In this document: piece after piece, positions 1 to 29,885 of the stretch
Layout of the letters: each line of letters opens with the position of its first letter
Numbering within the stretch: the first letter of the stretch is position 1
NCBI GenBank assembly: GCA_964503235.1
Contig: CAZCZJ010000013.1
Location: forward strand, 1 to 29,885
DNA from: an uncultured Dehalococcoidaceae bacterium
GTDB lineage: Bacteria; Chloroflexota; Dehalococcoidia; Dehalococcoidales; RBG-16-60-22
Direction: 5' to 3'
DNA length: 29,885 bases
Program-made: the position numbers and the translations under genes
Notes under the pieces: generated by a model
What the model was told of the DNA's origin: nothing
The model's input: only the letters and a program-made list of their open reading frames with translations
Databases searched by the model: none

Positions 1-57
1 CCCGTAGTTTACCCGGATATCTTTCAGCCTGACTATTTCAAGTTCATTCATATTCAT
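1..57 (-). CDS. Metal ABC transporter ATP-binding protein, first 19 codons only (gene runs off the window)
   Basis: ATG at 57-55 (minus) directly follows the TAG stop of the binding-protein gene. Translation MNMNELEIVRLKDIRVNYG resembles the N-terminus of an ABC ATPase. Absent from the ORF track because it is truncated. Confidence 0.45.
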   Translation of the reverse strand, partial: MNMNELEIVRLKDIRVNYG

Positions 58-948
58 CTATTGCATCGCCTGCTTCATCGCCGACTCGATGGCCCGCATG
101 TTATTGATAAAGTCTTTAGCCAGCGGGTCGATAATAACTACTTTACCACTAATTTCCCCGGCAATCACCTCCGCGCTTTTAGTGCTGTACTGCGGCGAGA
201 CGAAAATAACCCGGATGTCCAGCTCCTTAGCCTCTTCAATCAGGCGGACGATGTAGTCGGCATCGGGCTCCTTGCCCTCCTGCTCCACCGCGATCTGTGT
301 CAGGTCGTAGTCGCGGGCAAAATAGCCGAAAGCGGGGTGGAAGACGATGAAGCTGCGGTTGATGACGCCGGACAGGTCTGCCGCCAGATCGCCGTCCAGC
401 TTGGTCAGTTCTTCTAAATAGGCGGCACAGTTTGTCTCGTAGTAGGCTTTATTGGCCGCATCAACCTGCACCAGTCCGTCACAGATGTTCTGCACCATTA
501 TTTTAGCATTTTTCACCGAGAGCCAGATGTGCGGGTCTACCCCGGGCTCATCCGGGTCGGCCGAGGCTATGAGCTCGATGCCGCGGGAGCAGTCGACTAC
601 CAGCATGGACTTGTTAACGGCAATAAGCTTACCCATCCAGGCAAGCTCGAACTCCACCGGGGAGCCGACCTTGGCATACATCTTAGCGTTTGATAGCCGG
701 GTCATCTGGTCGGGCGTCACTTCATAGGTATGCGGCGAGGCTCCCGGCGGCACCATGACGACAACCTCCACTTTATCACCCCCGATGGCCTCGACAAAGC
801 CAGCCTGGGGCAGAATGGTTACGGCCACCATTGTTTTCCCTGTGGTTTCAGCCTCTTGTTTGCAGCCTGCTACCGCCGCTATCAGCGAAGCCGCCAGCAA
901 CAGCACCAGAACGGTTGAAATAAGCCTATTCGGTATTAAGTTTTTCAT
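58..948 (-). CDS. Metal (Zn/Mn-type) ABC transporter substrate-binding lipoprotein, ZnuA/TroA family
   Basis: 296 aa. Signal peptide with lipobox AVAGC. Motifs PGASPHTYE, DPHIW and FHPAFGYF are typical of cluster-9 metal-binding proteins. AAGGAG lies 7 nt upstream of the ATG. Sits in an operon with a Fur-family regulator and an ABC ATPase. Confidence 0.85.
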   Translation of the reverse strand: MKNLIPNRLISTVLVLLLAASLIAAVAGCKQEAETTGKTMVAVTILPQAGFVEAIGGDKVEVVVMVPPGASPHTYEVTPDQMTRLSNAKMYAKVGSPVEFELAWMGKLIAVNKSMLVVDCSRGIELIASADPDEPGVDPHIWLSVKNAKIMVQNICDGLVQVDAANKAYYETNCAAYLEELTKLDGDLAADLSGVINRSFIVFHPAFGYFARDYDLTQIAVEQEGKEPDADYIVRLIEEAKELDIRVIFVSPQYSTKSAEVIAGEISGKVVIIDPLAKDFINNMRAIESAMKQAMQ

Positions 949-1726
949 TTTTTATCTCCTTATAATGTTTGTGATGCCGAATGACCATCACGATGATGAC
1001 TGCTACTATTGCCAGACCGGTAATCCAGCGGGCTGTCGGGATACCGCCGAGTGTCCAGACATCGAGTTTCAGTCCTTCCAGGAAAAAGCGTCCGATGCTG
1101 TAGTGGATGACGTAAAGGAAGAATATATCCCCGTCGCGGAGCCGACTGCGGAGCTTACGACCGAGCAACATGAGGATGGCGAAGCCGAGCAGGTTCCATA
1201 ATGACTCATAGAGAAACAGGGGATGGAAATGAGTGTAATTCTCGTAACCAGGGAGACGGTGCGCCGGGTCGATATATATTGCCCAGGGCAAATCGGTGGG
1301 ATAGCCGTATAGCTCCTGGTTGAAGAAGTTACCCCATCTGCCGATGGCTTGAGCCAGTATCAGGCCGGGGGCAACTATATCCAGCCAGCGCAGGGTGTTG
1401 AGCTTTTTCCACCAGGTATAGATTATCAGCCCCAGTGCGCCGCCGATAATCGCTCCGAAGATGCCAAGCCCCCGCCCGCCGATTATCAACCCCGGGTTAT
1501 GGATGTAGTAATCCCACTGGTCGATAACATGATACAGGCGAGCACCAATGATACCCAGGGGAATGGCAAGCAATGCCATGTTGATGATATGCCCGGCAGA
1601 TTCTCCCCGCCTTTTCGCCTCAATTAAGGCGATGCCCAGGGCCGACAAGACACCGATGATAATCATAATGCCGTACCAACCGACCGTAAGACCGCCTATA
1701 CGGAAAGCTACTTCTGTTATATCCAT
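926..1726 (-). CDS. lgt: Prolipoprotein diacylglyceryl transferase
   Basis: 266 aa polytopic membrane protein with the Lgt signature GRWGNFFNQELYG. The 3' end overlaps the start of the lipoprotein gene by 23 nt. Confidence 0.9.
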   Translation of the reverse strand: MDITEVAFRIGGLTVGWYGIMIIIGVLSALGIALIEAKRRGESAGHIINMALLAIPLGIIGARLYHVIDQWDYYIHNPGLIIGGRGLGIFGAIIGGALGLIIYTWWKKLNTLRWLDIVAPGLILAQAIGRWGNFFNQELYGYPTDLPWAIYIDPAHRLPGYENYTHFHPLFLYESLWNLLGFAILMLLGRKLRSRLRDGDIFFLYVIHYSIGRFFLEGLKLDVWTLGGIPTARWITGLAIVAVIIVMVIRHHKHYKEIKNEKLNTE

Positions 1727-1732
1727 TTACAA

Positions 1733-1749
1733 TTGATAATCATTTTCAA
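1733..1749. promoter_or_regulatory. Fur-family (Zur/Fur-type) operator candidate just upstream of lgt
   Basis: TTGATAATcATTTTCAA is a near-perfect 8-1-8 palindrome. The core TGATAATcATTTTCA matches the 7-1-7 Fur-box consensus TGATAATnATTATCA at 14 of 15 positions. It lies 7-23 nt upstream of the lgt ATG (1726). Confidence 0.5.
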
Positions 1750-1796
1750 CTAATGGAAAAGGGGGGATTCTTTGATTATCTTAATCTCCTGAAAAT

Positions 1797-2234
1797 TTAT
1801 TCGGAGGCTACGCGACAGTCAGAGCATAGCCCGTAGAACTCAAGCAGGTGCCCATTAATATCAAACCCGGTTTCTTGAGATAGTCTTTGCTCCAGGTCAG
1901 CCAGAGCGCATCCGGTAAAATCCACGACCCTGCCACAGCTGGAGCAAACCAGGTGATGGTGGTGCTCGGTGGGCCTTCGCATCATGTAGCTCCGGCGTCC
2001 ATCCGGCGCATGGACACGGCACACGAGATTGAGTTCACTAAGCAGGTCTAAAGTACGGTAAATCGTAACCAACCCGATGTCAGGGTTCTTTAAGTGGGCT
2101 TTTGCATATATCGCCTCCGGTGTCATGTGGTCGTGACTCGAAGCGATGACTTTGAGCACCGCATGGCGCTGCGGAGTCAGCTTATAGCCATGCTCCCTGA
2201 GAATACCTGCTATTTTATTGGCTGTTAGTTTCAT
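1797..2234 (-). CDS. Fur-family metalloregulator (Zur-like by context)
   Basis: Winged-helix motif LTPQRHAVLKVI, His run EHHHH, and CxxC pairs CSSC and CSDC. The ORF track starts at 2270. I prefer Met13 (ATG 2234-2232, MKLTANK...), because the predicted -10 and operator lie between 2245 and 2278. Confidence 0.8.
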   Translation of the reverse strand: MKLTANKIAGILREHGYKLTPQRHAVLKVIASSHDHMTPEAIYAKAHLKNPDIGLVTIYRTLDLLSELNLVCRVHAPDGRRSYMMRRPTEHHHHLVCSSCGRVVDFTGCALADLEQRLSQETGFDINGHLLEFYGLCSDCRVASE

Positions 2235-2244
2235 ATACAATCGC

Positions 2245-2265
2245 AAATGAAATAATATATCATTT
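2245..2265. promoter_or_regulatory. Inverted repeat, candidate autoregulatory operator of the Fur-family gene
   Basis: AAATGA-aataatata-TCATTT, 6 bp perfect arms. AT-rich and loosely Fur-box-like (TGAAATAaTATATCA). Located just downstream of the predicted -10. Confidence 0.35.
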
Positions 2266-2272
2266 AACATAG

Positions 2273-2302
2273 AGTATAACAGGCTTATTGAGGGCTTGTC
2301 AA
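2273..2302 (-). promoter_or_regulatory. Sigma-70-type promoter for the Fur-family gene
   Basis: On the minus strand: TTGACA (2302-2297), 18 nt spacer, TATACT (2278-2273). Confidence 0.45.
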
Positions 2303-2330
2303 GGCGAGAGAAGATGAAGAGGGTAACATT

Positions 2331-2366
2331 AAAGTAAAAATAATTCGTGACCTTTTTAACGAATTA
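2331..2366 (-). terminator. Candidate intrinsic terminator behind the recombinase remnant
   Basis: Minus strand: TAATTCGT, 10 nt loop, ACGAATTA, then TTTTTACTTT. The stem is AT-rich and therefore weak. Confidence 0.3.
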
Positions 2367-2386
2367 ATGAAATACCAGATCTACTA

Positions 2387-2668
2387 TCACGAACAGAAGC
2401 TAATAGCAAATGCCCGTCTCTGTTCCAGCAGGCTTAAAATATTTCGGTACGATGGAGACCGAGCCTTCCCCGTCTCCACCAGAAACACGGATGAACCCTT
2501 AAAAGGTTCATTTAAGATACGAATATCAGACTTTTCCCGTGAAGCCGCTACTTGGAGGATAGGTTTAAAGGGCGGCTTCGGCTTTATAGCGATGATTGAC
2601 TTTGTTTCCTTCGCATCAACATAGACAGTATCCAGCATCGTTAGTAAGAGCTTCCTTCGTTCCTCCAT
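2387..2668 (-). pseudogene. 3'-terminal remnant of a large serine recombinase gene
   Basis: The 93 aa ORF contains RKLLLTMLDTVYVDAKETKSIIAIKPKPPFKPILQVA. From memory, this resembles the C-terminal tail of roughly 500 aa serine recombinases of Dehalococcoidia-type genomic islands. No catalytic N-terminal domain is present, and only 35 nt separate it from the next gene. Confidence 0.45.
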
Positions 2669-2703
2669 ATTAGCCCTTTTCTATATCAGGGGCAGATCCA
2701 GTA

Positions 2704-3939
2704 TCAATTTTCCTGCCGGAGGGCGACATCGCCGGGGACGATGGCGTGATCGCCAATCATACTCATTGTACTGTCGGTGCTTGCCTGGCAGACCTTCTTC
2801 AACGCCAGGAGTACTTTACCGGCTACAGTTTCGTCCCAGAACCAGGCCGTAAGCACCTGGCTCGAGGCGCCTGTCTGGCCCGGTTGCGCCGTAACACCCT
2901 CAATATAGTAGGACTTCAGATCCTCAACGGCAAATTTTAGCGTATACGCCAGCGGTATATCGTCACGAGGATTGTCCGGCTCCGTACCTCCGATGAAGGC
3001 ATAAATAAAATCGCCCAGCGCCTCCAGTTCAATGCCGCTAACCCCTACCGTAGTACGCTGACGCTTGGCCACGGCCATGTCGTACCAGGGGCGCATGGCT
3101 GTCATCTCCCGGCGGAACGCCACCTGCAGCGGATCGGTTTCTCCGGGCTCTACCGCGTCCTGGGCGAAATCCACCGGGCAGGCCAGCACCGTTATTTCAC
3201 CGGTCGTCTCCGGTTCTTCCTCGGGGAAGTCCTCCAGCCGCGGGCCATCGGGTACCTCAAACATCCCCGTAAGGGCCAGTAGTACCCGCCTCTGGAAGGC
3301 AGCATCATCGGGCGGCCCCAGGGGACGCCCCAGCTCAAAAGGCACCCACAAGGCACGGGGCGGCTGGATAATCTCCGTGTGTAGCCGGATAAGGCTAATG
3401 CTGGCTGTCGGCACGCCTTCTTCTTCAATAAAGTGTCCCAGCACGCCTACGGCGCGCGTGCATCCCGGTCAGGAAGGAAAGAGCAGGACGGCGTCAACCT
3501 TGTCCTTCTTGAGCATACCAGCGACTTCTCTAATCGGCTCTGTAGAATCCTCTTTAGCACGGCTGCTGTTGTAGGAATAGTGAAAATCGGCCACGCTGCC
3601 GATAATACCTTCAGCCGCCATCTCGCGGAGCCTGTCAAGGGGAAAAACGACGTTCCAGTCCCGCTGGTACCCGGTGCGGTCCATACCGGCCGAAAGATGG
3701 GACATAACCAGGTCATTAGCCCGGACATCGCCCGGGATAACGCGGTAGTAATCGTCCTGAACCAGTTGAAAAGGTCGGTCGTGGCGGGTGTGAAGTCCGG
3801 CTGTGGTGATAATGGCCACGCGCCTCTGCCTCAAGGGCGGCCCTTTGACCCAGGGTCTGGTTTCAAATGATGGGCAAATTTGCGCCATCCTTTGAGTGAG
3901 TTCTCTCTCGGCTTCGCTTAATGTCTCCAGACGAACCAT
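2704..3939 (-). CDS. GrdB/PrdB-family selenoprotein (glycine/sarcosine/betaine/D-proline reductase B family) with in-frame UGA (Sec) at 3471-3469; about 411 aa
   Basis: ORFs 3469..3939 and 2704..3444 are in the same frame, separated only by TGA plus 8 sense codons. The read-through gives ...VDAVLLFPS-U-PGCTRAVGVLGHFIEEEGVP. This parallels the GrdB Sec site ...AVILTST-U-GTCTRCGATMVKEIERAGIP (recalled from memory). The upstream VFPLDRLREMAAEGIIG block is also GrdB-like. Confidence 0.75.
3441..3461 (-). promoter_or_regulatory. Candidate bacterial SECIS hairpin
   Basis: The mRNA reads UGA CCG GGA U-GCACGC-GCGCCGUAG-GCGUGC. This is a 6 bp GC-rich stem starting 8 nt after the UGA, with a 9 nt loop containing GU. 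Confidence 0.35.
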
Positions 3940-3983
3940 TTTATTCCCCCTCCCTACGATTAAACAAACTCACGAATTATAAT

Positions 3984-4499
3984 TTACTTGACAATAATTA
4001 TAGACGGTCCGGTAGCTCCGTCCATCCTCTGTGTGTTTTTATCCGGTACCATTTCCAGCAGCTCATCAATAGTCCCGTAACGTAAAGCTTCAGCCGGGCA
4101 GGATACTGCACAGGCTGGCTTTCTGTCGGTCTCTATACAGAAATCGCACTTCTGCATGATGCCGTCGACACCGAACTGGGGCACGCCAAACGGGCACGCC
4201 GCTAAGCAGTCTTGACAACCATTGCACTTATCCCTATCAACCACTACGATACCATCCTCAGCCCGTTTGGTAATAGCTCCGGTAGGACATACAGCGGCAC
4301 AGGCAGGTTTATCACAGTGCATACAGGCTAGGGAGAAAAATGTTCGGGTAACATCGGGATACTCACCATCCCAGGTCTCAACGACCCGCCGCCATTTTAC
4401 TCCCGGTTCCAGACCACGAGTGCCCTTGCAGGCCAGTTCACAGGTACGACACTGAATACATCTGCCGGCATCATAGTAAAAACCGTATTGCTTAGCCAT
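3984..4499 (-). CDS. 4Fe-4S ferredoxin-type electron-transfer subunit (DmsB/PsrB-like) of a molybdopterin oxidoreductase
   Basis: 171 aa with four Cys clusters: CIQCRTCELAC, CMHCDKPACAAVCP, CNGCQDCLAACP and CDFC...CAVSCP. Lies immediately downstream of the catalytic subunit. Confidence 0.9.
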   Translation of the reverse strand: MAKQYGFYYDAGRCIQCRTCELACKGTRGLEPGVKWRRVVETWDGEYPDVTRTFFSLACMHCDKPACAAVCPTGAITKRAEDGIVVVDRDKCNGCQDCLAACPFGVPQFGVDGIMQKCDFCIETDRKPACAVSCPAEALRYGTIDELLEMVPDKNTQRMDGATGPSIIIVK

Positions 4500-4544
4500 T
4501 ATTTATCGATACCTTTCCTGGATTATACTGATACCTTACAGGTA

Positions 4545-6794
4545 TCATCCATTGTTCTCTGCTTTTCGTACTTCGACAAGGGTCTGTTTCGGCATGGCTG
4601 TTACCACCGGGTCAAAGGCTTTATCGGGGTCAATACTGTACAGAACGTTTACGTTCGCGCCCCCATCCAGCAGGGGATAGCCCGGTAGTCCGAGCTCGCT
4701 GCAACCCTGCCACCACCCGTGGAGACTCATGATTGTGTCCGGGCGAATCCCCGGGAAATACAGGGCCTTTACCTTAATCCAGCCATGTGGTGACTCGACG
4801 ATTACCCAGTCGCCATCGTTTATCCCGCGCTGTCGGGCTGTATCCGGATGGATATGTATCCAGGGTTCAGGCTGAATCTCGCGCAGATAAGGAACGTTGC
4901 GCAACCACCCGTGATTATACGCTTCTGAGGTATGTGAATCAAAAAGGACCAGGGGATATTTTCCCAGGAGTTCGGGTGTGCCTGTCGGGCTCTCGGGAGG
5001 TTCTACCCATTCCGGCAGCGGGTTAAACCCGTTCTCTTCGAAACTGGTGTTATAAATTGCCACTTTGCCCTGGGGAAGATATGGTGCCCCGGAAAGCCGG
5101 GGGCTGGGAGCCGTAAGAAATTCATCGTATTTCTCGTAAACCATCGGCTTCGGCTCATAGATAATACCGGTAGGATATTTTCTGAGCTCATCCATTGTCA
5201 TGCCGAAGTTTTCCAACTGATAGTTCATGCACTCCTCGATGTTACCGTGCCAGAAGTCCTCTCCGTATCCCATCTTAACACCGAGGTCAAGCCAGAATTC
5301 ATAGTCCGATTTATAGTCTCCCAGCGGCTCGATTACCTTATTTCGCGCCATGATCCAGTTGCCCGTTCCCCCCATGGGTACTTCAAACGGGTGGTCGCAT
5401 TCGTACATGGTAGTTACAGGAATGACAACATCGGCCCAGGGCATCGACGAGGTCTGCATCACGTCGATAACCACGAAGAATTCCAGTTTTTTCAGGGCTT
5501 CTACTATCCTCCTGGAACCGCGGGTGATTACCGTGGGCTGGGTTCCGGGAGCGATTATCGTCTTGATGGGATATGGCTCTCCGGTAAGAACGCTATCGAG
5601 ACAGCGGTAGTATGCTGAAGATATGCCTTCGATGAAAGGCTGAAAGCAGCGGGGCATCTCCGGGCCTACCAGCTTGTCGATGAACTCCTGAGTATATCTC
5701 TTATGAAGAGTGACCGGTTTTGGCATCGGCATGCTGCTCTCCATCGGGACGATATTACCACCGGGCCGGTCGAGGTTACCGCTGATGGCTATTAATATGG
5801 CAACGGCACGGATAGCATTATTGGAATCCACAACCTGATCGAACGCGTTCCCGGCAAGAATACAGGCTGACCCGGCTGTCCCGTATAACCGGGCAACCTC
5901 CCTTATCTGTTCAGCTGGCAACCCCGTTATGGGCTCAGCCCACTCCGGGGTATATTTCTGTATGTGAGGTACAAGTTTATCGAAACCGTAACACCACCGG
6001 GAGACGAATTCCGCATCATACAGGTGCTCATTGATTATCACATTGAGCATGGCCAGCGCCAGAGCGCCATCGGTACCGGGCCTGATGGGGAGCCACATAT
6101 CAGCCTTAGCCGCATCCGGCTGCATCTCGGGTTTAATAACTACGAGCTTGGCTCCTCTTTCTTTAGCGTCTAAAATCTTTTTCAGATTGCCTGTCGGTGC
6201 ACCAGCGTAGACAGGATTTGCTCCCCATACCACGATAAGGTCAGCATGCTCATAATCGGCACCAGCCATACCGAGCATGGGGGCGGCTACGGTATAGGCA
6301 AAGCCGAAAGCTCGCTGTATGGCGCAAATACCGCTATGGCAATAGTTAGGACTGCCGTGTGCCGTCAGGAACCGAATGAAATAACTTTTATAGGTCCGGG
6401 CTTGCGGCGAGAGAATAGCCAGGGATTCCGGCCCATATTTCTCCTTTTGTTCCTTTAGCTTATCGGCGATTAAGTCAAGAGCTTCATCCCATGTCACCCT
6501 CTCGAATTTACCTTCACCCTTCTTCCCCACACGTTTTAAAGGGTACTTAAGACGTTGTGGTGAATAAAGCCACTGCATAGACGCAAAAGCCTTGAGGCAA
6601 AGTTTACCTTTGTTTATGGGAGATTCCTTCATGCCTTCAACTCTGACTAATCTACCGTCTTGCACATAACAGTTCAGCCCACACCCCATGCTCGGACCGC
6701 ACAAAGAACAGAAGGTAGGAATCATACGTTCTTCAGGCTTCATAGTCTGTTTGAAACTTATCTCTTCCTTAAAATCGTCATTCTTGGTACTCAT
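4545..6794 (-). CDS. Molybdopterin (bis-MGD) oxidoreductase catalytic subunit, DMSO-reductase superfamily, cytoplasmic
   Basis: 749 aa. N-terminal FeS motif CSLCGPSMGCGLNC...LCLKA and a typical C-terminal GDWV...barrel domain. No twin-arginine signal. GGAG lies 7 nt upstream of the ATG. Confidence 0.9.
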   Translation of the reverse strand: MSTKNDDFKEEISFKQTMKPEERMIPTFCSLCGPSMGCGLNCYVQDGRLVRVEGMKESPINKGKLCLKAFASMQWLYSPQRLKYPLKRVGKKGEGKFERVTWDEALDLIADKLKEQKEKYGPESLAILSPQARTYKSYFIRFLTAHGSPNYCHSGICAIQRAFGFAYTVAAPMLGMAGADYEHADLIVVWGANPVYAGAPTGNLKKILDAKERGAKLVVIKPEMQPDAAKADMWLPIRPGTDGALALAMLNVIINEHLYDAEFVSRWCYGFDKLVPHIQKYTPEWAEPITGLPAEQIREVARLYGTAGSACILAGNAFDQVVDSNNAIRAVAILIAISGNLDRPGGNIVPMESSMPMPKPVTLHKRYTQEFIDKLVGPEMPRCFQPFIEGISSAYYRCLDSVLTGEPYPIKTIIAPGTQPTVITRGSRRIVEALKKLEFFVVIDVMQTSSMPWADVVIPVTTMYECDHPFEVPMGGTGNWIMARNKVIEPLGDYKSDYEFWLDLGVKMGYGEDFWHGNIEECMNYQLENFGMTMDELRKYPTGIIYEPKPMVYEKYDEFLTAPSPRLSGAPYLPQGKVAIYNTSFEENGFNPLPEWVEPPESPTGTPELLGKYPLVLFDSHTSEAYNHGWLRNVPYLREIQPEPWIHIHPDTARQRGINDGDWVIVESPHGWIKVKALYFPGIRPDTIMSLHGWWQGCSELGLPGYPLLDGGANVNVLYSIDPDKAFDPVVTAMPKQTLVEVRKAENNG

Positions 6795-6844
6795 TCTTTG
6801 TCTCCCTATAATTTCAACATTTCAGATTAATAATTCTACAATTT

Positions 6845-6879
6845 AAAAAAGCTTGAAGTATTTCAGAGTAGTATACTTC
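6845..6879 (-). terminator. Weak candidate terminator separating the TIR/AAA+ module from the Mo-oxidoreductase operon
   Basis: Minus strand: GAAGTAT, 11 nt loop, ATACTTC, then aagcTTTTTT. The stem is short and AT-rich. Confidence 0.3.
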
Positions 6880-7192
6880 CACCGGGATGCAGCTAATTCA
6901 ATAATTGTTGGATGATAAACTCATGAATATATGGACGGTAGCTCATTAACAATATAAATTGTACCTTTTACATTGTCGATTAATCAATTGGGGAAATTTT
7001 CAGCAGCACTTTGAATCCTGCTACCCATCGTCCCATTTTACAATTGTCTCCTTTATATTTTAAGCGATGTAGTTCCACAGTACAATAAATCTAATTTGTT
7101 AATAGTGATAGAAAGGGACTCTTGATGAGGAAACGTTGCAACAAGTGGCATCTTCAGTCGTGACTAAGTAATCAAGGAGTTCTCTGTGTATA

Positions 7193-7266
7193 GTGGGAAC
7201 TAGCTGTTTCTACGGAACTAATCACCTTAATAAGTGCCAGGCAACAATCAACAATTAGTTCCCACC
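7193..7266. repeat. Three copies of a GGGAACTA-type 10-12 nt motif (two direct, one inverted)
   Basis: GTGGGAACTA (7193-7202) and TAGTTCCCAC (7257-7266) form perfect 10 bp inverted arms. An internal direct copy GGAACTAAT (7214-7222) is complementary to ATTAGTTCC (7255-7263), giving two mutually exclusive helices. Confidence 0.6.
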
Positions 7267-7314
7267 TTGCGGCAGCCGACAAGTCGAATACCGGTATTTC
7301 CGTGGCGGGAGTCG

Positions 7315-7464
7315 TTAGGAGCAACCTGTCCGGAGTAATGAGAACGGCCCCAAGGACATCGCCGGGAGGAAAACGAAACGGCTGATAGGAACAGCAGGTA
7401 AACAGCCATGCACCGGATTTAACAGCCTCGAGAAGATTTCAGCTATCTCGCCGACTCCACTCAT
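7315..7464 (-). CDS. Hypothetical 49 aa ORF directly downstream of the AAA+/RyR gene (speculative)
   Basis: ATG at 7464-7462 lies 12 nt after the upstream TAA. Translation: MSGVGEIAEIFSRLLNPVHGCLPAVPISRFVFLPAMSLGPFSLLRTGCS. This stretch is visibly more GC-rich than the surrounding AT-rich spacer. No recognisable motif and only a weak SD (GAGAG). Confidence 0.2.
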   Translation of the reverse strand: MSGVGEIAEIFSRLLNPVHGCLPAVPISRFVFLPAMSLGPFSLLRTGCS

Positions 7465-7476
7465 CTTTCTCTCGCC

Positions 7477-10134
7477 TTAGCTCAATTTAGCCATGGAGTA
7501 TCCGGCCTTGGCCAGAATTTTGGGAATACCTCTCACTAAGGTACGGTCTTTTTTCTTCTCTATTTCAGAAAGATGCTCCCAGGGGACCATGTCTTTATGC
7601 AGTCTTTTTTCTTTATCGGTTGTTTCCGCATGCTGCCAGCCATTCTCTAACTTCAGCTTAGTCCACCGTTCGTGCTCTATTTGGGCTAGTTTTTCAACTT
7701 CTGTATCCTTAAATTCACCGGAAGCTTTACCACCCCGGGCCGGGAGCATGGCATATCCGATACTCGCCAGTTTATTAGCAATGTCACGGACATTATCCCG
7801 ATTCTGCTCCTTTTCATCCTCAGGTAATTCCGCATAAGGCCTTAGCGAGCTATGTTCTTTTTTATCATTACGTGTTTTCGGTCCATATTTATAACCTTTA
7901 GCTTCCAAATCTTCGCAAAATACCTCGTGGGTCGCTTCGGCAAGCTTCTCAAGCAGGTCAGAGCTCATCGTCAGATGATGCACCAAAGTATAAAATTCAC
8001 TGCCGTCTACATGCAAATTCAACTGCGTCTCCGTGGGTAGGCTGGAACGCTCGAAGCTCGTTTTGCCAGACAACTGGCTCGTGGTGATTATGGTTTCCAT
8101 CGACCGGGCGCCGTGTTTGTATCCCTTGATTAATAAGAAGGCGCGCAGCAGACCTTCATCGATGTTTACAGTACCATCACTATTCAGGAGTTGGGGTGTG
8201 TTTCGTTCTAAGACCGAACGCAGGAGAATGGCGCGGCGGATGACATGATATGGGTCTCCACCTCGCCCGGACACGCCTTTATCTTCCTGCCTGTTCGGCC
8301 CGAGAATATTGAGGAATCCTCTGATTCGGCTGACAAAATCAGGCAGCTTCACTGCCCGGCGGTTTTCATCTTCGAGATTTGCCCCGAATGCCTCCAGACT
8401 ATGGCTGGAACCGCCAGCAAAGACGAAGATACTCCTGCCTATCGGGTGAATTATCTGACCATCCTGGAATTCGCCGTCCTGCATCGGCGCCAGGAAATAG
8501 CGTAGCCAGCCCAGCGGCTGACCCTGCAGAGCGGTATCGAATTCGTCCCAAAAGACGAGAGGAATCTTGCCGGATAACGCTTTATCACGTACCTGATTGA
8601 AGGCGTCAAGTAAATCATAAGGTTCGCCTAATTGTGAGAGGTTAAAACTCAATGCCTCGATTTCCCGCGGACGTATCGAATTGGCTACCTGACTTACCGC
8701 GAAAGATTTTCCGGCTCCAGGCGGACCGAAAACAGCGATGGAGAGAGGCTTCTTCTCGATTCGCTGGCAATATTCACTAATCAGACTGCTTATGCAGTTC
8801 AAGGCTTCGATTTCCCGGCGGTCTACCGTTACAAGTTTCCCGAATCTCCTTACCGGCACACCCGACAGTGCGTTATGCAAACCCTCACGCACAATCTTTT
8901 GGGCCACTTTTTCAAGGGATTCCGGGTTTTGGTCCTCAAGGATGGTCCAAAAAGATGGTGCTTCTGCATCAATAGTCGTGGTTGCCTTTGCAGAAAGTAC
9001 ATCCGCCGGGTTCCTGATTGGTGCGTTTGCCAGGCTATCAGTCTTATCTGCCAGTCTGGTCGCTATCTTTGAGATTGGAAAAGCAGCCGGGTTTTGCCTC
9101 AGGTCGCCAACGGCATCACCATATCCTTCAATGTGAAGAAATCGCGTGGCGCCAAGGCCGGACTGAATACCTCTATGCAGATTCGGGGTAGAAGTATTGA
9201 GCATTAACTCTCTGGCAATACCCGCAATAAGGCAAGTATTATAGCCAATCATGTACCCTCGATAGTTACGACCCCATTCACCTTCCATCACTTCTGGATC
9301 AAAGAACAGGGTAGCATCCAGGGTGCGGTCCGATTTCCGTGATAGCAGTATGGCACCAGCTGTATCAAAGGAGATAACAACATGTAAGCATCGTGTGATT
9401 GCGTTCACATGAGGATTATACAGGAGCTCCCAAACCAAATCCTGGGCTGTCCTCTCCCATGATATTTGGCGACTTATATGGACATCGGCATGGCAGCGAA
9501 GGTCGTTGGCGGTCATGACAGCTATAAGCTGGTCGGCATGATGTTCCTGCAAATGGTTCCAGAGCTTGCCCTCGGCGACGGGTCGCGCGATTTTAAGGAG
9601 GACCCAGGGACGGGAAGTGTCACTCGATAGAGCACGAGGCCAGTATTCCTGATGGTCGCGAAATCCAAGGTTGGCATCATCCAGGATAATAAGATCCGGG
9701 TTCGGAGGGTCATTAACGACTTTTTGCCAGTCATCTGATGAAGTTGTATCGGCACCTGCCCGGTCCAGCCCCAGGAATTCCTGCACACGCCAGACCTTTC
9801 TTTTCTGACTCGCGTTGCGTTCATCGAGCTCAAATGGTGCCCATGTAGCATAGGAATGGTGGAATCGATCGTCGCCGGGTCTTACTGGCTCCTGGGGCAT
9901 ATTAGTTTCTCGGACTTCAAATATGGTTCGCCTGGATTCACCTAAGTTCTTGGCAACCGCTTTGATTATGTCCGCCAACATCGCTGCGCCCCCTCGTTGG
10001 CAACAGGCTCGAGTTAGATCTTCAGCGTTCCAACCCTCCGTAAGGACATCTCTTCGTTGTATACGAACTATATTCCAGTCGATGGTGACATCCCCGGTCA
10101 CGACAACTAATTTCGCACTCTTTCCCTTGTTCAT
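7477..10134 (-). CDS. Multidomain protein: N-terminal ribokinase/pfkB-like domain (degenerate), AAA+ ATPase, and two C-terminal RyR (ryanodine-receptor repeat) domains
   Basis: Start moved to ATG 10134, which has AAAGGAGG 5 nt upstream. Walker A is GPPGAGKS (about 8705-8728). Walker B is LVFWDEFD (about 8536-8562). Sensor region is HGARSME. RyR repeats are EKLAEATHEVF...LRPYAELPEDEKEQNRD (about 7750-7953) and EKLAQIEHERW...MVPWEHLSEIEKKKDR (about 7492-7698). pfkB-like blocks are LVVVTGDVTIDWN, RGGAAMLA, LIILDDANLGF, IAVMTANDL and VVISFDTAGAILL (about 9120-10116). Confidence 0.8.
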   Translation of the reverse strand: MNKGKSAKLVVVTGDVTIDWNIVRIQRRDVLTEGWNAEDLTRACCQRGGAAMLADIIKAVAKNLGESRRTIFEVRETNMPQEPVRPGDDRFHHSYATWAPFELDERNASQKRKVWRVQEFLGLDRAGADTTSSDDWQKVVNDPPNPDLIILDDANLGFRDHQEYWPRALSSDTSRPWVLLKIARPVAEGKLWNHLQEHHADQLIAVMTANDLRCHADVHISRQISWERTAQDLVWELLYNPHVNAITRCLHVVISFDTAGAILLSRKSDRTLDATLFFDPEVMEGEWGRNYRGYMIGYNTCLIAGIARELMLNTSTPNLHRGIQSGLGATRFLHIEGYGDAVGDLRQNPAAFPISKIATRLADKTDSLANAPIRNPADVLSAKATTTIDAEAPSFWTILEDQNPESLEKVAQKIVREGLHNALSGVPVRRFGKLVTVDRREIEALNCISSLISEYCQRIEKKPLSIAVFGPPGAGKSFAVSQVANSIRPREIEALSFNLSQLGEPYDLLDAFNQVRDKALSGKIPLVFWDEFDTALQGQPLGWLRYFLAPMQDGEFQDGQIIHPIGRSIFVFAGGSSHSLEAFGANLEDENRRAVKLPDFVSRIRGFLNILGPNRQEDKGVSGRGGDPYHVIRRAILLRSVLERNTPQLLNSDGTVNIDEGLLRAFLLIKGYKHGARSMETIITTSQLSGKTSFERSSLPTETQLNLHVDGSEFYTLVHHLTMSSDLLEKLAEATHEVFCEDLEAKGYKYGPKTRNDKKEHSSLRPYAELPEDEKEQNRDNVRDIANKLASIGYAMLPARGGKASGEFKDTEVEKLAQIEHERWTKLKLENGWQHAETTDKEKRLHKDMVPWEHLSEIEKKKDRTLVRGIPKILAKAGYSMAKLS

Positions 10135-10316
10135 GTCCGCCTCCTTTGTTATGCTGTTAATCGGCCCTATCACCTAAGAACCGTCGGAAATCCTTATAGA
10201 GGTTCTCAAACCACATCGCTGTCTGAGTCAAGAGCCACAAGCTCTCCACCTTTTCAACCTAATTCCGATAATTCCTGTTGGGCGTTTTCCTGCACTTATC
10301 CTCCTGTATCGTACCG

Positions 10317-12029
10317 TCAGTGGTCTCCCTCAGGTTCAACGAGGCTGAAGATAAACACTCCACGGGTTGTGTCCGTGGAAAATGCCAGGTCGTCCACCGC
10401 AAACACACTGCTGACCTCTTCCATGGCTGAGTAGTCAGCTATCATAACCGGATTTTGTGGGTCGCTGATGTCGATAGCCATAATCCCGCTCTCAAGAATT
10501 TCCGTCCAGGTGCCGTGGTCTATACCGAAGGAATACGTCACATAGGCGATGTTACCGGTGATGGAAATCTGCATGGTGGTAAGCCGGCCGGTGGCCCCCG
10601 GCGGTATCAGCTCATGCGGTCCCACGGGTACGTATCGCCCTATTTTAATGGGTTGTGAGGGTACGCTCACATCAATTATCTCCAGTCCTGCGGACCATCC
10701 CACCACGTAGGCTGTTTTACCCACCACGGCGATTCCCGACCCCCAATCACTGGTATCGAACTGCCCTATTTGCACCGGCTCGGAGGGATTTCTGACATCA
10801 ACCAGGTGGAAATCATTTGCAAGTACGTAGGCGACATTATCCGCCACGACCAATCCGGGATAGGCAACATTGGAATTAAACTCAAATTCACCGAGCTTAA
10901 CCGGGCTCGAAGGCACGCTTGTATCAAGGAGGGTCAGGCTATCGGAGGTGGTTAAATAGACAATATTACCAACCACGGCAATCTTATTCAGGGAACGAAA
11001 GTCATCGTGCTCGTACTCTCCTACTTCTACCGGATTGGAGGGAATGCCCACATCTAACAACAGCAGCCTGTCGCGCAGGGCTTTATTCCCCTGTATTCCC
11101 CCTTGCTCGATTACGTAGGCGATGTTATCAACGACCACCACGTTCTCAACACTGTTCTCGACGATTTCAAGGGAGTACTGACCTATCTTCTTTGGCTCAG
11201 AGGGCAGGCTGATATCCAGCACCAGTAAACCGTCACCGCCGTTGGCTACATAGGCTATATTGTCAACGACAAAGACACTATTTGCCTCGCGGGAAGTGCT
11301 GTAGGTTCCTATATGATTAAGAGATAGCTCGGTCGCTGTCTCACTTCCTGCATCCTCCTCGCCGGATGTGTTGAAATATAGCCAACTGCCGATTACAGCT
11401 ACAATTATGATGAAAACCGACGCTATCCCCCAGGCCCATCGTCCTCTCAATTTGTTTAGCCACTTCCCGCCGGCCTTACCAGCAGCTTTGGGTATTGGCA
11501 AGTCGTAGGCCGGCAAGTCAGGCTTGGTGCCTCCCTTTATCACGCCGGGTGACGGAGTTTCGCGGAGCATCCTACGTATCCGTTCCAGTCGCGATACATC
11601 AGGTTTGGATGTCGGGTGAATGTCCAGGGCTTTGAGTCCATCGACGATGCGGTCCAAGATACCGGTGATTCCCTCCTGCGGAATGAGTATCGATGTGGCC
11701 GAGCCCAGGGCTTCCCGCCATTCCGGCTGGCGGTTTTGAAATTCTACATGGCTGATGTCCCGCAGCACCGGGATAAAGTATATGCCGGTTTCGTGCGCTC
11801 TAACGACTTCTCTGGTGACCTGCCGGGAACCGAGCGAATGCGGGGATATCACCAGGATAACGGCCTGGGATTGCTCAATCGCTGCTCCTGTTTGCAGGAG
11901 GTACGAAGGACCTGGTATGCTGTCCAGCTCGTAAGACCAGGTCGAATAACCTGCCTCCTCCAGCTTAAGAGCAATCTCTAAGGCAACATCAGCATCTTCT
12001 TCAACATGGCTGATGAATATATGGCTCAT
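10317..12029 (-). CDS. TIR-domain protein with a single transmembrane helix and an extracytoplasmic 7-repeat LVIVD beta-propeller
   Basis: The N-terminus IFISHVEEDADVALEIALKLEEAGYSTWSY...AVILVISPHSLGSRQVTREV fits the TIR_2 pattern. The TM helix WAWGIASVFIIIVAVIGSWLYF (about 11373-11438) is preceded by a K/R-rich segment. Seven NIAYV...L.V.D.S.PS.P..IG repeats follow. GGAGG lies 6 nt upstream of the ATG. Confidence 0.85.
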   Translation of the reverse strand: MSHIFISHVEEDADVALEIALKLEEAGYSTWSYELDSIPGPSYLLQTGAAIEQSQAVILVISPHSLGSRQVTREVVRAHETGIYFIPVLRDISHVEFQNRQPEWREALGSATSILIPQEGITGILDRIVDGLKALDIHPTSKPDVSRLERIRRMLRETPSPGVIKGGTKPDLPAYDLPIPKAAGKAGGKWLNKLRGRWAWGIASVFIIIVAVIGSWLYFNTSGEEDAGSETATELSLNHIGTYSTSREANSVFVVDNIAYVANGGDGLLVLDISLPSEPKKIGQYSLEIVENSVENVVVVDNIAYVIEQGGIQGNKALRDRLLLLDVGIPSNPVEVGEYEHDDFRSLNKIAVVGNIVYLTTSDSLTLLDTSVPSSPVKLGEFEFNSNVAYPGLVVADNVAYVLANDFHLVDVRNPSEPVQIGQFDTSDWGSGIAVVGKTAYVVGWSAGLEIIDVSVPSQPIKIGRYVPVGPHELIPPGATGRLTTMQISITGNIAYVTYSFGIDHGTWTEILESGIMAIDISDPQNPVMIADYSAMEEVSSVFAVDDLAFSTDTTRGVFIFSLVEPEGDH

Positions 12030-12148
12030 TTAAGTCCTCCGATACTCAAACCGTACCCATTACCTAAAACGGCTCCACTGTATAAAATCCTACGATAATA
12101 CATCATAAACATCACACCCTTTTTCTAAAAAGGATAATATCTTTAGGA

Positions 12149-12177
12149 TTATTATTAATTGAATTATGATATGTCAA
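12149..12177 (-). promoter_or_regulatory. Sigma-70-type promoter for the TIR gene
   Basis: Minus strand: TTGACA (12177-12172), 17 nt spacer, TAATAA (12154-12149). This would give a 5' UTR of about 110 nt. Confidence 0.45.
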
Positions 12178-12286
12178 GTACTGATAGTCAACTATAAAAT
12201 AGTTACAGTAGCCCACCGAAGAACAGGTAAATACGGTCTGGAGAAGTCTGCTTAATACCAATATGAAGTGGTCTTACTTATCTTTG

Positions 12287-12360
12287 CTCTTGATTGAATC
12301 TGTTGCAATGCCACTTTCGTTCTGAGAAAGAAATGGACTTAAGTGAGATTCAATCAGGGG
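12287..12360 (+). repeat. Long imperfect hairpin / inverted repeat in the spacer upstream of the AOR gene
   Basis: TGATTGAATCT (12291-12301) and AGATTCAATCA (12346-12356) are perfect 11 bp arms. On the plus-strand RNA only, G-U pairs extend them to 15 bp (CUCU/GGGG). An inner helix is CCA-CUUUC...GAAAG-aaa-UGG. Confidence 0.55.
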
Positions 12361-12416
12361 CTCGTTGATATTTATTAGTAGAATGTCTGGATAACGTCAC
12401 ATTTGCGCTTGCCTCG

Positions 12417-12446
12417 TTGACATTAAGTCGAAGTCGTTAGTAGAAT
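12417..12446 (+). promoter_or_regulatory. Sigma-70-type promoter for the AOR gene
   Basis: TTGACA (12417-12422), 18 nt spacer, TAGAAT (12441-12446), about 40 nt upstream of the ATG. RBS is AAAGGAG at 12474-12480. Confidence 0.5.
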
Positions 12447-12486
12447 TATATCGTATTCATATTGTTATTAATGAAAGGAGCTAATA

Positions 12487-14331
12487 ATGGCCGGAGCATA
12501 TATGGGGAAGATTTTATATGTAAATCTTTCCACGGGAGAAATAAAAGAGGAAACCCCGGATGAAAAACTCTACCGGGACTTCCTCGGGGGTTATGGTCTT
12601 GGCGCCAAGATTCTGTATGACCGACAGAAAGGTGGTGTCGACCCGCTGGGGCCGGATAACATTCTCGGCCTGGTCACCGGGCCGCTGACCGGTACGCCCG
12701 CCGTTACCGGTGCCCGCTACGTGGCCGTGGCTAAATCACCCATCACCGGCGGCTGGGGAGATGCCAATTCCGGCGGTTATTTCGGTCCCTACCTCAAGTT
12801 CGCCGGTTATGATGCTGTTTTCTTCGAAGGAATCTCGGAAAAGCCGGTATACCTTCATATCGATAACGGTAAAGCGGAACTCAAGGACGCCGGTCATCTC
12901 TGGGGCATGGATACCTATGAAACCGAGGATGCCCTGAAGGCCGAGTACGGCAAGGATACCCACGTATCCTGTATCGGCCCTGCCGGTGAGATGTGTTCGC
13001 TGATATCCTGCATCATCACCAAGAGGGGAGCCGCCGCGGGACGGTCAGGCCTGGGTGCCGTCATGGGTTCCAAGAAGCTTAAAGCGGTATCCGTCACCGG
13101 CAAAATGGAAGTGCCCATAGCCGACAAAGCCCGCATGGACGAATTGCGGAAAGAACAGATCCACAACATTCAGAATCCCCCGCCCGGACCGATGGGCGCG
13201 ATGAGCGCCAGCATGGGAAAGTATGGTACCACCGGCATGACCGACATGAACGCCCACAGCGGTGATACCCCGGTGAAAAACTGGGGCGGCGTCGGTGTCA
13301 GGGACCTGCCGGATGTTGATGGTCTTAAAGGAGATGCCGCCATCCACAACCGCAAGCGCGCCGAGCCCTGCTGGCGTTGTCCCATATCCTGCCAGGCATC
13401 GATATATGCTGGAGAGGGTGAGTACAAGTATCCCGAGGACACCCGCCGCATCGAGTACGAAACCCAGGCGACCTTCGGCACGCTATGCTTAAACAGCAAC
13501 ACCGAATCGCTGAACATGTGCAACCATCTCTGCAACAGCTACGGAATAGATACCATCTCCGGTGGCTGTGTAATGGCTTTTGCCATCGAATGCTATGAAA
13601 ACGGTATTATCACCAAGAAAGATACCGACGGTATCGAACTGACCTGGGGCAACCACCAGGCTATCGTCGCCATGACGGAAAAAATGTGCAAGCGGGAAGG
13701 CCTGGGCGCTATCCTTGCCGACGGCGTCAAGGTGGCTGCCGAAAAGATAGGCAAGGGTGCCGAAAAATATGCTATTCACATCGGCGGTCAGGAACTCGGT
13801 ATGCATGACCCGAAGCTCGTTGGATTCATGGGTAATTTTGCCGCCGCCCGTTATCAGATGGACGCGACGCCCGGTCGGCACACAGCGGGTTTTGGCCCCG
13901 AAAGCTTTCGGGGACACATCACCAATGCCGCAGGACTCTGTTTGTTCGGTTCGATGGGACCGCCCGGAGGTAAGAACTACGCGCTGGAGAATATTAAAGC
14001 CGCTACCGGCTGGGACCTGACCCAGGAGGAACTGGATAAGATTGCCGAAAGAATTGCCAATATAAGGCATCTGTTTAACCTCCGCGAGGGGATTAATCCC
14101 CTGGACTGGAAAGTGCATCCCAGAATAATCGGTGTGCCACCACTGGAAGAAGGCCCTCTGGCCGGTGTAACGGCTGACCTCGAGGCCCAGGTATACTGGT
14201 GTCTCGGAGCCTTGGACTGGGACAGGAAAACCACCAAGCCGAGTAAAGAAAAGCTGCTGGAACTGGGTATGAACGATGTAGCCCAAGAGCTCTGGCCGCC
14301 GGAGTCGATGCCTGGACCTGGTCCGCAGTAG
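12487..14331 (+). CDS. aor: Aldehyde:ferredoxin oxidoreductase family (tungstopterin enzyme)
   Basis: 614 aa. N-terminus GKILYVNLSTGEI...FLGGYGLGAKILYD is AOR-like. AOR FeS motif CWRCPISC plus the distal AAGLCLFG. Length and domain order match the AOR family. Confidence 0.9.
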   Translation: MAGAYMGKILYVNLSTGEIKEETPDEKLYRDFLGGYGLGAKILYDRQKGGVDPLGPDNILGLVTGPLTGTPAVTGARYVAVAKSPITGGWGDANSGGYFGPYLKFAGYDAVFFEGISEKPVYLHIDNGKAELKDAGHLWGMDTYETEDALKAEYGKDTHVSCIGPAGEMCSLISCIITKRGAAAGRSGLGAVMGSKKLKAVSVTGKMEVPIADKARMDELRKEQIHNIQNPPPGPMGAMSASMGKYGTTGMTDMNAHSGDTPVKNWGGVGVRDLPDVDGLKGDAAIHNRKRAEPCWRCPISCQASIYAGEGEYKYPEDTRRIEYETQATFGTLCLNSNTESLNMCNHLCNSYGIDTISGGCVMAFAIECYENGIITKKDTDGIELTWGNHQAIVAMTEKMCKREGLGAILADGVKVAAEKIGKGAEKYAIHIGGQELGMHDPKLVGFMGNFAAARYQMDATPGRHTAGFGPESFRGHITNAAGLCLFGSMGPPGGKNYALENIKAATGWDLTQEELDKIAERIANIRHLFNLREGINPLDWKVHPRIIGVPPLEEGPLAGVTADLEAQVYWCLGALDWDRKTTKPSKEKLLELGMNDVAQELWPPESMPGPGPQ

Positions 14332-14354
14332 TATATATTTACTTTGATTCATTA

Positions 14355-14406
14355 CCGGGATACAGCTTGTGCTCTGTTAATCCGTCGCCGTTAAGCTGTG
14401 TCCCGG
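14355..14406 (+). terminator. Long hairpin between the convergent AOR and Mo-oxidoreductase genes (candidate terminator)
   Basis: CCGGGATACAGCTT (14355-14368) pairs with AAGCTGTGTCCCGG (14393-14406). This gives 14 bp with one G-U on the plus strand and a 24 nt loop, followed by TAAATTTTA. The 3' arm overlaps the last codons of the minus-strand gene. Confidence 0.4.
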
Positions 14407-16514
14407 TAAATTTTACACAGCGTTCCCCTGGTCCTTACCGAGCCGCAGATGGGCTCCCGGGGCGGGTCGCCGGATAAGACGACGTTGACATTCGAGTCAA
14501 AGCAGCCGTGTTCCGGAGCCGGTTTCTCCGGGAACCACCATCCGTGCGGCGCATGGACAACTCCGGGGTGCACGTCGGTGGTGAGCTTCGCTTTGAACCT
14601 GACTCTTTCTCCCTTTACCTGCGGCGTTTCCAGCCAGACCCAGTCGCCTTCGGCGATGCCGTTTTCAGCGGCTGTATCGGGATGTATATCAAGGAGAGGG
14701 TCCGGTCTTAGCTTTCGTAATCGTGGTATCTGGCGTCCCTCGGTGTTGAAATTTGATATGCTTCTGCCTCCGGTAATCAGAATCAGGGGATATTCAGGCA
14801 GTAGTTCCGGTGTACTGACCGGACTTTCCGGTGGCTCGTGATAAACGGGTAACGGGTCATATCCGTGTGACTCGAATGTGGTGGAATACAGTTCTACCTT
14901 GCCCGTCGGGGTATTAAATCCTTTCTCGATGTATTTCTGATACTTCATGGGCTCTACAATGTACCCCTTCTTTTGCAGGTCCTGGAATGTAATGCCCATA
15001 CTTTTGACCATATCATTATTGAGTTCATCGGTGTCTTGCCAGGGCATCGGTGTCCTATCCGGCCAGTTTATTCTCTTTCCCAGCTCGATAAGCATTTTTC
15101 TATCGTCCCAGCACTCGTAAAGCGGCTCTATAACCTTCTGCCCGGCAGCGATGTAATTGGTATACATTAGATTCGGGAAATCACCCATGTCGTCTTTCTC
15201 CAGCCAGGTCGATGCCGGGAGTACAAAATCGGCCAGTTCGGCGGTGGGCTGCATGAAGAAATCGGCAACTACCAGTAAATCGAGACTTTTCAATGCCCTC
15301 CACATTTTTTTACTGTTTTGCATATTAACCACGGGATTACCCGTCGTGCAATACATCGCTTTGATTGAATAAGGGCCTTCGCCAAGCATGGCTTCGGCCG
15401 CTAGGGCGCAGTGCACGAATCCCTGCGCAAGCGGGAATTCCTTATTGCCGATACGCTTCTCCCTGATTTCTGGTTTGAGACTCAACTTGTGGGTGGGATT
15501 AGAAAATCCTTCGGGCAGCGACTGAAATAGATTGCCGCCTTTTACATCCAGGTTTCCGGTGAGGGCTATTAAAATGGCGAAGGCGCGGCTGGATTGAGTT
15601 GAATTGATGTTGTGTTCCACGCCGATGCGATGGTGCAGGACGGCCGGTCTGGTGGTAGCGTAAAGTCTGGCCGCTTCTTTGATACTGTCAACCGACAGCC
15701 AGGCTATTTCAGATACTTTTTCTGGGGTAAATGCCTGTACGTGGTCGTGTAACTGTTCGAAGCCGTGGCACCACTTGTTGACGAATTCTTTATCGTAGAG
15801 CCCTTCATTGATAATAATATTAATCATACCGAGAGCCAGAGCTAAATCAGTGCCGGGTCGTATCTGTAACCACAGGTCAGCCATCGCCGCCAGGGTCGTG
15901 CGGCGCGGGTCAATGACAATCAGTCTGGCGTCCCTTTTTCGTTTGGCCTGCACAATTTCCTCACCACGCGGCGGATGAGAGACAGTAGGATTGGCACCCC
16001 AGGCCATTATGCAATTGGCATGCTGATAGTCCGGCCCGATTTCCATCATGGTTGTCATTACTCCATACGTGCTCCTTTCGGCTACGGTCGAGGGAGCGAA
16101 ACAGATGTGATTATCAACACTTATTCTATTGGGTGTACCCAGCATCAAACAAAACAGGTGGGCGGTATTATTTCCCGTTCTGGGACCGGTGCCGGTCATA
16201 ACGGCAATCGACTCCGCGCCATATTTTTCCTGGACTTCAGTTAGCCTGGCGCCGATTTCATTTAAAGCTTCATCCCAGGAAATTCTCTGCCATTCTCCTC
16301 TTCCCCTCTCCCCGGTACGCTTCATGGGGTATTTCAAACGGTCGGGATGGTAGAGAAGCTCGGGCTGAGCCTGTCCCTTGACACAAACGAAACCCCGGTT
16401 CATGGGGTGCCTGGGGTCTCCCGTTACCCTGGTTACTTTTCCATCCTCTACGTGAACCAGTACGCCGCAATTACAATGGCAAGCCTGGCAAATACTCCGT
16501 ACTATTTTCTCCAT
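14391..16514 (-). CDS. Molybdopterin (bis-MGD) oxidoreductase catalytic subunit, DMSO-reductase superfamily, cytoplasmic, no adjacent FeS subunit
   Basis: Start moved to ATG 16514 (MEKIVRSICQACHCNCG...), which has GAGAGGTG 3 nt upstream. The ORF-track start at 16562 lies inside the predicted -35. FeS motif CQACHCNCG...VCVKG. C-terminal GDWVWLETP barrel. No Tat signal. Confidence 0.9.
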   Translation of the reverse strand: MEKIVRSICQACHCNCGVLVHVEDGKVTRVTGDPRHPMNRGFVCVKGQAQPELLYHPDRLKYPMKRTGERGRGEWQRISWDEALNEIGARLTEVQEKYGAESIAVMTGTGPRTGNNTAHLFCLMLGTPNRISVDNHICFAPSTVAERSTYGVMTTMMEIGPDYQHANCIMAWGANPTVSHPPRGEEIVQAKRKRDARLIVIDPRRTTLAAMADLWLQIRPGTDLALALGMINIIINEGLYDKEFVNKWCHGFEQLHDHVQAFTPEKVSEIAWLSVDSIKEAARLYATTRPAVLHHRIGVEHNINSTQSSRAFAILIALTGNLDVKGGNLFQSLPEGFSNPTHKLSLKPEIREKRIGNKEFPLAQGFVHCALAAEAMLGEGPYSIKAMYCTTGNPVVNMQNSKKMWRALKSLDLLVVADFFMQPTAELADFVLPASTWLEKDDMGDFPNLMYTNYIAAGQKVIEPLYECWDDRKMLIELGKRINWPDRTPMPWQDTDELNNDMVKSMGITFQDLQKKGYIVEPMKYQKYIEKGFNTPTGKVELYSTTFESHGYDPLPVYHEPPESPVSTPELLPEYPLILITGGRSISNFNTEGRQIPRLRKLRPDPLLDIHPDTAAENGIAEGDWVWLETPQVKGERVRFKAKLTTDVHPGVVHAPHGWWFPEKPAPEHGCFDSNVNVVLSGDPPREPICGSVRTRGTLCKIYRDTA

Positions 16515-16533
16515 ATTCACCTCTCGATACCGT

Positions 16534-16562
16534 ATTTTACACTCACGAGTGCGTATGAGCAA
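16534..16562 (-). promoter_or_regulatory. Sigma-70-type promoter for the 14391..16514 gene
   Basis: Minus strand: TTGCTC (16562-16557), 17 nt spacer, TAAAAT (16539-16534). Confidence 0.45.
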
Positions 16563-16589
16563 GAAAGACTACGCGGGGATAGCTTAGTT

Positions 16590-16618
16590 TTGACATGAAT
16601 CTATAACTTTTGTATACT
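16590..16618 (+). promoter_or_regulatory. Sigma-70-type promoter for the AthL-like gene (divergent from the previous one)
   Basis: TTGACA (16590-16595), 17 nt spacer, TATACT (16613-16618). This would give a 5' UTR of about 90 nt. Confidence 0.5.
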
Positions 16619-16712
16619 TGCCACGAGTCCTATTAATCCAATCGTAATACACAGGAATTGCGTATTTAAAGAATTACGAAATGCTCGCGAGATAATGGAG
16701 GGATATTCATAA

Positions 16713-19352
16713 ATGGCAGATAAAAATAGCAGGATTATTAATCGGGATGCAGAAGAAACGCACGTAAGGTCGGTTGGCTTTCTGGGCTTACCCGGTGGCG
16801 GTGCCGAGGGAGCGGTCGACGTTAAAAACGGGAAAATAGTCAGGATAAGACCGCTGCACTACGACTGGAAATACGATAAGAATAAATTGAATCCGTGGAA
16901 GCTGGAGAAGAACGGTAAAACCCTGGAACCGCTGATGAAATCGCTGCCCGGCACATTTTCGCTGGCTTATAAGAAACGAGTGTATTCTCCCAACCGGATT
17001 AAATACCCCTTAAAGAGGGTCGACTGGAATCCCGATGGCGAGAGGAACCCGCAAAATAGGGGGAAGAGCAAGTACAAGCGAATCTCCTGGGACGAAGCTG
17101 CCGAAATCGTTGCCGGTGAAATAAAGAGGATTCATCAAGAGTACGGTCCGCTGTCCATACTGACCCAGCAGGAAGGACATGGTGAAAACAAGTGGCTGCA
17201 GGGCCCTCACGGTATGCCTACGCTGCTTCTCAGGAAGATGGGCGGCTATACGCAGCAAATCAGGAACGCCGATAGCTGGGAGGGGTGGTACTATGGCGCC
17301 GAGCATGTGTGGGGACAGGGACTTTTCGGTCATATGTTCCCGGCTAATAACGTTATCAAGGATATTATCGATAACTCTTCTCTGCTGCTGGTCTGGGGAG
17401 GCGACCCGGAAACGACAACCTGGGGCTTTTGCGGTCAGCTTGCCAGCCGCATATCCTATTTCTGGACGGAAATCGGCATAAAACAGGTATATATCTGCCC
17501 CGAGTTGAATTACGGCGCCGCCGTTCATGCCGATAAGTGGATTCCGGTGCTGCCCAATACCGATGCCGCCCTGCAATTAGCGATTATCTACACCTGGATA
17601 AAGGAAGGCACTTATAACAAGGAATATGTGGCTACCCATGCTGTCGGCCTCGACAAGGTAGAAGCTTATGTCATGGGTAAAGAAGATGGCGTCCCCAAGA
17701 CGCCCGAATGGGCTTCCCCTAAATGCGGTGTCCCGGAATGGACGATTAAAGCACTGGCGCGAGAGTTCGCCGCCAGGATAACTTCGATAGTACACTTCTT
17801 CGGCGGCGGTCTGATACGCGGACCGTGGTCCAGCGAACCGGCCCGATTGGAATGTATCATGCTGGGAATGCAGGGACTGGGCGGTCCCGGCGTTCACCAG
17901 TGCCAGATAACCTGGCACGGCATGCCCCGAAGCGAAAAAATACAGAGGAACAAACTCTACACTTTCGGCTCATCCAGTGCCGGCACCGAATACGACTTTG
18001 AGAACAGAGTGATGTATCCCATGAGGGGAAACAGCCGCGTTAACCAGAAACAGTTCTTCCCCAAGACGATGTTCCACGAAGCCATCCTTAATCCGCCCTG
18101 CAACTGGTATGGCAAGAGCCAGTGCTCGGCGCCGCCTGAAGACCAGTTTATCCAGTATAAATATCCGGCTGACGGCTGCCCCGAAATACACATGATTTGG
18201 ACCGATAGTCCCTGTATGTCGACCTGCTGGAATCAGGGGACCAAGAATGTCGAAGCTCTAAGAAATCCCAAGATTGAGTTCGTGGTGCACCAGCATCCAT
18301 GGCTTGAAAACGACACTCTTTTTGCCGATGTTATTTTACCCGCCTGTACCACCTACGAAGTAGACGATATGATGCCGAACTACTGGCCGGGCCTGCAGTT
18401 TAGTAATATGATGTATATGAAGCAGGCGGTCAAACCCATCGGAGAATCAAAGAGCGATTACGAAATAGCTGTCGAGATTGCCAGAAAGCTGGGAAAAGAA
18501 GAACTTGTTACCGAGGGCAAGAGTCTGGATGAATGGTTTAAGTGGACTTATGAAAGCCTCGGGCTACCTGACGTGATAAGTTGGGAGGATTTTAAAGAGA
18601 AGGAATACTACGTTTTCCCGATAGCTAATGACTGGGAGAAAGACTCGCCCGGTTTCAGATTGTTTTACGATGACCCGGAGAAAACCCCCCTCCCCACACC
18701 GACGGGTAAGCTGGAGTTCTACTCGGCGAGGCTAGCCGAGCATTTCCCCGATGACTTGGAAAGACCGCCGATACCGAAGTGGATTGAAAAGAGTGAATGG
18801 CATGACGAAAGGCTCTCCGGTGAAAGGGCCTCAAAATACCCACTGCTGATGATGTCTAACCACGGACGATGGAGGATGCATGCCCAGTGCGATGACATCA
18901 GCTGGACAAGGGAAATCCCGACCTGTAAGGTCAGGGCCTGGGACGGCTACATGTACGAGCCTCTCTGGATTCATCCCCAAACGGCTGCCGAGAGAGGCAT
19001 CAGCGATGGTGATATCGTCCGGGCGCATAATGAGAGAGGGTCGGTTCTCTGCGGCGCGCGCGTCTGGGAAAGAATCATGCCCGGGGTGGCTTACGTCGAC
19101 CACGGCTCAAGAGTCGATTGGATACTGCCCGGAGAACTCGACCGGGGAGGCGCTATTAACCTGATATCTCCGGAAAAAACCGTATCCAAGAACTGCGTTG
19201 GTATGGCCAGCAGCGGTTACTTGGTTGAAGCCGAGAGAGTTAGTATGGTACAAATGGAAGAGTGGCGACAACAATATCCCGAAGCCTTTGAGAGAGAATA
19301 CGACCCGGCCTCGGGACTACGTTTTAATTCCTGGGTCGAGGGCGATATTTAG
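16713..19352 (+). CDS. Pyrogallol hydroxytransferase (transhydroxylase) large-subunit-like molybdoenzyme, AthL family
   Basis: 879 aa with no N-terminal FeS Cys motif. Several blocks match my recollection of Pelobacter acidigallici AthL: IKYPLKRVDWNPDGERNPQNRG, NADSWEGWYYGAEHVWG (contains the Ser ligand position), DGVPKTPEWASPKCGVPEWTIKALAREFA, FADVILPACTTYE and RAHNERGSVLCGARV. Confidence 0.8.
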   Translation: MADKNSRIINRDAEETHVRSVGFLGLPGGGAEGAVDVKNGKIVRIRPLHYDWKYDKNKLNPWKLEKNGKTLEPLMKSLPGTFSLAYKKRVYSPNRIKYPLKRVDWNPDGERNPQNRGKSKYKRISWDEAAEIVAGEIKRIHQEYGPLSILTQQEGHGENKWLQGPHGMPTLLLRKMGGYTQQIRNADSWEGWYYGAEHVWGQGLFGHMFPANNVIKDIIDNSSLLLVWGGDPETTTWGFCGQLASRISYFWTEIGIKQVYICPELNYGAAVHADKWIPVLPNTDAALQLAIIYTWIKEGTYNKEYVATHAVGLDKVEAYVMGKEDGVPKTPEWASPKCGVPEWTIKALAREFAARITSIVHFFGGGLIRGPWSSEPARLECIMLGMQGLGGPGVHQCQITWHGMPRSEKIQRNKLYTFGSSSAGTEYDFENRVMYPMRGNSRVNQKQFFPKTMFHEAILNPPCNWYGKSQCSAPPEDQFIQYKYPADGCPEIHMIWTDSPCMSTCWNQGTKNVEALRNPKIEFVVHQHPWLENDTLFADVILPACTTYEVDDMMPNYWPGLQFSNMMYMKQAVKPIGESKSDYEIAVEIARKLGKEELVTEGKSLDEWFKWTYESLGLPDVISWEDFKEKEYYVFPIANDWEKDSPGFRLFYDDPEKTPLPTPTGKLEFYSARLAEHFPDDLERPPIPKWIEKSEWHDERLSGERASKYPLLMMSNHGRWRMHAQCDDISWTREIPTCKVRAWDGYMYEPLWIHPQTAAERGISDGDIVRAHNERGSVLCGARVWERIMPGVAYVDHGSRVDWILPGELDRGGAINLISPEKTVSKNCVGMASSGYLVEAERVSMVQMEEWRQQYPEAFEREYDPASGLRFNSWVEGDI

Positions 19353-19371
19353 TGAATATATTTTAAATGTT

Positions 19372-19395
19372 TGTTATAATTTATTATAAATTATA
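19372..19395 (+). promoter_or_regulatory. Extended -10 promoter candidate overlapped by a 21 bp perfect palindrome
   Basis: TGtTATAAT at 19372-19380. TATAATTTAT-t-ATAAATTATA at 19375-19395 is perfectly palindromic. It lies about 30 nt upstream of the ABC ATPase ATG. The AT-only composition weakens its significance. Confidence 0.35.
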
Positions 19396-19426
19396 CAAAT
19401 AACTGAAAGAGCGTTCGGTAAAACAC

Positions 19427-20386
19427 ATGACCACCCCGGTAAACACGGAAGTAAATACGGATTCAAAGCAGGAAAAAGATATCATCCTGCGGACTATCGG
19501 TCTGACAAAACGCTTCGGTAAACTGGAAGCGGTTAAAGACCTTGATTTAGAGATATACCGGGGAGAGGTGTTTGGTTTCCTGGGTCCCAACGGCGCCGGT
19601 AAAAGTACCACCGTAGGTATGATTCTGGGACTCATTACCCCTACCTCCGGCAGTCTGGAACTATTCGGACAGAGGCTTGATAAACACCGGTGGTCAGTTT
19701 TAAGGCGCGTAGGAGCCATTATTGAGGAGCCCGCCTTTTACCCCTATCTTTCCGGGAGGAATAATCTTAAAGCCCTGGCAAGGGCTATCGGGGACATTCC
19801 TGCCGCCAAAATACCTGAGGTACTGGAGCGGGTAAATCTTGCGGACCGTGCCGATGACCGCTATAGCCATTATTCCATGGGTATGAAACAAAGACTGGGA
19901 ATCGCATCGACATTACTTCGCGACCCGGAACTAATTATTCTCGATGAGCCGACCAGCGGACTCGACCCCGCCGGGACCAAGGAAGTGCGTGACCTGATTC
20001 CGCAGCTGGCACATGAACACCGGGCTGTCTTTCTATGCAGTCACCTGCTGCATGAAGTTGAGCTGGTTTGTGATAGAGTAGCGATTATTAAAGAGGGGAT
20101 TATGATTGCTAATGCCCCGGTTCGCGAGCTGCTGACGAAGGGGCAGCTACTGCAGATCAAAGTAGACAATCCCGGTGAGGCTGCTTCCATTCTGGAAAAC
20201 ATATCCTGGGTAAACTCGGTAAAAATAGAAGACGACTACCTTATCGTGGATGTACCCAAGGAAAGTGACTCGGAAGTAAACAAGGCTCTGGCCGAACATG
20301 GTATCTATGCCTCCGAGCTGGTAAGCCGAAACGTAAGCCTCGAGAGCGTATTCTTGCAGTTAACTGGCGGTGAGAGCGGTGACTAA
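19427..20386 (+). CDS. ABC transporter ATP-binding protein (ABC-2/CcmA-type exporter)
   Basis: Walker A GPNGAGKST, signature YSMGMKQRL, Walker B LIILDEPTSGLD, H-loop CSHLL. Confidence 0.9.
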   Translation: MTTPVNTEVNTDSKQEKDIILRTIGLTKRFGKLEAVKDLDLEIYRGEVFGFLGPNGAGKSTTVGMILGLITPTSGSLELFGQRLDKHRWSVLRRVGAIIEEPAFYPYLSGRNNLKALARAIGDIPAAKIPEVLERVNLADRADDRYSHYSMGMKQRLGIASTLLRDPELIILDEPTSGLDPAGTKEVRDLIPQLAHEHRAVFLCSHLLHEVELVCDRVAIIKEGIMIANAPVRELLTKGQLLQIKVDNPGEAASILENISWVNSVKIEDDYLIVDVPKESDSEVNKALAEHGIYASELVSRNVSLESVFLQLTGGESGD

Positions 20387-21239
20387 ACTTATTGCAGCCG
20401 AACTCTTTAAGTTACGCAAGCGACTCATGTCGAGGGTGCTGCTGTATGTCCTGGTCGGCGTCCTGGTCGTATTTTATCTCATATTGTTAGCGGTCTCTCA
20501 GGCGCTTCCGACAGGCAGTAATCCCCGCCTCGGCGACATCCAGAATCTCCTGGGGCTTCCGGTGGCTATCCCCTTTGCGTTATCGATGATTGCTGGTTTT
20601 GGCACCTTACTGGCGGTGATACTCGTCGCCAGCTCGATAGGGAACGAGTACAACTGGCGTACCATCCGGACGATGGTCATTTCCAGCGAAAGCAGGTTCA
20701 AGCTGCTCGGTGCCAAGCTGATTTCGGCGGCTATTTTAGTACTGATAGGAATGGTTATCGGTGTGATCACTGGCTTCGTGATGAGCCTGATTACTACAGC
20801 CATCGGAGGCTATGCTTTTAATTTCGACTTTTTAACCGGAGAATACCTGTGGGAGCAGTTCCTTCAGTTCTGGCGTACCTTTTTCGTGCTGATACCCTAC
20901 GCCACGCTCGCTTTTCTCTTCGCCATTGTGGGGCGCTCGGCCATGGCGGGCATTGGCCTGGGTATCGGTGTCTATATCGTGGAGTCGCTGATTACAACAT
21001 TCATGGTCCTCGCCGGCGGCTGGGTAGCGCGAGTACCTGATTATCTCCTGGCTAACAATGTAAACGCTATTACCGCACTGGCCAGTCTTCCCGAGGGATT
21101 TAATATGGGCGGCGGCTTCGGGGACATTACGTTCCAGATGCCCGGAGTGACCCATGCCTTTATAACGCTTACTATTTACAGTCTGGCTTTCCTGGCAATA
21201 GCTTTTTACGTCTTCCGCAAACGTGACGTAGCCGGATAG
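20370..21239 (+). CDS. ABC-2 family transporter permease
   Basis: 289 aa, about 6 TM segments. N-terminus LIAAELFKLRKR is typical of ABC-2 permeases. A GTG start overlaps the ATPase stop. An alternative GTG at 20379 is possible. Confidence 0.8.
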   Translation: MRAVTKLIAAELFKLRKRLMSRVLLYVLVGVLVVFYLILLAVSQALPTGSNPRLGDIQNLLGLPVAIPFALSMIAGFGTLLAVILVASSIGNEYNWRTIRTMVISSESRFKLLGAKLISAAILVLIGMVIGVITGFVMSLITTAIGGYAFNFDFLTGEYLWEQFLQFWRTFFVLIPYATLAFLFAIVGRSAMAGIGLGIGVYIVESLITTFMVLAGGWVARVPDYLLANNVNAITALASLPEGFNMGGGFGDITFQMPGVTHAFITLTIYSLAFLAIAFYVFRKRDVAG

Positions 21240-21266
21240 TCTGTCACCGGAAACAAGGAGTAAATC

Positions 21267-22280
21267 ATGAAACTTCCTTACGAATTGAAAATCGATGCCT
21301 ATGCCCACATCATACCGCCGAAGTACGGGGAAGCCCTCCACAAGGTTGCCCCCAAGATGTACGAAGAGCAGGTGCTGTACAGTCGGCCGCTCTGGGACCT
21401 GGAAAGCCGTTTCCGTATAATGGATAAATACGAGCCTATAAAGCAGGTACTAACTCTGGGACGGATTCCCGTCGAGCACGTCGCCGGACCGGAAAAAGCA
21501 GCCGAGCTGGCGAAGCTGGCTGACGATGAAATGGCGGAACTTGTCGCCAGATATCCTGACAGATTTGTGGCGGCTTTAACATCCCTGGCCATGAACAATA
21601 TGGATGCTGCCCTGGAGGAAACCGACCGCACCATAAGAGAACTTAAATTCAGGGGTGTCTATCTGCATACGCCGGTGGATGAAAAGCCGCTGGATAATCC
21701 GGAATTCTTGCCCCTCTACGAGAAAATGGTTGAGTACGATTTACCGATAGTCATCCACCCCATGAGAAAGGTCAGCCACCCGGACTACCTGACGGAAAAA
21801 GAGTCTAAGTATAATATGTTCAGCCTTTTCGGATGGCCCTATGATACGACATCGGCCATGGCGCGTCTGGTGTTCAGCGGTATCATGGAGAAATATCCCA
21901 ACCTGAAGGTAGTAACGCACCACTGCGGCGGTATGGTACCGTTCTACGGGGAACGTATAAAGCAGTTTACCCAGGTATTTTATTCCCGGAGAGCAGGAGA
22001 TGCCGAGCCTTTCTTCCGGAAAGACATCGTTGACTACTTCAAGATGTTTTATGCCGATACGGCTATTTACGGCAATCCCAAGGCTCTGGAGTGCGGACAT
22101 GATTTCTTCGGGCCGGACCGTATATTGTTCGGGATTGATTTCCCGTTAGGCGATACCGAGCACGGCGACAGGAATTACCGACAGACGATAAATGCGATAG
22201 AACAGATGGATATCACCGAAGAGGATAAAAAGAAAATCTACGAGGACAATGCCAGGAAGCTAATGCGTTTGCCAGTATAA
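21267..22280 (+). CDS. Amidohydrolase-2 (ACMSD/LigW-type) family decarboxylase/hydrolase
   Basis: 337 aa. N-terminus KIDAYAHIIPP (family motif ID.H.H..P), then IVIHPM, VVTHHCGG and FGIDFPL. AAGGAG lies 7 nt upstream. Confidence 0.75.
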   Translation: MKLPYELKIDAYAHIIPPKYGEALHKVAPKMYEEQVLYSRPLWDLESRFRIMDKYEPIKQVLTLGRIPVEHVAGPEKAAELAKLADDEMAELVARYPDRFVAALTSLAMNNMDAALEETDRTIRELKFRGVYLHTPVDEKPLDNPEFLPLYEKMVEYDLPIVIHPMRKVSHPDYLTEKESKYNMFSLFGWPYDTTSAMARLVFSGIMEKYPNLKVVTHHCGGMVPFYGERIKQFTQVFYSRRAGDAEPFFRKDIVDYFKMFYADTAIYGNPKALECGHDFFGPDRILFGIDFPLGDTEHGDRNYRQTINAIEQMDITEEDKKKIYEDNARKLMRLPV

Positions 22281-22367
22281 AGTTTCATATTCATTTCCAT
22301 TAATGCTGGGGCTAATATTCGGAAAATCGAGTGAGTGAATACAACGTAATATTGGAGTCTCCCAAAC

Positions 22368-22397
22368 TTGACAAGGGATGTAGAACAAGCATACTAT
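22368..22397 (+). promoter_or_regulatory. Sigma-70-type promoter candidate for the FAD/FeS/FAD operon
   Basis: TTGACA (22368-22373), 18 nt spacer, TACTAT (22392-22397). This would give a 5' UTR of about 125 nt. Confidence 0.4.
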
Positions 22398-22525
22398 TTT
22401 GGGGGACAAAAATCTCAGCGTTGACCGAAAAACATCCAACTTTCCAGTAAAACCTGGTTCTGCGTTTCAGGTGCGTGCTTAAAAATAGAGTAGCTTATTC
22501 TTGAATAAAGTGAAAGGGGGCAAAA

Positions 22526-23992
22526 ATGGTTGCCAAAGAAAAGCTGGTGAAAATTGTCGGGGCAGCCAACGTTAGTGACAAACAGGCTGCGTTGGACGAA
22601 TATTCCAGTGATATCAGTTTCGTGAATCCCGTCAGGCCAGCATACGTGGTCAAGCCCAAGAACACGGATGCTATACAAAAGCTGGTAAAACTGGCCAATA
22701 AAACTCAAACACCACTGGTTCCGGTGAGTTCGGGCCCTCCCCATTTCCGGGGTGATACCGTTCCCGGTACTGGTGGGGCCGTTATCGTGGATTTAGGCGG
22801 TATGAAAAAGATAATATTTGTCGACCGGGCGCGCCGTGTTGCCATGATAGAGCCCGGAGTGACCTTCGGTGAACTTATACCAGCGGCGGAAAAGGAGGGC
22901 ATCAGACTCAATATGCCGCTGCTGCCGAGGAAGTCGAAGACCGTCATTGGCAGTATGCTGGAGAGAGAGCCGGTAATAATGCCCAAGTATCAATGGGATA
23001 TATCGGACCCGTTAGCTTGTGTTGAGGTTATCTTTGGAAGTGGAGACGAGTTTAGAACCGGGCAGGCGGCTGGTCCGGGTACGGTAAAGGAGCAGTGGGA
23101 CGTCGGGGGTATCCAAAAAGCGCCGTACGGACCCGGTATCGCGTCCTGGCACCGGCTTATCCAGGGCTCTCAGGGGACCATGGGTATCGTCACATGGGCA
23201 TCGATGAGATGTGAAATACTCCCCAGTCTCGAAGAGCCTTTCGTGGTTGGCTCCTCCAACCTCGAGACGCTGCTCGAAATGACTTCCTGGCTGATAAGAC
23301 TGAGGATGGTCAACGAATGCTTTATACTCAATAATACCAACCTGGCGGCTATCTTCGCCAAGAAATGGCCCAAGGACTATCAGACCATCAAGGATGTCTT
23401 ACCCACTTGGATTCTTTTCTATAATTTAGCGGGGTACGAGTATCTCCCGGAGGAAAGGATTAGCTCTTATATTACCGACATCAATGAGATAACCCAGCGA
23501 CTGGGCGTGGAAGCGGTAAAGGCAGTCGGTGAAGTTTCGGCAAATGAAATACTAAAAGCGGTCCAGCAGCCTTCAGCAGAGCCCTACTGGAAGCTCCGTT
23601 ATAAAGGGGCCTGCGAGGACCTGTACCTTTTAACCATCCATGATAAACTCGAGGGTCTGATCGGGGAGATGAATGACCTGGCTGATAAAGCTGGCTACTC
23701 TTCTTCAGACATGGGTATTTACATTCAGCCGATAGTACAGGGCACCGGCTATCACTGTGAGTTTAATCTGTTTTATGACCCCGGAAATTCAAGTGAGCGA
23801 AATCGAATTAAGGAGCTGTCCGCTTCGGCCATCAAGAGCTTAATGGCCAAGGGCGCCTTCTTCTCAAGGCCTTACGGTGAAAGTGCCGGGATGATTCTAA
23901 ACAGAGATGCGGCTACCGTCGGGGTTTTAAATAAACTCAAGAATATGTTTGACCCCAACCATGTCATGAATCCGGGGAAGGTGTGCTTCTAA
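22526..23992 (+). CDS. FAD-binding oxidoreductase, PCMH/FAD_binding_4 type (GlcD/D-lactate dehydrogenase-like)
   Basis: 488 aa. The N-terminal region VVKPKNTDAIQKLVKLAN...LVPVSSG...VIVDLGGMKKI...EPGVTFGEL is typical of the FAD_binding_4 fold. Confidence 0.8.
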   Translation: MVAKEKLVKIVGAANVSDKQAALDEYSSDISFVNPVRPAYVVKPKNTDAIQKLVKLANKTQTPLVPVSSGPPHFRGDTVPGTGGAVIVDLGGMKKIIFVDRARRVAMIEPGVTFGELIPAAEKEGIRLNMPLLPRKSKTVIGSMLEREPVIMPKYQWDISDPLACVEVIFGSGDEFRTGQAAGPGTVKEQWDVGGIQKAPYGPGIASWHRLIQGSQGTMGIVTWASMRCEILPSLEEPFVVGSSNLETLLEMTSWLIRLRMVNECFILNNTNLAAIFAKKWPKDYQTIKDVLPTWILFYNLAGYEYLPEERISSYITDINEITQRLGVEAVKAVGEVSANEILKAVQQPSAEPYWKLRYKGACEDLYLLTIHDKLEGLIGEMNDLADKAGYSSSDMGIYIQPIVQGTGYHCEFNLFYDPGNSSERNRIKELSASAIKSLMAKGAFFSRPYGESAGMILNRDAATVGVLNKLKNMFDPNHVMNPGKVCF

Positions 23993-24044
23993 AGTGCATT
24001 AAAAGAAGTAATTAATTATTGAATGAAAATAGGAGGTAGCGAAG

Positions 24045-25313
24045 ATGGGACTGGAACAATATAAAGGCGATATGGAGATGTGCTGCCGGTGTTCCGCCTG
24101 CAAATTTATACCCATGCAGAGGGTAAAGGGAAATCAGTATGCATATGCGTGTCCCAGCATATCAAGATATAATTTCCACGCCTACTCGGGCGGTGGTAGA
24201 TTAAATATCGGCGCGGCGATGTTGAAGGACGGGATGAAGTACACGGATAAACTACTTGATATCGTTTATAACTGCCAGTTGTGCGGCGCCTGTGGGGTCT
24301 CCTGTAATTATGCCATGGACATGGAAGTCCTCGAGCCCATCAGCGAATTCAGGATAAAATGTGTCGAGGATGGGAAAACCAATCCCGCCCTCGATAAGGT
24401 AATCGCCAACCTTAGAAAACAGGGCTCTATGGTAATCGGTGCTAGGGGTAAACGCGGCGCCTGGGCTGCCGGACTGAATATCAAGGATGCCACTAAAGAG
24501 AAGGTGGATGTCCTCTATCATGTCGGCTGCCTGACCAGCTATGACAAGAATATGCAGAAAATGGCTAAAGCTACTGTAAAAATATTGCAGAAAGCTGGTA
24601 TCAATTTCGGCATTGCCGGCGACGCCGAGACATGCTGCGGCGGCCGGGCCTACCAGATGGGCTACACCAAAGACTTCCTCAACCAGGCCAAGAAAAACAT
24701 GGCCATGATCAAAAAATCCGGTGCCAAGACGGTGGTAACAAGCTGCGCCGATGGTTACCAGGCTTTTAAGGTCCTCTATGACAGGTTCAACCTGAAAGGC
24801 GACCTCAAAGTGCTGCATATCTCGGAATACATCGATAAACTGATAAGAGACGGCAAGCTGAAACCGCGAAAGAAAGTCGATATGGCGGTCACCTACCATG
24901 ACCCGTGCCGTCTCGGTAGACTGGGTGAGCCGTGGGTACACTGGGAAGGTAAAAAGATTCCGGGCGACCGGTTTGTTTTCGACCCGCCCAAGCCATACCG
25001 ACGCGGCACCAACGGCGTTTACGAACCGCCCCGTGATGTTCTCAAGAGCATTCCCGGTGTAAAACTCACGGAAATGACCAGGATTAAGGAATACTCCTGG
25101 TGCTGCGGGGCCGGTGGCGGTGTCAATGATTCCAATCCCGAGTTTGCCAAGTGGACTGCCCAGGATAGAATAGAGGAAGCTATTTCTACCGGTGCCGAGG
25201 CGCTCGTTACCGCCTGTCCCTGGTGTGAAAAGAATTTTACCGAAGCTATCAAGGATAGTGGTAGTAATCTTAAAGTATACGATATCGTTGAACTCGTGGA
25301 AAAGGCAATATAG
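24045..25313 (+). CDS. Fe-S binding protein with two CCG domains (HdrD/GlcF-like)
   Basis: Ferredoxin-like Cys motifs CCRCSACKF and CQLCGACGVSC. CCG signatures CCGGRAYQ and CCGAGGG. AGGAGG lies 8 nt upstream. Confidence 0.85.
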   Translation: MGLEQYKGDMEMCCRCSACKFIPMQRVKGNQYAYACPSISRYNFHAYSGGGRLNIGAAMLKDGMKYTDKLLDIVYNCQLCGACGVSCNYAMDMEVLEPISEFRIKCVEDGKTNPALDKVIANLRKQGSMVIGARGKRGAWAAGLNIKDATKEKVDVLYHVGCLTSYDKNMQKMAKATVKILQKAGINFGIAGDAETCCGGRAYQMGYTKDFLNQAKKNMAMIKKSGAKTVVTSCADGYQAFKVLYDRFNLKGDLKVLHISEYIDKLIRDGKLKPRKKVDMAVTYHDPCRLGRLGEPWVHWEGKKIPGDRFVFDPPKPYRRGTNGVYEPPRDVLKSIPGVKLTEMTRIKEYSWCCGAGGGVNDSNPEFAKWTAQDRIEEAISTGAEALVTACPWCEKNFTEAIKDSGSNLKVYDIVELVEKAI

Positions 25314-25331
25314 GAAAGGGGGTAATGAATC

Positions 25332-26801
25332 ATGGCTTTAAGCAAAGAGGTATATAAGGAATTCGAATGTGTGGTGGGCGAGGAGAATATCTGTGATGAC
25401 CCGGCCATAATGCCGGCGTATTACAATAACAAATTCGCCGCCGTAATTCTTCCGGGGAATACCGCCGAGGTTCAGGCGGTAGTCAAGCTATGCAACAAAC
25501 ACAAGTTGGTATTCAGACCCATATGTACTGGCTGGTCAGGGATGTTTCCCCCGGATATTATCCTGTTAGACCTGAGAAGGATGAACCACATAATTGAAAT
25601 CAACGAGAAAAATATGTACGCCGTGGTTGAGCCGTACGTAATCTCGTCACAGCTGCAGGCCGAGTTGTTCAAAAGGGGCCTTAACTTCTGCATCAAGGGT
25701 GCCGGGACTAACTGCACGGCGATGCTCAGGGGCCACGGACATATGGACCAGACCACCAGCGGTGACGACCGAAACCACCTGGCTATAGAATGGATCACTC
25801 CCGAAGGGGACATCGTCAGGTCGGGCGCACTTGGCTCTTCGGATGAGTGGTTCTGCGGCGACGGGCCGGGTCCGTCTATCAGGAGCATACTTACCAGTGC
25901 CGTGCCGCCGGGCGTCACACCGGGAGTATTTACCAAGGCCGCAGTAAAGCTTTACCACTGGCCGGGGCCTTCAGCCTATCCCATAGAAGGGGTATCACCG
26001 AATTATGCCCTGAGTGAGATACCGCCGAACATGATGGCGCGGTATTACAGCTTCCCATCGGTGGAGAAGATGTGGCAGGCGGAGCTAGCTATCGGTGAAA
26101 GTGAGATATCGTTCGAGCTGATGGGTTTTAATATTTCGATGGTAGCCGCGAATATCACCACCAGCAATGAAGAAGAAGAGGAGACTTTCAACCGTCTGAG
26201 CAAGGAAGTGATAGGACCCGGCTTCTTCGTCATAATAGCGGGCAACTCGGCGGCTGACTTTGCCTACAAGAAGAAGGTACTGGAGAAGATTGTCAGCGAA
26301 GCTGACGGCAAGTCGTTGAAAGCAGCCGAAGACCCCAGAATCGAAGGCATTCTGATGTGTCAGTGCACGAGAATCTCCGCCTCTATCAGAGAGACATTCC
26401 GTAATGGCGGAGCCTTCAACTCAATCCCGATAATGGGCCAGAGAGACCTGACTATCAAGTGGGCGATAGGGGCTGGTAAAGCCAAGGAGCCCTTGATTGA
26501 AAAGGGCTATATCGTGGATGATGGCGGAGCCTTTTTCGGATGGGGAGTCGAGCAGGGACATCTGGGTAAAACGGAGATATTCTGCAAATTCGACCCTCAA
26601 AATGCCGAAGCCAAGGCTGCCGTAGAAGCCTGGCAGAAACAGGAAAACCTGAGGGCTTTCAAGGAGCGCTACTTTGCATCTACAATGGGTCCGCAGGATG
26701 AAATCGGGCCGGCTCTCTGCAATTACAACCAGTGGTGGAGTAAGCTGGTGAAAGCACTTGATCCTAACGGGGTATCACCCGAGGGTGGTGCACTCGTCTA
26801 G
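25332..26801 (+). CDS. FAD-binding oxidoreductase, second PCMH-type subunit (GlcD/GlcE-like, divergent)
   Basis: 489 aa. VILPGNTAEVQAVVKLCNKHKL...ILLDLRRMNHII...EPYVISSQL fits the FAD_binding_4 N-terminal domain. Confidence 0.75.
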   Translation: MALSKEVYKEFECVVGEENICDDPAIMPAYYNNKFAAVILPGNTAEVQAVVKLCNKHKLVFRPICTGWSGMFPPDIILLDLRRMNHIIEINEKNMYAVVEPYVISSQLQAELFKRGLNFCIKGAGTNCTAMLRGHGHMDQTTSGDDRNHLAIEWITPEGDIVRSGALGSSDEWFCGDGPGPSIRSILTSAVPPGVTPGVFTKAAVKLYHWPGPSAYPIEGVSPNYALSEIPPNMMARYYSFPSVEKMWQAELAIGESEISFELMGFNISMVAANITTSNEEEEETFNRLSKEVIGPGFFVIIAGNSAADFAYKKKVLEKIVSEADGKSLKAAEDPRIEGILMCQCTRISASIRETFRNGGAFNSIPIMGQRDLTIKWAIGAGKAKEPLIEKGYIVDDGGAFFGWGVEQGHLGKTEIFCKFDPQNAEAKAAVEAWQKQENLRAFKERYFASTMGPQDEIGPALCNYNQWWSKLVKALDPNGVSPEGGALV

Positions 26802-26843
26802 TTCCTGCATAGGGAATCACCCTCGATAATAAGTAAACAACAG

Positions 26844-26880
26844 CACCTCCAGGTTATACGACCCGGGGGTGTTGTTTTTT
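26844..26880 (+). terminator. Rho-independent terminator of the FAD/FeS/FAD operon
   Basis: CACCTCC (26844-26850), 14 nt loop, GGGGGTG (26865-26871). This gives 7 bp including one G-U, followed by TTGTTTTTT. Confidence 0.6.
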
Positions 26881-26999
26881 ATCTTGTATTGCCTGATAAA
26901 ACTCCAGATAAAACCAAAATCCACTTTCATGCCATACCCCGATGAGATATTTGTCATATACATAATTAAATATTTCCATTATTCTCTATAGTGAAAATA

Positions 27000-27008
27000 T
27001 GTTATGCT
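27000..27008 (+). promoter_or_regulatory. Extended -10 element candidate for the tusA operon
   Basis: TGtTATGCT lies 27 nt upstream of ATG 27035. No convincing -35. Confidence 0.3.
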
Positions 27009-27034
27009 AAATCCACTTTTTGGAGGCATCAGTT

Positions 27035-27259
27035 ATGGCTGAGATAAAAGTTGAGTGCATCGGGGAAACCTGCCCGGTTCCGCTGGTAGAGACCCGTAAA
27101 GCTCTCCGGAAGGCTCAGGAAGGTGACATAGTTGAAGTTATCGGTACGCATCCTTCCTCCAAGAAAGAAATACCGATGGCGGTAAAAGCCATGGGACTGG
27201 AATTACTGGATGTAAAAGAGGAAAAGGACGGGACTTGGAAAATCAGGATACGCCGGTAA
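27035..27259 (+). CDS. tusA: TusA/SirA-family sulfur carrier protein
   Basis: CIGETCPVPLVETRKAL matches the CxxxxCPxP TusA motif. Start moved to ATG 27035, which has GGAGG 8 nt upstream. The ORF track begins at TTG 27020. Confidence 0.85.
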   Translation: MAEIKVECIGETCPVPLVETRKALRKAQEGDIVEVIGTHPSSKKEIPMAVKAMGLELLDVKEEKDGTWKIRIRR

Positions 27260-27274
27260 ACGGAGGTAACAGCC

Positions 27275-27694
27275 ATGGGAAATAAAGCGGCAATTATAGT
27301 TCACAGCGGTGATATGGATAAACTTTACAGTGCCCTTATCCTGGGCAACGGCGCCCTGGCAATGGGTATGGACGTCTACCTTTTCTTTACCTTCTGGGGG
27401 CTGCAACGTCTCAAGAAGGGCGGACTGGAAAAGGGACCGCTTTCCAAGATGAACATGTTCGGTCTGGGGAAGTGGATGATAAAGCGAAAAATGAAACAGG
27501 CAAAAGTAGCCTCGCTGGAAAGGATGTTTCAGGATTTCAAGGAACTCGGCGGGAACGTTCTTGCCTGTGACATGACGATGGATATCATGGGTGTCAAGAA
27601 GGAAGACCTGCGTGACGACTTGATATCGGATTATTGTGGAGTGGGCACTTACATGGATGTGGCTAAGGACGCATCGGTAACCCTGTTTATATAG
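27275..27694 (+). CDS. DsrE/DsrF-like sulfur-relay family protein (DsrE2/COG2210-type)
   Basis: 139 aa. AAIIVHSGDMDKLYSALILGNGALAMG...YLFFTFWGL...LACDMTMD is typical of the DsrE_2 family. Lies immediately downstream of tusA. Confidence 0.75.
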   Translation: MGNKAAIIVHSGDMDKLYSALILGNGALAMGMDVYLFFTFWGLQRLKKGGLEKGPLSKMNMFGLGKWMIKRKMKQAKVASLERMFQDFKELGGNVLACDMTMDIMGVKKEDLRDDLISDYCGVGTYMDVAKDASVTLFI

Positions 27695-27706
27695 CGGGAG
27701 GAAACA

Positions 27707-28891
27707 ATGCAGGAAAAACGTGTATACCTGGATAATGCTGCGTCTACCCGACTTGATGAGCGGGTGCTGGAAGCGATGACACCGTATTTCTTCGATACCT
27801 ACGCGGTGGCTACTTCCGAGTTCGCCTATACACAGGGTATAGAAGCCCGCGAAACCCTGGACGAAACCCGGGGAAAGCTGGCTAAAGCGCTGGGCGCCGA
27901 GCCGGAGGAGTTCGTTTTCACCTCGGGCAGCACCGAATCGTCGAATATGGCTCTCAAAGGCGTTGCCCTTGCCCTGGGCAAGAAGAAAGGAAAACATATC
28001 ATTGTATCCAAGATAGAAGATTTTCCCGTTCTCCAGAGCGCCGAAGCCCTGGAAAGAGAGGGGTTCCAGGTTACCTATCTCGATGTTGACGGTGACGGAC
28101 TGGTTAATCTTGACCAGCTTAAAGAGTCCATTACCGATGAGACAATCCTGGTTTCCATCCAGCATGCCAACCAGGAAATCGGCACCATCCAGGATATTGC
28201 CGGCATCGGCGCTGTCTGCCGGGAGAAGGGTGTTCTGTTCCATACCGATGCCACGCATACCTTCGGTCGTGTTCCACTGAATATGAAGAAGATACCGGTG
28301 GACTTGGTCACCGTGTCAGCCCATACTATCCACGGACCCAAGGGCATCGGCGGGCTTTACGTACGCAAGGGGACACCGTTAACCAAGTGGATGGATGGCG
28401 GTTTCCAGGAGTTTGACCTCCGTGCTGGACTGGAAAATATTCCGGGGGCGGTCGGATTCGCTAAAGCAGTAGAACTCATCACGCCAGAAGAAAACAAGCT
28501 CTTGCGGGCGATGCGTAACCACGCCATCAGCCGCATATTAAAAGAAATCCCGGACACAACGCTTAACGGCCACCGCCGCAAAAGGTTGCCGCATAACGTA
28601 AACATTTCCTTCCACTTCGTCGAAGGTGAATCGATAACGCTGCACCTGGATATACATGGCTTTGCCGTCAGCACCGGCTCCGCCTGTTTCAGTCGTTCTC
28701 TCCAGGGCAGCCACGTTATCTACGGTATCGGCGGCGACCACGAAAGAGCCCACGGCTCGATACGTATTACCCTGGGACGCTACAATACCATGGAAGAGGT
28801 GGATGCCGTGGTGGATACATTGGCTGAGGTTATCAGCGAGTTGAGGAAAATCAGCCCGCTGGGTAAAGAAAAATATGGTGAGGAGGTTTGA
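27707..28891 (+). CDS. Class V aminotransferase-fold cysteine desulfurase homologue (IscS/NifS-like) lacking the PLP-binding lysine
   Basis: VYLDNAAST, HANQEIGTIQDI and HTDATHTFG are present, and the active-site loop STGSACFS has Cys327 (28685-28687). The canonical S-x-H-K motif reads SAHT here, with ACT (Thr207) at 28325-28327. Confidence 0.85.
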   Translation: MQEKRVYLDNAASTRLDERVLEAMTPYFFDTYAVATSEFAYTQGIEARETLDETRGKLAKALGAEPEEFVFTSGSTESSNMALKGVALALGKKKGKHIIVSKIEDFPVLQSAEALEREGFQVTYLDVDGDGLVNLDQLKESITDETILVSIQHANQEIGTIQDIAGIGAVCREKGVLFHTDATHTFGRVPLNMKKIPVDLVTVSAHTIHGPKGIGGLYVRKGTPLTKWMDGGFQEFDLRAGLENIPGAVGFAKAVELITPEENKLLRAMRNHAISRILKEIPDTTLNGHRRKRLPHNVNISFHFVEGESITLHLDIHGFAVSTGSACFSRSLQGSHVIYGIGGDHERAHGSIRITLGRYNTMEEVDAVVDTLAEVISELRKISPLGKEKYGEEV

Positions 28892-28892
28892 T

Positions 28893-29528
28893 ATGAAATT
28901 TCCCTATAGTGAGACCGTACTGGAGCATTTTCGCCATCCCCATAACGTGGGGGAAATAGAAAATCCCGATGGAAAATCGATGGAAGGCAGCCCCGCCTGT
29001 GGCGATATGGTTGCCGTATATATCAAGGTAGCCCCGGATAAAAAAACGATAGAGGACATCAAGTTTGAATCTTACGGCTGCGCCTCAAATATTGCTACCG
29101 GCTCTATTATTACCGAGCTGGCCAAGGGGAAAACACTTGACGAGGCCAAGAAAATAACCTGGAAAGAAGCTTCGGACGCGCTGGGTGGACTCCCTAAAAT
29201 CAAGGCGCACTGCTCGGTGCTGGCTATCGAAGGTCTGCGGTCGGCGATTCAAAACTACGAAGAAAAGCACGGACTAATCAAGAAAAGGGAACCCACCACG
29301 GTGGAAACTGTACGTAAACGCTTGCGGAAGGTGATGAATCCGCTAGCCGGCCTGGACCTGGTGCGTACCAATCTGGTGAAGGACATTGAATTGAAAGACG
29401 GCACTGTCCGGGTGGCTATAGATTTGCCCAAGAACCACCAGTTTGCGGCGGCGATAAAAGAAGAGATAGACGAGAAGATAGAACCTCTGTGGGATGTCAA
29501 AGAAGTGATAGTCGATTTTACGGAATAG
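28893..29528 (+). CDS. iscU: IscU/NifU-type Fe-S scaffold fused to a C-terminal DUF59/MIP18-like domain
   Basis: IscU motifs PACGDMV, YGCASNIA and AHCSVLA are present. The C-terminal 80 aa (RKRLRKVMNPLAGLDLVRTNLVKDIELKDGTVRVAIDLP) fit the DUF59 pattern. Start moved to ATG 28893, which has GAGGAGG 6 nt upstream. Confidence 0.8.
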   Translation: MKFPYSETVLEHFRHPHNVGEIENPDGKSMEGSPACGDMVAVYIKVAPDKKTIEDIKFESYGCASNIATGSIITELAKGKTLDEAKKITWKEASDALGGLPKIKAHCSVLAIEGLRSAIQNYEEKHGLIKKREPTTVETVRKRLRKVMNPLAGLDLVRTNLVKDIELKDGTVRVAIDLPKNHQFAAAIKEEIDEKIEPLWDVKEVIVDFTE

Positions 29529-29775
29529 TGGCCAATTCTCCTCAATTGACAACTGAGTTCCTCTTAATATCCTGAGATTCTATTATTACTTCATGTTTTC
29601 ACGCCTAGCCTTTAAACGTAATAACTGATGCACTTTTTTATCAGTATTAGACAATAAAGGCTTATTCGACAGGTTATTTGCGCAAGTTTGCTTCGATGAA
29701 CCAGTATTAGATTGGGATTTTAAGTATAATTTTCGATTCAATGTTATACTGATATGCAACGGAGGATTGAGTAAA

Positions 29776-29885
29776 ATGTCAGATAATATAAAAATCCCGT
29801 TTAAAATCCCAGTTAAACCCATTCCGACAGAAGATATCAAAGAGACTTTTAATACCGATGTCGTGGTAGCAGGTGCGGGGACATC
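29776..29885 (+). CDS. FAD-dependent oxidoreductase, N-terminal 36 codons only (runs off the window)
   Basis: GGAGGA lies 9 nt upstream of ATG 29776. Translation MSDNIKIPFKIPVKPIPTEDIKETFNTDVVVAGAGT ends in the start of a GxGxxG dinucleotide-binding motif. Not in the ORF track. Confidence 0.5.
   Translation, partial: MSDNIKIPFKIPVKPIPTEDIKETFNTDVVVAGAGT

Follow-up and report, generated by a model that had tools for sequence, protein, structure and literature searches.

A candidate Thoeris-like two-gene module, TIR-LVIVD and PfkB-like-AAA+-RyR, in an uncultured Dehalococcoidaceae bacterium

The gene pair and its surroundings

The window (the whole 29,885-nucleotide stretch of DNA analyzed) contains two co-oriented minus-strand genes that are separated by 182 nt (Table 1), as described in the original prediction. 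The GC content of gene 1 (with the RBS GGAGG ahead of its ATG) and gene 2 (with the ATG at 10134 preceded by AAAGGAGG, and an in-frame GTG at 10173 as a possible alternative start) is 50% and 53%, respectively, in line with the window mean of 51%. The 182-nt spacer showed no convincing terminator or promoter, and co-transcription of the two genes is plausible. The TTGACA-N17-TAATAA promoter previously attributed to the pair exists as a pattern, with 11 of the 12 consensus positions matched, and a second promoter-like match lies at 12191..12163, in the AT-rich spacer before gene 1. Because such matches are common in the AT-rich region (18 found versus 8.7 ± 3.2 expected), the pattern carries no weight as functional evidence.

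The spacers on the two sides of the pair have the predicted lengths of 682 and 457 bp, but rank second and third in the window, behind a 905-bp gap (26802..27706), and although AT-rich (41% and 35% GC, respectively), they are surpassed in this respect by other spacers. The predicted metabolic Mo/W-enzyme surroundings are apparent, with three molybdopterin oxidoreductases, an AOR, an Fe-S protein and others encoded in the flanks. Apart from the pair itself, no defense or mobile genes were found among its neighbors in the window, and the pair lies outside any defense island. Related modules elsewhere are likewise flanked by molybdopterin oxidoreductase genes, which looks like stable chromosomal inheritance. 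An exact copy of gene 1 (P0121) is present on four other independent metagenome contigs, and on three of these, those that extend far enough, the 885-aa gene stands beside it.

Table 1. Features of the two-gene locus (window coordinates).
Feature	Coordinates	Strand	Basis or role
Gene 1, TIR - TM - LVIVD beta-propeller, 570 aa	10317..12029	-	ORF, Pfam; predicted membrane receptor and NAD-derived signal generator
Cytoplasmic TIR head, aa 1-140	11610..12029	-	Pfam TIR_2
TIR catalytic Glu E74 (codon)	11808..11810	-	family conservation
Single transmembrane helix, aa 198-220	11370..11438	-	hydropathy analysis
Extracytoplasmic LVIVD-repeat propeller, aa 223-570	10320..11363	-	Pfam; predicted sensor domain
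Gene 2, PfkB-like - AAA+ - tandem RyR, 885 aa	7477..10134	-	ORF, Pfam, family; predicted signal receiver/effector
PfkB/ribokinase-fold domain, aa 1-430	8845..10134	-	AF2 model and Foldseek
AAA+ ATPase module, aa 431-720	7975..8844	-	Pfam AAA, motifs, Foldseek
Walker A GPPGAGKS	8704..8727	-	gene 2 AAA+ module
Walker B VFWDEFD	8536..8556	-	gene 2 AAA+ module
RyR repeat 1, aa 722-805; H736, F739, H761, N778	7720..7971	-	aligned to RyDEP H75/W78/H100/D117
RyR repeat 2, aa 806-885; H821, W824, H846, D863	7480..7719	-	full RyDEP/RyR Tad ligand-binding and catalytic signature
Sigma-70-like promoter pattern, TTGACA-N18-AATAAT = N17-TAATAA	12148..12177	-	5' of gene 1; 11/12 consensus matches
Intergenic spacer between gene 1 and gene 2, 182 nt	10135..10316	.	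ORF coordinates

Domains of the two proteins

The TIR, transmembrane (TM), LVIVD, AAA+ and RyR assignments made at the outset were all verified by Pfam searches, hydropathy analysis and Foldseek. In protein 1, TIR_2 matches aa 4-93 with 61 bits and LVIVD matches with 90 bits. The charges flanking the TM helix (net +5 on the N-side and -5 on the C-side) fit the positive-inside rule, which argues for an N-in/C-out topology, with the TIR inside and the propeller outside. The proposed catalytic Glu, E74, is kept in 99% of the 108 TIR family members and in all 64 TIRs that neighbor AAA/RyR cores, and the whole TIR head is very highly conserved among proteins with differing ectodomains. The LVIVD ectodomain is joined to a different TIR head in P0129-P0139 and, with 66% identity and unchanged topology, to a class III cyclase in P0127, suggesting that the TIR fills the slot of a signal-generating enzyme.

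For aa 1-430 of protein 2, the Pfam search yielded no family; the AF2 model of this region (pLDDT 86, pTM 0.89) matches PfkB-family kinases (HldA, PFK-2, ribokinase, ketohexokinase) in Foldseek (E ~1e-9 (8e-10), probability 1.0), at 8-16% identity. Judging from this model, the ribokinase-like assignment holds at the level of the fold but not beyond it. Across 190 sequences, residues G14, D15, D19, W20, G48, G49, D153 and R159 are (near-)invariant; compared by eye rather than in an HHalign alignment, the catalytic Asp and Glu of the kinases seem to have given way to other residues (Y298, R213). In the AAA+ module, the motifs are intact, with K476, D530 and E531 kept in 190 of the 190 sequences; Pfam AAA matches aa 468-537 (25 bits, the cut-off being 21.2), and the Foldseek matches of the module are Vps4, ClpC1, FtsH and Cdc6. 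Pfam matches to bpMoxR and nSTAND5 fell far below the threshold.

The two RyR repeats (94.5 bits in Pfam) are matched by RyR repeats in the PDB at E 2e-17, with human RyR3 Repeat12 bound to ATP, ADP or AMP-PCP as the best Foldseek matches, and the RyR Tad of phage CB1 is a direct tblastn match with 37% identity. According to 2026 preprints, phage RyR domains of the PF02026 family bind or cleave 2'/3'cADPR, with nanomolar affinity (PMC13232231; 10.64898/2026.06.04.730250). In the alignment, H75/W78/H100/D117 of RyDEP correspond to H821/W824/H846/D863 of repeat 2, which are conserved in 187, 173, 156 and 183 of the 190 sequences, respectively; at the equivalent positions of repeat 1, H is present in 190, F or Y in 188, H in 161 and N in 187. 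The sponge-type RyR homologs retain H and D (10.64898/2026.06.04.730250), and because these residues are common to hydrolase-type and sponge-type phage proteins, they do not predict activity. The RyR3 pocket also takes ATP, ADP and adenine (PMC13232231), so the RyR tandem could sense ordinary adenine nucleotides.

The protein 2 family and its variable partners

Protein 2 has >1,800 homologs, with 1,592 clusters at 50% identity in the N-domain family, and all three domains are present in 72 of the 72 full-length cores examined. The family is rare and patchy, spanning about 10 phyla, and is absent from viral contigs; distant relatives are plasmid-borne, with an IS element and a giant SIR2 gene as neighbors. 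A TIR gene lies within ±4 genes of the core in 29 of the 76 non-redundant loci; among the well-flanked loci, those with at least three genes on each side of the core, this is the case in 17 of 28 (61%), or 21 of 28 (75%) when DUF4062, a TIR-like NADase, is included. About 25% of the well-flanked cores have no NADase gene nearby, and some cores stand alone. The TIR share of genes is 22/123 at positions +1/+2 versus 7/205 six or more genes away (Fisher p = 1.3e-5), and 18 of the 19 directly adjacent TIR genes are co-oriented with the core, with gaps of -1 to 223 nt. Seen from the TIR side, three of five sampled TIR genes adjoin an RyR protein, and the association repeats across phyla and with different TIR architectures. 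The TIR gene is most commonly downstream of the core; in the window, it is upstream. Orphans exist in both families, including some window-type TIR-TM genes. The anticipated synteny in other genomes is thus evident far above the within-locus background, but the link is facultative and the pair is not obligate. The window pair represents one arrangement within a larger modular system, the constant part of which is protein 2.

Adjacent TIR genes often come in arrays, and a single core can be accompanied by an array of two to four TIR paralogs with different C-terminal domains (L005, L118, L111). In about half of the TIR partners, TM helices are combined with extracytoplasmic domains that are highly variable (LVIVD, LRR, CARDB, fn3, DUF1080/lectin-like, PQQ/SGL propellers). 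At L119, a gene for an HD-RyR protein (an HD hydrolase fusion) overlaps a TIR-TM gene, and TIR arrays also house TrkA_N-RyR channel-like 2-TM proteins and RyR-only proteins; from these architectures, RyR, fused to HD and TrkA_N outputs beside TIR genes, seems to behave as a portable receiver. Other neighbors of the core include SLATT proteins fused to SLOG-like GVTGHR domains (in some genomes, GVTGHR is joined to the core itself), caspase, HEPN, and DUF4062-STAND-WD40/TPR proteins that bring their own sensors and NTPase switch. Some loci are flanked by two-component and sigma-54 genes, and close relatives differ in the gene content of their loci. TIR and DUF4062 are described in the literature as NADases or signal generators. 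DUF4062 and many TIRs are NAD+ hydrolases (10.64898/2026.05.01.722283).

Known systems and candidate roles

Consistent with the original view that the pair represents no named system, none of the PADLOC models matches protein 2 or the recurrent partners, protein 1 yields generic TIR matches only, and no description of a TIR/LVIVD plus PfkB-like/AAA+/RyR pair was found in the literature searched. As in Thoeris (ThsB TIR plus ThsA-type effector; types I-XI), a catalytic-Glu TIR adjoins a nucleotide-binding receiver protein; in Thoeris, a single receiver/effector is reportedly often served by several TIR paralogs that differ in their sensor parts. Unlike in Thoeris, RyR/Repeat12 serves as the receiver in place of SLOG, Macro, DUF2270 or DUF6650, a PfkB-like domain plus AAA+ makes up the effector body, roughly half of the TIRs are anchored in the membrane and bear extracytoplasmic domains, and there is no meaningful match to the PADLOC ThsA and ThsB profiles. 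Thoeris effectors come in many forms, SLATT and caspase-type proteins among them; RyR, PF02026 and TrkA do not appear in the text or the examined supplements of the study that describes these effectors (10.64898/2025.12.03.692087).

The phage anti-Thoeris proteins RyDEP (DyoEdafos gp78) and RyR Tad (Pectobacterium phage CB1 gp68) share with protein 2 the PF02026 domain and the H/W/H/D ligand residues, identical in kind and spacing, and the tandem repeat mimics the phage homodimer. In contrast to these proteins, protein 2 is host-encoded, chromosomal and non-viral, and has Asn at the catalytic Asp position in repeat 1; its tandem shares a polypeptide with an AAA+ ATPase and a PfkB-fold domain and is genomically linked to TIR genes, so that protein 2 is predicted to receive the signal, not to counteract it. 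The nucleotide-contacting residues are identical in the animal ryanodine receptor Repeat12 (R12) (PMC13232231); protein 2 lacks the channel body, although TrkA_N-RyR 2-TM proteins are found in related loci. Like Toll-like receptors, protein 1 crosses the membrane once and joins a cytoplasmic TIR to a variable domain for ligand binding outside the cell; like receptor-type class III nucleotide cyclases, such as P0127, it combines a variable ectodomain with a cytoplasmic enzyme. Unlike in Toll-like receptors, the TIR lies at the N-terminus and the ectodomain at the C-terminus, the predicted function of the TIR is that of an enzyme rather than a scaffold, and no homology of the window protein's ectodomain to TLR LRRs is implied. 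The NTP-dependent conflict systems (Kaur, Burroughs, Iyer, Aravind 2020; PMC7159879) similarly combine an NTPase core with swappable effector/sensor genes (TIR, caspase, SLATT, HEPN and STAND-WD40/TPR in common) and are enriched in Chloroflexota-like lineages; the core here is an AAA+ protein with RyR and PfkB-like domains and no described STAND or MoxR ternary system, and RyR, ribokinase/PfkB and LVIVD are not mentioned in PMC7159879.

The best reading, to which we give about an even chance, is a two-gene Thoeris-like NAD-signaling module in which a membrane-bound TIR protein generates the signal and an RyR-domain protein acts as receiver/effector. Protein 1 would be a type-II-oriented membrane receptor, the LVIVD propeller of which senses an envelope-level cue outside, causing the cytoplasmic TIR heads to cluster and, using Glu74, to convert NAD+ to an ADP-ribose-derived nucleotide of the cADPR-isomer type. 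The tandem RyR (Repeat12) at the C-terminus of protein 2 would bind this nucleotide, which repeat 2 may also hydrolyze, acting as a timer; binding would switch the AAA+ ATPase, presumably via oligomerization, and the PfkB-fold domain could be a second ribose/nucleotide-binding site or an output module. We infer the direction and identity of the signal, the output, and the role in defense or abortive infection. This reading is favored by the enrichment of mostly co-oriented TIR genes beside the core, the Thoeris-like organization of one core with TIR paralog arrays, the conservation of E74, the AAA+ motifs and the RyDEP ligand residues in repeat 2, the recurrence of RyR on other outputs beside TIR genes, the LVIVD ectodomain on a class III cyclase, and the SLOG-like GVTGHR, SLATT, caspase and HEPN neighbors, which are typical signal receivers or effectors. 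Against it count the non-obligate pairing (NADase-free cores and orphan TIR-TM genes), the metabolic surroundings, the ability of the RyR3 pocket to bind ordinary adenine nucleotides, the presence of H and D in hydrolase-type and sponge-type phage proteins alike, the seeming loss of kinase catalytic residues and the lack of meaningful ThsA and ThsB profile matches; furthermore, to our knowledge, the known Thoeris TIRs are cytoplasmic, and an extracytoplasmic sensor would be unprecedented for phage sensing.

With the same chemistry, RyR reading a TIR-made nucleotide, the role could be ordinary transmembrane signaling, for example in response to environmental polymers, surfaces or neighboring cells, instead of defense against phages. 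The ectodomains are typical of extracellular ligand binding, one of them also sits on a receptor cyclase, two-component and sigma-54 genes adjoin some loci, the locus is stably embedded among metabolic genes, and viral contigs lack the family; however, the domains of the partners (DUF4062-STAND, SLATT, caspase, HEPN) are hallmarks of conflict or cell death, and the patchy spread, plasmid-borne relatives and varying gene content speak against this possibility, which we regard as somewhat unlikely. The flow could also be reversed, as in an NTPase-core conflict system: protein 2, as the sensor or switch, would read cytoplasmic nucleotides such as ATP/ADP or a phage-made molecule via its RyR or PfkB-like pockets and activate interchangeable neighboring effectors, in the window the TIR protein as an NAD+-depleting executioner at the membrane. 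The constant core with swapped effector-type neighbors, the binding of ATP and ADP by RyR3 R12, the NAD+ hydrolase activity of DUF4062 and many TIRs, and the solitary cores all fit; left unexplained are the receptor-like TM helices and variable ectodomains on half of the TIR partners, the coupling of the same ectodomain to a cyclase and the RyR on unrelated outputs beside TIR genes, and the DUF4062-STAND-WD40/TPR neighbors already have their own sensors and switch. We consider such a reversal unlikely.

Protein 2 might instead be a host signal terminator or NAD-salvage enzyme, with the H821/D863 dyad, like phage RyDEP, turning cADPR isomers into ADPR by hydrolysis, the PfkB-like domain processing the ribose moiety, and the real effectors (SLATT, TrkA-RyR, others) elsewhere; it would limit autoimmunity or reset TIR signaling. 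The dyad is kept in repeat 2, RyDEP activity feeds NAD+ restoration (PMC13232231), and the fusion of a ribokinase fold with RyR echoes the ribose-handling context of the DyoEdafos RyDEP gene, which lies between those for ribose-phosphate pyrophosphokinase and nicotinamide phosphoribosyltransferase. This is quite improbable, given that minimal loci, including the window, where protein 2 is the sole TIR partner, would lack an effector, that sponge-type homologs keep the dyad, which is hence no proof of hydrolysis, that the putative kinase residues are apparently lost, and that a simple glycosidase needs no large, strictly conserved AAA+ ATPase. Finally, the two genes might be mere same-strand neighbors: the 182-nt gap is wide enough for each to be transcribed independently, their order differs from the commonest one, and both families include orphans. 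Such a coincidence, already disfavored, is extremely improbable in view of the strong positional enrichment, its recurrence across phyla with different TIR architectures, the reciprocal association from the TIR side and the fusion of the partner domain GVTGHR to the core in some genomes.

The original proposal that the RyR and/or ribokinase-like domain senses a TIR-made signal gains support from the cADPR-binding phage RyR domains and the conserved ligand residues; the papers on the former (PMC13232231; 10.64898/2026.06.04.730250), beyond the reach of a reader of the sequence, provide independent support. The system looks like an undescribed relative of TIR-based (Thoeris-like) immune signaling, and one may speculate on an evolutionary link to the regulation of RyR channels by cADPR.

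The core protein and its family

Pfam searches detect one AAA module and two RyR repeats in the product of gene 2 (protein 2, hereafter the core), and its amino acids 1–430 belong to no Pfam or NCBIfam family, with nothing above the NCBIfam cut-off. The AlphaFold2 model of this N-terminal region (pLDDT 86, pTM 0.89), when compared with PDB using Foldseek, retrieves HldA, PFK-2, ribokinase, ketohexokinase and pseudouridine kinase; the PfkB-family matches reach an E-value of 8e-10 (about 1e-9) at best and a probability of 1.0, with 8–16% identity and target-normalised TM-scores of about 0.5–0.57. Therefore, the term ‘ribokinase-like’ used in the original prediction is right at the level of the fold, the alpha/beta fold being shared with PfkB/ribokinase kinases, but does not extend to sequence-level membership: there is no match to PF00294 and no profile match, and when the N-domain family profile is compared with E. 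coli RbsK and PfkB in HHalign, the probability stays below 1% and no meaningful alignment results. By eye, the Asp of the GAGD motif appears to be replaced by Y298 (G297-Y298) and the Glu of NXXE by R213 (N210..R213); Gly-Gly 48–49 and the N-terminal Asp positions D15/D19 are invariant in the homologues. Neither ‘active kinase’ nor ‘pseudokinase’ was accepted as a demonstrated property of this domain, given the HHalign result.

The AAA+ module carries a Walker A motif GPPGAGKS (GxxGxGK[ST]) and a Walker B motif VFWDEFD (hhhhDE), with K476, D530 and E531 present in 190 of 190 homologues, scores 25 bits against the Pfam AAA cut-off of 21.2, and has an AAA+ fold resembling Vps4, ClpC1, FtsH and Cdc6 (Foldseek). 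The RyR tandem is far above the PF02026 cut-off (94.5 versus 27.4 bits, in two stretches), and its sequence matches RyR repeats of known structure with an E-value of 2e-17; its best structural matches are to human RyR3 Repeat12 with ATP, ADP or AMP-PCP (target-normalised Foldseek TM-score of about 0.6).

The family is rare, yet widespread. More than 1,800 homologues were found in a collection of 5.8 billion proteins, and in a set of 1.84 billion representatives the N-domain family makes up 1,592 clusters (50% identity); the hosts include Dehalococcoidia, Acidobacteriota, Syntrophomonadaceae, Cloacimonadota, Armatimonadota, Gemmatimonadota, Actinomycetes, Deltaproteobacteria and Verrucomicrobiota. 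All three domains are present in each of the 72 full-length cores of the locus sample. A scan of 2.9 million viral contigs with the family alignment yielded no relatives, and a prophage or phage origin of the core was rejected on this ground. Three distant relatives reside on plasmids. The one on plasmid pA of Methylobacterium sp. FF17 is separated by about 0.7 kb from an IS element and is followed by the gene for a SIR2-family protein of about 2,080 aa (another NAD-consuming domain); the one on Clostridium estertheticum pCF009-b is located among chemotaxis and two-component genes, without a NADase neighbour.

Membrane TIR proteins and their linkage to the core

The product of gene 1 (protein 1) consists of a TIR_2 domain (aa 4–93, 61 bits in Pfam), a single hydrophobic helix (aa 198–220) and LVIVD repeats. 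The net charge is +5 before the helix and −5 after it, which places the TIR domain in the cytoplasm and the propeller of about 350 aa outside of it. Full-length relatives are few, and the TIR head of about 190 aa plus the TM helix recurs in over 100 proteins with 55–76% identity, followed by LRR, CARDB, DUF1080/lectin-like, fn3, TPR, WD40, PQQ/SGL propeller, cohesin and other C-terminal parts. The head is extremely conserved across the family members, and the catalytic Glu, E74, is retained in 99% of 108 relatives, as well as in all of the 64 TIRs adjacent to cores. Protein 1 belongs to a ‘one head, many ectodomains’ family.

The LVIVD ectodomain itself is mobile. In the 549-aa TIR-LVIVD proteins of Anaerolineales (P0129–P0139), it follows a different TIR head, with about 50% identity in the ectodomain and only about 30% in the TIR. 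This group was considered as a set of protein 1 orthologues and rejected, the ectodomain being shared and the TIR head not, which indicates domain shuffling between TIR lineages. In the single locus of this group examined, L110, there is no RyR gene beside the TIR-LVIVD gene; it adjoins the gene for a DZR-cyclase-AAA_16 protein. In a further metagenome protein, P0127 (602 aa), an LVIVD ectodomain 66% identical to that of protein 1 follows a class III adenylate/guanylate cyclase domain and a TM helix, in the same topology; the sensor of protein 1 is coupled here to another signal-generating enzyme.

Genes 1 and 2 are co-oriented and separated by 182 nt (coordinates of all features are collected in the table below). 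As had been described, the adjacent spacers are long (682 and 457 bp) and AT-rich, but they rank second and third in the window rather than as its two longest: the longest gap, of 905 bp and 46% GC, contains no convincing gene. An ORF of 351 aa that overlaps the NifS-like gene is probably spurious. Scans of the whole window for Rfam families and tRNAs are empty, so the long spacers contain no RNA element at the gathering thresholds. The neighbourhood is metabolic, in agreement with the original prediction, with three molybdopterin oxidoreductases, an aldehyde:ferredoxin oxidoreductase and Fe-S proteins among the flanking genes, along with an ABC transporter, FAD/CCG oxidoreductases and NifS/NifU; none of these is a mobile-element or defence gene, and the locus does not lie within a defence island.

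The exact gene pair was found again on independent metagenome contigs, and the closest named relatives come from Dehalococcoidia/Chloroflexota MAGs. A mobile-island origin was rejected because the GC content of both genes equals the window mean, integrase and transposase genes are absent, and molybdopterin oxidoreductase genes occur beside related modules too. Such genes flank two related Dehalococcoidia-type loci, L025 and L111, the components of which are 61–69% identical; the recurrence of these flanks in the window and both loci suggests a stable chromosomal position in this lineage, not a mobile island.

Coordinates of the genes and other features in the window and in related loci
Feature	Locus	Position	Strand	Remarks
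Gene 1 (protein 1)	window	10317..12029	-	570 aa, AGGAGG-type ribosome-binding site
Gene 2 (protein 2, core)	window	7477..10134	-	885 aa, AGGAGG-type ribosome-binding site
Promoter-like TTGACA-N18-AATAAT	window	12177..12148	-	pattern match; such matches are frequent in the AT-rich spacer there
Molybdopterin oxidoreductase gene	window	4545-6794		flanks the module
Molybdopterin oxidoreductase gene	window	14391-16514		flanks the module
Molybdopterin oxidoreductase gene	window	16713-19352		flanks the module
Longest gap	window	26802..27706
ORF overlapping NifS-like gene	window	27203..28258	-
Molybdopterin oxidoreductase gene	L025	3371-5869
Molybdopterin oxidoreductase gene	L111	11379-13442
TrkA_N-RyR gene	L005	17805-19649
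TrkA_N-RyR gene	L118	13098-14942
TrkA_N-RyR gene	L059	17603-19492
HD-RyR gene	L119	6893-8008		pair with the next
TIR-TM gene	L119	8001-9251		P0186
GVTGHR domain gene	L046	3500-4081
GVTGHR domain gene	L064	3199-5082
GVTGHR domain gene	L035	352-1953
GVTGHR domain gene	L009	670-3963
DUF4062 giant	L009	4134-7319
DUF4062 giant	L037	5484-9149
DUF4062 giant	L059	13227-17624
Four-gene block upstream of core	L022	2977-6938
TIR-LVIVD gene of the 549-aa group	L110	8001-9650
RyDEP (gp78)	L109, Mycobacterium phage DyoEdafos	49663-50079		and flanks
Distant core relative and neighbours	L122, Methylobacterium sp. FF17 plasmid pA	1567-11944
Distant core relative	L121, C. estertheticum pCF009-b	23700-26264

Linkage was analysed in 108 loci around protein 2 homologues, mostly on short metagenome contigs; the main sample came from a metagenome scan with an alignment, and a single-sequence scan of genome contigs gave 15 loci. 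Genes were called by a greedy longest-ORF method and annotated using HMMs built for this analysis, with Pfam spot checks; the first, narrow TIR HMM missed divergent TIRs and was iterated, and DUF4062, a TIR-like NADase (10.64898/2026.05.01.722283), was added after Pfam annotation. Of the 76 loci that contain three or more genes (83 non-redundant cores), 29 have a TIR gene within four genes on either side of the core. In the subset with three or more genes on each side (28 loci), 17 loci (61%) contain a TIR gene, and 21 (75%) contain TIR or DUF4062. TIR genes account for 22 of 123 genes at positions +1/+2 compared with 7 of 205 at least six genes away (Fisher p = 1.3e-5, with kinship ignored and a small within-locus ‘far’ control). 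The conservation of the neighbourhood across genomes, the key test of the original prediction, thus came out in its favour. Of 19 TIR genes immediately next to the core, 18 have its orientation, with gaps of −1 to 223 nt, and in L005, L118 and L111 two to four TIR genes with different ectodomains surround one core. A TIR gene upstream of the core, as in the window, is a minority arrangement. Of five window-type TIR genes sampled, three adjoin a gene for an RyR-domain protein (two cores, one overlapping HD-RyR) and two are orphans. The TIR-core link is real but facultative, and the notion of an obligate two-gene system was abandoned, the constant element being protein 2.

Several other genes recur next to the core. 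A domain of about 200 aa with the signature ‘GVTGHR...LAEGADR’ and no Pfam family is always at the +1 position when free-standing (13 loci), and it also occurs as a fusion with SLATT/DUF4231 membrane proteins and, in L009, at the C-terminal end of the core. When this domain is searched against Pfam and PDB profiles, only sub-threshold matches to SLOG (YAcAr), DprA and nucleoside deoxyribosyltransferase appear, and the apparent likeness to these proteins is weak. Giant proteins in which DUF4062 is combined with NACHT/STAND and WD40 or TPR make up 13 of 341 core neighbours, with only a weak Avs1b match in PADLOC. RyR-only proteins, caspase-like Peptidase_C14 proteins and HEPN are recurrent as well. 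In L022, the block upstream of the core encodes an RyR-only protein (176 aa), a TIR protein with a DZR zinc ribbon (241 aa), a caspase-like Peptidase_C14 protein with a zinc ribbon (489 aa) and a 3-TM protein (348 aa), and sigma-54 and two-component genes lie downstream.

RyR domains as candidate receivers of TIR-made signals

Phage proteins with the PF02026 domain bind 2'cADPR, 3'cADPR and cADPR with nanomolar affinity (2026 preprints PMC13232231 and 10.64898/2026.06.04.730250, which treat phage anti-defence RyR proteins only). RyDEP, gp78 of phage DyoEdafos, also cleaves these nucleotides via the H75/D117 dyad, with W78 stacking the adenine and H100 contacting the phosphates (PMC13232231), and RyR Tad, gp68 of Pectobacterium phage CB1, employs H129/W132, H154 and K170/D171 (10.64898/2026.06.04.730250). 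When aligned with gp78, repeat 2 of the core displays H821/W824/H846/D863, spaced identically to H75/W78/H100/D117 of RyDEP, and repeat 1 has H736/F739/H761/N778 at the same positions; across the 190 homologues, the ligand positions are nearly invariant. Phage CB1 is a tblastn match to the RyR segment of the window. Ordinary adenine nucleotides are also ligands of the RyR pocket. In DyoEdafos, gp78 lies between gp77, a ribose-phosphate pyrophosphokinase, and gp79, a nicotinamide phosphoribosyltransferase, and the fusion of a ribokinase fold with RyR in the core echoes this pairing of RyR with ribose handling.

RyR domains are attached to other outputs in the collected loci. TrkA_N-RyR proteins of about 600–630 aa with two TM helices (channel-like) are encoded in 8 of the 28 well-flanked loci, in TIR arrays and beside cores; such proteins might act downstream of TIR enzymes as ion channels gated by their RyR domain, a parallel to cADPR and the animal RyR channels. 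In a Chloroflexota MAG, the gene for an HD_5/HD phosphohydrolase-RyR protein (371 aa) overlaps the start of the window-type TIR-TM gene P0186, a second kind of two-gene operon of a TIR and an RyR effector. The HD-, TrkA- and stand-alone partner RyR domains keep the H, W/F and D, with Ser at the position of the phosphate-contacting His. In known systems, the CARF, SAVED, SLOG and Macro domains are nucleotide-binding receivers fused to several unrelated outputs. A nucleotide-binding domain that is joined to a number of unrelated outputs, all of them next to TIR genes, bears the signature of a second-messenger receiver; by this analogy and by the conserved residues, the RyR domain is probably the signal receiver of protein 2.

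Of the described systems, Thoeris shares with protein 1 a TIR domain with a conserved catalytic Glu (TIR_2, E74) and, with the TIR-core pair, TIR-effector synteny across genomes, though facultative here; the neighbour protein of the module has an RyR tandem with cADPR-contacting residues, binding being known for the phage homologues alone. The predicted RyR receiver, the predicted PfkB-like/AAA+ effector body and the membrane TIR with an ectodomain are the module's own. Proteins 1 and 2 match no named system in PADLOC: protein 1 matches only generic TIR profiles, with an E-value of 0.035 for the best ThsB match, and protein 2 has no match at all. By analogy, the module appears to work like Thoeris, yet without a ThsA/ThsB profile match. 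Nine partner proteins from related loci likewise show only generic TIR, caspase or STAND matches in PADLOC and no named system. RyR, PF02026 and TrkA are not mentioned in the text or the available supplements of a systematic survey of Thoeris types V–XI (10.64898/2025.12.03.692087), nor RyR, PfkB or LVIVD in Kaur et al. 2020 (PMC7159879); protein 2 does not belong to the NTP-dependent conflict system types described in the latter (STAND, MoxR-vWA ternary and others), and its Pfam bpMoxR and nSTAND5 scores are 14 bits against cut-offs of 27 and 34. With the PF02026/RyDEP family, protein 2 shares the Pfam score, the R12 fold and the ligand residues but not the phage-encoded anti-defence role, as it lacks relatives among the viral contigs scanned and its context is chromosomal and metabolic. 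The module is best described, from its sequence features, as a likely variant within TIR nucleotide signalling with a different receiver, effector body and sensor topology.

In the mechanism that we propose, and to which we give about an even chance, the LVIVD ectodomain would sense an envelope-level cue and cluster the TIR heads, the E74-dependent chemistry of which would convert NAD+ into an ADPR-derived nucleotide. This nucleotide would bind to the RyR tandem of protein 2, where repeat 2 might act as a timer by hydrolysing it, and nucleotide-bound protein 2 would have its AAA+ ATPase switched on, with the PfkB-fold domain serving as a second ligand site or as the output. The architecture, topology, folds, residue conservation and linkage are established here, all computationally; RyR-cADPR binding and the NADase or signal chemistry of TIR and DUF4062 come from the literature (PMC13232231; 10.64898/2026.06.04.730250; 10.64898/2026.05.01.722283); we infer the direction and identity of the signal, the output and the defence role.

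The same components could be wired in the opposite direction, with the core sensing and the TIR with its catalytic E74 executing, which we regard as unlikely. Given the RyDEP-like residues in repeat 2, the core could also act as a signal terminator or a salvage enzyme, a reading that we find improbable. The chemistry could be the one proposed and serve signalling other than defence, as the metabolic flanks in the window might be read; this rather unlikely variant concerns only the role. That the two genes are adjacent by chance is the least credible, indeed a very improbable explanation, given the enrichment of TIR genes next to the core over positions at least six genes away. Under the mechanism preferred here, with the TIR as the signal generator and the RyR/AAA+ protein as the receiver, the point mutants to make are E74A; K476A and E531Q; H821A, W824A and D863A; and N778D. 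Experiments could start from the plasmid relatives in cultured bacteria (C. estertheticum pCF009-b and Methylobacterium sp. FF17 pA).

Implications for TIR signalling

It is possible, if rather less than probable, that host RyR/Repeat12 is an unrecognised class of receivers for TIR-made ADP-ribose signals that gate AAA+ ATPase, HD hydrolase and TrkA_N channel-like outputs and are fed by ‘bacterial Toll-like receptors’, i.e. membrane TIR enzymes with swappable extracytoplasmic sensors. Such a system would correspond in prokaryotes to the animal cADPR-ryanodine receptor axis, of which it might be an antecedent, and outside-in TIR signalling would be seen here for the first time in bacteria. If this is true, RyR/Repeat12 as a receiver domain and PfkB-like/AAA+ as an effector class would be new to bacterial TIR signalling, and the origin of the phage RyR-domain sponges and glycosidases, or their competitor, would be explained. 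Furthermore, the long-debated physiological binding of cADPR-type ligands by RyR Repeat12 would become testable with small, soluble bacterial domains, and membrane-anchored TIR enzymes with extracellular sensors would allow bacteria to sense cues at the envelope ahead of cytoplasmic infection or in its absence.

Follow-up and report, generated by a model that had tools for sequence, protein, structure and literature searches.

A gene on the minus strand of the window (the whole stretch of 29,885 nucleotides that was analysed, from an uncultured Dehalococcoidaceae bacterium) encodes a single protein that combines a ribokinase-like domain, an AAA+ module and tandem RyR repeats, as an earlier note on this DNA had proposed. 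A gene for a TIR-domain protein lies upstream on the same strand. The features are as follows.

7477..10134, minus strand: whole coding sequence of the target gene, 885 aa plus stop, comprising the ribokinase-like domain, the AAA+ module and two RyR repeats.
9010..10134, minus strand: ribokinase-fold (pfkB-like) domain, aa 1-375, predicted from an AlphaFold2 model and Foldseek, without canonical catalytic motifs.
8839..9009, minus strand: linker and conserved helix (FWTILED...), aa 376-432, leading into the AAA+ module.
7990..8838, minus strand: AAA+ ATPase module, aa 433-715, from a PF00004 match, Walker motifs and AAA+ fold matches.
7735..7977, minus strand: RyR (R12-type) repeat 1, aa 720-800, from Pfam RyR and the RyR repeats of PDB structures.
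7480..7722, minus strand: RyR (R12-type) repeat 2, aa 805-885; the best Pfam stretch is aa 813-882.
10254..10295, minus strand: stub of 13 codons (GTG..TGA), a remnant of the SLOG-like gene found between TIR-LVIVD and the target in close relatives.
10317..12029, minus strand: TIR-LVIVD partner gene, 570 aa, upstream of the target (TIR_2 E 1.5e-16, LVIVD E 6.7e-26).
12148..12177, minus strand: promoter-like site TTGACA-18-AATAAT (11/12), 5' of the TIR gene, from a consensus scan alone.

The open reading frame that contains the target spans 7477..10173 on the minus strand. An AAGGAGG ribosome-binding site is present 7 nt 5' of the ATG at 10134, and homologues align with the same start Met; the protein is therefore assigned 885 aa. 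The coordinates 7477-10134 proposed previously are exact, the gene is intact, and all motifs that had been quoted from it are found in the translation. Comparison with a 91%-identical relative yields a dN/dS of 0.24, which indicates that purifying selection still acts on the gene. The motifs of the ribokinase-like domain and of the AAA+ module are located as follows.

aa 9-21: LVVVTGDVTIDWN, ribokinase-like domain.
aa 47-54: RGGAAMLA, ribokinase-like domain.
aa 148-155: LIILDDAN, ribokinase-like domain.
aa 178-185: VLLKIARP, ribokinase-like domain.
aa 204-212: IAVMTANDL, ribokinase-like domain.
aa 252-264: VVISFDTAGAILL, ribokinase-like domain.
aa 296-305: IGYNTCLIAG, ribokinase-like domain.
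aa 470-477 (G470-S477): Walker A, GPPGAGKS, AAA+ module.
aa 526-533: Walker B, LVFWDEFD, with D530/E531, AAA+ module.
aa 674-680: HGARSME, with the sensor-2-like H674-G-A-R677-S, AAA+ module.

An AlphaFold2 model of aa 1-432 (pLDDT 80.4, pTM 0.81) supports the ribokinase fold that had been read from the order of the N-terminal motifs. All of the 50 best Foldseek matches in the PDB belong to the ribokinase family (E 7e-10 to 6e-8, probability 1.00), with a TM of ~0.5 on the target, and a viral structure library used as a negative control gave no significant match. The fold is visible in the predicted structure and is missed by sequence profiles. For aa 1-434, Pfam produced no match at E ≤ 10, searching the PDB with a profile built from 18 homologues gave no match to the N-terminal domain, and hhalign against E. 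coli RbsK (its sequence verified against 1RKD) returned a probability of 0.06, which is not a match. The modeled domain shares its three-layer α/β/α fold with a β-lid, and the succession of its strands and helices, with the pfkB/ribokinase kinases (RbsK 1RKD, PfkB, LacC, HldA and ketohexokinase). Judged by that succession, it apparently also has their Asp after the N-terminal strand and their GG ahead of helix 1. However, identity to these kinases is 8-14%, x-D-L-R stands in place of NxxE and G-Y-(N/T)-(T/S)-C in place of GAGD, and the target family has invariant motifs of its own (SWERTAQD, WR and FDP..E..W).

Residues invariant in the alignment of this domain are G14, D15, D19, W20, G48, G49, W115, R116, D153, F158, R159, D211, R213, S225-W-E-R-T-x-Q231, G293, C301 and L302. 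D15, D19 and G48-G49 fall where strand 1 and helix 1 of a ribokinase would place them; this mapping follows the order of strands and helices, not superposition. The segment after strand LIAVMT reads A-N210-D211-L-R213 and contains no Glu. The Glu of NxxE thus corresponds to invariant R213, and N210 varies among homologues (N/D/G/S/K). Helix 298-312 begins G297-Y-(N/T/S)-(T/S)-C301-L302, and neither the alignment nor the model places an Asp or Glu within two residues of the anion-hole helix start in any register. Within the limits of such mapping, both NxxE and GAGD are gone, in agreement with the loss of catalytic motifs reported before. We infer, as did the earlier note, that the domain binds a ligand rather than acts as a kinase. 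The invariant Cys301 adjoins the lost Asp and so leaves a small door open to non-canonical catalysis. Farther on, the linker has a pLDDT below 50 at aa 379-405, invariant W396 and a helix at 404-422.

The AAA+ module matches PF00004 with 25.0 bits (cut-off 21.2) at aa 468-537, a match that covers the N-terminal half of the profile only. Arg603 is a candidate Arg finger after strand 5, and this residue, Walker A/B and H674-G-A-R677 are all invariant in 35 homologues. The Walker motifs are intact, in line with the earlier note. Weak sequence matches are to NCBIfam CdvC and PDB Vps4. The structural model is poor (pLDDT 59.7), and its PDB matches in the significant range are all AAA+ proteins at E ~1e-3 (Rpt, PspF, FtsH, p97, Vps4 and Lon). 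The best of these weak sequence and fold matches are to classic-clade AAA+ proteins (Vps4/CdvC, FtsH, proteasomal Rpt and p97), with which the target has in common Walker A and Walker B and, as candidates, the Arg that follows strand 5 and a sensor-2-like GAR. It is very divergent, as the score to PF00004 reflects, and in the poor model a long stretch of low confidence appears to be inserted between sensor 1 and the lid.

The C-terminal repeats are readily recognized. PF02026 matches two stretches of the target (E 4.9e-27; 94.5 bits, cut-off 27.4), the RyR repeats in tandem, and phmmer searches of the PDB align them with the repeats of RyR1/2/3 and with the bacterial RyR-domain structures 3nrt and 6uag. 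According to a 2026 preprint, RyR-domain proteins of phages use an H/W/H/D tetrad to bind or cleave 2'/3'cADPR made by TIR (PMC13232231). In RyDEP, a phage cADPR glycosidase, the tetrad is H75/W78/H100/D117, and six of eight phage homologues with the tetrad bind without cleavage (PMC13232231). Thus, the view that RyR function in prokaryotes is unknown is out of date, and the link between RyR repeats and TIR, formerly tentative, becomes much stronger.

Repeat 2 of the target has the complete tetrad, H821/W824/H846/D863, with a spacing (0, +3, +25, +42) identical to that of RyDEP, which belongs to the same Pfam family. These positions are conserved among 196 members (H 99%, W 88%, H 84%, D 90%). 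The corresponding residues of repeat 1 are H736/F739/H761/N778, and among 180 members the frequencies are H 100%, aromatic 98%, H 79% and N 92%; this repeat thus differs from RyDEP in having Asn where the acid stood. Because the tetrad is general to the RyR domain and most tested phage homologues only bind, its presence predicts a pocket rather than a specific ligand or activity. The tandem repeat resembles the RyDEP homodimer in its two-fold arrangement. In contrast to RyDEP, the target is host-encoded and its repeats are joined covalently to AAA+ and ribokinase-like domains; a search of 50,697 phage records gave no match to it. The target is encoded together with TIR genes, whereas RyDEP acts against them, and a role in signaling rather than evasion is therefore expected.

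The TIR gene that had been placed beside the target is borne out by its TIR_2 match. Its product carries the TIR domain at aa 1-135, including the conserved Glu (E74), and an LVIVD β-propeller C-terminal of one TM helix at aa ~199-219 (hydropathy peaks at 2.29 over aa 201-219, after the segment KWLNKLRGR). The predicted topology has a cytoplasmic TIR domain and an extracytoplasmic β-propeller. No terminator-like site was found between the TIR gene and the target, and the promoter-like site is a possible operon promoter. In 91%-identical relatives the order is TIR-LVIVD, SLOG and target, with TIR-LVIVD in the same place. At the position of the stub, three of these loci (L081, L083 and L084) have a 196-aa gene whose match to the SLOG-partner HMM has E 2e-64, and DNA alignment reveals a common SLOG start followed by the loss of ~600 bp in the window. 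The SLOG-like gene has thus been deleted here relative to four syntenic relatives, and the window copy may act as a two-gene variant or be impaired. The cassette lies amid housekeeping genes, and at L082 the downstream context of the SLOG-target pair is a different one, which suggests mobility.

The window is not a defence island, and its flanks hold metabolic and housekeeping genes. No PADLOC model matches the target. The TIR-LVIVD protein matches the PADLOC models Aga_TIR and SAVED_TIR, not ThsB, and the window contains no ThsA effector (SIR2-SLOG or TM-Macro). The dN/dS of the TIR gene is 0.18, and that of a neighboring AFOR gene is 0.05.

The architecture defines a widespread, undescribed bacterial protein family. 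More than 120 full-length homologues share at least 53% identity with the target, at least 537 loci are present in GTDB species-representative genomes, and an exhaustive profile search collects 2,149 clusters at 50% identity, with pfkB kinases not among them. Hosts include Chloroflexota, Acidobacteriota, Planctomycetota, Deltaproteobacteria, Methanomicrobia and others; archaea are thus represented, and plasmid copies exist. The ribokinase-like (RK) domain is nearly always fused to AAA+, and RK-AAA forms that lack RyR occur naturally. Fusions of the form RK-AAA-RyR-RyR-SLOG are found in 7 of 150 representatives, and at one locus the protein is split into an RK-AAA gene and, 5 bp on, an RyR-RyR-SLOG gene. 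Such fusions and fissions are Rosetta-stone evidence that the domains and partners are tied together. Apparently stand-alone homologues are also known, for example on a Clostridium estertheticum plasmid and at the 74%-identical L073.

Neighboring genes were surveyed at 80 loci. The commonest partner is a SLOG-like gene rather than TIR, a partner that the earlier note did not mention; it is found at 47 loci, in 44 of them at most 1 kb from the target homologue. TIR genes are present at 36 of the 80, which leaves more than half of the loci without one. Up to 1 kb from the gene they reach 1.67 per 10 kb, a density that drops to 0.2 per 10 kb between 5 and 7 kb and to 0 at 7-8 kb; this decay substantiates the proposed linkage of homologues to TIR genes. 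SLOG or TIR occurs at 63 loci, and 9 of the other 17 have truncated flanks. None of the three outcomes that the earlier note had named as refuting its idea was observed: a ribokinase fold is predicted, PF02026 is matched and TIR linkage is found. The earlier interpretation as a whole is supported.

The TIR proteins are fused to WD40, TPR or LVIVD repeats, several TIR-repeat paralogues can share a locus, and the conserved TIR Glu is retained in 53 of 56 TIR domains of related loci. The SLOG-like partner appears to be a small, distinct DprA/YpsA-like protein, judging from marginal profile matches: among 23 partners, the three Pfam families with the most hits are YAcAr (4), YpsA (3) and DprA (3), all of the SLOG clan, with E of 0.003-0.03. 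The PADLOC model ShosA (DprA-like) matches 4 of 32 partners, and a PDB sequence search gave no match. A SLATT 2TM domain, known as "SLOG-associating", is fused to 8 of 32 partners and a NudE-like ADP-sugar NUDIX domain to one. At three loci a RelA/SpoT-TPR-SLOG(LSDAT) protein takes the place of TIR. This candidate source of a different signal means that some members of the family may respond to a ligand that is not ADPR-based. Some loci adjoin sigma-54 activators or TrkA-N genes.

These observations suggest that the target is the core ATPase of an undescribed TIR/SLOG-associated nucleotide-signaling conflict system that most likely acts against phages and follows a Thoeris-like logic; we give this reading a probability of roughly 0.55. 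The intact cADPR-type RyR pocket and the habitual TIR and SLOG neighbors make the target most likely the receptor and motor of such a new immune signaling system. A TIR-repeat protein would sense the trigger; in the window this would be a membrane protein with TIR inside and the LVIVD β-propeller outside. The TIR domain would convert NAD+ into an ADP-ribose-derived signal, and the tandem RyR/R12 module, as residue conservation and gene linkage suggest, would receive it, presumably through the full His/Trp/His/Asp pocket of repeat 2 and a binding-type pocket with Asn for the acid in repeat 1. In most relatives a SLOG-like protein, neighboring or fused to RyR, may join in reception, and some of these proteins carry a SLATT membrane effector. 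Occupancy of RyR by ligand would gate the AAA+ module with its intact ATPase motifs. The ribokinase-fold domain, which keeps the putative ribose-site residues Asp15 and Gly48-Gly49, could provide a second ribose- or nucleotide-binding pocket or the output; in such a fold, ADP-ribose would reach across both the ATP site and the sugar site. The analysis itself shows the motifs and predicted folds, the linkage of the genes, their fusions and fissions, the size of the family and the SLOG deletion; in this scheme we infer the identity of the ligand, the direction of signaling and the output. Several observations count against the reading: the target matches no PADLOC model and the window is not a defence island, many loci lack TIR and some homologues seem to stand alone, RelA/SpoT-like proteins replace TIR at three loci, RyR-less forms occur, the tetrad is general to RyR domains, the SLOG matches are marginal, and the ribokinase motifs are mapped by the order of strands and helices.

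Other roles must be weighed against this receptor model. Repeat 2 keeps the RyDEP catalytic dyad (His821 99%, Asp863 90% family-wide) and might be a glycosidase that converts cADPR isomers to ADPR, so that the target sets a threshold or resets the system and SLOG(-SLATT) or TIR proteins kill. The attachment of SLATT effectors to the SLOG partner, not to the target, and the single partner with a NudE-like hydrolase, which fits ADPR turnover, are consistent with such an off-switch. However, neither an AAA+ motor nor a pseudo-kinase domain of 375 aa is needed in a simple hydrolase, the majority of phage homologues that carry these residues bind without cleaving (PMC13232231), and RK-AAA persists in RyR-less forms, which places the putative hydrolase outside the conserved core; we consider this role unlikely. 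Slightly less probable still is a cascade wherein RyR opens or binds the signal, the N-terminal domain, as an active small-molecule kinase of a non-canonical type, phosphorylates the ribose of that signal, and AAA+ assembles a complex. The predicted fold has an invariant Asp and GG dipeptide at the putative ribose site, conservation is strong in the helix and loop with which ribokinases contact adenine (IQSG..A.R.LH.EGYG), and Cys301 recalls the vitamin kinases ThiM and ThiD of the ribokinase superfamily, which have Cys at the base position. Yet the Glu of NxxE, which holds Mg2+/phosphate throughout the pfkB family, is an invariant Arg here and its Asn varies, the start of the anion-hole helix has no acidic residue nearby, and pfkB profiles match at no threshold used.

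We think it improbable, more so than either of these enzymatic roles, that the family has nothing to do with conflict and instead supplies an ATPase with a housekeeping or regulatory task in NAD/ADP-ribose or nucleotide metabolism, with TIR and SLOG in metabolic or developmental signaling of filamentous or multicellular bacteria. Metabolic flanks in the window, the missing PADLOC match, the sigma-54 activators or TrkA-N genes at some loci and the many Chloroflexota and Acidobacteriota hosts with complex lifestyles agree with that idea. The distribution, however, is patchy across domains, including archaea, with plasmid copies; partner architectures vary greatly, some having SLATT pore domains, and a locus can have several TIR-repeat paralogues; the dN/dS of the target is several-fold that of the AFOR gene (0.24 versus 0.05); and genes are lost between near-identical strains. 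Patchiness, variable partners, raised dN/dS and gene loss are typical of defence modules. A separate question concerns the window copy, which could be a decaying remnant, non-functional without SLOG whatever the family does elsewhere. The clean loss of its most constant partner, with only the stub left, lends this some weight, and of the alternatives it is the one we find least improbable, though still doubtful. Against decay, the target and TIR reading frames are intact with dN/dS of 0.24 and 0.18, the ribosome-binding site is kept, and five other loci (L003, L004, L006, L008 and L009) have TIR and no detectable SLOG gene, so a two-gene form seems viable.

The proposed conflict system shares with type I Thoeris (ThsB TIR plus ThsA SIR2-SLOG) the placement of TIR beside domains that bind nucleotide signals, with SLOG as a habitual partner. 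The ThsA SLOG domain recognizes TIR-made gcADPR, and the logic of a sensor TIR, an ADPR-derived signal and a receptor is common to both (PMC13276650). In contrast to Thoeris, the target loci lack a SIR2 or Macro effector, the partner SLOG is small and without SIR2, the receptor candidate is an RyR/R12 tandem on an AAA+ protein with a pseudo-ribokinase domain, and the linked TIR proteins carry WD40, TPR or LVIVD sensor repeats, that of the window being transmembrane. PADLOC Thoeris models match neither the target locus nor the partners. Building blocks and grammar are also held in common with the "nucleotide-centric" conflict systems predicted computationally by the Aravind group (Kaur et al. 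2020, PMC7159879), in which an enzyme that processes nucleotides, TIR or another, is combined with a SLOG sensor, a SLATT 2TM effector, WD40/TPR arrays and an NTPase. The texts of that group that were searched, including PMC7159879, mention neither the ribokinase-like nor the RyR domain.

A bolder proposal, which we advance tentatively and consider less likely to hold than not to, is that the target is the first cellular RyR/R12-class receptor for TIR-made ADPR signals, with a dead ribokinase fold re-used as an ADPR pocket that gates the AAA+ motor, since ADPR would span its ATP and ribose sites. Prokaryotic forerunners of both the TRPM SLOG/LSDAT domain and the R12 repeats of RyR would then be united by the operon in a single TIR pathway. 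If true, this suggests that both Ca2+-channel modules were inherited from bacterial immune signaling, and it would support cADPR-type regulation of RyR through R12. The target repeats directly match the R12/R34 repeats of RyR1-3, and the TRPM SLOG domain has its counterpart in the partner at the three RelA/SpoT loci, which carries Pfam LSDAT_prok ("SLOG in TRPM, prokaryote"). Unlike the eukaryotic proteins, these are not channels; the domains reside in a soluble ATPase and its operon partners.

The target gene is a single intact gene at window 7477-10134 (-), with a product of 885 aa. The listed ORF spans 7477..10173, and a GTG at 10173 was considered as its start. This start was rejected because AAGGAGG lies upstream of the ATG at 10134 and because all homologues, when aligned, begin at the Met that this ATG encodes. 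The motifs quoted in the earlier note were all found, each at its expected place. PADLOC and NCBIfam recognize nothing in the protein beyond a generic ATPase, and Rfam gives no match in the whole window, including the 680-bp non-coding stretch downstream of the gene.

The protein belongs to a large family. More than 120 full-length homologues (at least 53% identity, 870-940 aa) came out of a word-indexed search; where they have a name, it is "RyR domain-containing protein," "ATPase" or "hypothetical." With one genome per GTDB species, at least 537 loci were confirmed among at least 600 pattern matches, in Chloroflexota, Acidobacteriota, Planctomycetota, Deltaproteobacteria, Gemmatimonadota, Ignavibacteriota, candidate phyla and Methanomicrobia. 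An exhaustive profile search with the N-terminal domain only produced 2,149 clusters at 50% identity, 839 of them at E<=1e-30; this number is far too small to include ordinary pfkB kinases. The dominant architecture, found in 57 of the best 150 representatives, is a ribokinase-fold N-terminal domain (N-domain), an AAA+ module and two RyR repeats, and another 38 of these 150 have the first two parts without RyR. Contig truncation was rejected as the origin of at least four RyR-less forms (P0122, P0133, P0146 and P0163), which are complete genes ending inside their contigs.

The two RyR repeats claimed by the earlier note match PF02026 with an E-value of 4.9e-27 and 94.5 bits, compared with a cut-off of 27.4. 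Among PDB sequences, the C-terminus matches the repeat domains of RyR1-3 and a Bacteroides RyR-domain protein. A mycobacteriophage RyR-domain protein, RyDEP, was described in a preprint of May 2026 as an inverting glycosidase (PMC13232231). Six of eight phage homologues bind the TIR-made 2'/3'cADPR signals, and two that were measured have nanomolar affinity and do not cleave the signals (PMC13232231). In the RyDEP pocket, H75 is the base and contacts the terminal ribose, W78 stacks on adenine, H100 lies on the phosphates and D117 is the acid; according to the authors, these four residues are conserved in animal R12 domains (PMC13232231).

Repeat 2 of the target contains H821, W824, H846 and D863, with the spacing of the RyDEP tetrad (0, +3, +25, +42), and these residues are conserved in 99%, 88%, 84% and 90%, respectively, of 196 family members. 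The corresponding positions of repeat 1 are H736 (100% of family members), F739 (98% aromatic), H761 (79%) and N778 (92% Asn). Because repeat 2 keeps the H/W/H/D residues and repeat 1 has N778, the RyR module is predicted to form a pseudo-dimer in which the pocket is of catalytic type in repeat 2 and of binding type in repeat 1. Being family-wide, the tetrad predicts a pocket, not a particular ligand. The pocket residues, coupled with linkage to TIR genes, make an ADPR-derived compound the leading candidate. The module shares PF02026 membership and pocket likeness with RyDEP; however, RyDEP is a phage protein, whereas the target module is part of a cellular motor protein. An origin as a phage-derived anti-defence gene like RyDEP was rejected, given that phage records contain no target homologue, that the chromosomal flanks of the cassette are housekeeping genes, and that the gene is co-oriented with the TIR gene.

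To characterize genomic context, ORFs were called at 80 loci, and HMMs were built from recurrent neighbours. The commonest partner is a protein of ~190 aa with the motifs G-x-T-G-H-R, L-A-E-G-A-D-R and G-G-T, encoded in 47 of the 80 loci and, in 44 of these 47, within 1 kb of the target. Its start usually lies no more than 30 bp from the target stop codon, or overlaps it. The three Pfam families matched by the most members are YAcAr, YpsA and DprA, all of the SLOG clan (E 0.003-0.03, marginal but consistent), and the PADLOC model ShosA (DprA-like) matches four members. Profiles of this partner gave only chance matches to the PDB. On the strength of the marginal Pfam and PADLOC matches, we term the partner SLOG-like. 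In eight longer versions, SLATT domains ("2TM effector associating with SMODS and SLOG") are attached to it, and one partner, from a 32-member set, is fused to NUDIX, with the ADP-compounds hydrolase NudE as its best match (E 4e-28). At one locus (L035:4157-6391), the partner has two SLOG-like domains and DUF4231/SLATT_1 membrane domains.

The earlier note had seen a TIR gene beside this one copy, and the association extends to relatives: TIR partners occur in 36 of the 80 loci, commonly with two or three paralogues per locus, and have an N-terminal TIR domain followed by WD40, TPR or LVIVD arrays. A Glu aligned to E74 of the window TIR protein, which we take to be the catalytic Glu position of TIR NADases, is present in 53 of 56 TIR domains of these loci. 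TIR genes are densest close to the target, with 1.67 per 10 kb inside the first kilobase, 0.2 per 10 kb at 5-7 kb and none at 7-8 kb; thus, the linkage is not a regional background. SLOG-like genes, TIR genes or both are present in 63 of the 80 loci, and 9 of the other 17 have truncated flanks.

Three loci carry a RelA/SpoT-TPR-LSDAT_prok gene directly 3' of the target homologue (L022:10704-12770, L034:10798-12681 and L040:10688-12724). This putative alternative to TIR as signal-generating partner joins another nucleotide-modifying enzyme, resembling alarmone synthetases, to another SLOG family ("SLOG in TRPM, prokaryote"). In seven of the best 150 representatives, an extra C-terminal domain behind the RyR repeats matches the SLOG-like partner (E 1e-27 to 3e-78). 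Conversely, at L087:345-3627, the protein is split in two, with an RyR-less ribokinase-AAA+ gene ending 5 bp before an RyR-RyR-SLOG gene. Because the same parts undergo both fusion and fission, gene organization provides strong evidence that they act together.

The N-domain (residues 1-434) is elusive at the sequence level. It has no Pfam match at E<=10 and no match in NCBIfam or PADLOC; neither phmmer nor a profile of 18 homologues finds anything among all PDB sequences, and hhalign against E. coli ribokinase RbsK (sequence checked against 1RKD) was negative. An alignment-based AlphaFold2 model is confident (pLDDT 80.4, pTM 0.81), and its best 50 Foldseek matches in the PDB are all ribokinase/pfkB-family proteins (E 7e-10 to 6e-8, probability 1.00, TM ~0.5 on target), including 1-phosphofructokinase, PfkB, LacC, HldA, ribokinase, ketohexokinase, and pseudouridine and nucleoside kinases. 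The same model has no significant match in a viral structure library. The fold that the earlier note had read by eye was therefore correct, with the relationship resting on predicted structure.

Family members of pfkB/ribokinase carry a GG dipeptide, an NxxE motif and a GAGD anion hole with the catalytic Asp. We placed these motifs on the N-domain by the strand and helix order of the model, and the mapping is inferential. All aligned homologues keep D15, D19 and G48-G49. NxxE corresponds to x-D211-L-R213, in which the Asn is variable and the Glu is replaced by an invariant Arg. The GAGD-type helix begins G297-Y-(N/T)-(T/S)-C301-L302 and has no acidic residue in nearby registers, which agrees with the loss of GAGD proposed in the earlier note. 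The domain also has invariant motifs of its own (W115-R116, D153..F158-R159, S225-WERT-Q231 and F278-D-P..E284..W287). Together, the retained, lost and private motifs make a canonical kinase unlikely and a conserved ligand pocket likely; given the invariant Cys301, a non-canonical activity is conceivable. In fold the N-domain is ribokinase-like, but neither sequence searches nor the mapped catalytic motifs identify it as pfkB.

The central region matches PF00004 weakly, although above threshold (25.0 bits compared with a cut-off of 21.2), and among PDB sequences it is weakly matched by Vps4. Walker A (G470...K476-S477), Walker B (D530-E531), the candidate Arg finger R603 and a sensor-2-like H674-G-A-R677 are all invariant in 35 homologues; therefore, the ATPase looks competent. 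Modelled separately, aa 428-718 gave a poor structure (pLDDT 59.7), probably because the alignment is shallow and its sequences too similar. Even so, this model's top matches in the PDB are AAA+ proteins without exception, the majority from the classic clade (E ~1e-3), and at this quality the model supports "AAA+" and not any clade.

The window has syntenic relatives in four contigs, which share its aldehyde:ferredoxin oxidoreductase (AFOR) and molybdopterin oxidoreductase genes and code for a protein 91% identical to the target. Their gene order is TIR-LVIVD (563 aa), a 196-aa gene and the target, and the 196-aa protein matches the SLOG-partner HMM (E 2e-64). In the window, the latter gene is absent, and its GTG at 10295 is kept 21 nt past the TIR stop, as in the relatives. 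The cassette and its surroundings include the following features:

2704-3444 (-): 246-aa ORF without a Pfam match
3469-3939 (-): 156-aa ORF matching only the C-terminal third of selenoprotein B (GRDB) of glycine/sarcosine/betaine reductase
3984-4499: 4Fe-4S dicluster protein
4545-6794 (-): molybdopterin oxidoreductase paralogue
6795-7476: non-coding stretch, 680 bp, downstream of the target; no ORF of at least 60 aa, G+C ~0.45
10148-10295 (-): deletion scar; 13-codon stub from GTG 10295 to TGA 10254, with ~600 bp lost before the target RBS
12487-14331 (+): AFOR gene
14391-16562 (-): molybdopterin oxidoreductase paralogue
16713-19352 (+): molybdopterin oxidoreductase paralogue

Identity to the relative differs across the scar, being 82% in the TIR segment (dS 0.57) and 92% in the target segment (dS 0.19), which suggests that the scar is a recombination junction. 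Likeness to the syntenic relative L081 stops at ~7369, and this places the right-hand border of the cassette within 6795-7476. By consensus matches only, a promoter-like site lies 5' of the TIR gene, and there is no terminator-like site between this gene and the target. One of the three molybdopterin genes has an AhtL-like (pyrogallol hydroxytransferase) first domain, and the 156-aa ORF may be a truncated or selenocysteine-interrupted gene.

In the window TIR protein (10317-12029 (-)), a Lys/Arg cluster precedes the single strong hydrophobic segment (aa 199-219). On this basis, the protein is predicted to cross the membrane once, with its TIR domain in the cytoplasm and the LVIVD beta-propeller outside the cell, a topology reminiscent of Toll-like receptors. 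At other loci, TIR partners mostly have WD40 or TPR arrays instead of the LVIVD propeller.

We propose, with a probability of roughly 0.55, that these genes form a Thoeris-like pathway. A TIR-repeat protein would sense a trigger and make an NAD+-derived signal, which would be bound by the RyR module, jointly with the SLOG-like partner where present. Binding would gate the AAA+ module, and the pseudo-ribokinase domain would serve as a second ribose or nucleotide pocket, or as the output. ADP-ribose is nearly a bisubstrate analogue of the ribokinase reaction, with an adenine nucleotide joined via phosphates to ribose O5; hence it is plausible, if speculative, that ADPR occupies a dead ribokinase fold in which Arg has replaced the metal-binding Glu. 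In relatives, killing might be carried out by SLATT pores or by TIR NADase activity. Folds, motifs, linkage, fusions and the deletion are direct observations, from which we infer ligand, signalling direction and output. The main weaknesses are the incomplete TIR linkage (36/80 loci) and the provisional nature of the SLOG assignment and motif mapping.

The window copy may have decayed functionally following SLOG loss. The dN/dS of the target relative to its 91%-identical counterpart is 0.24, compared with 0.18 for the TIR gene and 0.05 for the neighbouring AFOR gene; the remaining genes are intact, and we consider decay less likely than not. It is doubtful that the RyR module is instead an off-switch that clears the signal by using the His/Asp dyad; repeat 2 retains both residues, and the phage homologues that were measured bind without cleavage. 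An active non-canonical kinase, with Cys301 invariant and the GAGD acid lost, seems slightly less probable again. A non-defence regulatory role for a cassette set among housekeeping genes, and linked in relatives to TIR and SLATT, is the least likely of these readings.

The Thoeris-like pathway would share its proposed working logic with Thoeris but is not a member of that system, since it lacks a ThsA of the SIR2-SLOG or TM-Macro type and PADLOC finds no match. Bacterial, plant and animal immunity share TIR-derived ADP-ribose signals as a currency. To our knowledge, the receptor domains described for these signals are few (SLOG, Macro and phage sponges), and we know of no link between RyR/R12 and TIR signals before 2026, when it appeared solely as a phage counter-measure. 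The family described here is large and host-encoded; its members couple a RyDEP-type pocket to an AAA+ motor and a pseudo-ribokinase, and are encoded together with TIR and SLOG genes. If the proposal is true, TIR signalling gains a new receptor and a new type of output, bacterial RyR function can be viewed in a natural setting, and the long-debated cADPR-RyR connection becomes accessible to testing.

Aravind and colleagues have predicted nucleotide-centred conflict systems (PMC7159879), and the parts found here follow the same grammar. In the papers searched, neither a ribokinase-like nor an RyR domain is mentioned among such systems, and the ribokinase-AAA+-RyR architecture is not described. 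We rate as new the proposed receptor/motor component, added to an already known TIR-based nucleotide signalling.

Many of the family's members come from Chloroflexota, Acidobacteriota and Planctomycetota, phyla thinly covered by current defence catalogues. Two archaeal MAGs (L033 and L062; one of Methanomicrobia and one labelled Euryarchaeota) encode 51%-identity homologues, which implies inter-domain transfer; in L033, a 1,675-aa WD40-rich protein is encoded directly 3' of the homologue. Because at least some cultured strains and plasmids carry the family, among them Maioricimonas sp. JC845 (L075) and plasmid pCF009-b of Clostridium estertheticum CF009, it is testable. Plasmid homologues number three, from Clostridium estertheticum, Methylobacterium and Streptomyces. 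The one on plasmid pA of Methylobacterium sp. FF17 (L088, NZ_CP107533.1) is full-length with 31% identity, and a ~6.2-kb gene annotated "SIR2 family protein" lies ~1.4 kb away on the opposite strand, past a transposase gene.

What the first reader, a model, noticed from the sequence alone, without database searches (positions are those of the whole stretch)
28319..28330. IscS/NifS homologue has Thr instead of the PLP Schiff-base lysine
The universally conserved S-x-H-K motif (SGHKIYGPKG in E. coli IscS, Lys206) reads SAHTIHGPKG. The codon at 28325-28327 is ACT, which needs two base changes from AAA or AAG. The nearby DA(A/V)Q motif is also altered, to DATH. The persulfide-forming Cys loop (STGSACFS, Cys327) is retained.

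Without the lysine, normal PLP-dependent cysteine desulfuration should be impossible. A precedent I recall is Archaeoglobus fulgidus IscS, where the lysine is replaced, PLP is absent, and the protein acts with IscU as a scaffold partner.
Basis: partly seen in the sequence, partly recalled or inferred. Interest (0 to 1): 0.65.

Follow-up and report, generated by a model that had tools for sequence, protein, structure and literature searches.

The report
PLP-lysine-less IscS in sulfur-relay operon
This salt-marsh Dehalococcoidia gene encodes an IscS-type protein that has lost the lysine needed for cysteine desulfurase chemistry; the loss is real and conserved, was already noted in the Methanosarcina orthologue IscS1, and sits in a conserved four-gene operon for iron-sulfur cluster assembly found in many anaerobes.

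Summary
Codon 207 of ORF 27707-28891 is ACT (Thr). It lies, without gaps, in the column of the PLP Schiff-base lysine (E. coli IscS K206).

Four other PLP contacts are also changed: H104D, N155Q, Q183H and T243L. Cys327 and Arg353 are kept.

This is not an error or a decaying gene. The identical protein occurs on five independent contigs. dN/dS is 0.05-0.10. All 80 genome relatives inspected (66-84% identity; Chloroflexota, Nitrospirota, Syntrophales, Atribacterota, Clostridia, methanogens, Heimdallarchaeota) carry the same remodelled pocket.

69 of the 80 also carry all four genes on one strand: tusA, dsrE2, iscS*, and iscU fused to DUF59.

The protein is the direct orthologue of M. acetivorans IscS1 (MA0808, also 'SAHT'). 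Deere et al. 2020 noted that IscS1 lacks the lysine but did not characterise it. It belongs to a different lineage from the structurally studied A. fulgidus K-to-D IscS.

Most likely it is a PLP-free partner of the IscU scaffold that supplies Cys327. Sulfur may reach it through TusA and DsrE2 rather than from cysteine; this step is inferred.

Verdict: new member of a known kind, moderate interest.

The parts
26829..26887 (+). Strong hairpin followed by a U-run. It is probably the intrinsic terminator of the upstream FAD-oxidase gene and marks the 5' boundary of the tusA operon.
   Evidence: RNA fold gives -29.3 kcal/mol, z = -6.8, and 0 of 200 shuffles fold as well. The sequence was read. An AT-rich stretch and a GGAGG Shine-Dalgarno follow before ATG 27035.
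27035..27259 (+). tusA (SirA-like sulfur carrier, 74 aa). The CPxP cysteine Cys13 is at 27071-27073.
   Evidence: Pfam TusA, 2.2e-22. The same 74-aa gene is called in L090. Cys13 is invariant in 77 of 77 orthologues.
27275..27694 (+). dsrE2-type sulfur-carrier gene (139 aa). The conserved cysteine Cys98 is at 27566-27568.
   Evidence: Pfam DrsE_2, 2.1e-35. The best PDB hit is 2qs7, 2.9e-23, which PMC11094781 calls DsrE2B. Cys98 is invariant in 76 of 76 orthologues.
27707..28891 (+). iscS* (394 aa): a type-I cysteine-desulfurase fold without the PLP lysine. It is the orthologue of M. acetivorans IscS1 (MA0808).
   Evidence: Pfam Aminotran_5, 2.4e-71. PDB hits at 5e-100. AF2 pLDDT 95.3. Foldseek TM 0.92-0.96 to NFS1, IscS and AfIscS.
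28325..28327 (+). Codon ACT = Thr207, in the column of the Schiff-base lysine (E. coli K206).
   Evidence: Across 82 orthologues the residue is T in 76, L in 5 and S in 1.
28019..28021 (+). Asp105, replacing the PLP-stacking His104.
   Evidence: Invariant in 82 of 82 orthologues.
28172..28174 (+). Gln156, replacing Asn155 (a contact of PLP O3').
   Evidence: Present in 81 of 82 orthologues.
28247..28258 (+). D181-A-T-H184. Asp180 is kept and Gln183 is replaced by His.
   Evidence: Both residues are invariant in 82 of 82 orthologues.
28685..28687 (+). Cys327 in the loop STGSACFS. This is the persulfide or cluster-ligand cysteine and it is retained.
   Evidence: Invariant in 82 of 82 orthologues. 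The loop has a lower pLDDT of 69, consistent with a mobile loop.
28893..29528 (+). iscU fused to a C-terminal DUF59 (FeS_assembly_P) domain, 211 aa. The start codon lies 1 nt after the iscS* stop and is preceded by GGAGG.
   Evidence: Pfam NifU_N, 1.8e-39, plus FeS_assembly_P, 3.4e-13. The best PDB hit is A. fulgidus IscU, 4eb5_C, which is 153 aa and has no DUF59. Cys36, Cys63 and Cys107 are invariant. The same 211-aa gene is called in L090.

Best explanation
The gene encodes a catalytically dead, PLP-free member of the IscS/NifS (type I cysteine desulfurase) fold. It is a pseudo-desulfurase and belongs to the M. acetivorans IscS1 (MA0808) orthologous group.

It no longer makes persulfide from cysteine. 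It keeps the mobile Cys327 loop and acts as the obligate partner of the IscU~DUF59 scaffold, whose gene starts 1 nt after the iscS* stop codon. By analogy with the A. fulgidus (IscS-IscU)2 complex, Cys327 most likely holds or ligates the nascent Fe-S cluster, or its sulfur, on IscU.

The sulfur comes from elsewhere. The two sulfur carriers that travel with it in the same operon, TusA (CPxP Cys13) and DsrE2 (Cys98), are the obvious candidates to pass sulfane sulfur as a persulfide to Cys327 or IscU. Free sulfide in this sulfidic habitat is the alternative. The DUF59 domain would act as a built-in hand-over or targeting domain.

What is shown: loss of the lysine and of four further PLP contacts; retention of Cys327; the fold; strong purifying selection; the conserved four-gene operon across phyla; orthology with MA0808.

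What is inferred: absence of PLP and of activity (very likely, about 0.9); a role with IscU in Fe-S assembly (about 0.7); TusA/DsrE2 as sulfur donors (about 0.4).
For: - Lysine column and PLP contacts. The fold is intact.
- Purifying selection: dN/dS is 0.05-0.10. The identical protein occurs in 5 independent contigs.
- All 80 genome relatives carry the signature D-Q-D-H-x-H-(T/L/S) together with Cys327 and Arg353.
- 60 of 80 have the order tusA>dsrE2>iscS*>iscU~DUF59. Another 9 of 80 have iscS*>iscU~DUF59>tusA>dsrE2. All are on one strand with gaps of tens of bases.
- In the window the gaps are 15, 12 and 1 nt, each gene has a Shine-Dalgarno sequence, and a terminator lies upstream.
- The carrier cysteines and all IscU ligands are invariant.
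- More distant K-less relatives are also next to iscU, and four lineages are next to tusA: P0124, P0153, P0155 and the query clade. Three K-bearing nearest relatives have no tusA, dsrE or DUF59.
- Literature: AfIscS has no activity and supplies a Cys ligand. M. acetivorans IscS1 lacks the lysine, is detected in the proteome, and sits beside IscU1 (24.2 kDa), a DsrE-superfamily gene and a SirA-like gene.
- TusA and DsrE-type proteins bind and pass on sulfane sulfur (PMC11094781).
Against: - There is no biochemical evidence for any member of this orthologous group. IscS1 was insoluble in E. coli.
- Arg353 (the substrate-carboxylate binder), Asp181, His206 and Thr76 are retained. The substituted pocket residues are themselves invariant. 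The pocket is therefore constrained rather than simply dead, and may bind something.
- A. fulgidus iscS2-iscU2 did not complement an E. coli Fe-S mutant, even with sulfide.
- The TusA link rests on gene neighbourhood only, with few controls (3 K-bearing lineages).
- DsrE2 is missing from the more distant K-less lineages.
Confidence: 0.7

Rival explanations
1. The protein is a persulfide-carrier hub for thiolation (tRNA thiouridine or molybdenum/tungsten cofactor sulfuration) rather than for Fe-S assembly. TusA and DsrE2 exchange sulfur with Cys327 as in the E. coli IscS-TusA-TusBCD relay, and IscU is only an accessory.
For: TusA plus a DsrE-family protein next to an IscS homologue recalls the Tus relay (Pfam). 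The window is rich in Mo/W enzymes: three molybdopterin oxidoreductases and an AFOR. In L013 fdhD, a sulfurtransferase for formate dehydrogenase, lies directly downstream.
Against: iscU~DUF59 is the most constant partner and is translationally coupled. All IscU cluster ligands are invariant. No tusE, mnmA, thiI or moaD-type gene occurs in the cluster.
Confidence: 0.13
2. The remodelled pocket has gained a new ligand, for example Fe(II), Zn(II) or a small molecule held by Asp105, Asp181, His184 and His206. IscS* would then be an iron or cofactor donor rather than only a passive scaffold partner. This is compatible with the main explanation.
For: The substituted residues D105 and H184 and the retained D181 and H206 are invariant in 82 of 82 orthologues, and Q156 is present in 81 of 82. 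Only 19% of all columns are invariant. A merely vestigial pocket should drift, as positions 204 and 242 do. Arg353 is kept here but is lost in the A. fulgidus type.
Against: The invariance may only reflect an Asp/His hydrogen-bond network that fills the empty PLP cavity and stabilises the fold. More distant K-less relatives have other residues at these positions.
Confidence: 0.2
3. The protein is still an active desulfurase or lyase. It would use non-covalently bound PLP or another base, or another substrate such as selenocysteine.
For: Asp181, His206, Thr76 and Arg353 are retained.
Against: The Schiff-base and general-base lysine is absent, and no alternative lysine enters the motif (ungapped alignments). 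The stacking His104 is replaced by Asp. Asn155, Gln183 and Thr243 are changed. Ser203 is Ala in 20 of 82 orthologues. The K-less A. fulgidus protein has no activity.
Confidence: 0.04
4. The feature is a sequencing or assembly error, or a recently inactivated pseudogene.
For: None found.
Against: The identical protein occurs on 5 contigs. No read or contig variant exists at the site. The feature is conserved in more than 100 close homologues and in 80 genomes across phyla. dN/dS is 0.05-0.10. The reading frame is intact.
Confidence: 0.01

Closest known systems
Methanosarcina acetivorans IscS1 (MA0808) with IscU1 (MA0807), DsrE-superfamily MA0809 and SirA-like MA0810 (Deere et al. 2020, PMC7585200)
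   Same: It has the same motifs...VDLVT(M/V)SAHTIHGP(R/K)G, H(S/A)NQEIG, TDATH, STGSACFS, and the N-terminus YLDNAA.TRLDERV.EAM.PYFFDTYAVATSEF. It has the same gene neighbours, including a roughly 24-kDa IscU. Methanosarcinales genomes (Methanolobus, Methanohalophilus, Methanomethylovorans) fall in the same clade, which has 100% bootstrap support.
   Different: The host is a bacterium (Dehalococcoidia) rather than an archaeon. Identity to the Methanosarcinales members is about 66-70%. MA0808 itself was not included in my tree, so orthology rests on motifs, synteny and its relatives. Neither protein has been characterised.
Archaeoglobus fulgidus IscS2 (PDB 4eb5, 4eb7, 4hvk; D199K mutant 4r5f)
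   Same: It has the type-I desulfurase fold and lacks the PLP lysine. It is encoded next to IscU and keeps the Cys loop. It is the best PDB sequence hit (5e-100, about 45% identity; TM 0.92/0.96).
   Different: It is a separate lineage: 0 of 100 bootstraps join the two groups. Its substitution pattern is different. In Af the changes are K->D, H205->N, Q183->A and R354->L, with H104 and N155 kept. Here they are K->T, H104->D, N155->Q and Q183->H, with H205 and R354 kept. Af IscU is 153 aa with no DUF59. I know of no tusA or dsrE2 next to the Af genes, but this was not tested.
Canonical IscS/NifS cysteine desulfurases (E. coli IscS 1p3w; human NFS1)
   Same: The fold, the dimer-type architecture, the Cys loop and pairing with an IscU scaffold are shared. 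E. coli IscS also docks TusA (3lvj).
   Different: The Schiff-base lysine and 4 further PLP contacts are missing. Scores fall below the NCBIfam cut-offs for NifS (451 < 531 bits) and IscS (394 < 548). In E. coli, sulfur flows from IscS to TusA. Here, if TusA takes part at all, the flow must run the other way.
MIS (minimal ISC) two-gene system of anaerobes (Garcia et al. 2022, as described in PMC12192291 and PMC13066941)
   Same: It is an IscS-like plus IscU-like pair without HscAB, ferredoxin or A-type carrier, found in anaerobic bacteria and archaea.
   Different: MIS is described as having an active cysteine desulfurase. This module has a dead one, two sulfur carriers and a DUF59 fusion. Its place in the published MIS phylogeny was not tested.

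Membership tests
Type I cysteine desulfurase (IscS/NifS; Pfam Aminotran_5) | Fold-type I aminotransferase class-V fold over the full length | tested here: met
   PF00266, 2.4e-71, residues 6-368. AF2 pLDDT 95.3. Foldseek TM 0.92-0.96 and rmsd 1.4-1.6 A to NFS1, IscS and AfIscS.
Type I cysteine desulfurase (IscS/NifS; Pfam Aminotran_5) | Schiff-base lysine in the S-x-H-K motif | tested here: not met
   Thr207 occupies this column in ungapped alignments.
Type I cysteine desulfurase (IscS/NifS; Pfam Aminotran_5) | Other PLP contacts: His104, Asn155, Asp180, Gln183, Ser203, His205, Thr243' (E. coli numbering) | tested here: not met
   The residues here are D, Q, D, H, S, H, L, so 4 of 7 are changed. 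Ser203 varies across orthologues.
Type I cysteine desulfurase (IscS/NifS; Pfam Aminotran_5) | Persulfide-forming cysteine on a mobile loop | tested here: met
   Cys327 lies in STGSACFS and is invariant in 82 of 82 orthologues.
Type I cysteine desulfurase (IscS/NifS; Pfam Aminotran_5) | Curated equivalog score (NCBIfam NifS TIGR03402, IscS NF010611 and TIGR02006) | tested here: not met
   Scores are 451 < 530.75, 394 < 548 and 383 < 643 bits.
Type I cysteine desulfurase (IscS/NifS; Pfam Aminotran_5) | [quoted passage not shown] | not testable with these tools
   This needs purified protein.
M. acetivorans IscS1 (MA0808) orthologous group | SAHT in place of SxHK, together with NQEIG, DATH and STGSACFS | tested here: met
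   Fig. S2 text of PMC7585200 compared with the window protein.
M. acetivorans IscS1 (MA0808) orthologous group | Cluster with a long (~24 kDa) IscU, a DsrE-superfamily gene and a SirA/TusA-like gene | tested here: met
   The cluster is complete in 69 of 80 genome loci.
M. acetivorans IscS1 (MA0808) orthologous group | Same clade as the Methanosarcinales copies | tested here: met
   A clade of the query, P0121 and six genome-locus copies, including those of Methanolobus vulcani and a Methanomassiliicoccaceae MAG, has 100 of 100 NJ bootstraps. MA0808 itself is not in the tree.
A. fulgidus-type K-less IscS | Lysine absent, Cys loop kept, adjacent to IscU | tested here: met
A. fulgidus-type K-less IscS | Common descent and the same substitution pattern (K->D, H205->N, Q183->A, R354->L/Q) | tested here: not met
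   The pattern is different. The two groups are never joined in 100 bootstraps.
A. fulgidus-type K-less IscS | The IscS cysteine ligates the [2Fe-2S] cluster on IscU | not testable with these tools
   This needs a structure or spectroscopy of the complex.
Tus-type sulfur relay (IscS-TusA-DsrE/TusBCD) | TusA with a CPxP cysteine and a DsrE-family protein with an active-site cysteine | tested here: met
   TusA Cys13 and DsrE2 Cys98 are invariant.
Tus-type sulfur relay (IscS-TusA-DsrE/TusBCD) | Downstream acceptors (TusE/DsrC, MnmA) and an active desulfurase as the source | tested here: not met
   None is present in the cluster or its flanks. The IscS homologue lacks the lysine.

The most novel reading that the evidence does not exclude
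The four-gene module tusA-dsrE2-iscS*-iscU~DUF59 would be a self-contained, horizontally spread Fe-S assembly system of anaerobes that does not use cysteine.

In this reading, sulfane sulfur is handed as a persulfide from TusA/DsrE2 to Cys327 of a PLP-free IscS. The former PLP pocket, with its invariant Asp105, Gln156, Asp181, His184 and His206, has been re-used for a new ligand, for example the iron. The DUF59 domain delivers the finished cluster.

The loss of the lysine has occurred independently in at least four IscS lineages, and several of these have recruited TusA.
Probability: 0.25. Interest if true: 0.75.

Novelty: new member of a known kind. Interest (0 to 1): 0.42.

Why it matters
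How strict anaerobes obtain the sulfur for Fe-S clusters is still debated; the candidates are cysteine, free sulfide or carrier-bound persulfide. K-less IscS proteins have so far been treated as curiosities of A. fulgidus and one Methanosarcina paralogue.

This work shows that the window's gene belongs to a tightly conserved four-gene operon with an invariant remodelled pocket. The operon occurs in at least 80 species-level genomes across bacterial and archaeal phyla. The scan reported 536 relatives, of which only the best 80 were inspected.

This makes one hypothesis directly testable: a persulfide relay through TusA and DsrE2 feeds a dead desulfurase and its scaffold. Candidates are available in cultivable hosts: M. 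acetivorans, Methanolobus vulcani, Acidaminobacter hydrogenoformans and Anaerotalea alkaliphila.

It also matters for annotation. These genes are named 'cysteine desulfurase' in public records, which is probably wrong. Metabolic reconstructions that count them as desulfurases would overstate cysteine-dependent Fe-S synthesis.

Tried and rejected
- The first AlphaFold run used only close homologues (31 sequences, at least 79% identity). It gave pLDDT 45.7 and was discarded. A deeper alignment gave 95.3.
The geometry of Asp105, Asp181, His184 and His206, and hence the metal-site idea, could not be checked.
- The sigma-70 promoter and terminator consensus scan was uninformative for this organism. 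The upstream terminator was found by direct folding instead.
- Rfam and tRNA scans of the window found nothing.
- Expression is inconclusive. One library labelled metatranscriptomic holds only 90-95% similar fragments.
- A literature search for 'MisS/MisU/PLP' was swamped by unrelated words. Garcia et al. 2022 is not in the library. No paper links Dehalococcoidia with this system.
- I looked for a second desulfurase in the same genome. The window has only one Aminotran_5 gene, and the 10 kb downstream on an overlapping contig (L090) has none.
- I looked for a fifth conserved gene. Only lineage-restricted neighbours turned up: a CopA-like ATPase in 14 of 80 loci and Asp/Glu-racemase-like inserts in 6 of 80.
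- Rejected explanations: lysine shifted by an indel (the alignments are ungapped), sequencing error, and pseudogene.
Full report
**1. The observation**

ORF 27707-28891 (+) encodes a 394-aa protein. It is a full-length Aminotran_5 protein (PF00266, E=2.4e-71).

Bases 28319-28330 read GCC CAT ACT ATC, which is A205-H206-T207-I208. The Ser of the motif is the preceding codon.

In phmmer alignments to solved structures the stretch VTVSAHTIHGPKG aligns without any gap. It matches LTISSNDIYGPKG of A. fulgidus IscS2 (4eb5; the D199K mutant 4r5f has K at this position) and SAHKMYGPKG of a K-bearing desulfurase, 9wep.

A MAFFT alignment with E. coli IscS puts Thr207 in the K206 column. My copy of the E. 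coli sequence was verified as identical to 1p3w.

The same alignment shows further changes at PLP contacts, in E. coli numbering: H104->D105, N155->Q156, Q183->H184 and T243->L242. Thr76, Asp180, Ser203, His205, Cys328 and Arg354 are retained.

**2. Real or artefact**

- The identical protein is encoded on five contigs from separate salt-marsh metagenomes.
- The best-matching DNA runs are salt-marsh sediment.
- Contigs of one such run cover the site with no variant.
- The 120 nearest database proteins (79-96% identity, mostly Dehalococcoidia MAGs, named 'cysteine desulfurase') almost all read (S/A)AHT(I/L)HGPKG, HTDATH, SKIEDFPV and STGSACFS.
- dN/dS against three genome orthologues is 0.05-0.10, with dS of at least 1.1.

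The feature is therefore old, fixed and under purifying selection.

**3. Fold**

With a diverse 130-sequence alignment, AlphaFold gives pLDDT 95.3 and pTM 0.93. Only the Cys-loop block (69) and the C-terminal tail are lower.

Foldseek finds NFS1, E. coli IscS and A. fulgidus IscS at TM 0.92-0.96 and rmsd 1.4-1.6 A. The scaffold is intact; only the cofactor site is remodelled.

**4. Surroundings in the window**

A strong terminator hairpin (26829-26887, z=-6.8) ends the upstream FAD-oxidase gene. An AT-rich region and a GGAGG follow. Four tightly packed genes then come on the + strand:

- tusA, 27035-27259
- a dsrE2-type gene, 27275-27694. The best PDB hit is 2qs7, which PMC11094781 calls DsrE2B.
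- iscS*, 27707-28891
- iscU fused to a DUF59/FeS_assembly_P domain, 28893-29528, starting 1 nt after the iscS* stop

IscU keeps the ligands Cys36, Asp38, Cys63, His106 and Cys107.

The window contains no other Aminotran_5 gene. An overlapping contig shows none in the next 10 kb.

The rest of the window encodes Fe-S and Mo/W enzymes typical of an anaerobe.

**5. Relatives**

A scan of one genome per GTDB species found at least 536 tblastn-confirmed relatives. The best 80 (66-84% identity) were fetched. They come from:

- Dehalococcoidales and Anaerolineae
- Thermodesulfovibrionales
- Syntrophales and Desulfomonilia
- Atribacterota
- the cultured Clostridia Anaerotalea alkaliphila and Acidaminobacter hydrogenoformans
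- Methanomassiliicoccales
- Methanohalophilus, Methanolobus vulcani, Methanomethylovorans, Methanocrinis and Methanobacterium
- a Heimdallarchaeota MAG

All 80 have the pocket signature D-Q-D-H-x-H-(T/L/S) with Cys and Arg kept.

Gene order: 60 have tusA>dsrE2>iscS*>iscU~DUF59 and 9 have iscS*>iscU~DUF59>tusA>dsrE2. Most of the rest are cut by contig ends.

Across 82 orthologues only 19% of columns are invariant. Even so, D105, D181, H184, H206, C327 and R353 are invariant. Q156 is 81 of 82 and T207 is 76 of 82. Positions 204 and 242 drift. TusA Cys13, DsrE2 Cys98 and the three IscU cysteines are invariant.

The phyletic pattern implies horizontal spread of the whole module.

**6. Link to the literature**

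Deere et al. [quoted passage not shown] IscS1 (MA0808) 'lacks the catalytically essential lysine'. It has the motif STGSACFS and is detected in the proteome. It formed inclusion bodies in E. coli. It sits with IscU1 (MA0807, 24.2 kDa), MA0809 'DrsE superfamily' and MA0810 'SirA-like'.

Their Fig. S2 text shows IscS1 reading MIYLDNAACTRLDERVFEAMKPYFFDT-YAVATSEF..., HSNQEIG, TDATHSF and VDLVTMSAHTIHGPRG. This is the same protein family and the same operon as in the window. The K->T state of this orthologous group has therefore already been noted, but nobody has characterised it.

The A. fulgidus case is documented as inactive and as donor of a Cys ligand to the [2Fe-2S] cluster on IscU.

**7. 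How general is loss of the lysine?**

Of the 150 nearest 50%-identity cluster representatives, 19 lack the lysine. The replacements are T, L, M, D, P, G, A, Q and S. All 19 keep the cysteine.

Neighbour-joining trees place them in at least four groups. In a bootstrapped tree of 60 sequences:

- the MA0808-type clade has 100% support
- the same clade plus P0124 (K->L) has 84%
- the A. fulgidus-type group has 62%
- the two K-less groups are never joined (0 of 100)

Their substitution patterns also differ. NJ on long branches is only a rough guide. Even so, independent losses are the simplest reading.

**8. Context of the other K-less lineages**

- P0124: iscS*-iscU~DUF59-tusA
- P0210, an archaeon: iscS*-iscU~DUF59
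- P0155: iscS*-iscU-tusA
- P0153: iscS*-iscU-tusA
- P0129 and P0250: iscU nearby
- P0146: keeps Lys but has lost H104, N155, H205 and T243, and is also next to iscU~DUF59

Three K-bearing nearest relatives (P0125, P0126, P0128) have no tusA, dsrE or DUF59 nearby. The numbers are small. Still, tusA adjacency recurs with K-less copies.

**9. A second, intact desulfurase?**

This cannot be tested for this genome. In two Dehalococcoidales genomes (L013 = chromosome CP070842.1, and L017), a canonical operon converges on the module from downstream. Its order is cysK-cysE-NIL-iscS(SAHKLYGPKG)-iscU-fdhD.

L053 and L082 have SufS/SufU-like genes nearby. M. acetivorans has the active IscS2. Where it can be seen, the dead copy coexists with live ones.

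**10. Mechanism**

Shown:
- no Schiff-base lysine and a degenerate PLP site
- an intact fold and Cys loop
- an operon with IscU~DUF59, TusA and DsrE2, conserved under strong selection

Inferred:
- no PLP and no desulfurase activity
- a complex with IscU in which Cys327 handles sulfur or the cluster, as in A. fulgidus
- sulfur arriving as persulfide through TusA/DsrE2, proteins known to bind and pass on sulfane sulfur, or as free sulfide
- DUF59 acting as a delivery domain

The invariance of the newly acquired pocket residues suggests that the cavity has a conserved role, either structural filling or a new ligand. I could not resolve which.

**11. Classification**

By fold the protein belongs to the IscS/NifS family. 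It fails the family's defining catalytic features and the NCBIfam equivalog cut-offs. No curated family exists for it.

It is best filed as a new, bacterial member of the already noted IscS1 (MA0808)-type pseudo-desulfurases. These resemble the A. fulgidus K-less IscS in function but are not of the same lineage.

It is not new in kind. The breadth and rigidity of the four-gene module is the part that seems not to have been described in the papers I could search.

Noticed in passing
window 2704-3939 (-): Two adjacent ORFs (156 aa with a GRDB Pfam match, and 246 aa with none) are in one frame, separated only by a TGA at 3469-3471 in the context FPS-TGA-PGC. This is probably a single GrdB-like selenoprotein of about 411 aa with a selenocysteine codon. 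A hairpin starts about 10 nt downstream, but its fold energy is not better than that of shuffles.
   Followed up: partly
window 7477-12029 (-): Two adjacent genes encode a TIR-domain plus LVIVD-repeat protein (570 aa) and an AAA ATPase plus RyR-domain protein (898 aa). They may form a defence pair. PADLOC gives only weak hits to the TIR domain.
   Followed up: partly
L013 11848-16426 and L017: In two Dehalococcoidales genomes a canonical operon converges on the K-less module from downstream. Its order is cysK-cysE-NIL-iscS(K-bearing)-iscU-fdhD. Dead and live IscS-IscU pairs therefore sit side by side.
   Followed up: yes
L033 3335-4000; L035 11166-12634; also L038, L047, L050, L056: In six Dehalococcoidia/Chloroflexia loci, one or two genes of the Asp/Glu/hydantoin-racemase family (PF01177) are inserted between iscS* and iscU~DUF59.
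   Followed up: partly
14 of loci L010-L089 (e.g. L018 7513-9795); L001 11888-12043: A CopA-like P-type ATPase with a C-terminal YHS/TRASH-like tail lies downstream of the module on the same strand. In L001 a 51-aa YHS protein takes this position. This may be lineage synteny rather than a functional link.
   Followed up: no
P0146 / L008 6001-8055: This IscS homologue keeps the lysine but has lost His104, Asn155, His205 and Thr243. It is next to an IscU~DUF59 fusion, and another Aminotran_5 gene lies 2 kb upstream. It may be an intermediate state on the way to a dead enzyme.
   Followed up: no
representatives P0121-P0270: 19 of the 150 nearest cluster representatives lack the PLP lysine (T, L, M, D, P, G, A, Q, S) while all keep the loop cysteine. 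They fall in at least four separate groups, so the loss recurs among IscS/NifS-like proteins.
   Followed up: partly
window 22526-26801 (+) and 29777-29885 (+): Directly upstream of the operon lie two FAD-linked oxidase genes and a CCG/4Fe-4S protein (GlcDEF- or HdrD-like). Downstream, an FAD_binding_2 flavoprotein gene starts at about 29777 and runs off the window.
   Followed up: no
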